This document shows, piece after piece, positions 1 through 64,000 of a stretch of 64,000 nt of DNA. The stretch covers positions 70,150,560-70,214,559 of the forward strand of contig NC_068990.1 in the NCBI RefSeq assembly GCF_001194135.2. Reading direction: 5' to 3'. Every line of letters starts with the position of its first letter. Within the stretch, counting starts at the first letter, position 1. Under the pieces are notes generated by a model, which ran no database searches, was not told where the DNA came from, and was given only the letters and a program-made list of their open reading frames with translations. The translations under genes were made by a program, and so were the position numbers. Source of the stretch: Octopus bimaculoides (taxonomy: Eukaryota).

Positions 1-77
1 ATGAAATACTGTGATGAATCAATGAGTGAGGTATCTAAATATTGGCAAGTTCATTTTGTCATAGGCATGGATCAAAA

Positions 78-123
<46 letters not shown>

Positions 124-140
124 TTATTTATTCATATAAC

Positions 141-437
141 CCCAGGACTTATTCTTTGTAAGCCTAGTACTTATTCTATCGGTCTCTTGCCAAATTGCTA
201 AGTTACAGGGACATAAACACACCAGCATCAGTTGTCAAGCAATATTGGAGGGACAAACACATACACACACACACACATATATATACGATGGGCTTCTTTC
301 AGTTTCCGTCTCACAGAGATTTGATAGGCCCAAGGATATAGTAGAAGACACCCACCCAAGGTGCCATGCAGTGAGACTAAACCTGGAACTATGTGGTTGG
401 TAAGCAAGCTACTTACCACACAGCCACTCCTGTGCCT
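141..437 (-). mobile_element. SINE family A copy just upstream of the CTR2 exon
   Basis: Reverse complement aligns with 5181-5520. Confidence 0.88.
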
Positions 438-563
438 ACTATATATATATGATTTTCATTGTTTGCTCTGTGTGTTTAATTTCCATAACAATCGACCAAT
501 CTTTCAGTTATATTTATAAATAATTTATATATTGCTTTATTTTTTGTTTTAATTTCACAGGCA

Positions 564-1494
564 ATGGAAGTGGAAATTACATCTCCATCAGGTTTTTTCC
601 TGGATTTCTATAAACAAAGCACAATACCAACAACAGATTTCCTCAACAACACAAACAGCAGCCATCCAATTCGAGATGAAAAGCTTGTCAAAATTGAAAT
701 TGCTGTGTTGGGTACATGTTTCAGTCTGGCAATTATCAATAATCTTTGTGTTCTGTTGGTCCTTTTATGGCGCCGTAAAAAGATTCGTCGCATGCAACTG
801 TTTATATTGCACCTGAGTATTGCAGACCTCATAGTTGCTTTCTTTAACATTTTGCCACAGCTTATATGGGACATCACATTTCGATTTATGGCTGGTGATG
901 GCATGTGTCGCTTCATCAAATATGCTCAGATGTTTTCATTATACTTGTCTACATATATCTTAATCATGACAGCTGTTGACAGATATCGAGCAATTTGTCA
1001 TCCCCTCTCTAACCAAACTTGGACTCCATGCATGGTGTACTGTAAGATATTTATAGCTTATGCAATTGCTACCATTTTTAGTATTCCACAAGCAATCTTG
1101 TTTCAAATGCAAGAGGTAAATAAAGGAAGTGGCATTTATGACTGCTGGGTTCATTTTGAACCTGCTTGGGTCCTCACAGCTTATGCTTTATACATCTTTT
1201 TTGCTCTTTATCTCATCCCAATCTTGATTCTGCTCTTCACGTATGGTTCCATCTGCTATACAATATGGACAAAATATCGGCATGCCATTAAAGCTAAAAG
1301 AGATGCAAACATGCATTTGCAACGGAGAGTAAATAAGGGAGTAATCTTGAGAACACATACTGTGCGTGGTTTTTCCAAAGCAAAACTCAACTCTGTGAAA
1401 CTTACATTTGCTGTGATAGTCACATACATAATATGCTGGTCACCGTTTTTTGTCTCTCAGATCTGGTGGCTGTTTGATGAAACAGTTGTTGGAA
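564..1494 (+). CDS. CTR2: Cephalotocin receptor 2 (oxytocin/vasopressin receptor family GPCR), coding exon for TM1-TM6
   Basis: Class A GPCR motifs: TM2 LSIADLIVAFFNILPQLIWDITFRF (typical of OT/VP receptors), DRY in AVDRYRAICHPL, TM6 CWSPFFVSQIW. Acceptor tttcacag ends at 560, so the exon starts at 561 (GCA ATG). Phase-1 donor A|GTAAGT at 1494/1495; the ORF-track stop at 1502 is intronic. The sequence closely matches my recollection of Octopus vulgaris CTR2, which I recall starting MYQAMEV, implying a short upstream exon outside the window. Confidence 0.93.
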
Positions 1495-2411
1495 GTAAGT
1501 AACATTTTTCATTTTCTATTTATTTCCACTAATTCTAATCTTGCTTTATAATTCCAGTCACAGCTAAGATGCTTTGTCAGAATAACAATCAGTCCCTATG
1601 CTAAGTTATCACCTTACTTTACAGATGAAAGGAAATTGAATTGCAAAGATCCATAACTGAACAACACAAGGCATTTGGTTCAACACTCTACTAGTTATGC
1701 TAAACTTATAATTTTCCTTTTATATCAATTTAGATATTACACAACTCAGCAACAAAGAAACAACTTTCATAACCAAATACCAATTGCATTCAAATGCTTG
1801 TAGAATAGAAAGGCAGACAACCACTGCTAATCCTACAGCAACTTTGCTAAAGTTGGCACAGCTACTAATAAACTAGATTGTCAGTCAAAAAAAAGCAATT
1901 GCTACAGCTACTGACAACCACTCCTGCTGCTACAACAATGATCCAGCAACAATCAGAAGGAAATGAAATACAATACCATATGATTTTTTTGTAAGAAAAA
2001 CATGTGAACTTCCAGAACTGATATCATGAAAAATTAATTTGGCTTAATTTATTTCAATTTAATTTTTCTTTATTTCAGCACGACTAAATCCCCTTTTTAA
2101 AACAATTGAAACTGGTAGCATATTTTGATAGAGGTGTAAATACTTTCTCCCTTTTATCCATCATCAATTTCTCAAAACATTTTCATCTTTTTACTTTTAA
2201 TAAATGTGTGTGTGTGTGTTTGTGTCTCCTTGACTTGATAACGAGTGGTAGTTGTGTGTCACTGTCATAGAAGCGATGTCTTTCATTGCCACTGTTCTGC
2301 CACAAAAACATGTCTGGTTCTAAGAAAATGGTATCTTGCTTGGAAACAGTTAAGTGTTGACAACAGGAAGAGCATCTGACCAAAGAAAATCTACCTAAAA
2401 GAACAGTGATC

Positions 2412-2443
<32 letters not shown>

Positions 2444-3416
2444 AGTTATATATATATACGGTTATATTAAATATATGTAAGTATGTGTGTGTGTGTGTGT
2501 GTGTGTGCATGCATGTGTATGTGCATGTGTGTGTAATTATGTTATCATCATCATCATCATCATCATCATCATTTAGCATCCATGTTCTACACAGTCATAG
2601 TTTGGGTAGTTTGATAGGATCGGTAGGATCCAAAAGTCCAAAATCTGTATCGTGTTCCAATGTCAGCCTTACCACAGCTTCTACAGCTGCATGTGTTTCT
2701 TAATGCCTACAACTTACAACATGTACTATGTGTTATATTAAATGTGTGTGGAGAAAGGGATGGATGGGTGGGCATGTGGGTAGGTGTGTGCTTATAGCCA
2801 TGAGTGTGTGTGTGTGTAATAGGATAATATAGGTCATGGGTCAGTGGTTAGAGTGTCGGGCTCACAAACATAAAGTAGTGAGTTTGATCCCCAGACCAGG
2901 CTATGCGTTGTGATCTTGAGCAAGACACTTTATTTCATGTTGCTCCAGTTCACTTAGCTGTAGAAATGAGTTGTGATGTCACTGGTGCCAAGCTGTATCA
3001 GTCTTTACTGGGCAATAAACTGCACTTGTGAAGACCTGTTGAGGCAAGTGAAACTGTTGTCATGATCGATGACAGCACTGCTTAATTGGCACCCGTGCTA
3101 GTGGCACGTTAAAAGCGCCATTCAAGCATGATCATTGCCAGTGCCACCTGACTGACTCCTGTACCGGTGGCACGTAAAAAGCACCATTCGAGCGTGGTCA
3201 ATGCCAGTACCGCCTGACTGACCTTCGTGCTGGTGACACATAAAAAGCACCCACTACACTTTTGGAGTCGTTGGCATTAAGAAGGGCATCCAGCTGTAGA
3301 AACTTAGCCAGATCAGATTGGAGCCTTGTTCAGCTTTCTGGCTTGCCAGCCCCCAGTCAAACCGTCCAACCCATGCCAGCATGGAAAGCGGACGTTAAAC
3401 GATGGCGAAGATGAGG

Positions 3417-3461
<45 letters not shown>

Positions 3462-3958
3462 AAATGAGATAACTAAGCAATAAATGATCTTATGCACTTC
3501 ATTAGCTTACAACTGTTTCTGATATATGATGCAATAGACTCATAGCTGTGTGCCACAATATTACCTTATAGCTTTATTCCTTTGTCATCTCATTTTCTTA
3601 TTACCATTCTGTACTCAACTAATGCTTGTTTCTGAAGCATATATACAGTGAGTTATACACCAGATTATTAGTCTTGCTGTGGCAACACATGAAACTCTTG
3701 GACCTTAAGTCACTCTGTTACTTCTGCTAAATATTATTAAAAATATATATATATATGTTTATATAATTTTTTATTCTTTTACTTGGGTTTTAGTCAATCG
3801 AATCAGCCCCAGGACTTATGTTTTTTAAAGCCTAGTATTTATTCTATTGATCACTTTTTGCCAAACTGCTGAGAATTTTAATTTTTAAATTATTCAATTA
3901 TTCCAATTTTGATTTTGATATTTCTTTTTTTCTTCTTCCATATTTCCAACATTTTTAG

Positions 3959-4293
3959 ATGCTGGTGTCGTAGTAATTCTACTTATGGCATGTCTGAACA
4001 GCTGCACTAATCCATGGATTTACCTGATTTTCAATAGAAATTACATTTCCAATGTCTTGCGATGCAAAAAATGGCACCGCCACAGAGTGAAAGCAGCTGC
4101 TACTACTGAGACAGAACGGCTGTCACTAGCCAGTGTCAGTAGAGATTCTAGAAGGACCTCTGATTCTAAAAGGATCTCTGAATCTAGAAGGATTTCTGAT
4201 GCTAGAAAGATCTCTAACAGTACTCAAAAAAACAATAGTTCTTCTCCGCGAAAGACATCAGACCAATTCACTTATTCAGATAAAACCACGTAA
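3959..4293 (+). CDS. CTR2: CTR2 second coding exon: TM7 and C-terminal tail
   Basis: Polypyrimidine tract and acceptor ttttag|AT at 3958/3959. A phase-1 join gives VVG-N-AGVVVILLMACLNSCTNPWIY (NPxxY). Spliced CDS is 931+335=1266 nt = 421 aa plus stop. Confidence 0.93.
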
Positions 4294-4434
4294 GTAAATA
4301 CATCTTTTCTCTCCAGAGCTGTAGTATATGTCTATATACAACCAACAGTCTGCTAAATTCACAAACACACCCAGCTATTCTTTATTAAATAGGTATAGTT
4401 TGTTGTTGTTGCTGCTGGTGTTGTTGTTGTTGTT

Positions 4435-4647
4435 NNNNNNNNNNNNNNNNNNNNNNNNNNNNNNNNNNNNNNNNNNNNNNNNNNNNNNNNNNNNNNNNNN
4501 NNNNNNNNNNNNNNNNNNNNNNNNNNNNNNNNNNNNNNNNNNNNNNNNNNNNNNNNNNNNNNNNNNNNNNNNNNNNNNNNNNNNNNNNNNNNNNNNNNNN
4601 NNNNNNNNNNNNNNNNNNNNNNNNNNNNNNNNNNNNNNNNNNNNNNN
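4435..4647. other. Assembly gap (others: 11737-12507, 14765-14892, 37770-38064)
   Basis: Runs of N. Confidence 1.
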
Positions 4648-4856
4648 TCGTCGTCGTCGTATTCAGATCTTATCAAAGACATTCCACCTGTGACCATCTC
4701 TTCTTTTGTATATCATCAACTCTCATTATTATTCATTGTGTTGTTGTTTTTTAAATTGTAGTGTGTAACTGGAGAGGAACTTCCTGGCTTTTTCTACCAG
4801 GATGAATGACTGCACAGAGCTGTACTTCTCATAAAGGGTCACCTAGATAACTTTAA

Positions 4857-5080
4857 CACTTTCCTTACCATATTTCTGTTGAAATACACAGTCTTTATTT
4901 CAATTAATTATATAAAATAATGAAGAATTTAGTAAAAATAACTTTGTTTTTATTAAGCTGGTGTTTCAAACATAAATCAACAAAGAATTTTAATGGAAAG
5001 TTTTAATTTGGATCAAATTAAAGCATGAATTTTGTATCATAGAACCAGTAGTGGCCTCAGGTGGGATGAAATCAAAAGTG
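4857..5080. mobile_element. Diverged MITE copy with CACTTT/AAAGTG ends
   Basis: Internal homology to 46549-46755 and 9080-9289. Confidence 0.6.
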
Positions 5081-5180
5081 TTTATCTTGTAGCATTTAAA
5101 CTAGCCATGTTTGGCCCAAATTTTCTACTGGTTTTATGTTCAAACAGGTCTGATCCAACCTTTCACACCTACTCTACAAT

Positions 5181-5606
5181 GCAGGTACAGGCTTGGCTGT
5201 GTGGTAAGAAGCTTGCTTCCCAACCACATGGTTCTGGGTTCAGTCCCACTGTGTGGTACCTTTGGCAAGTGTCTTCTACTATAGCCTCGGACCGACCAAA
5301 GCCTTATGAGTGGATTTGGTAGACTGAAACTGAAAGAAGCCCATCATTTATATATATATATATGTATATATGTGTGTGTGAGTCTTTGTGTCTGTGTTTG
5401 TCCCCTCATCACTCCTTGACAACCGGTGCTGGTGTGTTTACGTCCCTGTAATTTAGCGGTTCAACAAAAAAGACTGATAGAATAAGTACTAGGCTTAAAA
5501 AATAAGTCCTGGGGTCAATTTGTTCAACTAAAACCCCTCAGGGTGGTGCTCCAGCATGGTTACATTCAAATGACTGAAACAAGTAAATGAATAAAAAAAT
5601 AAAAAG
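5181..5606 (+). mobile_element. Octopus SINE family A, near full length (tRNA-like head ggctgtgtggtaag, internal microsatellite, aagtaaa tail)
   Basis: Many homologous copies in the window: 141-437(-), 3780-3870(-), 12576-12729(-), 24761-24990(-), 41488-41797(-), 45367-45513(+), 51711-52006(-), 55226-55373(-), 63338-63598(-). Confidence 0.9.
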
Positions 5607-6404
5607 ATATCATTCAAATCTCAAAGCTACGAGGTAATGTATGATTAATTAAAAACAATATGAATGAGAAAGCATTAGATGTGTTACTAATATATATTGT
5701 TTAACAAACCCACTGGCCAATCGAAACACCAGTACCTGTTCAGACGCTGGTTTTCTAAATATCGCTAGTGGGGAGATGAGATGCTGTTATCTCTAGCAGT
5801 TCACCATCCATCACTGATGAGACCAAGGTAGGTTGAAAACACATGATTTAGTGATCTCAGTGCTGGAGTTGGTGGGAATTCATCTCCCTACTAGCAATAT
5901 AAACAAGCTTGCATTTTGCACCAAAAGCTAATATGAGAGTTTCTCTCATGGCATCTACCACAGTATAGTTTATTCTAACAGATCATTCACGTTTAAGTGT
6001 AAATAAATATTACCTCTCAGCATAAATACTGCTTCTGTCATTAATATTTGTTTTATAGAGTAATCTGAACGCTAAAGTGTAAAAGAAACATCCTGAAAAA
6101 ATGGACAAATATTATAAGGAATAGGGTGGAATTAAATTCAACATTTCATCATCTGTAATGCAGCAGAATTAATATTAGTTGCAAAGATTAAGACAGCAAG
6201 CTGGCAGAATTGTTAGCACACTGTGGAAAATGCTTTGTGACATTTCATCTGTTTTTACATTCTGAGTTCAAATTTCACTGAGCTCATCTTGGCCTTTCAT
6301 GGGGTTGATGAAATACGTACCAGTTGAGCACTAGGATTAATGTAATTGACTTATTCCTTTCCAAAAATTTCAGGCCCTGTACCTAAAGCAAAAGAAGGCT
6401 CTTA

Positions 6405-6720
6405 GCTTAGTGGTTAGGGTATTCAGCTCATGATCATAAAGTCATGGTTTCAATTCCCTGCAACATGTTGTGTCCTTGAGCAAGACAATTTATTTTACAT
6501 TGTTTCAGTCCACTCAGCTGGAAAAAAATGAGTTGTACCTGTAATGCAAAGGGGCAGATTTGTCACATTCTGTATCACACTGAATCTCCCTGAGATTTAT
6601 GTTAAGGGTACACGCTTCTGTGGAGTGCTCAGTCACTAGCACATTAATTTCACGGGTAGGCTGTTCTATTGATCAGATCAACTGGAACCCTTGTTGTCAT
6701 AATTGATGGTGTGCCAGTAG
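6405..6720 (+). mobile_element. SINE family C (tRNA-like head gtggttagggt...ggttcaattcc, central cttgagcaagaca...cagctg domain)
   Basis: Related copies at 2838-3005(+), 27030-27170(+) and 30012-30222(-). A named SINE superfamily cannot be assigned without a search. Confidence 0.7.
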
Positions 6721-7556
6721 AGGTATCTATAGCAAAAAGGAATGTAATTGTAAAATTTTCTAACATTGGCACAAGGACCCAAAGTTAATAATTAGCATGC
6801 AGTTGATCTACTTCACCCCAGCAAATGATTATTTTATCATTCCTTGACGAAGGTATGTTAAAGTCTTCTTTAACAGAATTTGAACTCAAAATGTAAAGGA
6901 AAAGAATCCAAGAAATCAGGGAAACATTGAAGGTAGTAAAAGGTAAATCTTAGTTTATAAGATCCATTGTTTATTCACTGAAGACATTATTTCAACATAA
7001 GCAGAAGACCTTTGGGAAAGGGGTATAACTACTTACACTGGCACCGTACACACTCAAACACACACATATATATACACACATTTATCTATACATACATATA
7101 TACATATATACATAAATACATACATACATATGTATGCACATACATACAAACATACATACATACATACATACAAACATACATACATGCATACATACATACA
7201 TACAAAAATACCCTGTTGATGTTGAAATTCCAATGAAGGAGCCTTGGATCCAGGTTAGAAACTGGTTCTTTTTCTATTGGCAAGAAATCTTGAAATAAAA
7301 CTGAATAATGACTGGTACTTTATTTTAGTGATTCTAGAAAGATAATCAGCAAAGTAGGCTTCAGAGGGAATTGAACTGAAAACAAATTTAGTCTGATGTT
7401 CTACCAATTCTACAAATCTAATATCAGGATTATAGAAGATTGTCACAGATTAATATGAGCTATTTTAATATTTCATAACTGCATTAATATTATGATTAAA
7501 ATATTTCTTAATGATCTATTATGAATTTTATTTTATACTTTTATTTTTTATTCCAG

Positions 7557-7643
7557 AATGTTATGATGAAATGGGTGTCATTGTTGAGAAGCTGAAGATG
7601 GAATTATTTGAAATTATGATTCCTGCAACCACTGATAATAAAC
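7557..7643 (+). other. Candidate exon: alternative CTR2 last exon (adds TML-stop) or orphan 87-nt phase-1/1 coding exon
   Basis: Strong U-rich acceptor ttttatacttttattttttattccag| at 7556; weak donor AAC|GTATTA at 7644; higher GC than its flanks. No transcript evidence available. Confidence 0.3.
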
Positions 7644-7691
7644 GTATTAGTTTTTTATTGTGCGTGTGTGTATGTGTGTGTGTGTGTGTGT

Positions 7692-7729
<38 letters not shown>

Positions 7730-9685
7730 TTATATATGAAGTCATAGGAGTACCTGAATGTGCCCTGGTGATAAATGTGTGTAAAGTTTGATGTATATAT
7801 ATATACCTTCCAACTAAGATTATTGCCTAAACCTTATTTTTTTTATGTGTGTGTATGTGTATTATTCATGTGCACACACAAACACACACACACACACATG
7901 CACATGCACACACATATATATACACATGTATACATGTATGTATAATTGAGAACAAACCGGTAATCGTTTTGGGGTAATCTTATACTACTTATGTATGTAT
8001 GTATGCATGTATGTATGTATGTATGTATGTATGTATGCATGTATATATATATATGTACATATGTATGTATATACATATGTATGCATGTACATACATAAAA
8101 TCTGGAATAAAGCTGTGCAGTTTCATTTGTCTCTATATACTTTTTTCTTTATGTATATATATATTTTAACAAACAACAGAAAAAAAGGGATATGATATCA
8201 TAACATAATGTAGAAGTTTACTTATTCAGTCTATGTATGTGTGTGAACATGTGCATGAATGTGTGTGAACACGTACATGTATGTGTGTGAATGTGTGTGC
8301 ATGTGCGTGTGTGTGTTTGTGAGTTTGTGTTTATCTGTGAGATGATAAATTTTATAAAGACTAAACCCAACTAAACTGAATGTAAACCCAGCCGAGTATT
8401 TGATATATCACTGAAAAAATATTTTCAGATTATGATAAACTAAAACTATAATAAATGGGAAAAAAAAAAGAAGGAAGAATTATCAATAATTTTTTATCAT
8501 TATGATTTAATTATAATTTTTTAAAAATAAATATTACTGTTTAATAATGAAGGCTTCTTTGTGTATTAGAAAATAATTTAATTGTTACAGTAATAGGTAA
8601 GTAGTTCATGCAATACAATTAATGGAAACATTCAGATAGAATAACATATATGTACAGAATGTCTTTGTTAGAAACTCAACATTTGAGCTAATTTTTACTT
8701 ATCAAATACATATTCAGGTGCCATGGTGTGTCTTCTTCTGTAATCATTTCAGGTTGAATATGCAGGTGTGAAAAAAAGCTACTAGGGGAGTGTATACCAA
8801 CTCAACTCAAGACAGTCTGAATTTTTGGTACTTGATTTGGCTGTATTTGTAGGCCTTGCTCACAGAAAATTCTAGTCAGACCACCAAATTATCGCGTGAA
8901 CAGTTGCTGTTCATTGGATAAAATCTCAGTTGTACACATGATTGAAGTGTGATTTCTATGTGGCAAAATACAGGATTGAATCCAATGCTATATATAGTTG
9001 TTTCTTGGAGAAATGGTTGAGCACTGGTTTAGATATCCATCAATATTAACAGTTTTAATTACCAAGATTGATTTTCTCTTCAACCTGTTTGTTGTCGTAT
9101 TTTTGTTGAAATATATTGTATTTGTTTCAATTAATTTTGAAAATAATTAAGAATTTATTAAAATAATTTTGTCATTATTAAACCTGTATTTGGAACATAA
9201 ATTTTAATGGAAAGTTTCAATTTAAATCACTTTAAAACAGGACGTTTGTATCATAGAACTAAGGGCGATTTCAAGTTCAAAATAGTTAAGCGTCCTGGTG
9301 AGATAATAAATATGTGATAGGGTATCTTCTAGGGACAATTCAAAATACAGGAACCATCTGTGGAACTGACGATATTGTTTCAAGCAAATTCGTATCATCT
9401 CTTCTTCAAGACAGACAGCTCCCTATTAATCTTTACTTCTTAAGGAAAAAGAAAATTAATTTTCCGAATGATTTAACCAGAACAAATTTTATATTCTTGG
9501 TACAATTTAATCAAGACATTTTTTATTTTTGATTCTAATATATCAACGATATTTAACTAATTCATGCGAAAGAAGAACAAGGGAAATAACTAGTTAAGAC
9601 ATTTGAATTACTTCCCTTACATGAATGCATTTTTTGATAATTTCCTTGCATCAATATATATTTTAAAATAATAAAATATTTATAC

Positions 9686-9939
9686 TGTTGTGCCTGGGGA
9701 GAGTCATTTTCTTATTGTGCCTTTAAATTTAACACACTCACAGTTAAAATTTCCACTTATTTCTTATTTTTATTTTCCTAAAATTTTCGTTGCGTCGTGC
9801 AACCTTTTCAATAGTCTTGACTCTGTCCGTTATTTACGCTACGTTCTGTTTTTGCTTTTGTTTGTTTTTGCGAAATTTTACCGGTGAGTGTGTTAAATTT
9901 TAAGGCACAATAAGAAAATGACTCTCCCCAGACACAACA
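9686..9939. repeat. 56-bp inverted repeat (54/56 identity) with a 142-bp spacer
   Basis: Arms 9686-9741 and 9884-9939. A collinear copy of the same element lies at 19432-19615. Confidence 0.9.
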
Positions 9940-12939
9940 TAATATGCTTCAACACACGAAATCACATAAAAAATCTTGCAAGCCAAATCCCAAAACAAAA
10001 TATTTATAGTTTATTTAATTTTAAAAATTAAATTATATAGAAGGACTTAATTTCAAGTTAGTTAAGTGACGCACACATTTTGTTCTACTAATTTCGAAGA
10101 AGAAAATGTCACTTTTTTTAAGCTTAAAAGTGAAGAATGATAAATTTTCTCAGCATTAGTCGAAGAGAGTAACATCATAAAATTTGTTTCCCCCCTCTGT
10201 CATCTCTGTTGGTATTACAGAATTTCCAGAAGGTGTGTATAGTCATAACACCACGTCTCTACTTCTCTGTTCACTATACTCTGTTCATCCCAAGCCCTAT
10301 ACTAAAAACATTACACCCAATAGTTCTGTCCCACAACATCAGAGTACAAGAAATCCTCACACATCGTTTTTTTTTTTTGTTTTTTGTTTTTCCTTACAAT
10401 CGTTGACTTTCTGATGTTTCAGTTACATCAATCTCGCCGGAATCAGATTGCAAAAACCATAGATTCTTACTACAGACCAGACCGCGCACACACAAATCAT
10501 CCATCCGTCCATCCATCCATGCATAAACGTACAAACACCTGTACACGAACACACACACACGTATTGGGTGATTGTTCCATTGTCACAGGTGATTGTCAAC
10601 CCTCTGTACTTCCTTGTTGTCAATGACATTTCTGACATGCCATCCATGACTATTCAATCCCATTTCTGATTTGCATGGTTTGAAGCATAGGTGACAGACA
10701 AAAGTTGTAACTTCCACTAGATCAGGTCAGTTTGTGAAATATGATCTTGTGTGAAGTGCTGTATGTCTTTTCTGACCTGAAAACGACTTGCAAAATTTTT
10801 CACATATTACACATGTTGAAGCACTTGGTTTACAAGAGAAAATGGTGCATACCACTGATTTGTTCATTGGACTTCATATGGCTGATATTCTCAGCCTTAG
10901 AAAGGAGTACACAACCAAACATTTCATATCTCATCAAGATTCTAATGATAACCCCTCAGAAACCAGCTCTTTAAGTTTTCGTGCTCAAGGTGACCCTTTT
11001 CAAAAGTTTCACAACTTTCCCTTGTGTTTTCTCCACTCAGATTTCTCAAGACTAGCTATTTCCACTTCATCACATTGACTCACAGGTACACATACATAAA
11101 CTCAACACATGATCATGATATCAGAGGCTAAGAATCTGCAAGACCTTCTCAAGATTGAAAGGATGATGATTAAAACAAGATGCATGTATGCATACATGCA
11201 TGTATGTATGTATGCATGCATGTATGCATACATGAATACATACACACATGCGTGCATACATACACGTGTACATACATGCACGCATGCATGCACACATACA
11301 CACATTACATGGAAAAATGTATGCATGAAAAGTCATATTCTTAAGATTATAAACATGGAAAAGTACAGGACAAGTTATTACACCTGTAAAAGTATAGGAC
11401 AAGCTATTACTTCTAGTAAAGTAAAGATTAAGAAACTTTTTACTTAAAATATTGCAGCAAAGAATACCAGTTCTTCTAATTTATCACTCTTTACAGTTCT
11501 CATCTTTTAAATTTAAACTGTTCAGCTAATTTGTAAGTTTGGCTAATTAGTCACTTTTTTCTGTATTTAAGGTAGTAAATTAGCCAAATTCTACTTAAAT
11601 AAGTATAGTTTTATTTGTAAACTATAATAAAATAAGTTTTAATATTCAAATTTTAATTTTAGCTGCAATATTTTAAGTCAATAGTTTCTTATTCTTTACT
11701 TTACTAGAAGTAACAGCTTGTTCTATACTTTTACAGNNNNNNNNNNNNNNNNNNNNNNNNNNNNNNNNNNNNNNNNNNNNNNNNNNNNNNNNNNNNNNNN
11801 NNNNNNNNNNNNNNNNNNNNNNNNNNNNNNNNNNNNNNNNNNNNNNNNNNNNNNNNNNNNNNNNNNNNNNNNNNNNNNNNNNNNNNNNNNNNNNNNNNNN
11901 NNNNNNNNNNNNNNNNNNNNNNNNNNNNNNNNNNNNNNNNNNNNNNNNNNNNNNNNNNNNNNNNNNNNNNNNNNNNNNNNNNNNNNNNNNNNNNNNNNNN
12001 NNNNNNNNNNNNNNNNNNNNNNNNNNNNNNNNNNNNNNNNNNNNNNNNNNNNNNNNNNNNNNNNNNNNNNNNNNNNNNNNNNNNNNNNNNNNNNNNNNNN
12101 NNNNNNNNNNNNNNNNNNNNNNNNNNNNNNNNNNNNNNNNNNNNNNNNNNNNNNNNNNNNNNNNNNNNNNNNNNNNNNNNNNNNNNNNNNNNNNNNNNNN
12201 NNNNNNNNNNNNNNNNNNNNNNNNNNNNNNNNNNNNNNNNNNNNNNNNNNNNNNNNNNNNNNNNNNNNNNNNNNNNNNNNNNNNNNNNNNNNNNNNNNNN
12301 NNNNNNNNNNNNNNNNNNNNNNNNNNNNNNNNNNNNNNNNNNNNNNNNNNNNNNNNNNNNNNNNNNNNNNNNNNNNNNNNNNNNNNNNNNNNNNNNNNNN
12401 NNNNNNNNNNNNNNNNNNNNNNNNNNNNNNNNNNNNNNNNNNNNNNNNNNNNNNNNNNNNNNNNNNNNNNNNNNNNNNNNNNNNNNNNNNNNNNNNNNNN
12501 NNNNNNNGCAAACCTATCATCAAAGACATTCCAGCCTTCAGCAAACCTTTTCTAGGGATAATCTAGGACATTACATATATACAACGGGCTTCTTTCAGTT
12601 TCTGTCGACCAAATCAACTCACAAGACTTTGGTCGGCCCAAGGTTATAGGGGAGGAGACTTGCCCAAGGTGCCACACAGTGGGACTGAACCCAGAACCAT
12701 AGTTGGGAAGCAAGCTTCTTACCACACAGGAATAAAAAATAAAAGTTTTGGTGCAGAAGGACTGTGAGGATGTGACAGGTGAGAAACCCAATTTCATATA
12801 TGGGACCCAGAATGAGTTTCTGAGACATTTGGGGGAAGAAGAAAAATATATTTTGTATAGCAGCAAATACAGTAACTTTATTTTATCAGCCTAGAAAAAA
12901 TGATAAGTAAAGCTGACACACAGTGTTGGAATACATACC

Positions 12940-13007
<68 letters not shown>

Positions 13008-14257
13008 AAGTGAGAAATTTTATTTTATTTTCTCTGTATCTTAAATACAGTTGTATCTGAGCAACTAAAGTGGGTTAGACTAGGCTACTAAATGAACTCT
13101 CAAGCAGTAACATTAAGTTTGGCATATTATTTCCTCAGTTTCAAAGGTGGGCAAGCTGGCAGAATCATTAGCACACCGGGTGAAATTCTTAGTGGTATTT
13201 CATCTACCACTATGTTCTGAGTTCAAATTCTGCAAAGGTTGACTTTGCCTTTCATCCCTTCGGGGTCGATGACTTAGATACCAGTCAAGTATCGCGGTTG
13301 ATGTGATCAGGCTATGTGCTTATTATAGAAAGGATTATTTTCCTCAGTTCCAGTCAATTACCTTAAATATAGAGAATCTGTGTAATATTTGTATCAAATG
13401 TGCAGCGATAGTATCCTGACTCTTGCAGGACCATTGAATCATAAATGGTATAGAAAAATATTAAGCATATGCATTCTGTGGTTGCTGAATGAGGAATCTT
13501 GTAAAGCTTTTCCAGCAATAGTGTACTTATAATGGTTGATGCAGTTTTGTGTGGATAGTTTTCTCTTTTTTGTCTTGCTAGGTACTTGGTCACCCTGTCA
13601 GTGCAGGTGCCACTTAAAAAGTATCCATACTGTAAAGCGGTTGGTGTTTGGAATGGCATCCAGCTGTAAAAACCTTGCCAGTGCTTGTGTCATGTAAAAA
13701 GCACTAAGTCTACTCTGCTGAGTGGTTGGTGTTAGGAAGGGCATCCAGCCATAAAATTTCTGCCAAAACAGTCACAGAAGTCTGGTGCAGGCTTCTGTCT
13801 GGCCAGCTCCTGTCAAACCATCTCACCCATACCAGAATGGAAGGCAGACATGAAACGATGATGATGATGATGATGATGAAGATGATGATGATGATGTTGA
13901 TATGTACATATATGCATAAATATATTTTTATATATACACACATACAATGCTGTCAATCTCAAGCTAGTTTGACCTGGAAGCTTGTACCATGTTTTTTTCT
14001 AATTGTTTTAAGTGTTTTAAGTGGTTTTGCTGTTGAGAATAGACACAGGACAATCTCTTGGCTTTCCTCTCCTGACTCAGAAAAACACTGAGGATATGAC
14101 AACTGAAGGAAAAGAGAGAGAAGCACTGGTACTTGGCTGGTGTTGATTGCTCAATGATACCAGGTGCTTTGTGCAGGAACTGAATACACAGTCTTATGAT
14201 TATGAGGACTAACATGCTAACTGCTAAGCCACACACTTCTTCTTACTTCTATCTCTT

Positions 14258-14342
14258 TCTCTCTCTCTTCCGTCCTCTCTTTCTCTCTCTCTTCCGTCCT
14301 CTCTTTCTCTCTCTCTTCCGTCCTCTCTTTCTCTCTCTCTCT
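14258..14342. repeat. 24-bp CT-rich tandem repeat x3
   Basis: ttctctctctcttccgtcctctct repeated. Confidence 0.85.
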
Positions 14343-14490
14343 CCCTGCATATATGTGTGTGTGTATATACAAAGAACTCAGCAACTGAGACTACATATTG
14401 GATTGTAATACTAGAACAAGCAGATGTGCTTCAAGAAGAGATAGGTGGGATTTACTCTAACCACCTATACAATATCATATATATATATAA

Positions 14491-14528
<38 letters not shown>

Positions 14529-16659
14529 ATATATTAATAAGTTCCTGGCTTTGGGTAAAAGAAAATACAAGTTAATTATGATTTCATTCAATATATTCTT
14601 TCAGATTCACACACTTATCTCAGTGGTCCTTCAGTTTTTCTAAGCCCTGTAAAAGAATTTGGAAAGTTGAGCCTCCAGTGAGGCCTTTCGTAATATCTAA
14701 AGGCCAGGAACTTTTCAGCACCCTCTTGTAGATATAGAGATGCACATTTACATGTATATATATANNNNNNNNNNNNNNNNNNNNNNNNNNNNNNNNNNNN
14801 NNNNNNNNNNNNNNNNNNNNNNNNNNNNNNNNNNNNNNNNNNNNNNNNNNNNNNNNNNNNNNNNNNNNNNNNNNNNNNNNNNNNNNNNNNNNATATATAT
14901 ATGTATATTAAACTACCTGTGACCCATTGTGTCACCAGGGAAGTCTGAGTTTCCCAGCAGTGGAGTTTTCTTTCATAGGTTTTTTCCTCTTTTCCATGTT
15001 ATTTTGCATGCATTCAATGGATATGACATTGAAATCATGAGTAAATGGCTCCTTTCCCCAGAAAAGGAAATATTTGGCTGCTATTTCTTGCATACCCTGC
15101 TACAACGTAACAGGTATTTTGGGTTCTTTATCACAAATAGCAGTTACGTGGTAGCAGGATGTGCTAGAAATAGCAGCCAAATCTTTGGAGGTGAGATACG
15201 TTGAATGCACTCGAAAGAAACCTATGGAAAAAAACTATTTCACAATGAGATTACAAACGGATCTTTTATAAAATATTCATCATATTTTTGAAGTCATTTT
15301 CACTTAAAAATATTTTGCCTATTATAATGTGTCTAATGGAAAGGTCAGAGTTTCTTCCCTTTCAGGATTAAGTTATTTTCAGAGTATTTTCCCATTATGC
15401 ACCATTTTGGGTATTCATACCTCAAAACCCTGAATCTCTCAATAACTTCTGGTCTGATTTATGCAAAACTTGTTTTATTCCATTCATATTCATATTCCAG
15501 GGCCACTTTACTTTCAAAGTGTTTTCCCATTATGCATCAGTTTGGCTGTGTAACATTGCAAGCAAACAAGATCGAACTTCACTTTTAATGTATTGTGTGT
15601 GTGTGTGCGTTGTGAATGTGCATGTATGAGTGTGTGTGTATGCATGTGGTTGACTGCGTTGACTTTGTCTTTCACTATTTTAATGTAAATAATACAGGTC
15701 CCTACCAAATACTGGGGGTTATTGTGCCAAGATTAGAAACCATTATTATTATTGAGATTCAAGAATTATTAGGGTGTTGAATAGAATGCCTTACAGTATT
15801 CCTTTTAACTCTACATTCTGAGTTCAAATCTCGTTATCATCAAGTATATTTTTCATCCCTTTAGGTATTGCTTTTATAAAGTACTAAAATAAAGAACTCG
15901 TCAAGCGCTGGGGTTGATGGAATTGACTAAACTTATCCCTTCAAAATTATTGACTTTGTGCCTAAATTAGAAAGAATAGCATATCAGACAAAATGTTCAG
16001 TGTCATTGCTTCTAGCTCTTTGTGTTTTGAGTAGTCCTGGTATTTCTTCACAATGAGATCCAACCCTTTCTATTATGCTTTATTTCTATCAACTCCTTAT
16101 TCTCTGAGCATAAAGTTTCCCCTAACCACTCAGAGTTTGAAGTCCAGCAAGCTGCATAGTGACTTGACTGGTGCTGGTGGCATGAAAAAAGCATCCAATA
16201 CACTCTGTAAAGTGATTTGTATTAAGTGGGGTATCCAACCATAGAAATCATGCTAAAGCAAATTATTGGAGCACAGTGCAGTCTTTGGGACCATCAGATC
16301 CTGTCAAACCAACCAACCCATGCCAGCATGGAGCATGGACAGTAAATGATGATAATGGTAGTAGTAGTAGTAGTAGTGGTGGTGGTGGTGGTGGTGGTGG
16401 TGGTATAGTCTATAGAAGGGATTATAACACAAGCTGTGTTCTCATAAAGCACATCAGCATATTCCAGCTATCAACTACATGTATGTAGATGTTTTATTTT
16501 AAAGGAGAAAATCATATATACAAGTTGAAATTCCTGATCAAGTATATTAGTTATTCTGTATTAAAAGAAAGACTGGAGTTTATGGTATTATTTTAATTCT
16601 GTAGTTACAATTGTTTCATTACAACATGGGAAATACATTTTATGAATATAAATATTAAT

Positions 16660-17080
16660 ATTGGTTTCAAATTTTAATACAAGGTCAGCAATTTTGGGGA
16701 GAGGGTAAGTTGATTACATCAACCCCAGTGCTCAACTGGTACTTATTTTATCGACCCTGAAAGGTTGAAAGCAAAGTCAACCTTGCTGGAATTTGAATTC
16801 AGTTTGTAAAGACAGATAAAATGCAGTTAAGCATTTTACCTGGCATGCTAACAATTCTACTGGCTTGCCACCTTAATATAGATATTAATATTAATAGGAA
16901 TATATAAGGCAGCAAGCTGGCAGAATTGTTAGCACACTGGGAAAGATGCTTAGTATTTCCTCTATCTCTATATTCTGAGTTCAAATTCTGCTGAGGTTGA
17001 TTTTGCCTTTCCTCCTCTCAGGGTCAATAAAATAAGTACCAGTTGAGCACTGGGGTCAATTTAATTGACTTGGCCCCCTA
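16660..17080. mobile_element. Head-to-head inverted pair of family B SINEs
   Basis: Minus copy 16660-16875 and plus copy 16905-17080, separated by about 30 AT-rich bases. Confidence 0.85.
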
Positions 17081-18699
17081 CCCCTATCAATGTTCATGAA
17101 ACGTATTTCCCATGTTGTAATGAAACAATTGTAACTACAGAATTACGAATAATATCATTAATTCCTCCCTTTGTTTTAATGGAAAACAAGGAATAAATAA
17201 GTGTGAATGATGGTGATAATGATGATGATGATGACAACAACAACAGTAACGATAATGATGAAGAGGAAGGTGATCATGATGTCGACAACAACGATGATGA
17301 TGATGATGATGACAATACATAGAGGAAAAGTACACAATAGAAAAGACAGAAGTAGCAGCAGTAACAGGAAGAGGAGACTGCCTGGAATGTTTTCGTTCAT
17401 TGAATCTCTTCATTGTTCTTTGATATCCTGTTGCGTTTATTTAATCCAGAATTTACCAAATAAAGCAACACAGATGTATACTAGGAGTTATTGACTTTCC
17501 GGAAGAAAAGAAATGCAGAGCTTTTTAAGGCAATGACTGAAGCAGCTGAGGAAACTTCCAGCTGGATCCAGTGAAGGAGGAATGGAAAGAAATTTCAAAA
17601 AACATATTCTACTCCACAGTTAACAAGCTTTTCAGACTGAACTTGTTACAACAACCAAGGTACTTTGGCTCTGGGATGCCTTAACTATCCAGGATAGTTG
17701 CAATGAAGAGAGTAGTGCAGAATCACTAGTTTAGCTAGAGTGTATGCTGTCCTTCAGTTTGCCAACATCTCTCCAGGCCCCCATAAAAAATACATATTGC
17801 CTACAGCAGGCCCAAAAGTGGTGCCATCCCCTAAAAATTGCAAGACCACGCCCTCTGTCCATCTCTAGCTATGCTAGTGTACCGAATGTGACAAGAGCAG
17901 AGCATCCAGGAGTCAAAAATTGGATGCAGTTCAGCCCTTTTATACAAAGAGTTAGGAGCTGAAACACTTCCATGGATAGGGTGGGGGTACTTCTTCTCTG
18001 AAGACCTGCAGCTGTTCAGCTCTTCATAGGCTTTCTTAATGCTATAAGTCTTTAAAAAAATAAAATGAAATAAAAACTGTTTTCCAAATCTACATAAAAA
18101 AAATGAACTCATGCCCTTTCGACTGTGAACTGAAGACCCCTAACCACTTAGCCATGCACCTTCACCGGGAGCAACTTATACATAGGCTAAGCTAAAACTA
18201 GAAAGGGAGGCTTTTAAAAACAAGATAAAGTAAAAACTGTTTTACAAATCTACATAAAAAGCAAAATAATGTTGGCTTCCTTCTATGTCTGGAAGAGCTA
18301 CCAAAGAAATCATTATTAAACTAAAGATGGTAAAATTTATATTTGTTGAGCTCCTTGCCATTTTGCTACAAAAGTGCTACAGAAATTAGTTGTAGTGGTA
18401 GTGGTGATGCTGGTGGTAGCAGTTCTAGTATACATAGGTTCCAGTCATAACCAGCCCATTTTCAAAAAATTTTAGTGTCTTGTATTTTATTTTTAACAGT
18501 AGAGTGTAGTTTGGCTGTTATTTCAAGTATGTTGGATGATCACTTAAAGGACTCCATATAGAGTTTATGTGGAGGAGGTACTCTTGCAGGCGGTGGCTGC
18601 AGTGTAGAAGTGGTAAAGTGATCAGCCTTTGCAAAACAATGTTGAAAAGTCTAGATTAGTGACTGGGTGGGGAATTTCTGGGTTTTTTTAGGTCAGATT

Positions 18700-19125
18700 G
18701 AGACAGAGATCACAGAGAGATAAGGAGAAGGGGAGAAAAAGAGGATGGGAGAAATATGGAGAAGAGGAGAGAAAGAAGAGAAGGGCAGAGGGTGATGAGG
18801 AAGGGAAGAAGAAAGACAGAGGGGAATGAAAGAGAGAAAGGACGAGAAAAAGGAAGAGGGAGGGAGAAAGATAAAGAGGAGAGAAAGATAAAGAGGAGAG
18901 AAAGAAGAGAAAGACAGCAGATGATGAGAAAGAAAGGAAGAAAGAAAAATGGGAAAAGAAAGAGAAAAAGAGGAGAGAGAGAGGGAGAAAGAGAGAGAAA
19001 GGAGAAAGAGAGAAAAATGAGAAATAGAGGTGATATAGGAGGAGAAAGACAGAGAGGAAATGAGGGAGAGTAAAGTAAGGGGAAAGAGAGAGAGGGAGAA
19101 AGAAAAGACAGAGAGAGAGGAAGTT
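18700..19125 (+). repeat. Long GA-rich polypurine low-complexity tract
   Basis: Almost exclusively A/G for about 420 bp. Confidence 0.9.
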
Positions 19126-19617
19126 ACATAAAGAATTTCGAAAGTCCCCTTCCCAATTGTAATGACCCCATATTCAACTTAACAATTGTATTTTAGGTAC
19201 TAAACAAACCTTTTGACAAATAATTTTCAGAAATTAGCCAAGAGTACATATATCATAAAGCCAGATTGAGTTTCAAGCCACTAGATTTTTTTTCCCTCCA
19301 ACTGAACTTAACACCACTCACATACTTTTGGTATACATGTGCACACACAAATACACAGACACAGACACAGACACCCATATACACACAGCTGTTACTTAAT
19401 TGCACCACACACTTCTCCGATAACAGAGTCAATAACTATTGAAGAGGTTGCGAGAAGCAACGAAAGTTTTAGGAAATAAAAAAATAGATGAGTGGAAATT
19501 GTACCAGTGAATGTGTTAATTAAAACAGAATGACTCTCCCCAGACACAACAAAATATGCTTCAACACACGAATTTACATAAAGAATCTTGCAAACCAAAT
19601 ACAAAAACAAAATATAT

Positions 19618-19963
19618 CATCATCATCATCATCGTTTAACGTCCGTTTTCCATGCTAGCATGGTTTGGACAGTTTGATCGGGGTCTGAGAAGCCAGTAGG
19701 CTGCACCAGGCTCCAGTCTAACCTGGCAGTGTTTCTACAGCTGGATGCCCTTCTGAACACCAACCACTCCATGAGTGTAGTGGGTGCTTTTTACGTGCTA
19801 CTGGCAAAGGGGCTGGAGGAGGCGGGAAACAGCCACGATCAGTTGGTGTTTTTTATGTGCCACCTGCACAGAAGCCAGTCAAGGCGGTGCTGGCAAAGGA
19901 CACGTTCGGATAGTGCTTTTTACGTGCCACTGGCATGGGTATCACAACTACAATTTCCATTTG

Positions 19964-19965
<2 letters not shown>
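19618..19965 (-). mobile_element. RTE 3'-UTR-only copy
   Basis: Homologous to 20598-20755, including atcacaactacaatttccatttgat. Confidence 0.85.
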
Positions 19966-19995
<30 letters not shown>

Positions 19996-20063
19996 ATGTA
20001 TACATATATATACATACATATATAGACATATATATAGACATATATACATACATATATATATAC

Positions 20064-20129
<66 letters not shown>

Positions 20130-20133
<4 letters not shown>

Positions 20134-20575
20134 CCGAGACCTTTGGAAATGTGCTGTGCGTGAGAAGACCCGGCAAGCCAAGTAAGATCATTGCCAGTGC
20201 CCCTGGACTGGCTCTTGTGCAGGTGGCACATGAGATGCACCATTTTGAGCGTGGCCGTTGCCAGTACCGCCTGACTGGCTCCCGTAGGATTTTCGAGCGA
20301 GATCGTTGCCAGTGCCCCTGGACTGGCTTGTGCGGGTGGCACATAAAAGACACCATTTCGAGCATGGCCATTTTCGTGCGGGTGACACGTAAAAGCACCC
20401 ACTACACTCTCTGAGTGGTTGGCGTTAGGAAGGGCATCCAGCTGTAGAAACTCTGCCAAATTAGATTGGAGCCTGGTGTTGCCATCCGGTTTCACCAGTC
20501 CTCAGTCAAATCGTCCAACCCATGCTAGCATGGAAAGCGGACGTTAAACGATGATGATGATGATGATGATGATAT
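20130..20575 (+). mobile_element. Short element carrying the RTE 3' tail with ~67-bp internal tandem units
   Basis: Ends ggacgttaaacgatgatgatg like the LINE at 20598. Similar tails at 2225-2445, 3020-3415, 13640-13890, 16165-16350, 19618-19965(-), 27358-27560(-), 27880-27985 and 54990-55150(-). Confidence 0.85.
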
Positions 20576-20597
20576 ATATATACATACATATATATAG

Positions 20598-22548
20598 CAT
20601 CATCATTGTTTAACGTCTGTTTTCCATGGTGGCATAGGTTGGAGGGTTCGACTAAGGTCTGAGAAGCCAGGAGGCTGGCAACAACCACGATCGGTTGGTG
20701 CTTTTTACATGCCACCAGCACGGGGATCACAACTACAATTTCCATTTGATTTTGATTTTGATGTACTTGACTCAATAGGTCTCCTCAAGCATGGAATGTC
20801 ACCCTACGATCCAAGGTACCTTTGAGTGGGCTGGTTATGCGACACTGGTGTAGATTACAGCTGTGAACTCACTTTATTTGTTGGGTCTTCTCAATCACAG
20901 CATACTTCCAGAGGTCTTGGTCTTTTGTCATTGCCTCTGTGAGGCCCAACGTTCGAAGGCCATGCTTCACCACCTCATCCCATGCCTTCCTGGGTCTCCC
21001 TCTACCCCGGATTCCTTCTACTGTTTGGGAGTGTCACTTCTTCACACAGCTCTCCTCATCCATCCATAGTACTCATGTACTATGGATGGATGAGGAGAGC
21101 AAACGTCTCTCTTGCACTCCACATCCGATGCTTCTTATGTCCATCATTTCTCTCATGTGTGCACACTGATATTACACATCCAGCGGATCATGCTAGCTTC
21201 ATTTCTTTCGAGCTTACACATGTCTTCAGCAGTCATGGCCCATGTTTCTCTGCCGTGAAGCATGGCAGTTCACACACATGCATTGTAGAATCTACCTTTC
21301 ACTTTGAGAGAGAGGCCCTTTGTCACTTGTAGGGGTAGAAGCTTTCTGAACTTTGCCCAGGCTATTCTCATTCTAGTGGTAACACTCTCTGAGTATCCAC
21401 CCACATGACAGACTTGGTCACCTAAGTAGAGGAAGCTATCAACTACTTCTAGTTTCTTCCCCTGGCATGTGATGGAATTTGTTTCCTGAGCATCTGTGGT
21501 GTTTATTGCCCCTGTGCATCTGCCGCACACAAAAGCTATCTTCCTTTGATGTTGCTGCACTTCTTATGTGTCTATAGCTTACATTGGGTACATCTTATGG
21601 AGGTTCTACCTATACCTTTTCTACAGATTGAGCAGGGCCACCTACCTGAAGGGGTGTGTGATGTGTTCGCCTTCCTACTTACTAGAACTTTGGTCTTTGC
21701 AACATTGTCTCTAAGGCCCTTTGATTCTAAACCTTGCTTCCACACCTGAAATTTCTTCTCTAGTTCTGGTAGTGATTCTGCTATGAGGGCCAAGTCATCA
21801 GCATAGAGGAGCTTCCAGGGGTAACCTGTCTTCAATTCCTCTGTAATTGCCTGGAGGACTATGATGAATAAAAGGGGACTGAGGGCTGATCCTTGGTAGA
21901 CCCCTACTTCTACCTGAAATTATTCACTATACTCATTGCCAACCCTAACCTTACTAACGGCATCTCCGTATAGGGCCTGTAAAGCCCTTATTAACCAATC
22001 GTCAATCCCCAGTTTCTGCATCACCCACCAGATAAGGGATAAGGCTTTCTCCAAGTCCACAAAAGCTAAGTATAGGGGTTTATCTTTGGCTATGTATTTT
22101 TCCTGAAGTTGCCGCACCAGGAACATTGCATCAGTGGTGCTTCTACCTGGCACAAAACCGAACTGCATCTCATCTAAGAAGACTCTCTCCCTACTTAGTT
22201 GGGCTATGACCCTCTCCGTGACCTTCATCACTTGATCCAGCAGTTTGATACCCCTGTAATTATTTCTGTCTAAAGCATCACCTTTACCCTTGTAGCAGTT
22301 GACTATGGTGCTGCAACACCAGTCATTGGGTATGTCTCCATCATGAACTACCTGGTTTACAATATGGGTGACTAGGCAAAAGCCCACAGTAATTCCTGAT
22401 AGGCTGGGGGGTTTTCCTGGCTTCATACCCTTAATTGCTTTATCTACCAGGGTGCTGTCTATTCGGATAGCTGGTCCCTCTATTGAGTCATTTGGCAGGC
22501 TCTCCTCCTCCCATTCATTCTCCACGTTCAGCAGTCTTTCATACCGAA
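20598..22548 (-). mobile_element. 5'-truncated RTE-clade LINE (decayed ORF2 reverse transcriptase plus 3' UTR)
   Basis: RT motifs GDALDRNNYRGIKLL, MQFGFVPGRSTTDA, FVDLEKA, LLYADDLAL, then SFLYLGD and RIAWAKF, across three frames. The 3' end is ...acgttaaacaatgatgatg. Confidence 0.92.
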
Positions 22549-23569
22549 AGGGAAGTACATTGTATATATGTATGCATGGTACATATGTGCGTGCATGTGT
22601 GTGTGTGTGTCTGTATGTATGTAGGTGCAATTACAACATCCACACTTGTTACAAAAATACACATACACACACCCAGTTGTAGCATATCCACCTAGAACTT
22701 TGTTATTCCCTGAAGCTAGATTTTCACTGCAAAATAGGAAAGAAAAAGATTGAAAATTTATTCATCGGAAGTGAATAATTTCCATGAATGAATGAATGAT
22801 TCTAAGTCAACATTGTGCAATGGACAAGAAAGAAGCTGGCCACAGATACAGTCTATGTAGTCAGTCAGTGTAGGTTAGTCAACATTTTAGCTTAGATTAA
22901 GTGATTTACTGCTAACATTATTTAATTACAAAACATAACTTTGTGATTTTGTCAGTTGAAGCAGGTTTTACTAAATCAGATGGCTTTATCACTGAGCTGT
23001 GTGCATGGGCAAACTTTTTCAAGAAGCGGGCTGCACAACTAAAAGAACTCAAGATAATTTTCATTAAACGTGCCATTCAAAAAGTCCTGCAGGCTGCAGT
23101 TTGCCAAGGACTGTGTCAAAGGTTGTTTTTATCAAATAAAAATCTTATTACAGACACTCCAATCAGCAGCACTAAAAATCATCTTTCTAGGGAATACACA
23201 AAAGGTGTGTATTGTAAGTAGATTTGTTCCAATAACAATTGTCGTTCCAAGAACAAAAAAAAAAAACAATTTATATAAACACGCACACACGTGTGTATGT
23301 GTGTGGGGTTGTCAGATAAATTGATACTTTTTTTACATTCAAAATTCTTGGATCTTTTCTGTTTGGCTGCCACTTTTCAATTTCTGTTCCAATTGATTTT
23401 ATATTTAATGTAATGATGTAGTTTTGTATGCTAATCATTGACATGAAATTCATTTTCATCATAAATCAACAAATGAAGAGTTAATAGCTTTTAAAGTTTG
23501 CAAATTTTGTGTAATTTTAGCCAATCATAAGCAACAGACACATTCATACCCGTTTCCATAGTAACAAGC

Positions 23570-23875
23570 GAAGTATGAGAACTCTTTTGTCTGTGAGAAA
23601 GAATGTGTTGACAAATGTATTCTACATGAAACCAAGTGCATTGATGATGAGTGCCAGCCAGTTCGTGTAACCTTGTGTATATGATGGAGACACTAAAAAC
23701 AGAGGAGGATGCAGTTTCTTACTTGCAAGAGGCCTCTGTAAAGTGAGGTAATAAACGACACTGTGGCACTCACCGTTGTATGGTTGAGTTATATCTCTTT
23801 GAGTTTACGTGGCGCAAGAGATATGAAAATTGTAATTTGTTCCAGAAATTACTTGAGTGCATTTCAAACTTAGGT
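23570..23875 (+). mobile_element. Merlin (IS1016/ISXO2-like) DNA transposase remnant
   Basis: 23753-23872 translates KRHCGTHRCMVELYLFEFTWRKRYENCNLFQKLLECI, resembling the Merlin C-terminal GTHRxMxDxYLxEFxWR motif. There is an in-frame stop just upstream. Confidence 0.55.
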
Positions 23876-24994
23876 TTTCAATGAACGGGACAATAAATTG
23901 TTTGTTTTTTTTATGTTTTTGGATAAAGCTTTCAAGTTTGATATTTTGAAAAATATTTAATTTGTAAGGTACTATTTTGGATAAATCTTTTAAGTTTGAG
24001 CTATAAGTTTGTTATTTTGAAAAATATGTAATTTGTATTGTGCTGTTTATAGCATTAAATGTATATTGAATACTTAAAACAACAAAATATGTGTTTACTC
24101 GTCTTTTTTGGTGATTGTGAGACATACAAAAAATAACAGTTAGATAGGTCTTAAATTGCGCACCCAATTTTTTTTGTTTTTGCATAATTGTATGAATTCC
24201 CATGCGTAGAATACAAATTTGCAAAACTTTTTCGGGAAAAAGCAAAATATCCCTGAGATTCAGCATGGAAAATTACATCAATACACCAAATTTCAAAATT
24301 TTCACTAAGTTTGAAATTTCCATAGGTGCAGCCAAACAGAAAATATCCTATTGTATACTGTTTTTAATGCTTCAAAAAATTTTCTTTGACATGATGATGA
24401 TGATGGAGTGTCAAGTGGAAAAACGAATGAATTTAGCTGACAATGCAATACATGTTTCATTTGGGTGTGATATTTTTTCTAAGAAGCATCATGCAGGAAA
24501 TAGGAACCCACTTGAGTTTGAAAGCATGACATCCTGGAAATACACTCAACATAATACAGTAAAAGCTAAACAAAAGAAATAGTGTTTTTTATTGTTGCTT
24601 TGTTTTAAAACTAAGTTAAAGACACCAATCATTCTTTTTTCTAAAGTCAAATCGCTACTGACATCCTATACCATGCAAGATTCAAGACCTGTTGTCTTAG
24701 TGTTATAACTATTTGATATTTAATGAAAAGCAGAACAAACTACATCATTTGTATTTTTTTTTCTTTTACATGTTTCAGTCATTGGATTGCGGCCATGCTG
24801 GGATACCACTTTGAAGAATTTAGTTGAACAAGTCAACCTCAGTACTTATGTGAGTGTGTGTGTTTTTTAAAGTCTGTTACTTAATCTATTGGTTTCTTCT
24901 GCCAAACAGCTAAGTTACAGGGAGGTAAAGAAACAGACACTGATTGTTAAGTGCTGATGGTGAGTACAAATAAACAAACACAAATACACATATC

Positions 24995-26130
24995 ATCAAT
25001 TAATGTCCATCTTCCATGTGGCATGGGTTGAATGGTTTGACAGGAACTGGCAAACCAGAGGGCTGCACCAGATTCCATTGCCTGCTTTAGCATGGTTCCT
25101 ATGCCTTGACACCCTTTCTAACGCTAACCACTCTACAGAGTCTATTGAGTACTTTTTATGTGACACCAACACCAGTGGTGTTGCTATATAACTTGCAAGG
25201 CCTGGACTTATGCCTCAGAGGGTAACTTTCTAGGTGCAAACCCATAGCCATTCATGACTGAAGGGAGTCTTTACCCTTTACCCCAGTAGGAAAAGAAAGG
25301 AGAGATAGAGTTAGAGGGAAACAGATAGTGTTGGGGATGCTTTGAGGGGGGGACCTACCCACAGGGTACAGTGAGGGGAATATAAGTGGTACAGAGGGGG
25401 ATGTTTTAAAAGAGTGAAGGGGTAATATTAGTGGTGGTGAAGAGGTGATTGAGCACACAATGGTTAGAGAAACTGGAGTGACTTGGTGAGTGGGGTATAG
25501 TAGATATATGAGGGTGTGGAGGTATGTGAAGGACGGTGGAGGGGCCTGCAGTAGGTGGGGATCATGGGTGGCAGGAAATGGAATGTGGGTGAGTTTTGAC
25601 AAAGGACAGATTATGCATGCGTGTGTGGGAGGGTGGGGTGCATTGCCTCAAAGAACAAGCCTGTATGTATGGTCACAACTTTGTTTGGCATGCCTCTTCA
25701 AGCACAGCAAATCGCCAGAAATTTCTGTCCCTTGTCAACGAGGCTCACCATCAGATCATTTCTCACCACTTTGTCCCATGTCTTCCTGGGTTTGCCTTCT
25801 CCACAGGTTCCCGACATGAGTGATCTTCACTTCTTTATTCAGCTGTCCTCATCCATATGCATTACATGACCAGACCAACATAGTTTTTTTCTCTTGCACA
25901 CTACATCTGATGCCTCTAATACAAAATTTTCCTCTTAAATCATTTACATTGTCATACATGCACAATGATATTACACATCCAACAGAGCATGCTGGCTTCA
26001 TTTATTTCAAGCCTTTACATGTCCTCAGCAGTTACAATCCATGTTTCACTGCCATCTGCTTTTCACTCTGAGGGAGAGGTATTTTGTTACCAACAAAGTT
26101 AATAGCTCTCTGAACTTTGCCCAGCTGGTT
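24995..26130 (-). mobile_element. Older RTE-family LINE fragment (ORF2 C-terminus and 3' tail)
   Basis: 25640-26130 aligns by eye to 20900-21360 (AKFRE, GKPRKTWD segments); the tail-like sequence lies at 24995-25200. Confidence 0.75.
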
Positions 26131-27701
26131 CTTTATATATATAGGGGTAAGTTGTCTTGTCTGTCTATGATTTTCAGGTGTTTTAAGCAAATCATACCCA
26201 CCATGCTAAACTGCAGCATACAGGCAAAGAAAGAAAACACATACATTGAGTATGTGCAGTCAATAATGTTTACAAAACTAGTGCTGCTTCTAATTCATAA
26301 TAAAATTTCTTCTTACATAAGCATAATTGTGGTATGCCAGCAAAATGTTTTTACACTATCTGTATATGGTCATGGACTAGTGATTGAGTTCACCCCTGGT
26401 TCAATTTGAACATGTGATATTGATAAACCACCAAAATGGCGAAATATCAGTATCCATCATGCCTGAATAGGATTAGGAGTGAGTTGTCTTGCTTGTTTAT
26501 GACTTTTAGGTGTTTTAACACCCAGTGCTTTGACGGAGTCATCCCAACGACACAAAACGGCAGCATACTGGTGAACAAAACATACATTGAATATGTGCAG
26601 CCAATACTGTTACATAATATATATATATATATATAATATTAGGGACAAAATCCAAAATTACAGGTAAAAACTCAATTAAAATTAAATTGAGCTTTATAGA
26701 TAAAATATATAGTTTTAGGGAAAATAACCAAGTTTCAAGAACTCATCGATGAAAATCCACTATCACATATAGAAAAATTAATAATTAAAAGCACAATAAA
26801 TGAGTATAATATAAAGTATAATATATATATATATATATATAGTATAATATATATATACACACATACGACAAGCTTGTTAGCCACACAGCTGTTCCTGTGC
26901 CTATTAATGTTTAATTTTGAAAATAAGATTGTGGTTGACATTGTACATAAACTGATAAAATGTAATGGAAAATCTGGAAGATTAGGAAAAAAAAAACCCA
27001 CTCTCTATTCATTCTGATACTATTGGAATTGGCCTAGTGGTCTGGGTGTTCATTCCTGATGATTAGATTGTGATTACAATTCCTGAACAAAATGGTATAT
27101 TGTCCTTGAGCAAGATACTTCATTTCATGTTGCTCCAGTCTATTCAGCTATGAGTAGCAGCTGTGTACAGGTGCAACCCTTTCTCCCTCTAACTACCACA
27201 TCCTGGATATTCTTCTAGATTAACAGTGAGAAAACCATGTGAATGTCTTTGTCTCTATGTGATTACGAAGGCATCTAAAGCAACTAATGAAAGTAGGATA
27301 TAAGTTACAGGTCATACTCGTTTGCAAGCAATGGCTGGCTGTATTTATATAGTATCAACATCATTTAACATTCATGTTCTATGCTGGTATGAGTCAGACA
27401 GATTTTAATAGACTCCAATGGGTCCAAGGACTACATGATGCTCCAGTCATCTGCTTTGACATGGTTTCTGTGGCTGACTGCCCTTCCTAACACCAACCAG
27501 TTTGCAGTATGTATTGTTACTAGCACTAGTGACATCATCATGCAGCTCACAAAACTCTCAAACTGATGGCAGTTCACATATTAAATTTAAATATTTGTAT
27601 GACACCTTGGAATAAGTGTTTTTTACTATAGCTCTTGGCCAATCAAAGTCGTGTGAATGCATTTGGCAACCAGAAATGAGAGAAACCTGTTGTATGTGTG
27701 T

Positions 27702-27744
<43 letters not shown>

Positions 27745-28987
27745 ATATGTAATATATACATGTATGTGTCTCCTAGTGTTGACATTGTATGATAGCTGTA
27801 AATGAGTGTCATACAAGTAGTATTATTCATTACTAATAATCTGTGAAAAACATATTTGGCTATAAGGAAATATTACCTTGTTTGGCAACAGGAAGGGTAT
27901 CCAGTCATAGACAGTTTGCCTCAATAACCTCCATCTACTCAAGCATGAAAAAGTGAACATTGAAATAATGATGATGATGAAAAACAAAAAAGTAACCACG
28001 ATGAACCATTTTTTAAATTATGGATAACATCACAGTCAGGTCTTCTAGTTCTTTGTGGAATCCTCTGGCTTGCTTCACTTCAGTAAAAATATCTCACTTG
28101 CAGATAATACCACTAAGCTTTCTTCCTATTCCAAATTTCCTTTTTCAACCCCATTTCCAATACCTTGACGACATTGAAGACAGTAAAAAACAACCTTTTT
28201 TTTTTTTTGTTTTCAGTTTCTTTTATATTCCCCCAGTGATTCCCTGCATGGTTTCTATGAAGCAAGATCTAATGCAGATGTATTTTCTCACATTTGACAC
28301 TAAGCAGTCTCTTTATCCAACAACTTCAGGAAAACTAATGCTTATCTCCTTACCATTTCCAAAGTCTCTGTTGATCTAGCATAGCTAAGTTGTCTACGCT
28401 GAGGCTCTGTGAATTCTAAATCTTTTCAGTCAGAACTTCTTTATCAAATTACTCAATCATTATAGGATTTTATTCACGCTGGTGTTCCTCATATCTATAA
28501 CCCTCCTTCCGTGAGTTAATGGCCTTCTCACACACTTATGTCATTTCAAGCCAGCTTGGCACTAGTTCTGTTAAGTTTCCAAATACATATTTTTCAATGA
28601 CAAGTTTCTAGTCATTCAACTTGCTTGAAATAGCAGTCAAACTCCCCTTAAACCACATCCTAGTCTAACATAAGGATACATTAGATAATGCAACCAATAA
28701 AAATACAGAATGATCACAACTAGAATACCTTGATTATATGCCTGATCAGAAAGACCAGGGACTAAATAAGGTCTCTTCTAACACCAGGACAATCTTACTT
28801 CACATTTCCTGCTGATGAGCAATACACAGCTCGTATCCCTCAAATCTAAGATATCACAATCAATTTACTTCTCAGTGACTGAGATATATTAACCACAGGT
28901 CATTAGATTTACTGTCTTTTGTTCTTATATCTCAACCTACAAAGCTTTCTTTCACCTACAATTTATTCGTCTACCCAACTTCCTTAA

Positions 28988-29095
28988 CCCTTTGTGATTG
29001 TATATATTTAGAATGACATTATAGGGTAAGTATGAGGCCAGATCTGACCTGTAGGAATATTTTAGCCAGATATGGCTGGTTTAAATGCTAAAGGG
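28988..29095. mobile_element. Second TTAA-flanked MITE type (108 bp) with the same CCCTTT termini
   Basis: TTAA at 28984-28987 and 29096-29099 with inverted CCCTTT/AAAGGG ends. Confidence 0.65.
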
Positions 29096-29400
29096 TTAAT
29101 CCTTCCCGCAAGTCACAACTTTCTCGAATTCCCTCCTACAAACATCAACAATGTAACAGTATGCTATCCTTAACCTCTGACTTCATTGAATAAAATAAAA
29201 AAATGTTGAGTGAATTTATGTACAATTTGTGAAATCATTGTTTACATTTCTCTTGTTTTTTTTTAATTATTCCAAGAGACAACCCTGAAAAAGAAATTTG
29301 CTTCTTGGTTTTTATCCTTCTACCATATTAATGGCCATTGCAGAATGTAGAAACATATCAATCTTATAATTTTAAGCCTCCGTTTTGGAATAATAAATAA

Positions 29401-29620
29401 TGGTCTCCTTAACTGAGTGCTCCCTGAACCCTTACTCTCCTTGCTGCTTAACTGAGTGCTCTCTGAACCCTTACTCTTGGTCTCCTTGCTGCTTAACTGA
29501 GTGCTCTCTGAACCCTTACTCTTGGTCTCCTTGCTGCTCCAATGAACACTCTCAACCCTTACTGTGGTTGAGTATTCCTTTCCCTGCTGCTTAACTGAAT
29601 GCTCTCTCAACTCCTATTGT
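29401..29620. repeat. 45-bp minisatellite
   Basis: Unit ttgctgcttaactgagtgctctctgaacccttactcttggtctcc is exact at 29441-29485 and 29486-29530, with degenerate flanking copies. Confidence 0.9.
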
Positions 29621-29952
29621 GGGTAAAAGTAGTTTCTCTCCAACCGAACATAATTTCTATAGACAATCCATACCCGTAATATATATATTGCAACCACTCT
29701 AAGTTGGTTATCTAAATCTCTGTAAAACTAACCAAAAATTTTCTTTACTTAGAGGAATATGAACGATTATGAATGGCTCTTTTAAAAAAATGTCAAATCA
29801 AAATTCAAGTTGTGAAATTTTTTGTAGTATGTGTAACTATTGTCAATGGATTATCACAGGAGAAACATCAGTGAACAGGCTGTCAACAGAATTCCTTTAG
29901 GTATTTAACAAGACTCTCTGCATTAAATTCCACCAAGGAGAGAGCAAGAGGC

Positions 29953-29983
<31 letters not shown>

Positions 29984-32249
29984 TAATTACTATTTAAAGT
30001 CCTAATACTCATAGGGCTGGTTACCCAGTTTCCATGGTGTATAAGTGACATTCCACCTCTGAACAGGATACCAGTCCATTGCAGGATTTACTCATTTACA
30101 GCTGAGTGAACTGGAGCAATATGAAATGTTTCGCTCAAGAACATAATGCATCAACCAGTTTGGGAAATGAAACCACATTCTTCCAATCATGAGTGCAACA
30201 CCCTAACCACTAGATCATGCGCAGTAATAGGAGGTAAAAAGAAAGAAAAAAAAAAGACCCAATTCAGAGCAGTGGATTGGCAGAACTGTCAGAGTATTAA
30301 ATGTCATGTATCTGTAGATCCCCCTATTCTGACAGTAACACCTATGACAACAATAGCAGTATGGGCAACTGCTTATCCATAAAGGAAGGAAGAAAGAAAA
30401 AAAAAAAACAAAACAAAAAACACTGTTGCCCAAAGACCCTAAAAGAGCAGAAATCAATTTGTAGTTTAGCTAAGTAGTGGTGAGTCAAGTCCATTAACAT
30501 TTTACTTCTACCAGGAAATAAATCAAGTTAACTTCCTTCATGCTGTTTTTATTTCACTATATAGATATTTCCTCTAAAAGTTCAAGGCCTCATGAATCAT
30601 CAGAAGTGATTAGTAATTCGTAAGACCTTACAAAACAAAAACCCAACCAAATCAGGCTAAATACAAAAGAGAATAAAACAAATTAAGACATCACACTAGA
30701 TTAGAAACCCCATGGTTTCTTTCTCCTCCTCCTCCTCCTCACAGATCGCTATTGGTAGATTTTCCAATCTCTACATATGGTCAAAATGTCATCCCAGCTC
30801 AGAGAATCAACTTACAAAACTGAAACAAAGTTGTTCTACTACAAACCATAATTTAATGATTCTATTTCCCTAATGGCAATGATATTAGTTATTTCTAATG
30901 TTTTTGGAATTCTTATAATTACAGGATTCAGTTTAAAATGAAATCTTGCTACAGTAGATAATAGGAGTGAATCCAGCAGAAACAATCTCATTTTTTAACA
31001 GATGAGTAAGCATTAACAATAATAAAACATAGGAACAAGGCCAGAAACTTGGAGTAGCAGGGGTTAGTTAAGTTTAAATCAAACCCCAGCACTTCACTGG
31101 TACAGTATTTTATTGACCTGGGTGGGTAACAGATAAAATTGAACTAAGCAGGATTAACAAAAATATGGAATACCACAAGGCATTTTACTTGATACTCCAC
31201 TGGTCCTGTTAATCCTCTTCCCTAATGGGTTCTAATTTATGTGCAAGGTCAGCAAATCTGAAGGGATGGAGTTATTTGATCACTCAAAATGCATAGAGCT
31301 CTAACTGTAGACTGCAAGGAATTTTATCCAATTCTGATTCTGTCAATCCTCAATCATAATAATCCTTTCTACTCTAAACAAAAGACCTGAAGTTTTAGGC
31401 AGCAGGGCTAGTCCAATAAACTGATCTTAGCACTCATTAACCTTGAAAGGATGAAAAGTCTGAAGAATTGCCACTAAGCATTTTGTCCTTTCTAGGGTGA
31501 TCAGCTGGCAGAATTGTTAGCACACCAGGCAAAACACTTAGCATTTCATCTTTCTTTATGCTCCGAGTTCAAATTTCACTGAGGTCAACTTTGTCTTCCA
31601 TTCTTATGGGGTTAATAAAATAAGCAACAGTTGAGCACTGCAGTTGATGTAAACGACTTGCCCCCTCCCAGGAACTGCTGGCTTTGTGCCATAATTTAAA
31701 ACCAATAATTCTTTCTGAAATTTTATTTTGTGGGGGGACCAGTCAGAGTTATATTAACCTAGTGCTCTGGTATTTTTCACTGAACCTTAAAGAATGACCT
31801 TAAATACAACACTTATTTTAAGATTTCATACAAGTGTCTGAATTTGATATCCCAGTTGGCAAAATAACCAAGATGTCTTCATATATATATATAAACCACC
31901 TTAGCAAAACTGGCTATATTTCTCTTTAATAATAATTGTTGTGAACTCAAAAAGGCCAACTTAGTCTTTCATCCTTTCAGTATCTACCCGTCTATGGCAA
32001 TGGACTGGCAGAATTATTAAAGACTTGGACAAAATCTAGGCAGGATTCATTATGTTTTGTGCCAATAGACTATTAAAAGAAGGTAACAGAGAAATCACTT
32101 CTGTATTCTTATATGAAAAATTCCTTAACACATGGTGCTCGACATATCACCAAGAGTTGTTCATGATGTAATACCACAGAAAGGAAAGGAATAGCTATTG
32201 GCAACCCAGCTTTAACAGACTCATGATCAATGATATTCCTACAGAGATG

Positions 32250-35200
32250 GTAGCCATGATTGAACTAAGAAAAACTATCTTATCTGATATGTCCTTTCTG
32301 TCTTCAAAATGGCAGGAAGTAATTTGAAGATTTTGGGTGCTAATCTAGCAATTTGACCATATGAAGGTATCTTCTCTAATGATTGAAGAATGAAGTCAGT
32401 TAAAATTCCATTCAGGACATTATTTCTCAAATAACTTCGAAAGGAGTTCTTTAACACAGTACTATCAAGAAAGAAGAAAAAGAACTAAATTAATCATTCT
32501 CAGGTATTTAATAGAATGGATTATTACTAATTTTCCTGTAGGTTTTCCATAAATCACCACTACTGCATTTGTCTATCAGACATCGAGTCCCTCAATTCTA
32601 AGCAATAGCATCACAAGACAAATTCTTGATCCAGTTTTGGTTGAGTTTCAGAAATAAAGTTTCATCTACTTCAAAATCAAGATGAATTTAATATATTTAC
32701 CTATAAGTTAAATGAATTTTGCATAACAAATTGATAATTTGAAGAAAAAAAAAAATGGCTTTGACCAACTTATTCTTGTACAGACTGTAAGGTCAGAGAA
32801 AATAAGTAACAAGTTCAAATGGCTAAACATTTGACTCTCACATCAGTTATTTTGTTTATTAAATAGCAATGCAGCAGACAGCTTGTCAATTTATACAGTT
32901 GAGACTGGCACTGAATCTACACAACCAAACTTAAGTTGAACTAGATTTTAGAGTTTGTCCATTAATGCAGCATAGAATAACCAAAGAATAAAGTAGAAAT
33001 CAGCAAAAGCCAGTCTAAGAAAATGAAAACTTCACCAGTAAGAAAAAAATAAATAGGAGAGCAAAATCCTTTATTGGTGAGCTGAAAAGGTTGGTTTACA
33101 TGAGCAACATATGTGTTTTGTATGTGTGTGTATATATATAGAGAAACTGCTCTTTAGCAAGCAGTGTGAACACAATTTGACCAAGGCACTGCTCTTTACT
33201 AGGCAAACAACACACAAGTTAAGCCACACATAATCATGCATATACATAGATGAGAGAGCACAGAAAGAAAGAGAGCAGAAAGAGACCACCTGTAGTTGTC
33301 TTTCTTGAATGCAAAATAGTAAAAGGAAATTTATCAGCCAATCAAGTGTGCATGTGTTTTTACACCTGTGCACATACTTACCAGCATACATGTGATTTTT
33401 TAAATTTTTATTATTTCATTTCATTAGAGCAACAATGTATATATAGATATACTTTTTTAAAATTTGTTAAAAATACAAAATAAGATAAAATATAGAATAA
33501 ATGATGTAAAGAAATCAAAAAGTTTGGAAAACAGAAAAATTCTGTCCAATAAATAGCAACACATTCCAAAAGTATAGATTTAGCGGCAAGAAAGCAGAGA
33601 GAATATTAAATAAACAAAATAGTAAACTCTGAAAATAATCTAACATTTAAATTTGTTTAATCATTTAAAAAAATATATTTTTTAAACTATTGCTAATTAA
33701 AAAGCTCAAAGCAGATTTGCTTTTATTTTTCCTTGAGCAGGGCTCCCCATCACCTCTAGTTATTTCTTGCTGCTCTTGAAGCAAGTGAATAATTTTGCCC
33801 ATCCTTGTAAGTTTCAGTTTAAAGTGTGGAAGAAGAAAACATTTTTAATTTGTTCAGTGTAATTGTTCAACGCAATCGTTTTTAAATAATAGGATCATCA
33901 TTATTAAGATAATCATCATGAACTTTAATATTAGAATTAGCTTTAACATAAGAGCAGTCATTCTTGTGTGAATCTGGTATAAAGAACCAATAATCCTAAC
34001 TATGAGAAACAAAAAACTTCAGTTTTAGTTAAATTCGGTTTTAATTAAAACTGCACCTCCAGGTAATGTTACAATTAATATGCAGTTAACTCATAAAACA
34101 TTAAATTCAATGTTAGAACAACTAGAAAATATTTAAGATACACAAATGCAAACTCAATATTGCAATAAAATAACTTATTTTATATTCAGGGGCAAAAAGA
34201 GCATTATTATTATTATTAAATAAAAAAAAAATTATAAGAATAAACCTAGACAAGCAACACAGAGGAAATTATATCACAATTTATTGAATTTCTCGATTGT
34301 ATTGTAAAAAAATATTCAGAGACAGCATTGTATTTCTACCTTAGCTGTGGAGTAAAAGACAAAAAACACGAAAGCCCAACAGTAATGATTGCCATCAAAG
34401 AGAGAGGGAGTGGGGTCAGATATATAGAGAGGTAGAAAGATTAAAAAGCAAAGAGAAAATCTGGAAGATGAAGCACAGAATGAAATTTGGTTTAGCAGAA
34501 GAGAAATATTCTACACTAAAATGAAAAAGCAGTGGTCTGTTAACACATGCATGAGTGTATGTGTGTAGTCATAGCAGCAGTGGTGAAGAAAGATGAGAGG
34601 AAGAGATGTTGGGCATGGAGCTGGGTTGGGATGGGATCAAGTGTAGGTGGCAGCAAAGGACATTTTTTGCAAACAAGAAAAACAAAAAAAGGAAAACAAA
34701 AAAAAAATTACAAGGGTAAAATAGAGGAAAAATAAATAAAAAAACAGAAAATAAATAAATAACAGCTGGTTGTATCAAAGACATGGGATTGTGATTTCCA
34801 TGATACAGTTGAAAGCCTTATTTTGTTTTTATTATCATTATCATATTTTAAAACAGCGTCCAAAAAAAAAAAAAAAAAAAAAAAAACCACTTTGTCCAGA
34901 ATTAAATTTACTTAAACATTTTATTCTTCATTATTTTTTTGTGTTATTACTGTTCAGTAATAATATATTTTTCAAAATTTGTCAATATTTATTTTTTTGT
35001 CTTTCTATAATTTTTTTTTTTAAATTTAATGCGTTTATTAAATTTTCCAGCCAGTGGATTTAGACAGCCAAAAAAGCCATTGTGACACCAATGCAGGACA
35101 TGTGTGGAGGAGACAGGGTCTAATATTTGGTTGCAAGGGAAAGTAGCGGGGGATGGGGTAGGTTCTTATTGATCAGCAATAGACATGACAACATAGCATT

Positions 35201-35636
35201 TTGACTTGAAGACTATTATCATTATTATTATTAAAATTATGTAGGCCTTACTGCAGGTTCCTGCATTTAGTAACGGCCTGAGTAATTTTCATCTTTCTCA
35301 CTGATAACAGTAGAAAGAACCAAACATTTTACCGAAATTAAACAGCATTTCAAAAGAAAAGCGTATTCCATCCCATACACCCCTCACTGAAAAAATTTCT
35401 TAGATCCTTCTCAGCAAAACAGGTTAGAGTGGGAGGAATGAAAGGCAATGGAAATAAAAAAAAAGCCTTTGTTATAATAATAATTTTTTAATTGTCTCAC
35501 TTGTTCACAAAGAGGTGGGGGGAAAGGGGCTTGAATGAAAACAAGTGGGGAGAAATTTCATGGAGACAAACTGTGTCCATTAGCCATGTTTAAGGAGAGA
35601 AGAAAGGTGAGTAGAGTGAAAGGGCAGTTCCTTGAT
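32250..35636 (-). other. Probable long 3' UTR of the MAP1/futsch gene
   Basis: Follows the stop codon and lacks recognisable SINEs. Has U-rich tracts and several AATAAA on the minus strand (35034, 34920, 34280, 33722, 33070, 32855). The true end is not determinable. Confidence 0.45.
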
Positions 35637-38600
35637 CTAGAACTCTAGTCTATAAGCTGAGCAACTTGTTTCGTGATCCTGTAACTGGATTGTGCAACGG
35701 CTGGCAGAAGGGGCCACATCAATCTTCAGATCAGTCAATTGGTCGCGATGTAAACCCATCCAATGTCTTAATGTTTCATTATCGTATGTTGGAATAACTG
35801 TAACTTCCAGCTCTTTGTCTTCCCAGGTTTGTTTGGCGTCCAGAAGAGCATTTAATATTTGAGGGTTTGGCGAGAGGGCACTTAGCACATAGTAACGGGC
35901 TCGAATCCTCTTGAAGAATTCAATATCACTTGATGTTGGATCACCATGGTTAGGAATATATGTCAAGTCTACATAGAAAGTAGTGTGAGGGGGTAAAGGA
36001 GGAGCAGGTTTCGAGGCTGGAGAAGTACGGCTCCCACTAGTGGTAGAAGTCGGACGTTTGGTTGCTGACAGTTTGGTCTTTGATTCCGTTTTTAAAACAC
36101 TGCTTGTAGTCTTGATCTCTTGTTTAACTGCTGTGGAAGATAAGGGACGTGATTTTGTCAAAGGTTTCTTCTCAGCAGTTGCTGAAGATGATCTTTTATC
36201 CAAGCTAGTAGCCGAAGTCTTTGGTTTACTCTTCAGATCTGCATCCCCATTGGCCAACCTCTTCTCAGGCTTGCTGCTTGTTGCAGTCTTTCGTTCTGTT
36301 AAAGGTTTAGATTTTCCTAAAGTTGTTGGTTTCTTAGTCTCAGTCTTTTTGTTGTCAGCTAACTTTTTATCAGTGGTCTTAGAATCTAATTTTGAGTGAG
36401 TTGTTCTAGATTTCATTGTTGTTGTTGAGCTCCTTGCAGCAGTTACACCATTTGGCTTTTTCGATTCAGGTGGTGGAGGGCTAGGGAGATTCATGGGCTT
36501 CCCCCATTCATCAGCAGGTTCAAATGGTTTAGCATCAGCATTAAAGCCTTCAAAATTAGCAGCTTGTCCTCCCATATAAGAAACATTCCCTTGTTGACCA
36601 AACGGATCAAAAGACTGTTGATTACTTGGAGAAAATGGTGGTGCAAGTGGTGACAAGTTGCTGGCATTGGTATTCCAGCCAGATGTGGCAGCTGATTGTT
36701 CAGACAACTGTTTAGATGAACCATAAGATTCATCAATATCTTTTTCGTCATCAGGTGTACCACCATCAATAGAGTCAGTATCATCTCTATCTTCAAATTC
36801 TTTTTCAGCAGTTAATCCATCTTCACTAGAGAACTCACCACTGTGAGATTGATGTACATCCACAGGTTGTCCCATTGTTTTGGCTTCTCCCTCACGTTGA
36901 GGAGTCTCATCCTTTTCAAAAGCTGCTGGTATTGAAGATACATGATCTTTAGCACCAGCCATGTGTTCTACTGCTGCTGCAACATGATCTTGTTGCTCTT
37001 CAAAGTGTTGGCCTTCAGGACTTCTTTCTTTTTCATCCCAGTCCATTGCCATTTCATTAGTTTCAGGTTGGGAAGCCACTTCAGAAGAATCTTCATCTTC
37101 CTCATCATCAATTTGGTCTTCATGTATTTGCTTGTCTGCTTCATCACACTGGTCAAGGGCTGTACCACTATCAGACTGATGCATACTACCTTTTGGACCA
37201 TGGTTTTCTTTGTCTTCATCTTTTTCGTGAAATTCCATTCGTGAGGCAGCACCAAAGTCTTGTTCAGCCTCATAACCCTCAGGACTGTAACGTTCAAGTT
37301 CCTCAGTCTCACGATGCATCTCTTCGTGATTACTCTCTGGACTGATTCGATCTGACAAATGGTCATCAGATGTGCTTTCTTGTTCCTCTTGACTGTCTGC
37401 CATGTCATGCTGTTCCCTGTGACCTAAGGCTTCCTCACTTGCATGTTCCCTTTCCGGGGACTCACTTCTGGCATGCTCATCTTCATACATTGGCGACTCA
37501 GCACTAGCATGTTGCCTTTCATATTCTGGAGATTCTGTGCCAGAGTGCTCTCTTTCATACTCTGGAGATTCTGTGTCAGAGTACTCCCTCTGGTTCTCTG
37601 GAGACTCTGTGCCTCTACGCTGATTTTCAAATGTTGAAGATTCAGTAGCTGTGCACTGACCTTCAAACGAGGGAGACTCAGTGCCAGCACGTTGACCTTC
37701 AAACGAGGGAGACTCAGTGCCAGCACGTTGACCTTCAAACGAGGGAGACTCAGTGCCAGCACGTTGACCNNNNNNNNNNNNNNNNNNNNNNNNNNNNNNN
37801 NNNNNNNNNNNNNNNNNNNNNNNNNNNNNNNNNNNNNNNNNNNNNNNNNNNNNNNNNNNNNNNNNNNNNNNNNNNNNNNNNNNNNNNNNNNNNNNNNNNN
37901 NNNNNNNNNNNNNNNNNNNNNNNNNNNNNNNNNNNNNNNNNNNNNNNNNNNNNNNNNNNNNNNNNNNNNNNNNNNNNNNNNNNNNNNNNNNNNNNNNNNN
38001 NNNNNNNNNNNNNNNNNNNNNNNNNNNNNNNNNNNNNNNNNNNNNNNNNNNNNNNNNNNNNNNNCTGACCTTCAAACGAGGGAGACTCAGTGCCAGCACG
38101 CTGACCTTCAAACGAGGGAGACTCAGTGCCAGCACGCTGACCTTCAAACGAGGGAGACTCAGTGCCAGCACGCTGACCTTCAAATGAGGGAGACTCAGTG
38201 CCAGCACGCTGACCTTCAAACGAGGGAGACTCAGTACCTTTGCACTGACCTTCAAATGAGGGAGACTCAGTACCTGAGCGCTGACCTTCAAATGAGGGAG
38301 ACTCAGTACCTGAGCGCTGACCTTCAAACGAGGGAGACTCAGAACCTTTGCACTGATCTTCAACTTCAGCATCTTGCTTTTTCTCATAATCTTGAGATTC
38401 TAGTCCAGCATCATGCTTCTGGTGTTCAGGAGAGTATCTCCCAGAAGCCTCACAACTAGGCTGATCAGATGGAAAGAGATCTTGCGGTTTCTCAGACAAC
38501 AATTCTTCACATTCCGGCATTAATTGGTTCTCTTTAATCTCAGAACAATCTTCTGAGATTGAGTCATCTTTTGTTTTTTCTTCTGAAATATCATCTTGGA

Positions 38601-40850
38601 GATTCTGCAAAACCTCAGCCTGTGATGGCAAGGCTGGCTCCATCAAACTACCATACATAGATGTTGACATACAAGAATCCATGGGCAATGGAGGAGAAAG
38701 TTCTCTCTCGGGACTAATTTCAACTGGAGCAGCTGTTTCTGAAGTAATCTCACTTTCAGGTAAAGTTTTAGGTTTTGAAAGAAGGTCTGCAGTTATGTCC
38801 CTTGACTCATTTCCAGAAAACCCAAGCCTTGAATCATTATATTGAATAGGCTGGCTCTCAAGAACCAAATCAGGTTCTGGTAGTGACTCTGGCTGAACTT
38901 CTTCCATTTCATCAAACCCTTTGTCTTCAGAACCAGAGGATACAATCTTATCAGCTTCAATTGCATCATCAGAACGTTGAGCATGACTCATCATGTCATC
39001 ATAAATACCCATATCCTCCATTTGTTTCATGTTTAATCTACTGCTAAGTTGGTCATCTTCAGGCTCAGCTGTAGCATCTCTTTCCACATGAGTTGGGTCT
39101 GGCAAAGGCTCAGGTGATTGGTTGTTCATGAGACAAGGTGATGTTGCATTCATTGATTGTTCAGATTCAGCTTTCATTGAAGGATGGCCAATCAGATCTA
39201 GTAGAGGATCTGAGGCAGGGCTGGATGTAGGAGCTGCTGCAGGTGTATTGCCAAAATCTACAAGTAGATTAGAATCTTTCTGGACTAGATCAGGAGGAGA
39301 TTTTTTGACAACAGGTGCAGCTGGTTCAGAAATAGCAGGAACACCATCCAAAGGAGACTGAGCTGAAGGAGCCACTTCAGTGGGAGGCGATATTTTAGGT
39401 GAGACACTATTGCTTGATTTTGGTTTATCACCCTTTTCTTTTGCTTTGCTAGTTTTTTTATTAGTGTCATCTTTCAATCCCTTGTTGGTAGTTTTGCTAA
39501 GCGATGTCCTTGATTTCACTTCAACCCTAGCTTCACGTTTGATTGGTTCGCTCTTGCTAGCCAATGGTTTTGAAGTAGTCCTAGTAGCTTTCAATGGTGC
39601 AGATTTTTTTACTGCAGTTTTTGGGGCATTCAGATCTTTATCACAGCACTTTGGAAACTTCAACACATTTAGGGTCTTCATTTTCTCAAGACCTTCAATG
39701 ATTTTATGTTGAGGAGCATTCCCAGGGAAAAATATGCGAGTAATTTTTTCTAATGGGTCAGCTGGCCGCCAGATTAAAAGTGCACATATGGACAACATGT
39801 TTGGGAGTGGACATTGAGAACCATTCACCTGAATTGATTGTTTACTCCATTGTTGATAAAATTCCTTTAATTCTTTGCTGTCTTGGACAGGATTCAAGAT
39901 GTACATATCCAGAGATCCATGGCCAACTTTATGATAAAGATTCACTGGATCAATCTGTGGAGAAGTTGCAGGTCGAGAACAAGAGTTAACAACTTGTCTT
40001 AATTGTCGCACATAGTCAGTAATTTTATCTCCTTCATTAGAAAGATTTATCAGTAAACTATCTGCTGATGGTTTTCCGTCCAATTCTGATTCATCTTGCG
40101 AGTTCCGGTTACCCTTTGGGGCATTGAAGTAAACATGGCCTATCTCTGGGTGCACATTTTCAATGCTCTTACGGTGTAAGACTGAATTAATGCCAAAAAG
40201 GTTATCAATACCCAAGTGTGTGAGCAAGAGTGCATCAATGCGGTCAAGATGACGAGTGAAATCCCAGAAACAAGCCTTTTTGTTGTAGCCACCATTTACT
40301 AATAGATTGAAACCACTAATTCCAAACAAGGCAGAGTCTCCTTGGCAACCAGGGAACACGTACAGGGTTGGTTTGCTGAATCTGATATTACCAACAACAT
40401 CAGAAGATCGAAGCATTTCTTTTAGAGACCTACATTTCACATAATTGCACAGGTAAGTGCTAAATTGCAAAACACCAGTCAAATCAGAAAGTTTATCCTC
40501 AGGGTTCAAATTAATTTGAAGAACTTTGCTTCCAATCTTTGAGAGGTTTGCATTGTTCCATTCTCCAGTTGCAAAACAATGAATATTTAATATACCTTCC
40601 TCTTGTTGTTTTAAAGCATTCTCAACATCAGGATCCTTCAATGTTGCAGCAAAATTGCCAAAGGAAAACGGGGCATCTTGCAAGATCCATTCTCCAGAGC
40701 CATGCAAGACATGACCTGCATATATTAAGTGATGGTACTTAACAGGTGCTCCAAGGAAGTTTTTCAAAGACCTCTTCACAGTAGTTGATTGAGGTGCTAT
40801 CAATGCTTCCACAGACAAAGTGACAGAACTATAACGCAGCACTCTTTCAC
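35637..40850 (-). CDS. futsch: MAP1A/1B/futsch-like microtubule-associated protein, giant terminal coding exon (most of heavy chain plus light chain); contains a 295-N gap
   Basis: Acceptor (T)n-GCAG| at 40851/40850. Conserved MAP1 N-terminal domain (GERVLRYSS, KPTLYVFPGCQGDSALFGISGFNLLVNGG, CFWDFTRHLDRIDALLLTHLG, NLYHKVGHGSLDMYIL). Conserved C-terminal light-chain domain (FYVDLTYIP, FFKRIRARYYVLS, VTVIPTYD, DVAPSASRCTIQLQDHETSCSAYRLEF-stop). The ORFs 37750..40842 and 35637..38387 join through the gap inside a 36-bp repeat. Confidence 0.92.
37440..38400 (-). repeat. Coding 36-bp tandem repeat encoding GTESPSFEGQRA-like 12-mers
   Basis: Unit ggcactgagtctccctcgtttgaaggtcaacgtgct is near-identical on both sides of gap 37770-38064 and degenerates outward (DTESPEYEREHS, SAESPMYEDEHA). 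Confidence 0.95.
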
Positions 40851-41487
40851 CTGCAAAAAAAAAAATGCAGTACAGGTAAGACAGAACAAAAGCAAGTTAC
40901 AAATTAAATCATAGCAAAAACTTAAAAACAATCAATATATTCAAGATTATGTATTTGACAAAATACAAAAGATGACTTACACCTTCCCAGTTTGTTCTCA
41001 ATGAAATATTTAGTTCAAATAAAATAGTTACTGCTTCAAAATAAGATGTTGAGACATCATTTTCATTCAAATATTAAAACAGAGGCTAAGTAAGAACCTC
41101 TTCAAGAAAATTCCACTTTCAAACTGTAAACCAAAGAGCTACTCCCTTCCACACAAATACTAAAAAGCTTATCACTGAAGTTACCATCTACAATGATACA
41201 ATAACCTATTTGTGAAAATGACAATTATCAAGATGTTGAGTTGGCAGAATTATCAGTACACTGGGCATAATACTTTGAGGCATTTTGCCTGCCTTTATGA
41301 TCGAGTTCAAATTCTGTCAAGTTGACTTTGCCTTTCATCCTTTCAGGGTTGATCAATTAAGTACCACTTGAGCGCTGAGGTTGATATAATCAACCTATCT
41401 GCTCCCAGGAAATTGCTGACCTTGTGCCAAAATTTGAAACCAAGATGTTGAGCTGGCAGAATCATAAGCACATTGGACAAAATGCTT

Positions 41488-41797
41488 TCTTTTATTCTTT
41501 CACTTGTTTCAGTCATTTGACTGTGGCCATGCTGGAGCATCACCTTTAGTTGAACCAGGACTTATTCTTTGTAAGCCTACTACTTATTCTGTTGGTCTCT
41601 TTTGCTGAACTGCTAATTTACGAGGACGTAAACACACCAACTTTGGTTGTCAGGCGATGGTGGGGGTACAATCACACACATATGATGGGCTTCTTTCAGT
41701 TTCTGTCTACCAAATCCACTCACAAGGCTTTGGTTGACCTGAGGCTACACTAGAAGACACTTGCCTAAGGTGCCATGCAGTAGGACTGAACCCGGAG
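41488..41797 (-). mobile_element. SINE family A copy nested inside a family B copy
   Basis: Aligns to 5181-5606. The B-family head (41448-41487) and remainder (41810-41950) flank it. Confidence 0.8.
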
Positions 41798-42815
41798 TGA
41801 TGATTCTTCTGATTTTACATTGAGATCCAATTCTGCCAAAGCCAACCTGGATTTTCAGCCTTTCAGGGTAAATGAAATAAAGTACATGTACTGAGGTTGA
41901 TGTAATTGACACCCCTCACTCAAAATTGCTGGCCTTAGGTTAAATTTAGAAATAATTCTTAATGTTGAACTGCCCAACCCATGCCAACATGGAAAACAGA
42001 CATTAAATGATGACTATAGAAAATTAATTTAATCAACATATTCTGCATTGTCAGAATATGGGTATATTAAAGGCAAAATTTCAACAAATTATGTTCATAT
42101 TCCAAAGAACAGTACTATAAAACCTATTGAATCATTATGAAAAAGTTGATTAATTTTGAAAAGTAGGATCACTGTTAGTTGTCTGAATGACTACCTATGT
42201 AGCTGCCTTAATACGGTCTACTTTCTACCAGGGCTCAACTGGACTATACTACAACTATAAACATTTTAACTCCTATAAGAGAGAAGTAATTGCTGATATG
42301 AAAAAATCATTTCAGAAAAATGACACCAAATAAGCAAAACAACTCACTTAGAATAATCATGACAATTTTAAAACAATGACAATGTTTAATAGAGAGAAAC
42401 AGTTATTTTAAAATATAAAAATTTGTAATATTGGTAGCTTGGAAATGAGTGTGATGGCAATAATGACAAGGATAAGATAAAATGACACTGATAAGATAGA
42501 GAAAAGCAAGCGAATAGAATGAAACAAGGAATACCTAGATGTTGATTTCTTGAGGTTTAAACTCATTTATTCTGAATCAATAGTGATTTGTTAATACTTT
42601 TTTTTCTTAATGGCATCGAGAGGAATAACAGCATCCAAAATTTTCGAGGCTGATGGCAGGAAGTTGTCCTCAAAGCGACCTATTCCAGATAGTTGCTATA
42701 CAATGTGCTCTCCTAAAGGTGATCAAAGGGCCAAGTGATAGTATGAAACGATGCTGAATTATGCCTGTGACCCCAAAACAGGAATGTTTCCTTTGATGGA
42801 GCTTCTACAGTTTCT

Positions 42816-43048
42816 TATTTCGTTATTGCCCACAAGGGGCTAAAGATAAAGGGGACAAACAAGGACAGACAAAGGGATTAAGTCGATTACATCCACCCCC
42901 AGTGTGTAACTGGTACTTAATTTATCGACCCCAAAAGGATGAAAGGCAAAGCTGACCTCGGTGGAATTTGAACTCAGAACGTAACGACATTGAAATACTG
43001 CTAAGCATTTCGCCCGGCAGGGTAACGTTTCTGCCAGCTCGCCGCCTT
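42816..43048 (-). mobile_element. Young full-length SINE family B copy (head aaggcggcgagctggcagaa)
   Basis: Retains many CpGs. Other copies: 6191-6392(+), 13148-13310(+), 16660-16875(-), 16905-17080(+), 31030-31225(-), 31500-31710(+), 41240-41445(+), 46360-46520(-), 48478-48690(+), 52258-52440(-), 52470-52665(-), 54445-54570(-). Confidence 0.9.
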
Positions 43049-46000
43049 AGCAGAAACTGTAGAAGCTACAGTTTCTGCTAAGCAAAAACTCTAGATTGGT
43101 TGAGTTGACATTATATAGCAACATATTTAACCAAAATCACATGGCTTGGGAGCTAAATTTTTAATTCCACAGTTATGTATGCCTATGGAAAGCTCGAAAA
43201 CAAAGTCAATACCAATGTGATTTGGAATCTAAACGCAGTACTGTAAGACTAATTCTCAGCTAATGTGCTTCACATAATCAAGAATGACTCCTTTATGGTA
43301 CTTTATAGGACTTAACCTTAAGTCCTTAAAATGAGGACCCTTTCTTTGAATCTAATTGATACATTAGCAATTTTCATAAAGAGAAATATTTTTTTACAGT
43401 TCAACTCACACCAAGATAAAAACTGTTTTAATCTCACTCAGAATGATGATCAAAATGAAATTCTACTCGATACATATACTCAATTGTCTCATTTTCGGTC
43501 AAGGGGGTCATTGAAACCTGGCACAGTCCTCTGGCTCATCAAGCTCCTGTCAAACCATCTTAGAATTATAGTTTATATGTAAATGAGATGAGTTAAGTCA
43601 GCTCAAACTGAGCTAGCCAATGTTACTTGATAATTTAGTTAACTCAAAATTTGTGATGCCACTTACTAGCTTTTATATTATTCTCTAATTAAGGCCTTTT
43701 AGCACACTTCTAATCTATTCTCATATATTACATCAATCATGAGCCAATTAACGTTCACTTTCAGAACTGCACAATACCAAGGTCGAACAAAGAAGTAAAA
43801 TTCCATGAGACTTTAAAATATAACTTCTTTGAATGATGACAATGATAGGGATGTAAAAACTGAATTACTGATAAATTGTTCAATAGCATGCAAATGTTCT
43901 AAACTCCTGAAGGTGAGAGCCTATCATTAGTAAAAAAAAAAAAAAAAAAAGGAGAGGGAGAGGATTAAAATAAGGAACCTTTCTTGGGTGACAAAGTTGG
44001 TAAGTACAGAAGTTGAATTACATTCATCATGACCAGCCAGGATCTCCCATTTTCCCCAGTTCAACTCTGCATTACATCTCTTTGTACAGTTAGATTTTAG
44101 TATTAGAAAAATCTGTTCTTTCAGCATTCTTATGTTGTTTTGATGACAAGTATATTGTTGTAAATTTAATTGATTCCCTTTTCAGTATTTCGGGGAATAT
44201 GGTGAAGTCTATGATTGACTGAGGATGATCAGAATCATCTCCAACTTGCTGAAAATGAATCAAAACAATGATTCCTTTTCCTGCTGTATAAGTCTTTTTG
44301 ACTTTTGATGCTCTCTGAAATAATAGGTTGGCATTTGTTTTATCATGCAAGATGGTGCCTGCTTGAACATTTCCCCTGGTACTTTATTATTGTCTTAGAA
44401 TTAAATTTTGTAGGTAAACACGGTTCTTTCTCCATGCCAACTACCACCATGATCATTTATTGTCTGTATGCTGGAATGGTCTGGATAATTTGATAGGAGC
44501 TTGCAAGCCAGAGGACTGCAAACTCCAAAGTCTTTTGCAAACCAGGTACTTTTCATGTAGCACTGGCATTAGCAAGATCACCAAGTAACTTCCAAGTAGC
44601 TTTATGCCAGGTGACGAGAGGTTAAAATACAATAAAACAGTGACAGGTGTGTAAAATTTAAAATACGAACAACCAAACATGATTCTTCCATCTAACCCTA
44701 GTTGTTGATGCACTGACAATTCTTACATGAACACAGTTTAGAGAAATCTGTAGCTGATGAAAAACAAAAAATTTTAATTGAAAACCCACATGTCAAAGTC
44801 CAGGTTTAGGATCTACACAGATTTCCACAAAAATCAGGTTTATTCACATAATTACATTTTTTGTTTGTTTTTTTTTCTCCTAAATCTGATGCGAATTTCT
44901 ATGGCAACCATTTGAAAGATGCACAACATAAACACAAAACGCACCAGACTAATAGATACATGACTGTAGAAATTTGTGGCTATTTTTGTTTTTAAAAGAG
45001 GACAAATAATAGGGTACAACGGAAGCAAAATCAAATTTGAAAGCAGTAATTGTGAACTTTTGAGGAAATGAAAAAACTGAGTTCATTCAATTACAAAAAG
45101 ATCTGATTTACAACAGAGGAATAAACTTAAAAGAATTTTTCTTTTAAAATAGAATAAGAATCAATTAAGAAATAAGAAAAGGGGAATGTTCCAGAATATG
45201 AGACTTTATCCATTGTCTTCACCATACAACAAACTGAATTTCAGGATACATTATTACATGAATATCTCATTTTTGACACAATGTGGCACCTTTAAAAATG
45301 TTGATACATTTCAAACAAGGAATTTTAGGCTTTTTGATACTGGCTTTGATTAGTTCACTATGGTTATAGGTGCAGGCATGGCTATTTGATTGAGATAGTT
45401 GCTTCCAAACCATGTAGTTTCAGGTACAGTCCCACTATGTGATCTTAGTATCTACAATAGCCCCTAAGGCCAACCAAAGCCGAGAGTGGATTTGGTTGAT
45501 AAAAACTGAAAGAGGCTTGTGTCTCCTTAACTCCACATCATGTAATGGTTGAAAAAGAGTTGTCATTGTCATTCATTTCCACAAAAAACATGTGTGGTGA
45601 TGGAGGGTGACAGGAAGGGTATCCGGCCATAAAAAAATCTAGCTCAAACTCCATCTGGTTCACACAAGCAAAGAAAAGTGGAAGTTATAAAATTCACACT
45701 ATTTTATACTTGATTTTTAACTGAAAAACCTGGGGGTTTACTGATACACTAGTAAATATAGTGTGTGTACACACAATGTTTTGGAAAAGTTTTCAAGAAT
45801 ACGTCCATTCACTGTTACTGAGATAACTGAAAATGTGTACACATTGAGCTATCTGGTCACAATATATTTTTGCCAGTAACTAAGAGTGTTTAAATATAAA
45901 GCAACCAAGATGATGTCGCGGTACCAAAGTGGCTAATACAATTGTTAATGCTTAGTACTTTTGTCAACCAGAATGGTTTCTCTCAATATAGATTTAAATT

Positions 46001-46548
46001 TTTATATTACTGATTCTTGTATGGATCAAATCTCTTCACCTCTCCTGTAACAATATGGTAGTTCTTATAATATATTTGTATCTGATGGGGGAGCAAGAAC
46101 TCCTTCCTCCATTTACTGTGAACAGAGAGCATTAGTTCCCTGAATTCATTTTCAAATTCCTATTCAATTGAATCTTATTTTAGTCTCTACTAATCAATAT
46201 TCAACTCCATTTTCTGCAGGTCGATGCCTGTAAGGATTAACGGAATTAAAAGGAAGTAGTGTTGAGGAGAGAAGATTACCAGATTTTGGTAATGAGACAA
46301 TAAGAAAGACTAAAAAGGATTGTAAGATGCTTGCTAGTTTGGAGGTGCAGCATCGTTAGTGGCAAATTGATTTCCAACAATGGTACAAGGTCACCAAACT
46401 GGGGTGGGTATAATAAACTTACCCCAGTACTTCACCAGTACTATATTTTTTTCAACCCTAAAGAAATGAAAAGTAACGAGGACTTCAGCAGTATTTGAAC
46501 TCAGAAGGCAGGTGGCTAGAACTAAATTACTTTTGTTTCACAATTTAA

Positions 46549-46755
46549 CCCTTTTGATACTAACCAAAGACCACAAGATTCCATAATACAAACTTCCCGT
46601 TTTAAAGTGATTTAAATTAAAATCTTTCATTACAATTTCATGTTAATTAGTGTTCCAAACATCAGTTCAATAATGAGGTTATTCAACCAAATTCTTCATT
46701 ACTCTCAATTGACTTAAACAAAGGCAGCAGTGTATTTCAGAAATATAACAAAGGG
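46549..46755. mobile_element. TTAA-flanked MITE with CCCTTT termini (piggyBac-like non-autonomous element)
   Basis: TTAA|CCCTTT...AAAGGG|TTAA. The internal sequence is shared in reverse orientation with 4857-5080 and 9080-9289. Confidence 0.7.
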
Positions 46756-46829
46756 TTAATAGTTTCAGTGTTGTATGCAAACTCCTGAAATGAGTACGAG
46801 GACTGTATGAAGTGTACAAAGGAATAGCA

Positions 46830-47330
46830 TCTTTTAAACGCTTTCCAGAAGGTTTGTGTATAGAAGATGTTACCTCCCACCATCACTTGGACCATTACTC
46901 CAATATGTGGTACATTTGTGCTTTGTAAAGGGCCAGCAGATGTTTTGAGCAGAATTTGTTTGTGGGCTTAAAAAGAAAGACCCAGTCTTTCAGAAGCCGT
47001 CATAGCATTGTTATCAAATATATGATCAACATGAAAGATATGCATTTGTAGCAACCTCAAGAAAAGGTAGGCTGTTTTTTAGAGATGGTTTTCTTGATGT
47101 ATATCGTGACGTAATGCAAGTGTATGGATTGTATGGATGAAACCTATATATGAAAGGCCGAGGAGCAAAGGATACCTCTACCACAATGAAATTAATAGCT
47201 AGTATATAGTAGATGAAGCATGCGAGGGACATGACTGAGCTGAGGAATATAAGAGTTAATGGAATGTGGATGAAGAGGAAACTTCCACAAAGAAAAGGAG
47301 ACAGTTGTCCAAGGGCTACTTTTCTAGTAG
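46830..47330 (-). mobile_element. Highly decayed CR1/L2-type LINE RT remnant, possibly extending to ~48000
   Basis: Minus strand reads LLALYKAQMYHILE (compare LLTLYKAQIRPxLEY) and SSVMSLACFIYYI (compare QGSVLSPTLFLLYI). Confidence 0.5.
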
Positions 47331-49170
47331 ATTCTTGTACTATGCAGAAAATAGGTTTCTTGATATAAAATGAAAACCACAACACAGTTTTTTTTCTGAA
47401 GTAGTTAATGAAAAATCACAAATGTGATTGCTAATAAAAAAATTACCCAATACATTTGCTCAACAACAATGATGATAAAGGAGGTATCATTTATGAGCAT
47501 ATATCACTGAAATACAGCATTTGTGGGCAGTTGGTGGGCAAGAGTGATAGCAGTAGATGAGATATATAGCTAGAGAAATGATAAATGAAGTGTTTATCCA
47601 AGAAAGGAATGCAGTAAGATTGGTTACCCAAATAGACACATGGTTAGAGGCGTTAACACAGAAACTGTGTGCAAGATTGCCCAGCAGGTAGGGCCTTGAG
47701 AAAAGTGAATATAAGAGGAATTTTCATGTGTTTATCGCGCAAAGTGAAAATGGAGGCAAAGCGGGCAGCAACTGTGATGGAATTACTGACAGAAGCATAT
47801 ATAATTAGGAGTTTGAGAAATGGTAAACAGAATTAGGTAAAGGTCGTAGAAAACAAGAAAGCCTAGCTGTAGTTTGGGGAGGGAGAGAGAGAAAGGTTTG
47901 AAATGAGGATGAGTAATACATGATATTTTTTGGTTTTTCTAGTCATATAACAAGACATTATGGTGACTGAATACTCCACCTTGTTGGAAGCAGAATCAAT
48001 GTTCTTCGACTGTATAGCAGCAGCACACTTTCTCTTTCAGTATTAATGTCTTGGAGGTAACTGAACTTAGCTAAATTCTAGCAAGTCCTCAGCTATCCAC
48101 AGTCATTGGCCATATCACTTCATGTATTAAGTTACTATGTGATTATGCATGCACATGTTAAATATGTTTCTGAAAACTTTCTCTAGATTCCTAAACTACT
48201 AACACTATGAAGGGAGATGGGTGTGAGGAAGGAACATTGGATGAATTTTCTCCAGATTGCAATTATTTCCCCTCTTTAATGAAATGCCTCATTTCATTAA
48301 ATGAATAAGCCACAAGTCATGTCATGCTGATAATTTTGAAAAAGAATGAAATAATGACATATGATTACCACCAACTAGAAATTTTAAGAACTTTGTAATT
48401 AAAAAAAAAGTGAATTCTATGCAACTTTTCTCTTAAATCCCTTAATTTGAAATTCAAATTTCTAATCCCTGTTAGGGTAGTGAGCTGGCAGAATTGTAAG
48501 CACACTGGATAAAATGCTTAGCAGTATTTCTTTTGGCTTTACATACTGAGTTCAAATACTGCTGATGTCAACTTTACTGTTCATTCTTTTGCAGTTGATA
48601 AAATAAGTACCAGTTGAGTACTGAAATTGATGTAATTGACTTTCCCACCCCTCTCAGGCTCTGGTGCTTATAGTAGAAAGAATTATTAGCAGCAATGTAT
48701 CATTAGTAAAAACTGGGTCTTTCTAGCCACTTAAATCACATTTCTGGTTATAATATTAATCCACTTTAGTGCTTCTTTAGCTAATAGGTCTTGCAGATTG
48801 AGAAGTTTTATTTTGCTGCCAGAATAAAAAGACACTGTCAGTGAGAAGTATCAATGATTTCAAGTAACCAATGATAAAGTCTAAGACAGACAGACCCTTT
48901 ATGTCTTAAATCCAAAGAAGGAATGAACTAAAATTAAAAGTAAATTTCAACAGCCTTGTGTTTGTTTGTATGTCAGTATGCAAGTATCAGCTGGTTTCTG
49001 ATGTCTTGCAATGCTGACAGGTATTGGTGGGAAGAGAAAGAGTCAAAGACAGATCTAAATCAACTATGGAATATGGGAGAGAAAAGTGACACATTTAACA
49101 GAGGGGTGAAAAGATGAATTAAGACCTACTGGCAGCATGCAAAATACAGTAAGTATCTGACTAAGCTTAC

Positions 49171-49197
49171 CTGCATTGGGGGGTCCAAAAGAGTTGA
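49171..49197 (-). CDS. futsch: Probable 27-nt in-frame microexon of the MAP1/futsch gene (V-NSFGPPNA-G)
   Basis: Minus strand reads tttttttgttttccttccttaacag|TCAACTCTTTTGGACCCCCCAATGCAG|gtaagc. Strong acceptor and donor, phase 1/1 matching the flanking exons, no stop codon. TGCATG lies 30 nt downstream. Confidence 0.65.
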
Positions 49198-50891
49198 CTG
49201 TTAAGGAAGGAAAACAAAAAAAATATTCTACTTGTTTTTCTTAGAGCATAGTTGGATTACATTTTGAAAATAGCAACCAATCTTGAGAAAGGTACCATGT
49301 CAGCAAGAGTTTACATGTCAATAAGGGTTTAGATAAGCATTTTAGTATTAAATTGAGTAGTTGAGAAAGATGCTCAAAAATTGTTAAACTCCAAGTAAGT
49401 TTCATTATATTTAGGTAATTCTCTGCAAAGCATTTTAACATTAAACTGAGTAGTTTTATGAAGACAGTCAAACATCAGTAAACTTGAAATTAATTCCATT
49501 ATATTAAGATAATTCTCTGAGCTAAATTGTCTTCATTGGAATCTATGCCTAAAAGATGGATAAATTATCAGTAAATCTATTAGAATGGCACCAACAACAC
49601 ATTTCAATTACTTAGTGTGTTATGGTTCTGACTATCTACTATGTAATTTCTTTTACATTTTAAGTCTTTTTTAAATTATCATAATAGAGTTGAAGAGCTT
49701 GCAAATCTGAATATTTGTACAAATAGTCTTAGAGAAAGAAACAAAGAAAAGAAAAAAGGGGGAATTTTATTACATTCATTTTTCTTCATATTTTACAGCA
49801 ATATGCTCATTCCACTGACAATTATTCAGGAATAGAAATGGAGTTAGTTCTACCATTCAGTCAGGTGAATCTGTAGTAGGCAGAATTAGGTACCTTGCTC
49901 AAAATGGTCCAAAATAACAGCCAAGATTCAAATTTATACCTGGTCAATCACCCAGTAACTTTACCTCATAGCCATCATGCCTCAAATATGTGTGTGTGCG
50001 TGTAAATTTCAAAAGTTGGAAAAGGCTGTAGGATTCAGCAAATTTAAATAGAACAAGCTTGTTCTGAGATTGGAAGGAATCGTATTTGTATGCATTTAGT
50101 CTTGCTGTAAAATTAAACAATGGTAAGATATTGATTGCGTGTGAGCTTGGAACAAGACTAAATACATACTGATGACTAGCCAATGCTATCTTGGTTACTC
50201 TAGTAATTCTAAAGACAGGTAACCAGTTTTATATATAAGTATATATACCCTTGTGTAAAACATATACACCACACCTTTATACACTTAATATTGTGGTGTT
50301 GATGCCAACCAATCTGCGATCACCTCTGGTCCTACCATACAAAACTAATTCTATAAGATATTTTAACGAAAATCTCCAGTCATAGCTTCATTAAATTTAA
50401 ACTGTTTTTGAAATATAACTTGACAAGTGACTTAAATACAGCTATTTTACTAATTCCTTATAAAATTTTGATTATTTTCAAAGTTAATCGAAGAACACAA
50501 CCAATGCATTCCATTAGAAATTTAGTAAGGAAAGTTTTAGCACCAAGCTAAGTTTAAATCAAGTTTAAAAAGATGTAAAAAGCAAATAACAGAATGCTTT
50601 TGAATAAGAAATTTTCATTAAAAATTAAAAGAAAAACCAATGAGAAAGGCTATCAAACTGATTAGTTTTGATATAAAAACGTCTAGTTTTTAAATGCTAT
50701 TGAATTAAAACAAGAGTGCAGTGAGAAAGACCAACTTGCTTTTAGTAATATAAAAGTTAGTATATCTCAAAATGAGTTGACAACAGTTAATTGTGATTTC
50801 CATTAAATTCTATTGTAAACAGATCAAAAACTAGCAACAAGAAAATAATTCATCCTTCATGAAGCCAAAGAATAAAATTCTTGATACTAAC

Positions 50892-50990
50892 CATAAGGAC
50901 CTTCTTCACCCAAAGCACCTTTGTTGGCAATCTGAGAGACTTCCTCGTTTATGTCTACTCCAGCGGCTTCCACATCCCAAGTGCGAAATC
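50892..50990 (-). CDS. futsch: MAP1/futsch 99-nt internal exon (G-FRTWDVEAAGVDINEEVSQIANKGALGEEGPY-G)
   Basis: Acceptor ctgtttccag|GA and donor G|GTTAGT, phase 1/1. Homologous to the MAP1/futsch N-terminal GxxSWD...EGEE segment and joins in frame to GERVLRY. Confidence 0.9.
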
Positions 50991-51710
50991 CTGGAAACAG
51001 AAAAGGTTATAAAAATCAGTATTTCTATGAAAATAACACTTTGAAGAAATATGGCATATCATACAAACATTGGCAGACATAAAATAAAGAATATAATAGC
51101 TTAGCAAACTAGTAGTTCACTGGGCAGTATTATGATTAATCATTTGTGAATAATTGAAAAATAATATATAGTAGAGGAGCCAGAAGAAACAAATTCTGAT
51201 GATGAAAGATTGAACTAAATACGAAAAATATTGCAATTTTTCCTTTTGATGAGAAAAATGTAATAAAGCCCTGAAAACAGAACTAAACTAGAGTACAATA
51301 TTTTAAGACTAGAAGTAAGGGTAATGCCTGTGATCTCTTTGCAGGGTCTTGAAAAGTAGTGGCAGTCAAGAAGCAGAAAGGTAACTCGATTGGTATGGTA
51401 GAAAGTAACACAAAGATATCTTTAAAACTAGGTCAACAGAGCCCAACACTCAACAGGCTTCCAGTTTCCACCATCCAGAAATAATTTACACTAAAAGTAA
51501 CCTCAGCACAATCTGAAGTGTTGGTACAGGTTCAATATGACTGCTCACATCTAAACACACATGAAAAACTTATTTCATAAAGCATTAAAAATGTTCGCCT
51601 ATTTTTTAATCTCAAATTCTTTCAACATGGAAGTAAAGAAGAAAAAAAGGCAGCATTGACCAGGAATTTCACATATTAAACAAATTCTCTTTAGATTTTA
51701 GTACATGTAT

Positions 51711-52006
51711 CTTCAGTCATGACTGGCCATGCTGGGATACCACCGGGCAGTGTTTAAAAGGAACAAAACTTCAATACTTATTCTAGTGGTCTCTTTTGCC
51801 AAATCATTAAGTTATGGGGATGTAAACAAACATCAATTGTTGAGCAGTGATGGGGGACAAACATGGTTTTCATATACCAAATTCACTCACAAAACAGTTA
51901 CCCTGGGGCTATAATAGAAATTTGCCCAAGGTGCCATGCAGTAGAACTGAACCCAAAATCACATGGTTGCAAAATGAGCTTCTTAAGCACACAGCCATGC
52001 TTGTGC
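51711..52006 (-). mobile_element. SINE family A copy
   Basis: Reverse complement aligns with 5181-5606. Confidence 0.8.
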
Positions 52007-54272
52007 AATACATTTCTATAGTCTGTTCACATTGCCATTGTGATTCATATTATTATTATTATACAAAAATAAAGACATACACAAAAGGCTAGAAGTGTTT
52101 AATCCTGTTCATGAGTCAACTTCTCATAAACCAGAAAATATGTGGGACATGAAAATCATGAAACATTCACCTTTATACTTATTCAATTACCACTCCCAAA
52201 ATCTGGGCAGGTATTTACAGCTATAGCTGTACTAGTCAGAAAGTAAGAAATACCATATAAAATATTGGTTTCAAATTTTTGGCACAAGGACAGCAATTTT
52301 GAAGAAGACTAGTTGATTACAAAAAACCCAGTGCTTGAATATGCTTTGACTATGAAAGGATGAATGGTGAAGTTGACTGCTAGGATTTGAACTCAGTGGC
52401 ATCTCTTCCAGCTCTTTTCTTCTAAGTATTTCGTTCCATGTGTTAATGATTATGCTTGTGCATTGCCCTTAATAATGGTTCTAAGTTTTTGCAGGCCAGA
52501 AAACTTACGGGGGTAGGGAGGTCATTATATTGACTCCAGTCTTCAACTGGTATTTTGACCCCAAAAGGATAAAAAAGTGAAGTAGCATTTTAACTCAGAA
52601 TGGAAGAAATACTGCAAAGCATTTTTGTCTGATGTGTTAATGATTCTATCAGCTTGCTACCTTAATAATAATAGTAATAATCTTATTGTACACACTGCTC
52701 AGGTGCTGAGAAGTTGCTTGAGTGAATGACAATTTGTATCAAGGTTTCAATGAAAAATTGAAGTTAACAGGAAATGTTGAAAGGTTTTAATTTAGAACAC
52801 TTTAAACAAAATTTATGTAGAGCCAATGGTCAGTATCAAAAAAAGAGACTTACACTGAACTTAAAGTTGTTTGGTAGTAACACAATTCTCATTAAACTAA
52901 ATGAATTTGGTTTTTCAAGGATAGTGCCAAAGCAGTTAAAGTGTTACTTTTGTACATTAAATTGGGATTAAAACAAAGTAGAACAAATGCAAACAGCAAA
53001 AAACTTCCTTGAAACCAACATGATTTAAATGTAACTTTCTGCCAGTTTACACCAAAATTCAAATGAGACTGCTATTAGCAAACTTCATACAAAACCCTCA
53101 AAGTTTGATCACTGGAGGACCATGCTACACCAAACATAACTGCAGACCCTTCTATTCTTAAATAAATCACAGTTGCCAGTTTAAGTATGAGAGTACTTGT
53201 GGAAACATGTCCAGATGAAAGCAGTGTCTGGAACTGCTTCAAAACAAGCTTTCATGTATTGAGGGTGTTTTTGTTATCTGCTTCTGGGAATAAACAGGAA
53301 CAAAGCTGTGCAATTAAATAAAGAAATTGATGCCAAGACCTTTTCACATAGAGTTGCAGGAAGGATTTTGCCAAAGAGCAGACTTGAAAAGCTACAGATT
53401 TTAACCCAAGTATTCACATGACTGGTATAATATAATTAGTATATTCTCTTCCTCTCCACCAGAGAGGGAACATGAAATGTTTGTTTTACTTGGAGAAAAC
53501 AATTTACAGAAAGTAATCTTTGCAGTTGTGACCTCCTATTCCTAATCAATGATTTTTCTTCTTTAAATTACGTTTTAATTACAACTACATGACATTATTA
53601 AGAAAATATTACCAATATTATTGAAAAAGAGATGAAATTGAAAATATAAAATAACCAAAGCAAATTTAAAAGGGTCTACATAAAAGTTAAATTTGTGTGC
53701 ATGTTGATTTAAAATATTTTTATCTCTATCAATAATACACCCAACATTTACATTGCAGAGCATTAGTTAATTTGAATAATTAGATAGGAACAGCAGGTAT
53801 GCTGTTACATAGATGTTTGAGTAAACCTTTAAAATATAAATACTTCCCTAATCTTATCACTCCTTGAAAACCATATTTTCTTACCAGATTCCTTTGACAG
53901 AATTCATAAAGAAAAGTTATGACTTGGCAAAATGCCAATGAATTTAAATAAGGAATTTTGAAGTTGGTCCAGGTGTTAAAGACTGATAAAGCTATACTGG
54001 TATTTGGAGAATCAAAGGAAATCTACTCATTCAAGAATCTTTGTTCCAAATCCACCCAAAATTCCAGACAAGAATTTTTAATGGCTTTTAGATAAGAGGA
54101 AAAAAATGTTCCCTTTAGTTAAGGGAGCTACATCACAAAACTCCCTTAGTAAAACATACTGCAGTTTGCCTCTCTTGAACAAGATAGATTAAAAACAGGA
54201 ATGTCAGGAAGGGGTGGATTGATAGCTCAGATGGGTGTTAGTTTTCTTCCTTCTGCCTTTTTTCATCAGATA

Positions 54273-54273
<1 letters not shown>

Positions 54274-54368
<95 letters not shown>
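54274..54368. repeat. (TG)n microsatellite, representative of many di/tri/tetranucleotide arrays
   Basis: Others include (TG)n 12944-13004, (CA)n 58386-58477, (CATA)n 7075-7205, (TATG)n 7990-8095 and (GAT)n 2412-2442 and 17207-17312. Confidence 0.95.
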
Positions 54369-54371
<3 letters not shown>

Positions 54372-55759
54372 CACTTAAAACTAACAAATAAGTTTACATT
54401 AATACAAACGCCATCAATCAAACAATACAATTTTTTAAAAATGCTTTCTAATTTAGGCACAAGGCCAGCAATTTTGAGGATAAGGAGCAAGTGAATATAT
54501 TCTATTTTCAATCCCAGAATGATGGAAAGTGAAATTAACTTCAATGGGATTTGAGTTCTGAATGTAAAGCACCATATCTTCTTACTCTAAAATCAATTTA
54601 GGGTAAGTCCACAGGGTACAACTAAATTATTGCACCTGTAGATGGGATACTTGTCATACCTAAACTAAGGAATAATCTCCCCTACTTTTCTTAACCAGAA
54701 TTGACCATTAAGCCATTCTTTTTCCTCTTCACAAGATTACAGATGCAATTCTAACATCTTGGCACGAACCTGAGGACAAAGCACTGAATGCAGTTTTAAT
54801 TTTAATTAAGGCTATTATTTGCTCCAATAATAGACCTATTGAAGGTCATACTGTAGCCTTGTCCTCATAGGTCCCCTTTTGCTGAATTAGCTGATATAAC
54901 AATGAGGTACCTCCTAAGTCAGCAAATCTTTTTGAACCTTTAAATGCTGGACTGTTACAGATATATTTAGCATTGTTTTTTAACACCCATTTTCTAAGCT
55001 TGCACAGGTTCAACAGAATTCTTTGAAACAAATTTTCTCAGGCCAGACGCCCTTCCTGTCACCAACTCACTTCTTTCCAAGTAAGGTAATATCTTCCCAT
55101 GGCTAGACGTTACCACAGAAAACTGGAAACCAACAACACCATGCATGATGGTGATTGTTTACAATTTTCATTTGAAAACAAGGAAACAGTGACACAAACA
55201 CGCATGCAAACACAAATATAAACTACCGGCTTTTTTAAAGTTTCTATCAAAGTCACTCACAGGGATTTGGAGCTATAGTAGAAAACATTTGTCCATGATG
55301 CTATGCAGGAGAGTAAATCTGAAACCATGTGGTTGAGAAACAAACTTCTCAACCCGACAGCCATACCTGTACCCATATATTTTAGATTGAGGTAAAAGTA
55401 TAATTTTTGTTTTCTGTAATATGATAGAGCAGGGAGATTTTTTTCTCGAAAGTTTACTATGCATCACTCCAATTAGTCACTCTAAACCTGTTAGAAATAA
55501 GTGAAATTTCCCTCAAATTTTACACGGACTTCAAACAAGTCACATTTGATAATTGAGGCCCAGACAGACTGTTTTAAATTAAGATGTGATGGCCACACCA
55601 CTAGAAGAACCCTTTGATCAAATGTCAGCTCGATTAGGAGTAAGTTGGTGTAAGACTAAAGTCATTACCAAAGTAGAGTTACTCAAAACAGAATTCAGTT
55701 ATATTTTCAGAGACAAATTATTTTAGAATGGAAAACTTTAGCAATAAAACATTTGAAGA

Positions 55760-57330
55760 AAAAAAAAAGTCGGTTATATATTTCTAAAAGGGATACAAGT
55801 CGAAAATAAAACAGTCCTTTAAATGCAGACATACACCGCCATGCCAACTAAATTTGGCAATTTCTGAGCCTAGTTGCATGTCTGTATATGTACATAGATG
55901 TAAATGGTAAAGTTGCACAAAAATGATAAATATATGTAGGTGGGGGCTTCAAGGATCTAGCAAATCCCAGCTATATATATTTTATAGTCAAAATTAACAT
56001 ACATACACATATGAACCGAGCACATAATTAACTACCCAACTTGGCTCCATTAGCCGCAAACCAAAACGTATAGAAAAAAAAACGGGAAGGGTGATAATAG
56101 GGGAAGGAGCAGGAAAGAAAACGAGAAAAGAGAGGGAAGTAGGAAAGAGAATAGAAATAAGAGAAAAAAAGGGGAGTCAGACAAAGAAGAAAAGGGAGCA
56201 GAAAGGGATGAAAGGAGGAAAAAAAAGGGAAAACCAACTAACCAATCTCTGCCAGTATCAGATTCACATATATCAAGGACCCATGAGAACCCCGAAAGTT
56301 GCCATAAATGTACAATAGTTAGCAACCAGGCTAAAAGTATACAAGGTTAATTGTAGCTAAAATATCTGTCCCCGCCCTTGTATCTCTCCCCAGCAGTAGA
56401 AGTCAACTGTCAGAAATAAGTGAAGTATTATTCAAGAAGCCAATTATAAAGAGAAATAGTCAGATTCGACGTTTATTCCAACTTTTACAAAAACAAAAGC
56501 AGGGAGAAAAAAAGTTGATAATTATACATAAGCAATAAATAATAATTTTAAAAATTGTATGCTTAACATACATTTCGTCTATTATTCCCGCCAGCTTGTA
56601 ACGAACAGACACTACCACTATATATATATTTAATATGAGGGTGCCACTCATTCACACAGCAGTGCAGTAAACCGGTATGTGTGTTGTATGTCTAACATAA
56701 TACTTCCATTACTACCTCCGCCGCCAGCCTTAATTGATTATTCAGATTACAGTCTAACACACCCACATACGCACAGAGGTAGTAAACAACTCCATTTCTC
56801 CTCTAATATTTTCTGTGTAAAAGTTATCACTTTCAGACAAAGATACTGTGCTACTACGCTAAAAAGAATGTACAACCAACCAGTTTTAACAAGATGAAGG
56901 AGGCAGGCACACATCGGTGTGGATATTAATATGGTCACAGGTCACTGGGATGAATTATATTAGCTAGGTAAACTATAATACTTCTTCTGTAGAGTTGTAA
57001 TGTGGCTTGTCTGTCAATTTCATTCGCCACACAAACCAGCCTGAGCAATACACCAGGCAGTTTAATACAACAGACCAACGGAAGAAGCCTCCACGTGGCT
57101 GCTAGAAATAGCAGCCGAATTTCACCACGAATCACACGACCATTATAAAGGAACACATTAGATCATGTTATTTCACGTTCGTCTAAAAAGATAGGATGAA
57201 CACGGCCTAGAGTTACAGATTGCTCGATTAGAGCTTACCTATAGTAGCAAGCACCAACATACAAACCATTGCGGGACGATTTTTTTTTTTAATCTACATG
57301 AAATTTAATTTAAAAAACGATTTGACACTA
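55760..57330. promoter_or_regulatory. CpG-enriched putative promoter / first-intron region
   Basis: By eye about 35 CpGs in 1.6 kb versus a few per kb in the neighbouring intron. GC box ccccgccc 56370-56377, CCAAT near 56242, E-box CACGTG 57092-57097. Confidence 0.5.
57239..57269 (-). CDS. Candidate first coding exon of a MAP1/futsch isoform (MVCMLVLATI-G)
   Basis: Good Kozak context cccgcaATGG, in-frame upstream stop, strong phase-1 donor ATAG|GTAAGC compatible with the 50990 acceptor, located at the edge of a CpG-rich region. No homology support. Confidence 0.4.
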
Positions 57331-57429
57331 CGGATTCACTATATGAAAATACCAGTTGTACTGTATATTTAACCATTAAACACACAACCAATGTAGTAGT
57401 TGAAGATTTGGCTGCAATGTAACTGATGA

Positions 57430-58130
57430 AATTCCCAGAATCTGGAAGCTGGACAAAATTTTAAAGCCAACCAATAAACAAAGTGAATAGTATTCAGGTT
57501 CATCACCCTCACATGCAGACCCTGGAAAATTCTAGAAAAGCTAATCCTTAATACAATTAACCCATGCATCCCCTTCAAATCTCAATAAGGATTCAGACCA
57601 TTACATCCAACCAATTCATTACCCACAAACCTAACACAGAAAGTACAAGATGGCGTTAGCAAGCCAACTACCAACATCAGCCAAGCTTTCAATTGCTCAC
57701 TATCCATAAAAAAAGACCACATGGCTAGTAAACTATCAGGCTGCCAAGCTTATGTAATAAACAACGATTCTAGAACTTGCAATTTCCCCAGGATGAAAAT
57801 TCCCCAAGGATTTGTTCACCTATCCATTTTTTTTCAGCCTGTAACCACATGACCTTTCCACACCACAAAATAGACAGCCTAATCTACAAAGAATGGCACA
57901 CTCACCATTCTACAAGCTCTGCTGTACAACTATTCTAACCCTATATAAATTTGCTCAAAACTTGGGTCCAAAACAACACAGAGTTGTACCTACCAAATCA
58001 ACTGTTTTCTTCGTTATCACTAGCAACATAAGAGAACAACTACAACCAACCATCACATCAAGCAACAATACATAAACCACTTATACAACAATACCACAAC
58101 CAACAAAAATTCAATCTTTGTAACACACAC
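57430..58130 (+). mobile_element. Decayed Jockey/I-type LINE RT remnant
   Basis: Frameshifted remnants IPRIWKL, KILEKLILN, GFRPLH, TNLTQKVQDG, NISQAF and PQG. Confidence 0.55.
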
Positions 58131-58400
58131 AGAGAGAGGACATGGTGAAGAAAGTAAAATAAAGTGTAGAAACTATATTGGATCTGCCATGACTTATGAA
58201 TCTTGGTCAGAACCCAATCTCTCCACAACTAACTACAACACTAAGAACCCAAACAGTGCAATAAACAAGATTTATATAGACCGCAATCTTTAAAAGACAT
58301 TGAAAAGGTGCAATTTCTTGCTACCGCAAGTCTCACTACTTACAGTCCCTGTTATTACATGAAAAATCCACTTCCAAACACCAAGTCACACACACACACA

Positions 58401-58479
<79 letters not shown>

Positions 58480-58858
58480 CACCCTAGACTTAGTACTACA
58501 ATGACATTCTAAAACTACTATCTCTGCTATCCAGCTTCAACATTCATAAACGAAAAATATACATAGATACAAAAACAGTTGCAACATCAATAACCTCACT
58601 GGTCTTGAACATTGTCCAAACATGTGACACCATCAGAATCTTTGGGAATGTAATATGGCTGGACAGTAGTGTGTAAATATGTCCAGATTGTCAGAGTCAA
58701 AATATGGTCTATAGACATGACCAGAGTGATTGTATGGCTACAAGACTGCAGGATCAGGGTTTATCTGGGGTTGCATAATTTTTAAAACAGCCAAAGGAAC
58801 TAGTTTATAACAGTCAACATTTGGTTCATCCACCTTTACAGATTACATCATATGAAGG

Positions 58859-59058
58859 CAGAAAACAGCAGCAGTCATAACATGCATATCTAATTGATAA
58901 CTATCAATATTAGGTAAGTAACAACATAAGCCAGATCAATAAAAGGCAATATTCCAGCCAGAAAACAGCAGCAGTCATAACATGCATATCTAATTGATAA
59001 CTATCAATATTAGGTAAATAACAACATAAGCCAGATCAATAAAAGGCAATATTCCAGC
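58859..59058. repeat. Tandem duplication, 2 x 100 bp, one mismatch
   Basis: 58859-58958 versus 58959-59058 differ only at ggtaagta/ggtaaata. Confidence 0.95.
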
Positions 59059-62000
59059 ATCAATTTTATTGATTTGGTTGAAACAAATTAAAAAACCAAT
59101 GACATAACTGATCTAACAGTCCTGTGGCCCCATTTCCCTAATTACACTATATCTGTGAGAAACTACTGCACACTGCAGCATGCAGTAATAAATCAGATAT
59201 ATAGAGTGCAACAATGTGCCAATTAGGAACGTATTGCACTATGTCCACTGTACAATAACCAATATTAGCAGTGGCCACAGAGGAGGCAGACAATGCAAAG
59301 TAGAACAGAATATGACAGTTGTTCCACTAAATATTCCTCAAGCACAATATTTTAGATTAGCCAGACTGGATATTGCAACTATTTCTGTTTCTATTTTGTT
59401 GACTAAAACAAGCTGAAGAACTAATGAACTTTAATGTCTGACCTACTAATTAACAAGATACTAGAGCAGTATATCAATTTCTTCATTTACTGAAAAAAAA
59501 GTTAGAACTTATAATTTTTTATCAATGATGGTGACGTGCAGAGAGAACCAAAAGTATGAAAATAAATTACTGTTAAAATCAATATATTTGTATGAAGGTC
59601 AATTATCAACTGTGACAAAAATTGTACTCTTCCTTACTTTCAACTATGAAGACAATGTGATATCACAATACAGACGTGTGTGGTTTGAATTTCTATGAAA
59701 TAAATACTTGATTGAACCAGTTAAGATTATTGATGTGAACATAGATACATGAAATGAAGCAGATGAAGTGAATAATGAATTCAATAAATTACAATTGGTC
59801 ACTGGTCAGTGCATAAATATACACATATGCATACACCTTTCAATATACAATACATCTGGTGCTTCATACACACACTGAAATTTGAAGAGCAAAAATCAAC
59901 TTCCCATCATTCTAATACTGACTACCAATAGTTGTCAATATGATTGAGGGGAAAAATATTCCAAAAGATTATTCTGTATATTTAATAGAAATACAACAGG
60001 GTCACAAATGGAAAATATAGTAAGCCGAAAAACTGATTAAGACTATCAAAGCAATTAGCAGGCAAAAACTCCCTCTGGGCGATAAAATCAATTGAATTCA
60101 GATTGGAGTATATCTGGTTAAAGATTGAATCCTTGTCCATTGCTTTCAGTTATCTTCAGAGGCCAGATCCCTACATACTGTATTGTAGACAATAGATCAT
60201 AGGTACCAACAATTTTAATCAACTGACCATCCTGTAGTTATCCCCTTGCTTTTTAGATTTTAAAACAGTTTTTGCTTACTAATTGCAAGGATAATCTCTG
60301 TTGTTCAAAATCTTTCAACTCACAATTCCATATTTCCTTCACAACCACAGTGGAAGTGAAGTAGGATTGCCATTATTATGTCAATGAAGTTATTTGTAGT
60401 CGACAACATAATTAACAACCACAGAGAGGAAATCACTAAAATTGGATGAGGTCATTGCTACCAGTAAATTGCTTGCTCCACTTTGGAGAGTATAGTCATT
60501 CAGTGAAAGGGCAGGGCTAATATCATTCACATTATTTTGAGATGACGAAACTGTAGCCCAGCCCAATACTCCACAGGTTTTAAGATAGAGAATGCAACAG
60601 AAAAATATCCAATATTTTACACAACTATTGATGAGGCACTAGTGAAGTAAGCTAGACAATAACAGTATTTTCATGTAGCTCATGTTTTATGAATTTTTTT
60701 GTTGAAATGCTTATCAAGAATAGTGAATCTGGAGGTGTCTTTTGTTGCACTTTGTATCTCGTGATTACACCTCACTTCTGCTCTTCCTATCATGTTGATT
60801 AACCCCCAATAAAAAGAGTTGATTCATCCAACTATATTTTTTTTTCCCCTAAAATTGTCCAGCTACTCAGTCAAAAGAACTGTTGGTAGGTAAGTATGTT
60901 AAGTACCATAGTATGACAGCAAGTTGTCAAAGAGCAGCTTTCAATTTCCAGTTTTACTTATGCTTACAGTGTCCCACATATACAACAACTTTTCACAGTT
61001 CTGACAGACATTAAAATGCATCAGTAAAACCAAAATCAAAGGAGATTTTGCAGTTGCTTGACTTGCTAACAACAGAAGCCATATCTAAAACCACACTGAA
61101 CAACAGAACAAATGAAATGTCTAATCACAAATTTGTCCAATCAGTCTTGATCTTGGGCTAAACAACGAAGTCCACATGATGGTGAGGATTTGGGGCCTAT
61201 ATTGTTCATGGTCTTAAAAAAGGCTATCAAACTACTAAAATGGGTCTATGAATAGCTCAAACAGCTGGGAATCATAGCAAAAATCCCTTAATAGTCATGA
61301 AAAATCCTAGAAACAGTGTCTGATTGGAAGATGGTTGTAAAGGAAATCTGATTTCTGATTATGGACCTGCTGTTCAATCAGGATTGAACTAAGTGAAACA
61401 AGATAAGCCTTACACTAGCATATGGTGTGGTATTTTAAAATGCTGTTGTATGTCTAGTGTGGTGACGTGTTAAATGACAAAAGAAAAATCAAGAAAATAT
61501 GACACTGCATGTGGTGTGTAATTTAAACAAATTTGGTTAAAATTGTATTAGTGTCTTTAGAGCATGGCGCAGTCCTCTGGCTTGTCAGCTCCTGCCAAAC
61601 TGACCAGCCACTGCCAGAATGGAAAATGGACATTAAATGATAATTCAATATCATTTAGACTTAATTATCCAGTTGCACATGACAACCTAGTTGGAAGTAT
61701 TCAGACGATCTTTGGTTTGAGAATAACTCACAATCTGATTTATTCCTCCAATTTATACCACAAGTGTTGGAGGTAGAGCAATAAGTTTGTAGACAATGGG
61801 CCTTCCTCTTCAAAAATGTAGATAAAAAAAACAAAAAAAAACAGCAACAATTAATGATCTAGTGTGGTAAGAATGAAATATAAGATACACATGCTTCTAA
61901 GAAGTGGACTGTACTTGTAAAATAGCAGTAAGCTGTAACTTGGGTTGTACTCTATAGATTTCTACACTAAATGCATTATTAAAACATTGAACATAAAAAT

Positions 62001-64000
62001 CCTAATGAAAGAAAATTTCTTTTCATAAATGTACACAAACTTCAGAAGCAAGATATTGAAAGAATGTTCCTAACATTGTTTTACTTTCCATAATAACAGC
62101 ACTTAGGCAACAATCAATTTAACAGCTGAAGTCTGTTATTTAACTAGCCACTAACTTACTGTGTGTGGGTGTGTGTATTTACAGTTTGGCTGCGTAAATA
62201 CATATATTTAGCTTTAAATATATGGCTACAAAAACCTTCAGTTTATATTAAGCCATTCATACTTTGTAGGAACTTGTCAAATGACTAGAGAAAGGATATG
62301 ATCAGAGTTAACAAAGAAGAATGAACTTAGGTTTTTGTTAACTTCAGATATTAGAGAGTGAGCATCCAATAACTTGTTTCCCTTGAATGATGGCAGCAAG
62401 GTTGAGAGAGAAATGTTTAAAGTGTTGTAGGTATATTTATGATAGGCTCTCATTTGTAATACAGTAAGTTAATAAACTTTGATCATCTATGTAATTAGAT
62501 ACACACACAACCCCACCACCACCACGAAAAAAATCTATCCACAACCAAAGAAAATAACTAAGATTAATTGATCTGAGTATAATATGAAAGGAACATGATT
62601 TATAGATCAAAAAGTTGATTGGCATGGAATTTACAAACATAAAAAATGTTCGTATTTTAAAATTGGCTATAAAGGTACACTAAAACAGTCACACACAAAT
62701 ACAAGGAAAATGCAGTATAATAATTCACACACTTTCAAGTGATTGAGCAGGTTTTGCTTTCAAATTCAACTGTTTTACTGCTTATTTTGCTAAAAATTCC
62801 CAGCATATGGGAATCATCTTAAAACTTAATCAGCACCTCAGCTTTACAGCCTAGGTTTCATTTCTCAGGCATACAAAGAAACAAATTATTGAACAATAAT
62901 TGAGAATGTTTAAAAGATATTTCAAAAAATATCTTTTTCAAACTACAATGAATTGTATTTCTCACACTATCCATAGGTGATATTAAACTCACTGCACGTG
63001 TCACAAGGTCCCATAACAGTCTTCTGCTTTGAAAGAATTCATATAACTTTATACAAATTTAATATTATTTCATCTGTATTTGCATATGCGTTTCATCAAC
63101 TTCTATTCTTTAGAAGAAATATATATTAATTTGGAGTTTCTATTAAGGATAGATTATTATTTGTTTTTACTTTTGTTTTTCTGTCCTTTTTACAAAGCTT
63201 TGCCAGTTTCCTCAATCTTTATTTTCTGTCTTCAAAGGCACAAAGCTAGCGATCTGTTAAGAGAAATATCACTTGTATCTTACAATTTTCGTAGTAGCAC
63301 AAAAATGTAAACAAACATACATTTGTCTTCATCCACTTTTCATCTAGCAAATCAATTCATAAGGCTTTGGTCAGTCTGGAGCTATAGCAGACACTTGCCC
63401 AAAGTACTGTGCAGCAGAACTGAATCCGAAACTACATTGTTGCAGAGAAGCAAACTTCTTATCCACATAGCTACTCCTGTACTTCAGGCTGTGGTCAGTC
63501 TCGAGTCATAGAAAACAACTGCTCAAGATGTTGTACAAGGAGACTGAACCTGATACCATGTAGTTGGGAAGTGAACTTAACCACACAGCCATTCCTGGTT
63601 AAGTAATTCCATAATATAATCATGATCAGAAACTAGTCTTGTATGATAACCACCAAATACATGCTAAGAATATTGAGAAAACAAGGTTCACGTATGCAAT
63701 GTATGTTCAAAATATGTTAGATCCCTAACTCAATTACAATCTATAACAATAATTTGCAATAAATTTTAGATCATGTATGACCAGGTATGGTATATTTACA
63801 CTATGCCATGTAAATTTTAACCCTACAGTAGTAAACATACTCTTGGTTGAAAATCATGGTTTCAGCTAATCCACTACATAAAACTACACCCCAAATTGCA
63901 ACATGTGGAGCAGCCAGCTACCCCCCCCCCCCAAAAAAAAACATGCATTAGTGATTTATATAGTCAAATTTCAATAAACCATTGCTTCAGTTACAAGTAG

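Follow-up and report, generated by a model that had tools for sequence, protein, structure and literature searches.

Little is understood as yet of how the axonal cytoskeleton anchors mRNA and PABP, and MAP1B/futsch is known mostly because RNA-binding proteins act on its translation, not as an mRNA partner. Local protein synthesis is classically studied in cephalopod axons. A sequence-only reading of a 64 kb stretch of Octopus bimaculoides DNA (the window, the whole stretch analysed here) had claimed that a MAP1/futsch protein encoded there carries two tandem PAM2-like motifs, and had proposed that they tether mRNPs to microtubules. The locus raises the question of whether these motifs are PAM2 ligands of an MLLE domain or the octopod form of something that MAP1 proteins generally carry at this place.

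The window contains most of one octopod MAP1/futsch gene (Table 1). The assignment of the host of both motifs to a cephalopod MAP1/futsch was upheld by the Pfam matches MBL_MAP1B (PF25281, 8.5e-88) and MAPB1_N (PF23415, 4e-26) and by 83% identity across the last 376 aa to its closest named relative, the 'futsch-like' protein of Argonauta hians. The layout of the MAP1/futsch family is present, with N-terminal MAPB1_N and MBL-like domains and a C-terminal light-chain domain, for which AlphaFold2 gives a pLDDT of about 82-97 for the most part and below 50 for the last ~16 residues. The basic K/S/T-rich region is 71% identical to that of Argonauta and is disordered in the AlphaFold2 model. Further upstream, the acidic island is partially conserved in other spiralians.

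Table 1. Features of the MAP1/futsch gene and of its motif-bearing segment in the window.
Feature	Position	Strand	Residues or evidence
Small upstream MAP1 exon	50893..51000	-	tblastn, 86% identity to Argonauta protein aa 35-70
Large coding exon of MAP1/futsch	35637..40854	-	ORFs; Pfam domains; tblastn with Argonauta protein aa 79-1699; 5' limit approximate
Assembly gap (run of N) within the ESPSFEGQRxGT repeat of the large exon	37770..38064	.	
Acidic island DRDDTDSIDGGTPDDEKDIDES, upstream of both motifs	36726..36791	-	22/22 residues the same in Argonauta
PAM2-like motif 1 SNLSPLAPPFSP	36627..36662	-	L3 S4 P5 A7 F10 P12; translation and regex match
SFDPF, DPF element between motifs 1 and 2	36600..36614	-	conserved in Argonauta; aligns to the second NPF of gastropod MAP1
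PAM2-like motif 2 EGFNADAKPFEP	36516..36551	-	F3 N4 A5 A7 F10 E11 P12; translation and regex match
Family-wide junction element FEPADEWGKPMNLPSPPPP (consensus FDPxxxWGxPMGLPSPPPP)	36468..36524	-	directly before the basic region
Basic K/S/T-rich region, resembling the microtubule-binding part of the light chain	35988..36467	-	translation
Folded C-terminal MAP1 light-chain domain, ending AYRLEF, with stop codon	35637..35987	-	homologues 54-83% identity; AlphaFold2

On the minus strand, 36516-36662 translates to SNLSPLAPPFSPSNQQSFDPFGQQGNVSYMGGQAANFEGFNADAKPFEP, in which SNLSPLAPPFSP stands first and EGFNADAKPFEP second, their starts 37 residues apart, so that the tandem pair is confirmed by translation. 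The second motif is followed by ADEWGKPMNLPSPPPP and then by the basic stretch. A disordered location just before the basic region of the light chain was also borne out: AlphaFold2 leaves the stretch unstructured, residues 1-255 having no secondary structure except one 4-residue turn, and pLDDT, below 50 in motif 1, stays at about 43-51 over it and the greater part of motif 2 and rises to about 62 where motif 2 ends and in the neighbouring W-G element. The Pfam scan gave no domain over the motif-bearing segment. Motifs of F, P, N, S and A are naturally common in this region.

In the published definition of PAM2, --Φ-(P/V)-A--F-P, position 3 is hydrophobic (Leu, occasionally Pro or Phe), position 4 is polar (Asn or Ser), position 5 is Pro, Val or occasionally Thr, Ala7 and Phe10 are invariant, and Pro is usual at position 12 (PMC2854688). 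Glu is preferred at position 9, and acidic residues are absent from position 11, between F10 and P12 (PMC3018788, PMC2854688). The ELM-style PAM2 expression used here is backed by the definition in PMC2854688; every fixed position of it is matched by both motifs. Positions 3 and 4 are L3 S4 in motif 1 and F3 N4 in motif 2, and A7, F10 and P12 are present in each motif of the pair, in Argonauta as well as in the window. The conservative L-to-F change ascribed to motif 2 is indeed there, and its Argonauta counterpart, DGLNADAKPFEP, has the canonical Leu at position 3, followed by N4. Motif 1 satisfies the whole refined definition (Φ3, N/S4, P/V5, A7, F10, P12). In motif 2, A5 lies outside Pro/Val, where motif 1 has a fitting P5; the comparable P5A change in Paip2 costs just 5-fold in affinity (PMC2854688). 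Position 11 is a fitting Ser in motif 1 and a Glu, of the disfavoured acidic class, in motif 2, and both motifs have Pro at position 9 against the preferred Glu. In shuffles of the 1,636 residues read from the large exon there were 0.017 matches per shuffle, and the probability of two or more was 5e-5; a second set that shuffled the local 100 aa only likewise gave 5e-5. The fit claimed for the key positions stands, well beyond chance, for L/F3, N/S4, A7, F10 and P12 of both motifs; Ala5 and Glu11 of motif 2 depart from the published preferences. Of the two, motif 1 is the better candidate for an MLLE ligand.

The Pfam PAM2 model (PF07145, gathering threshold 20 bits), which the earlier reading had named as a check, did not recover the pair. 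Motif 1 scored 9.6-12.3 bits (E 0.15 at 12.3) and its Argonauta counterpart 15.6 bits, all under the threshold, and motif 2 was not reported in the scan. Among the controls, canonical peptides scored 21-42 bits, Tob1 21.3 bits and the validated variant LARP4 PAM2w 12.2 bits. A motif of the Priapulus MAP1B-like protein, LNPNADTFVPP, lay above the threshold at 21.0 bits. The PAM2 peptide of Paip1 and the PAM2-N peptide of eRF3, which we take to be KLSVNAPEFYPS and QLNVNAKPFVPN, scored 30.1 and 42.5 bits. Paip1 shares L3, S4, A7, P8, F10, P12 and S13 with octopod motif 1, and eRF3 PAM2-N shares L3, N4, A7, K8, P9, F10 and P12 with Argonauta motif 2 (LNADAKPFEP); in eRF3, as in Tob, the motifs are paired, as they are in octopod MAP1. 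The octopod motifs differ from those of Paip1 and eRF3 in Pro9 of both, in Ala5 and Glu11 of motif 2, in reaching 12-16 bits or going unreported under PF07145, and in their host, a cytoskeletal protein rather than a translation or mRNA-decay factor. The PAM2w of LARP4/LARP4B, like other validated variant PAM2 motifs, is also off consensus and, for LARP4, below the Pfam threshold, yet binds MLLE (PMC7356810); LARP4 has Trp for F10, whereas in the octopod motifs F10 is intact and the departures are at positions 9 and 11. When the MAP1 motifs alone were made into a profile, it ranked the Paip2 PAM2 peptide (1JGN_B) and 'superPAM2' (8SMO_B) at the top of 177,635 PDB sequences, a result that is partly circular, and phmmer found no matches to the 76-aa region among PDB sequences.

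Motif 2 overlaps a second feature. The sequence FDPxxxWGxPMGLPSPPPP was found in nearly all protostome MAP1 representatives and appears undescribed so far. The F-E-P of motif 2 aligns with the F-D-P of other MAP1 proteins, and by this alignment the FDP...WG element common to the family explains its F and P, which makes motif 2 a hybrid. The junction element is probably the neighbourhood of heavy/light-chain cleavage, because mammalian MAP1B is cut beside the microtubule-binding domain of LC1: calpain-10 cuts at Ser2218|Met2219, next to that domain, LC1 starts with MVDPEAL, and the uncut pre-junction segment blocks microtubule binding by LC1 (PMC6233169). In the accounts given by PMC6233169 and, for Zou et al. 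2008, by PMC4977824, mammals and Drosophila are the only animals in which MAP1 is known to be cut into heavy and light chains. The junctions of mammalian MAP1B, MAP1A and MAP1S lie, like the octopod site, immediately ahead of the basic part of the light chain that binds microtubules; PAM2 is not reported there, and MVDP may match either the protostome FDP or the M-x-x-P of PMGLP. The spacing F-x-P-x-x-x-W in the MAP1 element is that of the GW182/TNRC6 PAM2 (SSINWPPEFHPGVPWKG, PF16608; FHPGVPW against FEPADEW in MAP1), yet the 74-aa fragment had no PF16608 match, whereas a TNRC6C control peptide matched with 45 bits. The acidic residue between F and P is shared with Drosophila GW182, where it has been blamed for weak binding, and is absent at this position from validated PAM2 motifs (PMC3018788). 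With no PF16608 match and with Asp/Glu at position 11, the family-wide element as a GW182-type PAM2 was set aside and is kept as a weak idea.

Both motifs are retained in Argonauta hians (SNLSPLAPPFAPS and DGLNADAKPFEPA) within conserved runs, with 12 of 13 residues of motif 1 the same. The linker between them has diverged to about 37% identity (about 7/19), and the background identity of the disordered segment between Octopus and Argonauta is 64%. Ranked among 13-mers by conservation in this one other octopod, motif 1 is in the top 11% and motif 2 in the top 24%. Being one comparison at 64% background, it is only moderately informative.

Among more distant relatives, for which the orthologs sampled in the motif region exclude squid, cuttlefish, Nautilus and vertebrate sequences, the Priapulus MAP1B-like protein has three PAM2 matches at the same place as the octopod pair. 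In the 120 aa before the junction of 181 MAP1 representatives, 5 matches were seen (Argonauta and Priapulus) against 0.21 expected, with no other match in 305,000 residues. Two other spiralians have near-matches at this position, TNPFAEPFKP and LDPLAEPFMP. No PAM2 match was found in MAP1 of Gigantopelta, Haliotis, Sinanodonta, Pecten or Liolophura, where NPF motifs stand instead, or in the nemertean, most annelid-like or any arthropod sequences among those compared, and therefore the PAM2-like feature, as far as these sequences tell, is lineage-restricted or arose twice. The conservation asked of the motifs thus holds among octopods and not among molluscs, in that gastropods, bivalves and a chiton have NPF. 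With targets apparently limited to ~1.7 times the query length, homologues of the 376-aa C-terminal part were proteins of at most 622 aa, none above 56% identity, and the 122-aa motif region drew no matches. A profile of the C-terminal domain drew only fragments of at most 203 aa, including bird and fish MAP1A/B tails of ~150 aa, and no vertebrates were among the named or recognisable entries of the best 150 representatives.

These comparisons place the octopod pair within a family pattern. Short Phe-centred motifs cluster in the disordered stretch that immediately precedes the light chain in non-arthropod protostome MAP1: several NPF, then FDPxxxWGxPMGLPSPPPP. NPF is ~140-fold enriched in this stretch (150 aa) of 54 relatives, 34 of which have at least one there. 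It is absent from the MAP1 sequence read in the window (counted in the C-terminal part and inspected in the N-terminal translation) and, by count, from the whole Argonauta protein. Octopod APPF[S/A]PS.QQSFDPF aligns residue for residue with gastropod NPFD.LDQQG.NPF, with an equal F-to-F spacing of 11 residues and a shared QQ. On this alignment the octopod cluster is remodelled: the first NPF position reads L-S-P-L-A-P-P-F-S-P, and [L/F]-N-A-D-A-K-P lies upstream of F-E-P-x-x-x-W-G, both sites fitting PAM2. Motif 1 was also considered as an NPF (EH-domain) motif and rejected, as the Asn is missing.

By these comparisons the pair is a lineage-restricted PAM2 candidate that is credible though as yet unproven. 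The explanation we favour, while holding it at somewhat less than even confidence, is that remodelling of the cluster has yielded PAM2-type motifs, of which motif 1 binds the MLLE domain of PABP and motif 2 is secondary. It is quite possible, though short of probable, that the resemblance is coincidental: the motifs would then be octopod versions of the Phe-centred cluster (NPF/DPF/FDP...WG) with no MLLE binding, and the cluster would serve protease recognition of the junction, masking of the microtubule-binding region of the light chain, or partners of endocytic type. The alignment with gastropod NPF, the strong NPF enrichment in relatives, the equivalence of F-E-P in motif 2 to the family-wide F-D-P, the sub-threshold Pfam scores and Glu11 of motif 2 all fit such a coincidence, as does the mammalian junction, which is cleaved and preceded by a segment that blocks microtubule binding by LC1 (PMC6233169). 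However, the Asn of every NPF is gone from the octopod sequences, and therefore EH-domain binding would not have been retained; L/F3, N/S4 and A7 fall outside the family elements, yet both sites have them and Argonauta retains them; two matches are expected with a probability of only 5e-5; and Priapulus has its three matches independently.

That the motifs have no specific function, as chance products of a low-complexity F/P/S/N-rich linker that Octopus and Argonauta share through too little divergence, seems unlikely. The background identity is 64%, 11-24% of 13-mers are equally conserved and the comparison covers two octopods only, but the linker has diverged where the motif cores have not, a double match by chance is very improbable, and Priapulus has matches, and two spiralians near-matches, at the same position. 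We give slightly less credence still to the motifs being MLLE ligands whose main partner is not PABP but UBR5, a HECT ubiquitin ligase, in which case they would control turnover or ubiquitination of MAP1 and not mRNA tethering. The MLLE domain of UBR5 binds PAM2 peptides with micromolar affinity and tells variants apart (PMC9249222), and this proposal draws on the same sequence evidence as PABP binding; that evidence gives no preference for UBR5, and PABP is far more abundant.

If the motifs are PABP ligands, as we favour, motif 1 would most likely bind the MLLE domain of cytoplasmic PABP with the micromolar affinity typical of PAM2 peptides, and motif 2 would be a weaker second site or one accessible only in the uncleaved precursor. 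Processing would leave the motifs at the heavy-chain C-terminus or close to it. MAP1 on microtubules could then retain mRNAs coated with PABP and, with the single MLLE pocket occupied, could compete with deadenylase adaptors and termination factors. A wider proposal, which we consider somewhat unlikely as a whole, is that genuine junction PAM2 motifs occur in MAP1/futsch of octopods, priapulids and some annelids and link the microtubule lattice to PABP-coated mRNAs or UBR5; since motif 2 lies against the processing site or across it, precursor cleavage could switch the link, one site being lost or exposed on light-chain release. MAP1 would in that case be the first demonstrated PABP-interacting protein among the structural microtubule-associated proteins.

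Tethering of mRNPs to microtubules for axonal transport, the role proposed in the sequence-only reading, is conjecture. The same logic is found in Ustilago maydis, where PAM2 or PAM2-like motifs on the scaffolds Upa1 and Upa2 link Pab1, Rrm4 and mRNAs to microtubule-based movement; however, these proteins are located on endosomes instead of the microtubule lattice, have no sequence relationship to MAP1, and mutation of their Pab1-binding PAM2 motifs did not halt mRNA transport (PMC9249222). The remark that no PAM2 is known from MAP1 agrees with our literature search, which found no relevant paper joining PAM2 with MAP1/MAP1B; nor did the search find one combining PAM2 with MAP205, the Drosophila protein for which the sequence-only reading had mentioned a PAM2.

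Should the PAM2 pair on MAP1 prove functional, the few known PABP-interacting proteins would gain a cytoskeletal member, and deadenylase and termination factors would be expected to compete with it for the one MLLE pocket. With or without MLLE binding, the segment that precedes the MAP1 light chain holds short motifs in a cluster that evolves rapidly: most spiralians have NPF there, octopods and Priapulus have PAM2-like motifs, and the cluster has a pan-protostome junction element as its anchor.

The minus-strand translation of 36516-36662 reads SNLSPLAPPFSPSNQQSFDPFGQQGNVSYMGGQAANFEGFNADAKPFEP and contains two PAM2-like dodecamers, 37 residues apart, exactly where the sequence-only reading had placed them. 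The protein's N-terminal portion matches the MBL-like domain of MAP1B (8.5e-88) and MAPB1_N (4e-26) in Pfam, and over its last 376 residues the protein shares 83% identity with the 'microtubule-associated protein futsch-like' of Argonauta hians, an octopod. Thus, the host is an octopod MAP1/futsch, in agreement with that reading. The motifs are followed by ADEWGKPMNLPSPPPP, then by a K/S/T-rich basic stretch and, at the C-terminus, by a folded domain that ends in AYRLEF. In an AlphaFold2 model built on 19 homologues, pLDDT was about 82-97 over most of the length of this domain, whereas residues 1-255 of the model were without structure; there, pLDDT was about 43-51 for motif 1 and the greater part of motif 2, whose end reached about 62. 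The same exon carries a 36-bp tandem repeat of ESPSFEGQRxGT units (37515-38342, minus strand), which is also present in Argonauta with more copies; because an assembly gap lies inside the repeat, copy number and reading frame across the gap are not fixed. Elsewhere in the window, a GPCR ORF contains LPQL.WDIT.RF and DRY.AICHPL stretches that may resemble those of vasopressin/oxytocin-type receptors, and the reverse transcriptase fragment is probably a decayed non-LTR retrotransposon. A stretch at 19853-20495 is rich in TG/TA-type microsatellites, which appear as YIYIY/CVCVCV in the ORFs, and GC content has a local peak of 45% at 20001-22000.

Features of the window and its relatives, with Pfam scores of PAM2 peptides
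Feature	Position	Strand	Support
Very large coding exon holding both motifs	about 35637-40854	-	ORF and homology
Small upstream exon	50893-51000	-	homology
Motif 1, window	36627-36662	-	PF07145, 12.3 bits
Motif 2, window	36516-36551	-	
Junction element, window copy	36468-36524	-	
Run of N in large exon, inside 12-residue repeat ESPSFEGQRxGT	37770-38064		
Further assembly gaps (runs of N)	4435-4647, 11737-12507, 14765-14892		
Rhodopsin-family GPCR domain ORF, 312 aa	564-1502	+	7tm_1, 4.7e-39
Reverse transcriptase fragment	21920-22630	-	RVT_1, 4.8e-08
Three tandem PAM2-type motifs, P0147 (Priapulus caudatus MAP1B-like, XP_014678495.1)	residues 1244-1315		
Argonauta motif 1			PF07145, 15.6 bits
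eRF3 (calibration peptide)			PF07145, 42.5 bits
Paip2 (calibration peptide)			PF07145, 34.6 bits
Ataxin-2 (calibration peptide)			PF07145, 34.2 bits
Paip1 (calibration peptide)			PF07145, 30.1 bits
USP10 (calibration peptide)			PF07145, 29.1 bits
Tob1 (calibration peptide)			PF07145, 21.3 bits
LARP4 PAM2w, validated variant (calibration peptide)			PF07145, 12.2 bits

The refined definition of PAM2, --Φ-(P/V)-A--F-P, has Leu as a rule at position 3 (Pro or Phe now and then), Asn or Ser at position 4, Pro, Val, or occasionally Thr at position 5, invariant Ala7 and Phe10, usually Pro12, and preferably Glu at position 9 (PMC2854688). Motif 1 (L3 S4 P5 A7 F10 P12) satisfies all the fixed positions, and motif 2 (F3 N4 A5 A7 F10 P12) departs from them only at position 5, where a P-to-A change in Paip2 causes a 5-fold loss of affinity (PMC2854688). 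Both were full matches to an ELM-style expression, which found no third match elsewhere in the window's MAP1 protein. Shuffling the protein gave 0.017 matches per shuffle and P = 5e-5 for at least two, a value unchanged by local 100-residue shuffling. The observation itself holds, and the pair is not simply a product of chance.

The Pfam model PF07145, with a gathering score of 20 bits, did not bear out the proposal: motif 1 of the window scored 9.6-12.3 bits, its Argonauta counterpart was also below the threshold, and motif 2 was not reported. Of the calibration peptides (eRF3, Paip2, Ataxin-2, Paip1, USP10, Tob1, LARP4, TNRC6C), two were confirmed, that of Paip2 by PDB 1JGN_B and that of TNRC6C by a 45-bit match to its own Pfam model. 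Compared with these peptides, the octopod motifs failed the curated threshold, yet scored within the range of validated variants. In a reverse test, a 20-column profile from nine MAP1 motif instances only, run against 177,635 PDB sequences, ranked the Paip2 PAM2 peptide (1JGN_B, E 0.061) and 'superPAM2' (8SMO_B) at the top; since the instances had been picked with the PAM2 pattern, this mainly shows that nothing in PDB is more like the MAP1 motifs.

The best 150 MAP1 proteins came from searching 1.84 billion representatives exhaustively, and 181 sequences were compared overall. Argonauta has SNLSPLAPPFAPS at the place of motif 1 and DGLNADAKPFEPA, with the canonical Leu3, at that of motif 2. 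Over the disordered segment the two octopods share 64% identity, and the motifs lie within the conserved runs ASNLSPLAPPF and NADAKPFEPADEWGKPMNLPSPPPP, separated by a diverged linker; as 11% of 13-mers are as conserved as motif 1 and 24% as motif 2, this comparison is only mildly supportive. Both motifs are kept in Argonauta, but no PAM2 match was found in the molluscs Gigantopelta, Haliotis, Sinanodonta, Pecten, and Liolophura or in the nemertean Tubulanus. Judged from these sequences, molluscan MAP1 proteins do not conserve the pair as a general trait; as far as seen, the feature is limited to octopods among the sequences compared and appears again in Priapulus. The Priapulus protein has three matches, PTLNPNADTFVPP, QRLNPEADPFLLP, and ASLNPFASAFIPT, directly upstream of DPTSDWEPMGLPTPPP; PTLNPNADTFVPP reaches 21.0 bits, above the Pfam threshold, and the trio, taken alone, makes a stronger PAM2 candidate than the two octopod motifs. 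Near-matches that agree at 5/6 positions stand at the corresponding place in two more spiralian sequences (TNPFAEPFKP and LDPLAEPFMP). Within 120 residues before the junction, 0.21 matches were expected across the 181 sequences and five were observed, in two proteins (P 2.7e-6 by match, 0.019 by protein), and no match occurred anywhere else across their 305,000 residues.

This junction is marked by an element for which no published description was found, present just before the basic light-chain region in almost all protostome MAP1 proteins compared (P0001-P0181), with FDPxxxWGxPMGLPSPPPP as its spiralian form and DPIxSWGKPLGLPSPAPP, which is often doubled, as its insect form. F10, E11, and P12 of motif 2 correspond to its F-D-P, and would therefore be conserved with or without MLLE binding. 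Huntzinger et al. (PMC3018788) describe an acidic residue between the invariant Phe and the Pro as an extreme rarity in PAM2 that no validated motif has, and they connect it with the weak binding of Drosophila GW182 to MLLE; this residue is Glu in motif 2 and Asp in the family element. Position 9 is Pro in both octopod motifs instead of the preferred Glu, as it also is in eRF3 PAM2-N. By sequence, motif 2 is a hybrid: its N-terminal half is octopod-specific, the rest belongs to the family-wide element, and two of its residues are disfavoured. In 54 relatives with an FDP-type junction, 61 NPF tripeptides occur in the 150 residues upstream of it (54 x 150 aa; 7.5 per 1000 residues), compared with 3 in 57,000 aa elsewhere (0.05 per 1000), an enrichment of about 140-fold that hints at an EH-domain link (endocytic or EHD) of spiralian MAP1 not described so far. 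In spiralian MAP1, the residue after NPF is often acidic or Ala (relatives P0001-P0105; aligned to about 36560-36700, minus strand). Octopod APPF[S/A]PS.QQSFDPF aligns with gastropod NPFD.LDQQG.NPF at identical spacing, and NPF is absent from the window's MAP1 translations and from Argonauta; octopods have thus lost every NPF and turned the cluster into a PAM2-like and DPF arrangement. In this alignment, the octopod-specific additions are the PAM2-making residues L/F3, N/S4, and A7. An acidic island, DRDDTDSIDGGTPDDEKDIDES (36726-36791, minus strand), is identical in Argonauta (22/22) and can also be made out in gastropods and further spiralians (TDSIDGGTPDD.KDIDES; others DRDSLE+E).

Calpain-10 cuts human MAP1B between Ser2218 and Met2219, so that LC1 starts with MVDPEAL, next to its microtubule-binding domain; microtubules are bound by the cut 2219-2343 fragment but not by the uncut one, 2140-2343 (PMC6233169). 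The junction element of protostomes corresponds to this site in position, and it may be the module that is recognised or cleaved in heavy/light-chain processing. If MVDP is aligned with xFDP, the cut would fall inside motif 2; if it is aligned with the M-x-x-P of PMGLP, both motifs would be left at the heavy-chain C-terminus. With either alignment, it is reasonable to suppose, as the sequence-only reading did, that cleavage may be relevant to the motifs.

No paper was found that connects PAM2 or MLLE to MAP1, MAP1B, or futsch, or to MAP205. The nearest functional analogue of the proposed MAP1-PABP link is the endosomal mRNA-transport machinery of Ustilago, in which PAM2 and PAM2-like motifs of Upa1/Upa2 recruit Pab1 and Rrm4 with a Kd of 5-22 µM (PMC9249222). 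Transport there continued after mutation of the Pab1-binding PAM2 motifs (PMC9249222), which cautions against assuming a strong phenotype. Motif 1 makes a good PAM2 candidate. The chance that at least motif 1 binds MLLE in an F10-dependent manner is slightly below even, and it is rather unlikely that the motifs really serve to hold PABP-bound mRNAs, or UBR5, on MAP1. If confirmed, the octopod MAP1 motifs would join the known PAM2 motif class.

Follow-up and report, generated by a model that had tools for sequence, protein, structure and literature searches.

A 27-nt segment on the minus strand of Octopus bimaculoides contig NC_068990.1 (49197-49171 of the 64,000-nt stretch of DNA analysed here, referred to as the window) is almost certainly a real coding exon. 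It is likely to be an octopod coding microexon of a MAP1/futsch-like gene, orthologous to a 15–36-nt cassette exon that occupies the same intron across Mollusca. Inclusion of the exon into mRNA is supported, by analogy, by the gene models of relatives and by a Logan RNA contig. The exon is genuine, old and of an ordinary kind, it is already carried by public gene models, and its existence is not news; in the literature on microexons with octopus, futsch or MAP1B, no paper describing this particular exon was found.

Host gene and position of the microexon

The host gene has the domain order and the C-terminal light-chain homology of the MAP1A/MAP1B/futsch family. The protein predicted from the window matches Pfam PF23415 (MAPB1_N, E 1.9e-32) and then PF25281 (the MAP1B MBL-like domain, E 3.7e-88), and the insert lies inside MAPB1_N. 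A first coding exon was looked for and was not found within the window; in Argonauta, intron 1 is 35 kb long. The upstream coding exon listed in Table 1 encodes (G)FRTWDVEAAGVDINEEVSQIANKGALGEEGPY and the first base of a split codon, its end reading ...GGT CCT TAT G/gttagt (a slash marks the exon boundary). It is 86% identical to residues 35-70 of the Argonauta protein P0121 (tblastn) and 82% identical to positions 45635-45755 of the Argonauta sequence L001 (blastn). The giant last exon, which is broken by an assembly gap at 37770-38064, contains the remaining part of MAPB1_N, the MBL-like domain, a projection domain bearing a (G)TESPSFEGQR repeat array and the region of C-terminal light-chain homology. 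Residues 79-1699 of P0121 align to window positions 40854-35640 (tblastn), with the projection and light-chain regions present.

Table 1. Microexon, flanking exons and associated elements, in window coordinates
Feature	Position	Strand	Description
Upstream coding exon	50892..50990	(-)	99 nt, phase 1 to phase 1, donor G/gttagt
Intron 5' of microexon	49198..50891	(-)	1,694 nt
Octopod conservation island	49133..49239	(-)	Microexon and ~40 nt of each flank; 83% over 112 nt vs Argonauta
3' splice-site region	49198..49225	(-)	Pyrimidine tract ttttttttgttttccttccttaacag + AG
Microexon	49171..49197	(-)	27 nt, TCAACTCTTTTGGACCCCCCAATGCAG, phase 1/1, adds VNSFGPPNA
5' splice site	49160..49170	(-)	gtaagcttagt, preceded by exon-end CAG (CAG/gtaagc)
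TGCATG, RBFOX-type (U)GCAUG	49136..49141	(-)	Intron position +30
Intron 3' of microexon	40851..49170	(-)	8,320 nt
Giant last coding exon	35637..40850	(-)	Starts /GT GAA AGA GTG; ends ...AYRLEF and stop

Read directly on the minus strand, the acceptor of the microexon is ...ttttttttgttttccttccttaacag/, with the nearest upstream AG at -30 and the nearest UGC at -51. The spliced reading across both junctions is GEEGPY-VNSFGPPNA-GERVLRY. The segment displays the features of the microexon class, being no longer than 27 nt, a multiple of three, framed as cag/.../gtaagc and stop-free when read in the phase set by the exons on either side. An earlier note on this DNA had described a microexon in the MAP1 N-terminal domain with a 27-nt body, a strong acceptor, a GTAAGC donor and phase 1/1, inserting VNSFGPPNA between GEEGPY and GERVLRY and followed by a TGCATG 30 nt into the downstream intron. 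All of this is borne out by the Pfam match, the minus-strand reading, the spliced translation and the motif at 49141-49136 (-). The note had also proposed a loop insertion, a view supported by an AlphaFold2 model, in which the insert falls within residues 28-42; their pLDDT is below 50, and they form a predicted low-confidence loop that links helix 14-24 to strand 45-50. The model has a moderate mean pLDDT of 64 and starts ~37 residues into the domain, exon 1 being outside the window.

Splice-site quality compared with chance

Splice sites were scored with home-made position weight matrices, which follow a generic metazoan/vertebrate consensus and are not cephalopod-trained; on this scale the microexon acceptor reaches 10.4 bits and the donor, with the exon-end CAG, 12.1 bits. 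The acceptors of the two neighbouring exons score 10.4 and 14.2 bits, that of the upstream constitutive exon being equal to the 10.4 bits of the microexon. On both strands of the window, 44 of 7,615 AG sites score at least as high as the microexon acceptor, and only four of 7,037 GT sites, the microexon donor among them, score at least as high as its donor. When AG..GT pairs 3–51 nt apart were considered, the microexon was the only one in 128 kb (the window, both strands) to reach both scores.

The intron holds 338–339 frame-preserving, stop-free AG..GT candidates of 3–51 nt, and open in-frame pairs are thus common in themselves, which favours a chance pseudo-exon, that is, an AG and a GT that happen to be separated by 27 nt of open frame, the segment between them never being spliced in. 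Against this, assuming independent sites, a 10-kb intron would be expected to contain only ~0.0005–0.001 in-frame stop-free pairs of such quality. The microexon ranks first among 338 open frame-preserving candidates, with a summed score of 22.4 bits vs 15.0 for the runner-up. As a positive control, the same matrices put the annotated microexon first in five of six other mollusc loci. Inspection of the sequence alone can thus find a genuine microexon inside a 10-kb intron, and a plain test for outlying splice-site scores sets it apart from hundreds of in-frame decoys. A repeat origin of the microexon region was considered separately and rejected, the within-window matches besides self being a 21-nt T-rich stretch and a nearby 92-nt tandem duplication.

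Conservation in Argonauta hians

The Argonauta protein and the full-length mollusc proteins came from an exhaustive representative protein search; a word-indexed protein search gave hits that were all shorter than 500 aa, with no cephalopod among them, the best being from Lottia (59%). GAB1603005.1, an annotated protein of Argonauta hians, contains the peptide VNSFGPPNA unchanged, and the A. hians 'futsch-like isoform X1' (P0121), which has 96% identity over 287 aa, reads GEEGPYVNSFGPPNAGERVLRY. At the nucleotide level, 25 of the 27 positions of the microexon are identical in the Argonauta genome, and the two changes are both synonymous third-position substitutions. The acceptor is kept, with 22 of 25 positions identical from -1 to -25, and so is the donor, the first 11 intron bases after the microexon being identical. 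Identity amounts to 18 of 25 between +26 and +50 downstream and to ~40–50% further out. The comparison of window positions 52000-40000 with Argonauta L001 yielded three colinear blocks only, which correspond to the exon on either side and to the island around the microexon, and the upstream intron is unalignable save for its last ~40 nt.

A conservation island in an otherwise unalignable intron, with synonymous substitutions only, argues against a pseudo-exon, as do the occurrence of the same peptide in an annotated Argonauta protein and the annotation of orthologous exons across Mollusca (see below). The pseudo-exon explanation, whose probability we regard as negligible, is effectively refuted. 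The expectation in the earlier note that annotation pipelines would likely miss the exon is not supported: the peptide is present in the public A. hians model, and RefSeq and GenBank contain isoform pairs with and without an insert at the same site in seven molluscs.

Orthologous cassette exons across Mollusca

In these seven species, the annotated isoforms of each pair are identical except for an insert of 5–12 residues at the same junction. RefSeq X1/X2 pairs are found in the chiton Liolophura sinensis, the abalones Haliotis rufescens and H. cracherodii, the snails Pomacea canaliculata and Physella acuta, and the scallop Pecten maximus, and a GenBank pair in the freshwater mussel Sinanodonta woodiana. 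Six of the seven paired exons, all except that of Sinanodonta, were placed in genomic DNA, where they have AG/GT boundaries and phase 1/1. In addition, the Logan RNA assembly contig SRR23477409 carries an inclusion form in one uninterrupted ORF. The insert peptides are VNSFGPPNA, VSPYGAPLKD, APHYGILKG, ADDAGKVKG, DTSGGKNG, VIVTGPDQSETF and ASCKP. Position 5 of the insert is Gly in seven of eight distinct peptides, and position 4 is aromatic in the octopods, the unionid mussel, the Logan transcript and the chiton.

The octopus exon shares with these mollusc MAP1/futsch-like microexons the gene family, the phase-1 intron between GEEGPx and GER, phase 1/1, a length within 15–36 nt, canonical AG/GT boundaries and a strong gtaag(t/c) donor. 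It differs from them in its peptide, which is largely different outside the octopods, and in its length, 27 nt vs 15, 24, 30 or 36 nt in some lineages. Homology of the window exon to a pan-molluscan microexon is very likely; on this reading, position, phase and small size are maintained and the peptide drifts.

Outside the molluscs, the phase-1 intron position is common to other protostomes. The nemertean Tubulanus shares the phase-1 intron, in which no credible microexon candidate was found. The 13-residue skip-length junction is found in 72 homologues; it is the form of the arthropod-like homologues, and the gene models of Owenia, Priapulus and arthropods are likewise of skip length. In the single gene models examined (Tubulanus, Owenia, Priapulus and arthropods), no evidence was found for an origin older than the molluscs. 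We tentatively suggest, with rather less than even confidence, that the alternative microexon was already present in the ancestor common to all living molluscs (chitons and conchiferans) and that its intron position, phase, short length and optional use have persisted for half a billion years, together with a downstream GCAUG enhancer, with the peptide nearly free. If this is true, selection would target the length of the loop and an RBFOX-controlled switch in the N-terminal domain of MAP1/futsch, not the peptide, and the exon would be among the few deeply conserved, regulated microexons documented in Lophotrochozoa. The comparative picture, an optional exon of 15–36 nt in the same intron from chiton to octopus with enrichment of GCAUG downstream, may be of modest interest for splicing evolution beyond vertebrates and insects.

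Probable optional use of the exon in octopods

The octopod record contains the inclusion form only (Argonauta), and both forms are annotated in the seven other mollusc species. By analogy with the latter, the microexon is probably alternatively spliced in the octopod of the window. Were it instead constitutive in octopods, the 27 nt would always be included, with no skipped mRNA and no tissue regulation. This would agree with splice sites that are near consensus (10.4 and 12.1 bits) and at least as good as the neighbouring constitutive ones, with the sole recorded octopod protein, from Argonauta, being the inclusion form, and with a peptide fully kept between two octopod genera. We nevertheless consider constitutive use improbable: in seven further mollusc species the orthologous exon is annotated as a cassette, with an included and a skipped form, ~40 nt of intron are conserved on each side, UGCAUG included, and the label 'isoform X1' on the Argonauta protein points to several isoforms in the reference from which the name was taken. 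Conservation of the flanking introns is typical of regulated, not constitutive, exons.

Candidate regulators of inclusion

Downstream intronic (U)GCAUG activates RBFOX cassette exons in vertebrates, Drosophila and C. elegans. The octopus TGCATG belongs to an 11-nt block, tattttgcatg, that is perfectly kept in Argonauta, where the motif is located at +35. A lone TGCATG is weak evidence because the motif is common, with a frequency of ~1 per 1,750 nt per strand and a chance of ~0.03 of finding one within 50 nt. Nor is its conservation independent evidence, since the single copy lies inside a generally conserved flank. Across six independent mollusc lineages, GCAUG is found within 300 nt downstream of the exon in five (P ~0.007) and within 100 nt in three (P ~0.016), both windows having been picked after seeing the data. 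Upstream of the orthologous exons there is no enrichment of GCAUG (three of six lineages, P ~0.2), and the chiton orthologue has no GCAUG within 300 nt. The octopus exon resembles RBFOX-activated exons in its UGCAUG 30 nt past the 5' splice site, kept in a second genus, and in the enrichment of GCAUG downstream, not upstream, of its mollusc orthologues; it is unlike them in having one motif copy and a chiton orthologue that lacks the motif. We give RBFOX-dependent inclusion of the octopod microexon a chance slightly below even.

The exon could also be regulated by SRRM3/4-type eMIC machinery or other factors, the TGCATG being kept merely as part of a constrained flank. The 27-nt length fits the microexon size class, cytoskeletal genes are typical targets, UGC is present near the 3' splice site in Argonauta (-14), Haliotis (-21, -16), Pomacea (-15) and Physella (-21), and the absence of GCAUG within 300 nt of the chiton exon points the same way. 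The eMIC cis code comprises a UGC near the 3' splice site, a weak 3' splice site and a long AG exclusion zone (PMC8797185). The octopus exon is like the eMIC microexons of that study in being no longer than 27 nt, frame-preserving and flanked by conserved intron, and as a surface-loop insert in a neuronal cytoskeletal protein. Unlike them, it has no near UGC (-51), its 3' splice site is strong (10.4 bits) and its AG exclusion zone is short (AG at -30), and an eMIC-type architecture was rejected for the window on these three grounds. Furthermore, four of seven species have a UGC within ~25 nt of the 3' splice site, which is close to what chance would give, and the enrichment of GCAUG is confined to the downstream side. 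We regard regulation of this kind, in place of RBFOX, as unlikely; the eMIC and RBFOX modes are not mutually exclusive.

Proposed mechanism

The microexon is too short for exon definition and has near-consensus sites on both sides: the upstream intron closes with an extended U/C tract and CAG, and the 5' splice site reads CAG/GUAAGC. Inclusion would be optional and regulated in octopods, as in other molluscs, with the conserved UGCAUG 30–35 nt downstream possibly acting as an RBFOX-dependent intronic splicing enhancer, which would favour inclusion in RBFOX-expressing tissue (neurons, muscle). Inclusion adds nine residues to a flexible loop of MAPB1_N, directly ahead of an invariant G-E-R motif with which the following strand begins, and skipping leaves a loop of the same length as in the arthropod, annelid, nemertean and priapulid homologues. 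The longer loop may adjust how the N-terminus of the MAP1 heavy chain contacts another protein, and the two loop-length isoforms would offer a handle on the function of the MAP1/futsch N-terminal domain.

The microexon and its host gene

The 27-nt microexon is confirmed as one of three coding parts of a MAP1/futsch-like gene in the window, between a 99-nt exon and a giant last exon; the gene's first coding exon is outside the window. The encoded protein matches the Pfam domains MAPB1_N (E 1.9e-32) and MBL_MAP1B (E 3.7e-88), and the microexon insert is located inside MAPB1_N. Direct reading of the minus strand gives ...gaatattttttttgttttccttccttaacag/TCAACTCTTTTGGACCCCCCAATGCAG/gtaagcttagtcagatacttactgtattttgcatgctgcc... 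for the acceptor side, exon and donor side, and all the elements described in the earlier note were found where it had placed them. Conceptual splicing yields GEEGPY-VNSFGPPNA-GERVLRY when the microexon is included and GEEGPY-GERVLRY when it is skipped.

The 10,041-nt intron contains 1,538 AG..GT pairs 3–51 nt apart, 339 of which preserve the frame and are stop-free, so that such a pair alone means nothing. Splice sites were scored with simple position weight matrices based on the generic metazoan consensus and not trained on cephalopods. The microexon scores 12.1 bits at the donor and 10.4 bits at the acceptor, values equalled or exceeded by 44 of 7,615 AG and 4 of 7,037 GT dinucleotides (window, both strands), and it is the single pair in 128 kb reaching both. 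Assuming independent sites, about 0.0005–0.001 in-frame open pairs this strong are expected in the intron; the summed score is 22.4 bits, versus 15.0 for the best decoy. As a positive control, the same matrices were applied to six other mollusc loci with an annotated orthologous exon, which was top-ranked among in-frame open candidates in five, the exception being Pecten (9th of 790). No further copies of the microexon region were found elsewhere in the window.

Features of the window (minus-strand features are listed from high to low coordinates)
Feature	Position	Strand	Details
Upstream coding exon	50990-50892	-	99 nt; end ...GGT CCT TAT G/gttagt, phase 1; colinear block, 82% identity to Argonauta
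92-nt tandem duplication	49335-49425; 49428-49519		76% identity; 140-320 nt upstream of microexon, outside Argonauta-conserved block
Microexon island	49239-49133		colinear block, 83% identity to Argonauta over 112 nt
Microexon body	49197-49171	-	27 nt
TGCATG	49141-49136	-	intron position +30
Downstream exon start	40850	-	/GT GAA AGA GTG CTG CGT TAT
Giant last exon	40850-35637	-	ends ...AYRLEF-stop; colinear block, 86% identity to Argonauta
Assembly gap	37770-38064		in decapeptide repeat array of giant exon
Rhodopsin-family GPCR gene	489-1499; 3919-4290	+	Pfam 7tm_1 E 4.5e-39
Reverse transcriptase matches	21575-22630	-	two adjacent open stretches; Pfam RVT_1 E 4e-11, 5e-8
SINE-like repeat	231-455; 5029-5319; 12555-12890; 51844-52089; 55260-55463; 63311-63508	both	about 200 nt
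Microsatellites (examples)	2394-2700; 7600-8400; 12880-13070; 54240-54390; 58340-58540		long (CA)n/(TG)n and related

Conservation in Argonauta

A word-indexed protein search returned no cephalopod matches; its arthropod-like matches read GEEARG/GERLIQ, which equals the octopus skip form in length. An exhaustive search of cluster representatives recovered the 1,699-aa Argonauta hians 'microtubule-associated protein futsch-like isoform X1' (P0121, GAB1603005.1), which aligns ungapped to the 287-aa query at 96% identity and reads ...GALGEEGPYVNSFGPPNAGERVLRYSS... at the junction. It carries the exact microexon peptide, which is thus already present in a public gene model from another octopod genus.

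Alignment of window positions 52000-40000 with the Argonauta locus (blastn) gave only three colinear blocks, the remaining intron being unalignable. The microexon is identical at 25 of 27 positions, both differences (CCC>CCT and AAT>AAC) being synonymous third positions. Argonauta has the same acceptor (cttccttaacag) and donor (gtaagcttagt), and 22 of the 25 intron positions from -1 to -25 also agree. Downstream, the 11-nt block tattttgcatg matches perfectly, displaced by a 5-nt indel, and farther from the microexon identity drops to about 40–50%. Such a pattern marks a functional coding exon whose regulatory flanks are under constraint.

Orthologous cassette exons across molluscs

Other full-length homologues, at about 55–66% identity, were mollusc proteins. 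Their 90% clusters contain isoform pairs, and deletion of the insert from the longer isoform renders both members identical in every pair. A further insert, VSPYGHQLKE, occurs at the same site inside a single uninterrupted 1,762-codon ORF of a Logan RNA assembly contig (SRR23477409). The earlier expectation that annotation pipelines would miss the microexon does not hold, given the Argonauta model and the RefSeq/GenBank isoform pairs from other molluscs.

Inserts and downstream GCATG motifs in molluscs (positions relative to the exon end)
Species	Insert	GCATG downstream
Octopus (window)	VNSFGPPNA	+30 (TGCATG)
Argonauta	VNSFGPPNA	+35 (TGCATG)
Liolophura sinensis (chiton)	APHYGILKG	none within 300 nt
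Haliotis rufescens, Haliotis cracherodii	ADDAGKVKG	+49 and +60 (Haliotis)
Pomacea canaliculata	DTSGGKNG	+179 (TGCATG) and +236
Physella acuta	ASCKP	+118 and +163 (TGCATG)
Pecten maximus	VIVTGPDQSETF; split codon turns D to N	+53
Sinanodonta woodiana	VSPYGAPLKD	

Six exons were placed on genomic DNA (Argonauta, H. rufescens, Liolophura, Pecten, Pomacea and Physella). They share one phase-1 intron position between GEEGPx and GER, measure 15–36 nt and have AG/GT boundaries, with donors of the gtaag- or gtaat-type. Since the upstream exon provides G as the first codon base, the first insert residue is limited to V, A, D, E or G. Glycine occupies insert position 5 in seven of eight distinct peptides, and four lineages share an aromatic residue at position 4. 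Homology of these exons is by far the more parsimonious reading, the alternative being at least six independent gains.

Among the proteins fetched, 72 have the 13-residue junction of skip length, and all those bearing an insert are from molluscs. Skip-length gene models outside Mollusca include Tubulanus (nemertean), Owenia (annelid) and Priapulus (priapulid). Tubulanus has the same phase-1 intron (1,380 nt, locus L008 8592-9969) between GEEGSG and GERIV, with no credible microexon candidate within it, so that the intron position predates the microexon unless the exon has since disappeared. In the gastropod Gigantopelta aegis, the one annotated isoform is of skip length and the orthologous intron spans 11.4 kb. 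An in-frame 12-nt candidate there, CTACCAAGGATG (ATKD; locus L009 77701-77712, donor gtaagtca), stands out at 18.3 bits (runner-up 12.8) and may be an unannotated orthologue.

Microexons of this kind are well known, and public annotation already includes this one; a literature search found no paper discussing it. What appears mildly new is an optional microexon kept at this intron in all sampled mollusc classes, its peptide having diverged.

Effect on the protein

An AlphaFold2 model (mean pLDDT 64) was built of the N-terminal 449 residues encoded in the window, including the insert but lacking the exon-1 strand. Residues 28–42 (EEGPYVNSFGPPNAG) have pLDDT <50 and lie between a helix (14–24) and a strand (45–50), and an invariant G-E-R motif directly follows the insert. 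The insert is thus predicted to extend a loop, which bears out the loop insertion proposed earlier for the MAP1 N-terminal domain.

Putative regulatory motifs

RBFOX bound to downstream (U)GCAUG promotes exon inclusion. The proposed downstream RBFOX-type motif is present and is conserved in Argonauta. Counting both strands, the window contains 73 copies of TGCATG, or one per roughly 1,750 nt of each strand. A copy would fall no more than 50 nt from a chosen site with a probability of about 0.03, which is suggestive only. Shuffled sequence predicts 50 copies, the excess being partly due to the abundant microsatellites.

Enrichment across molluscs was evaluated with a Poisson-binomial test, counting octopods as one lineage and taking the GCATG density of each locus as background. 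GCATG lies ≤300 nt downstream in 5/6 lineages (P about 0.007) and ≤100 nt downstream in 3/6 (P about 0.016), which is moderate support because these windows were picked after seeing the data; upstream, it is found in 3/6 (P about 0.2). The microexon may depend on RBFOX for its inclusion, and in this octopod it may be subject to tissue-specific regulation, with a skipped form also made.

In the cis code of eMIC (SRRM3/4) microexons (PMC8797185), a UGC sits near a 3' splice site that is weak, the AG exclusion zone is long and UCUC-rich tracts are present. The window's microexon departs from it, with the nearest UGC at -51, a strong acceptor and the nearest upstream AG at -30. Argonauta and three gastropods do have a UGC 14–21 nt upstream.

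Other features of the window

The assembly gap in the giant exon interrupts an array of (G)TESPSFEGQR repeats. Reading frames differ on either side, so that the gap has an arbitrary length and hides the true number of repeats; Argonauta has about 12 repeats of this type. The GPCR gene is oriented oppositely to the MAP1 gene, some 31 kb from its 3' end, and has a probable second exon encoding an NPWIY motif and a tail rich in Ser and Arg. The reverse transcriptase stretches are, judging by their domain matches, an intergenic retroelement remnant. The SINE-like repeat was recognised by its recurring translation ...LASQPHGSGFSPTVW.LGQVSS..., and the intron preceding the 99-nt MAP1 exon contains one of the copies.
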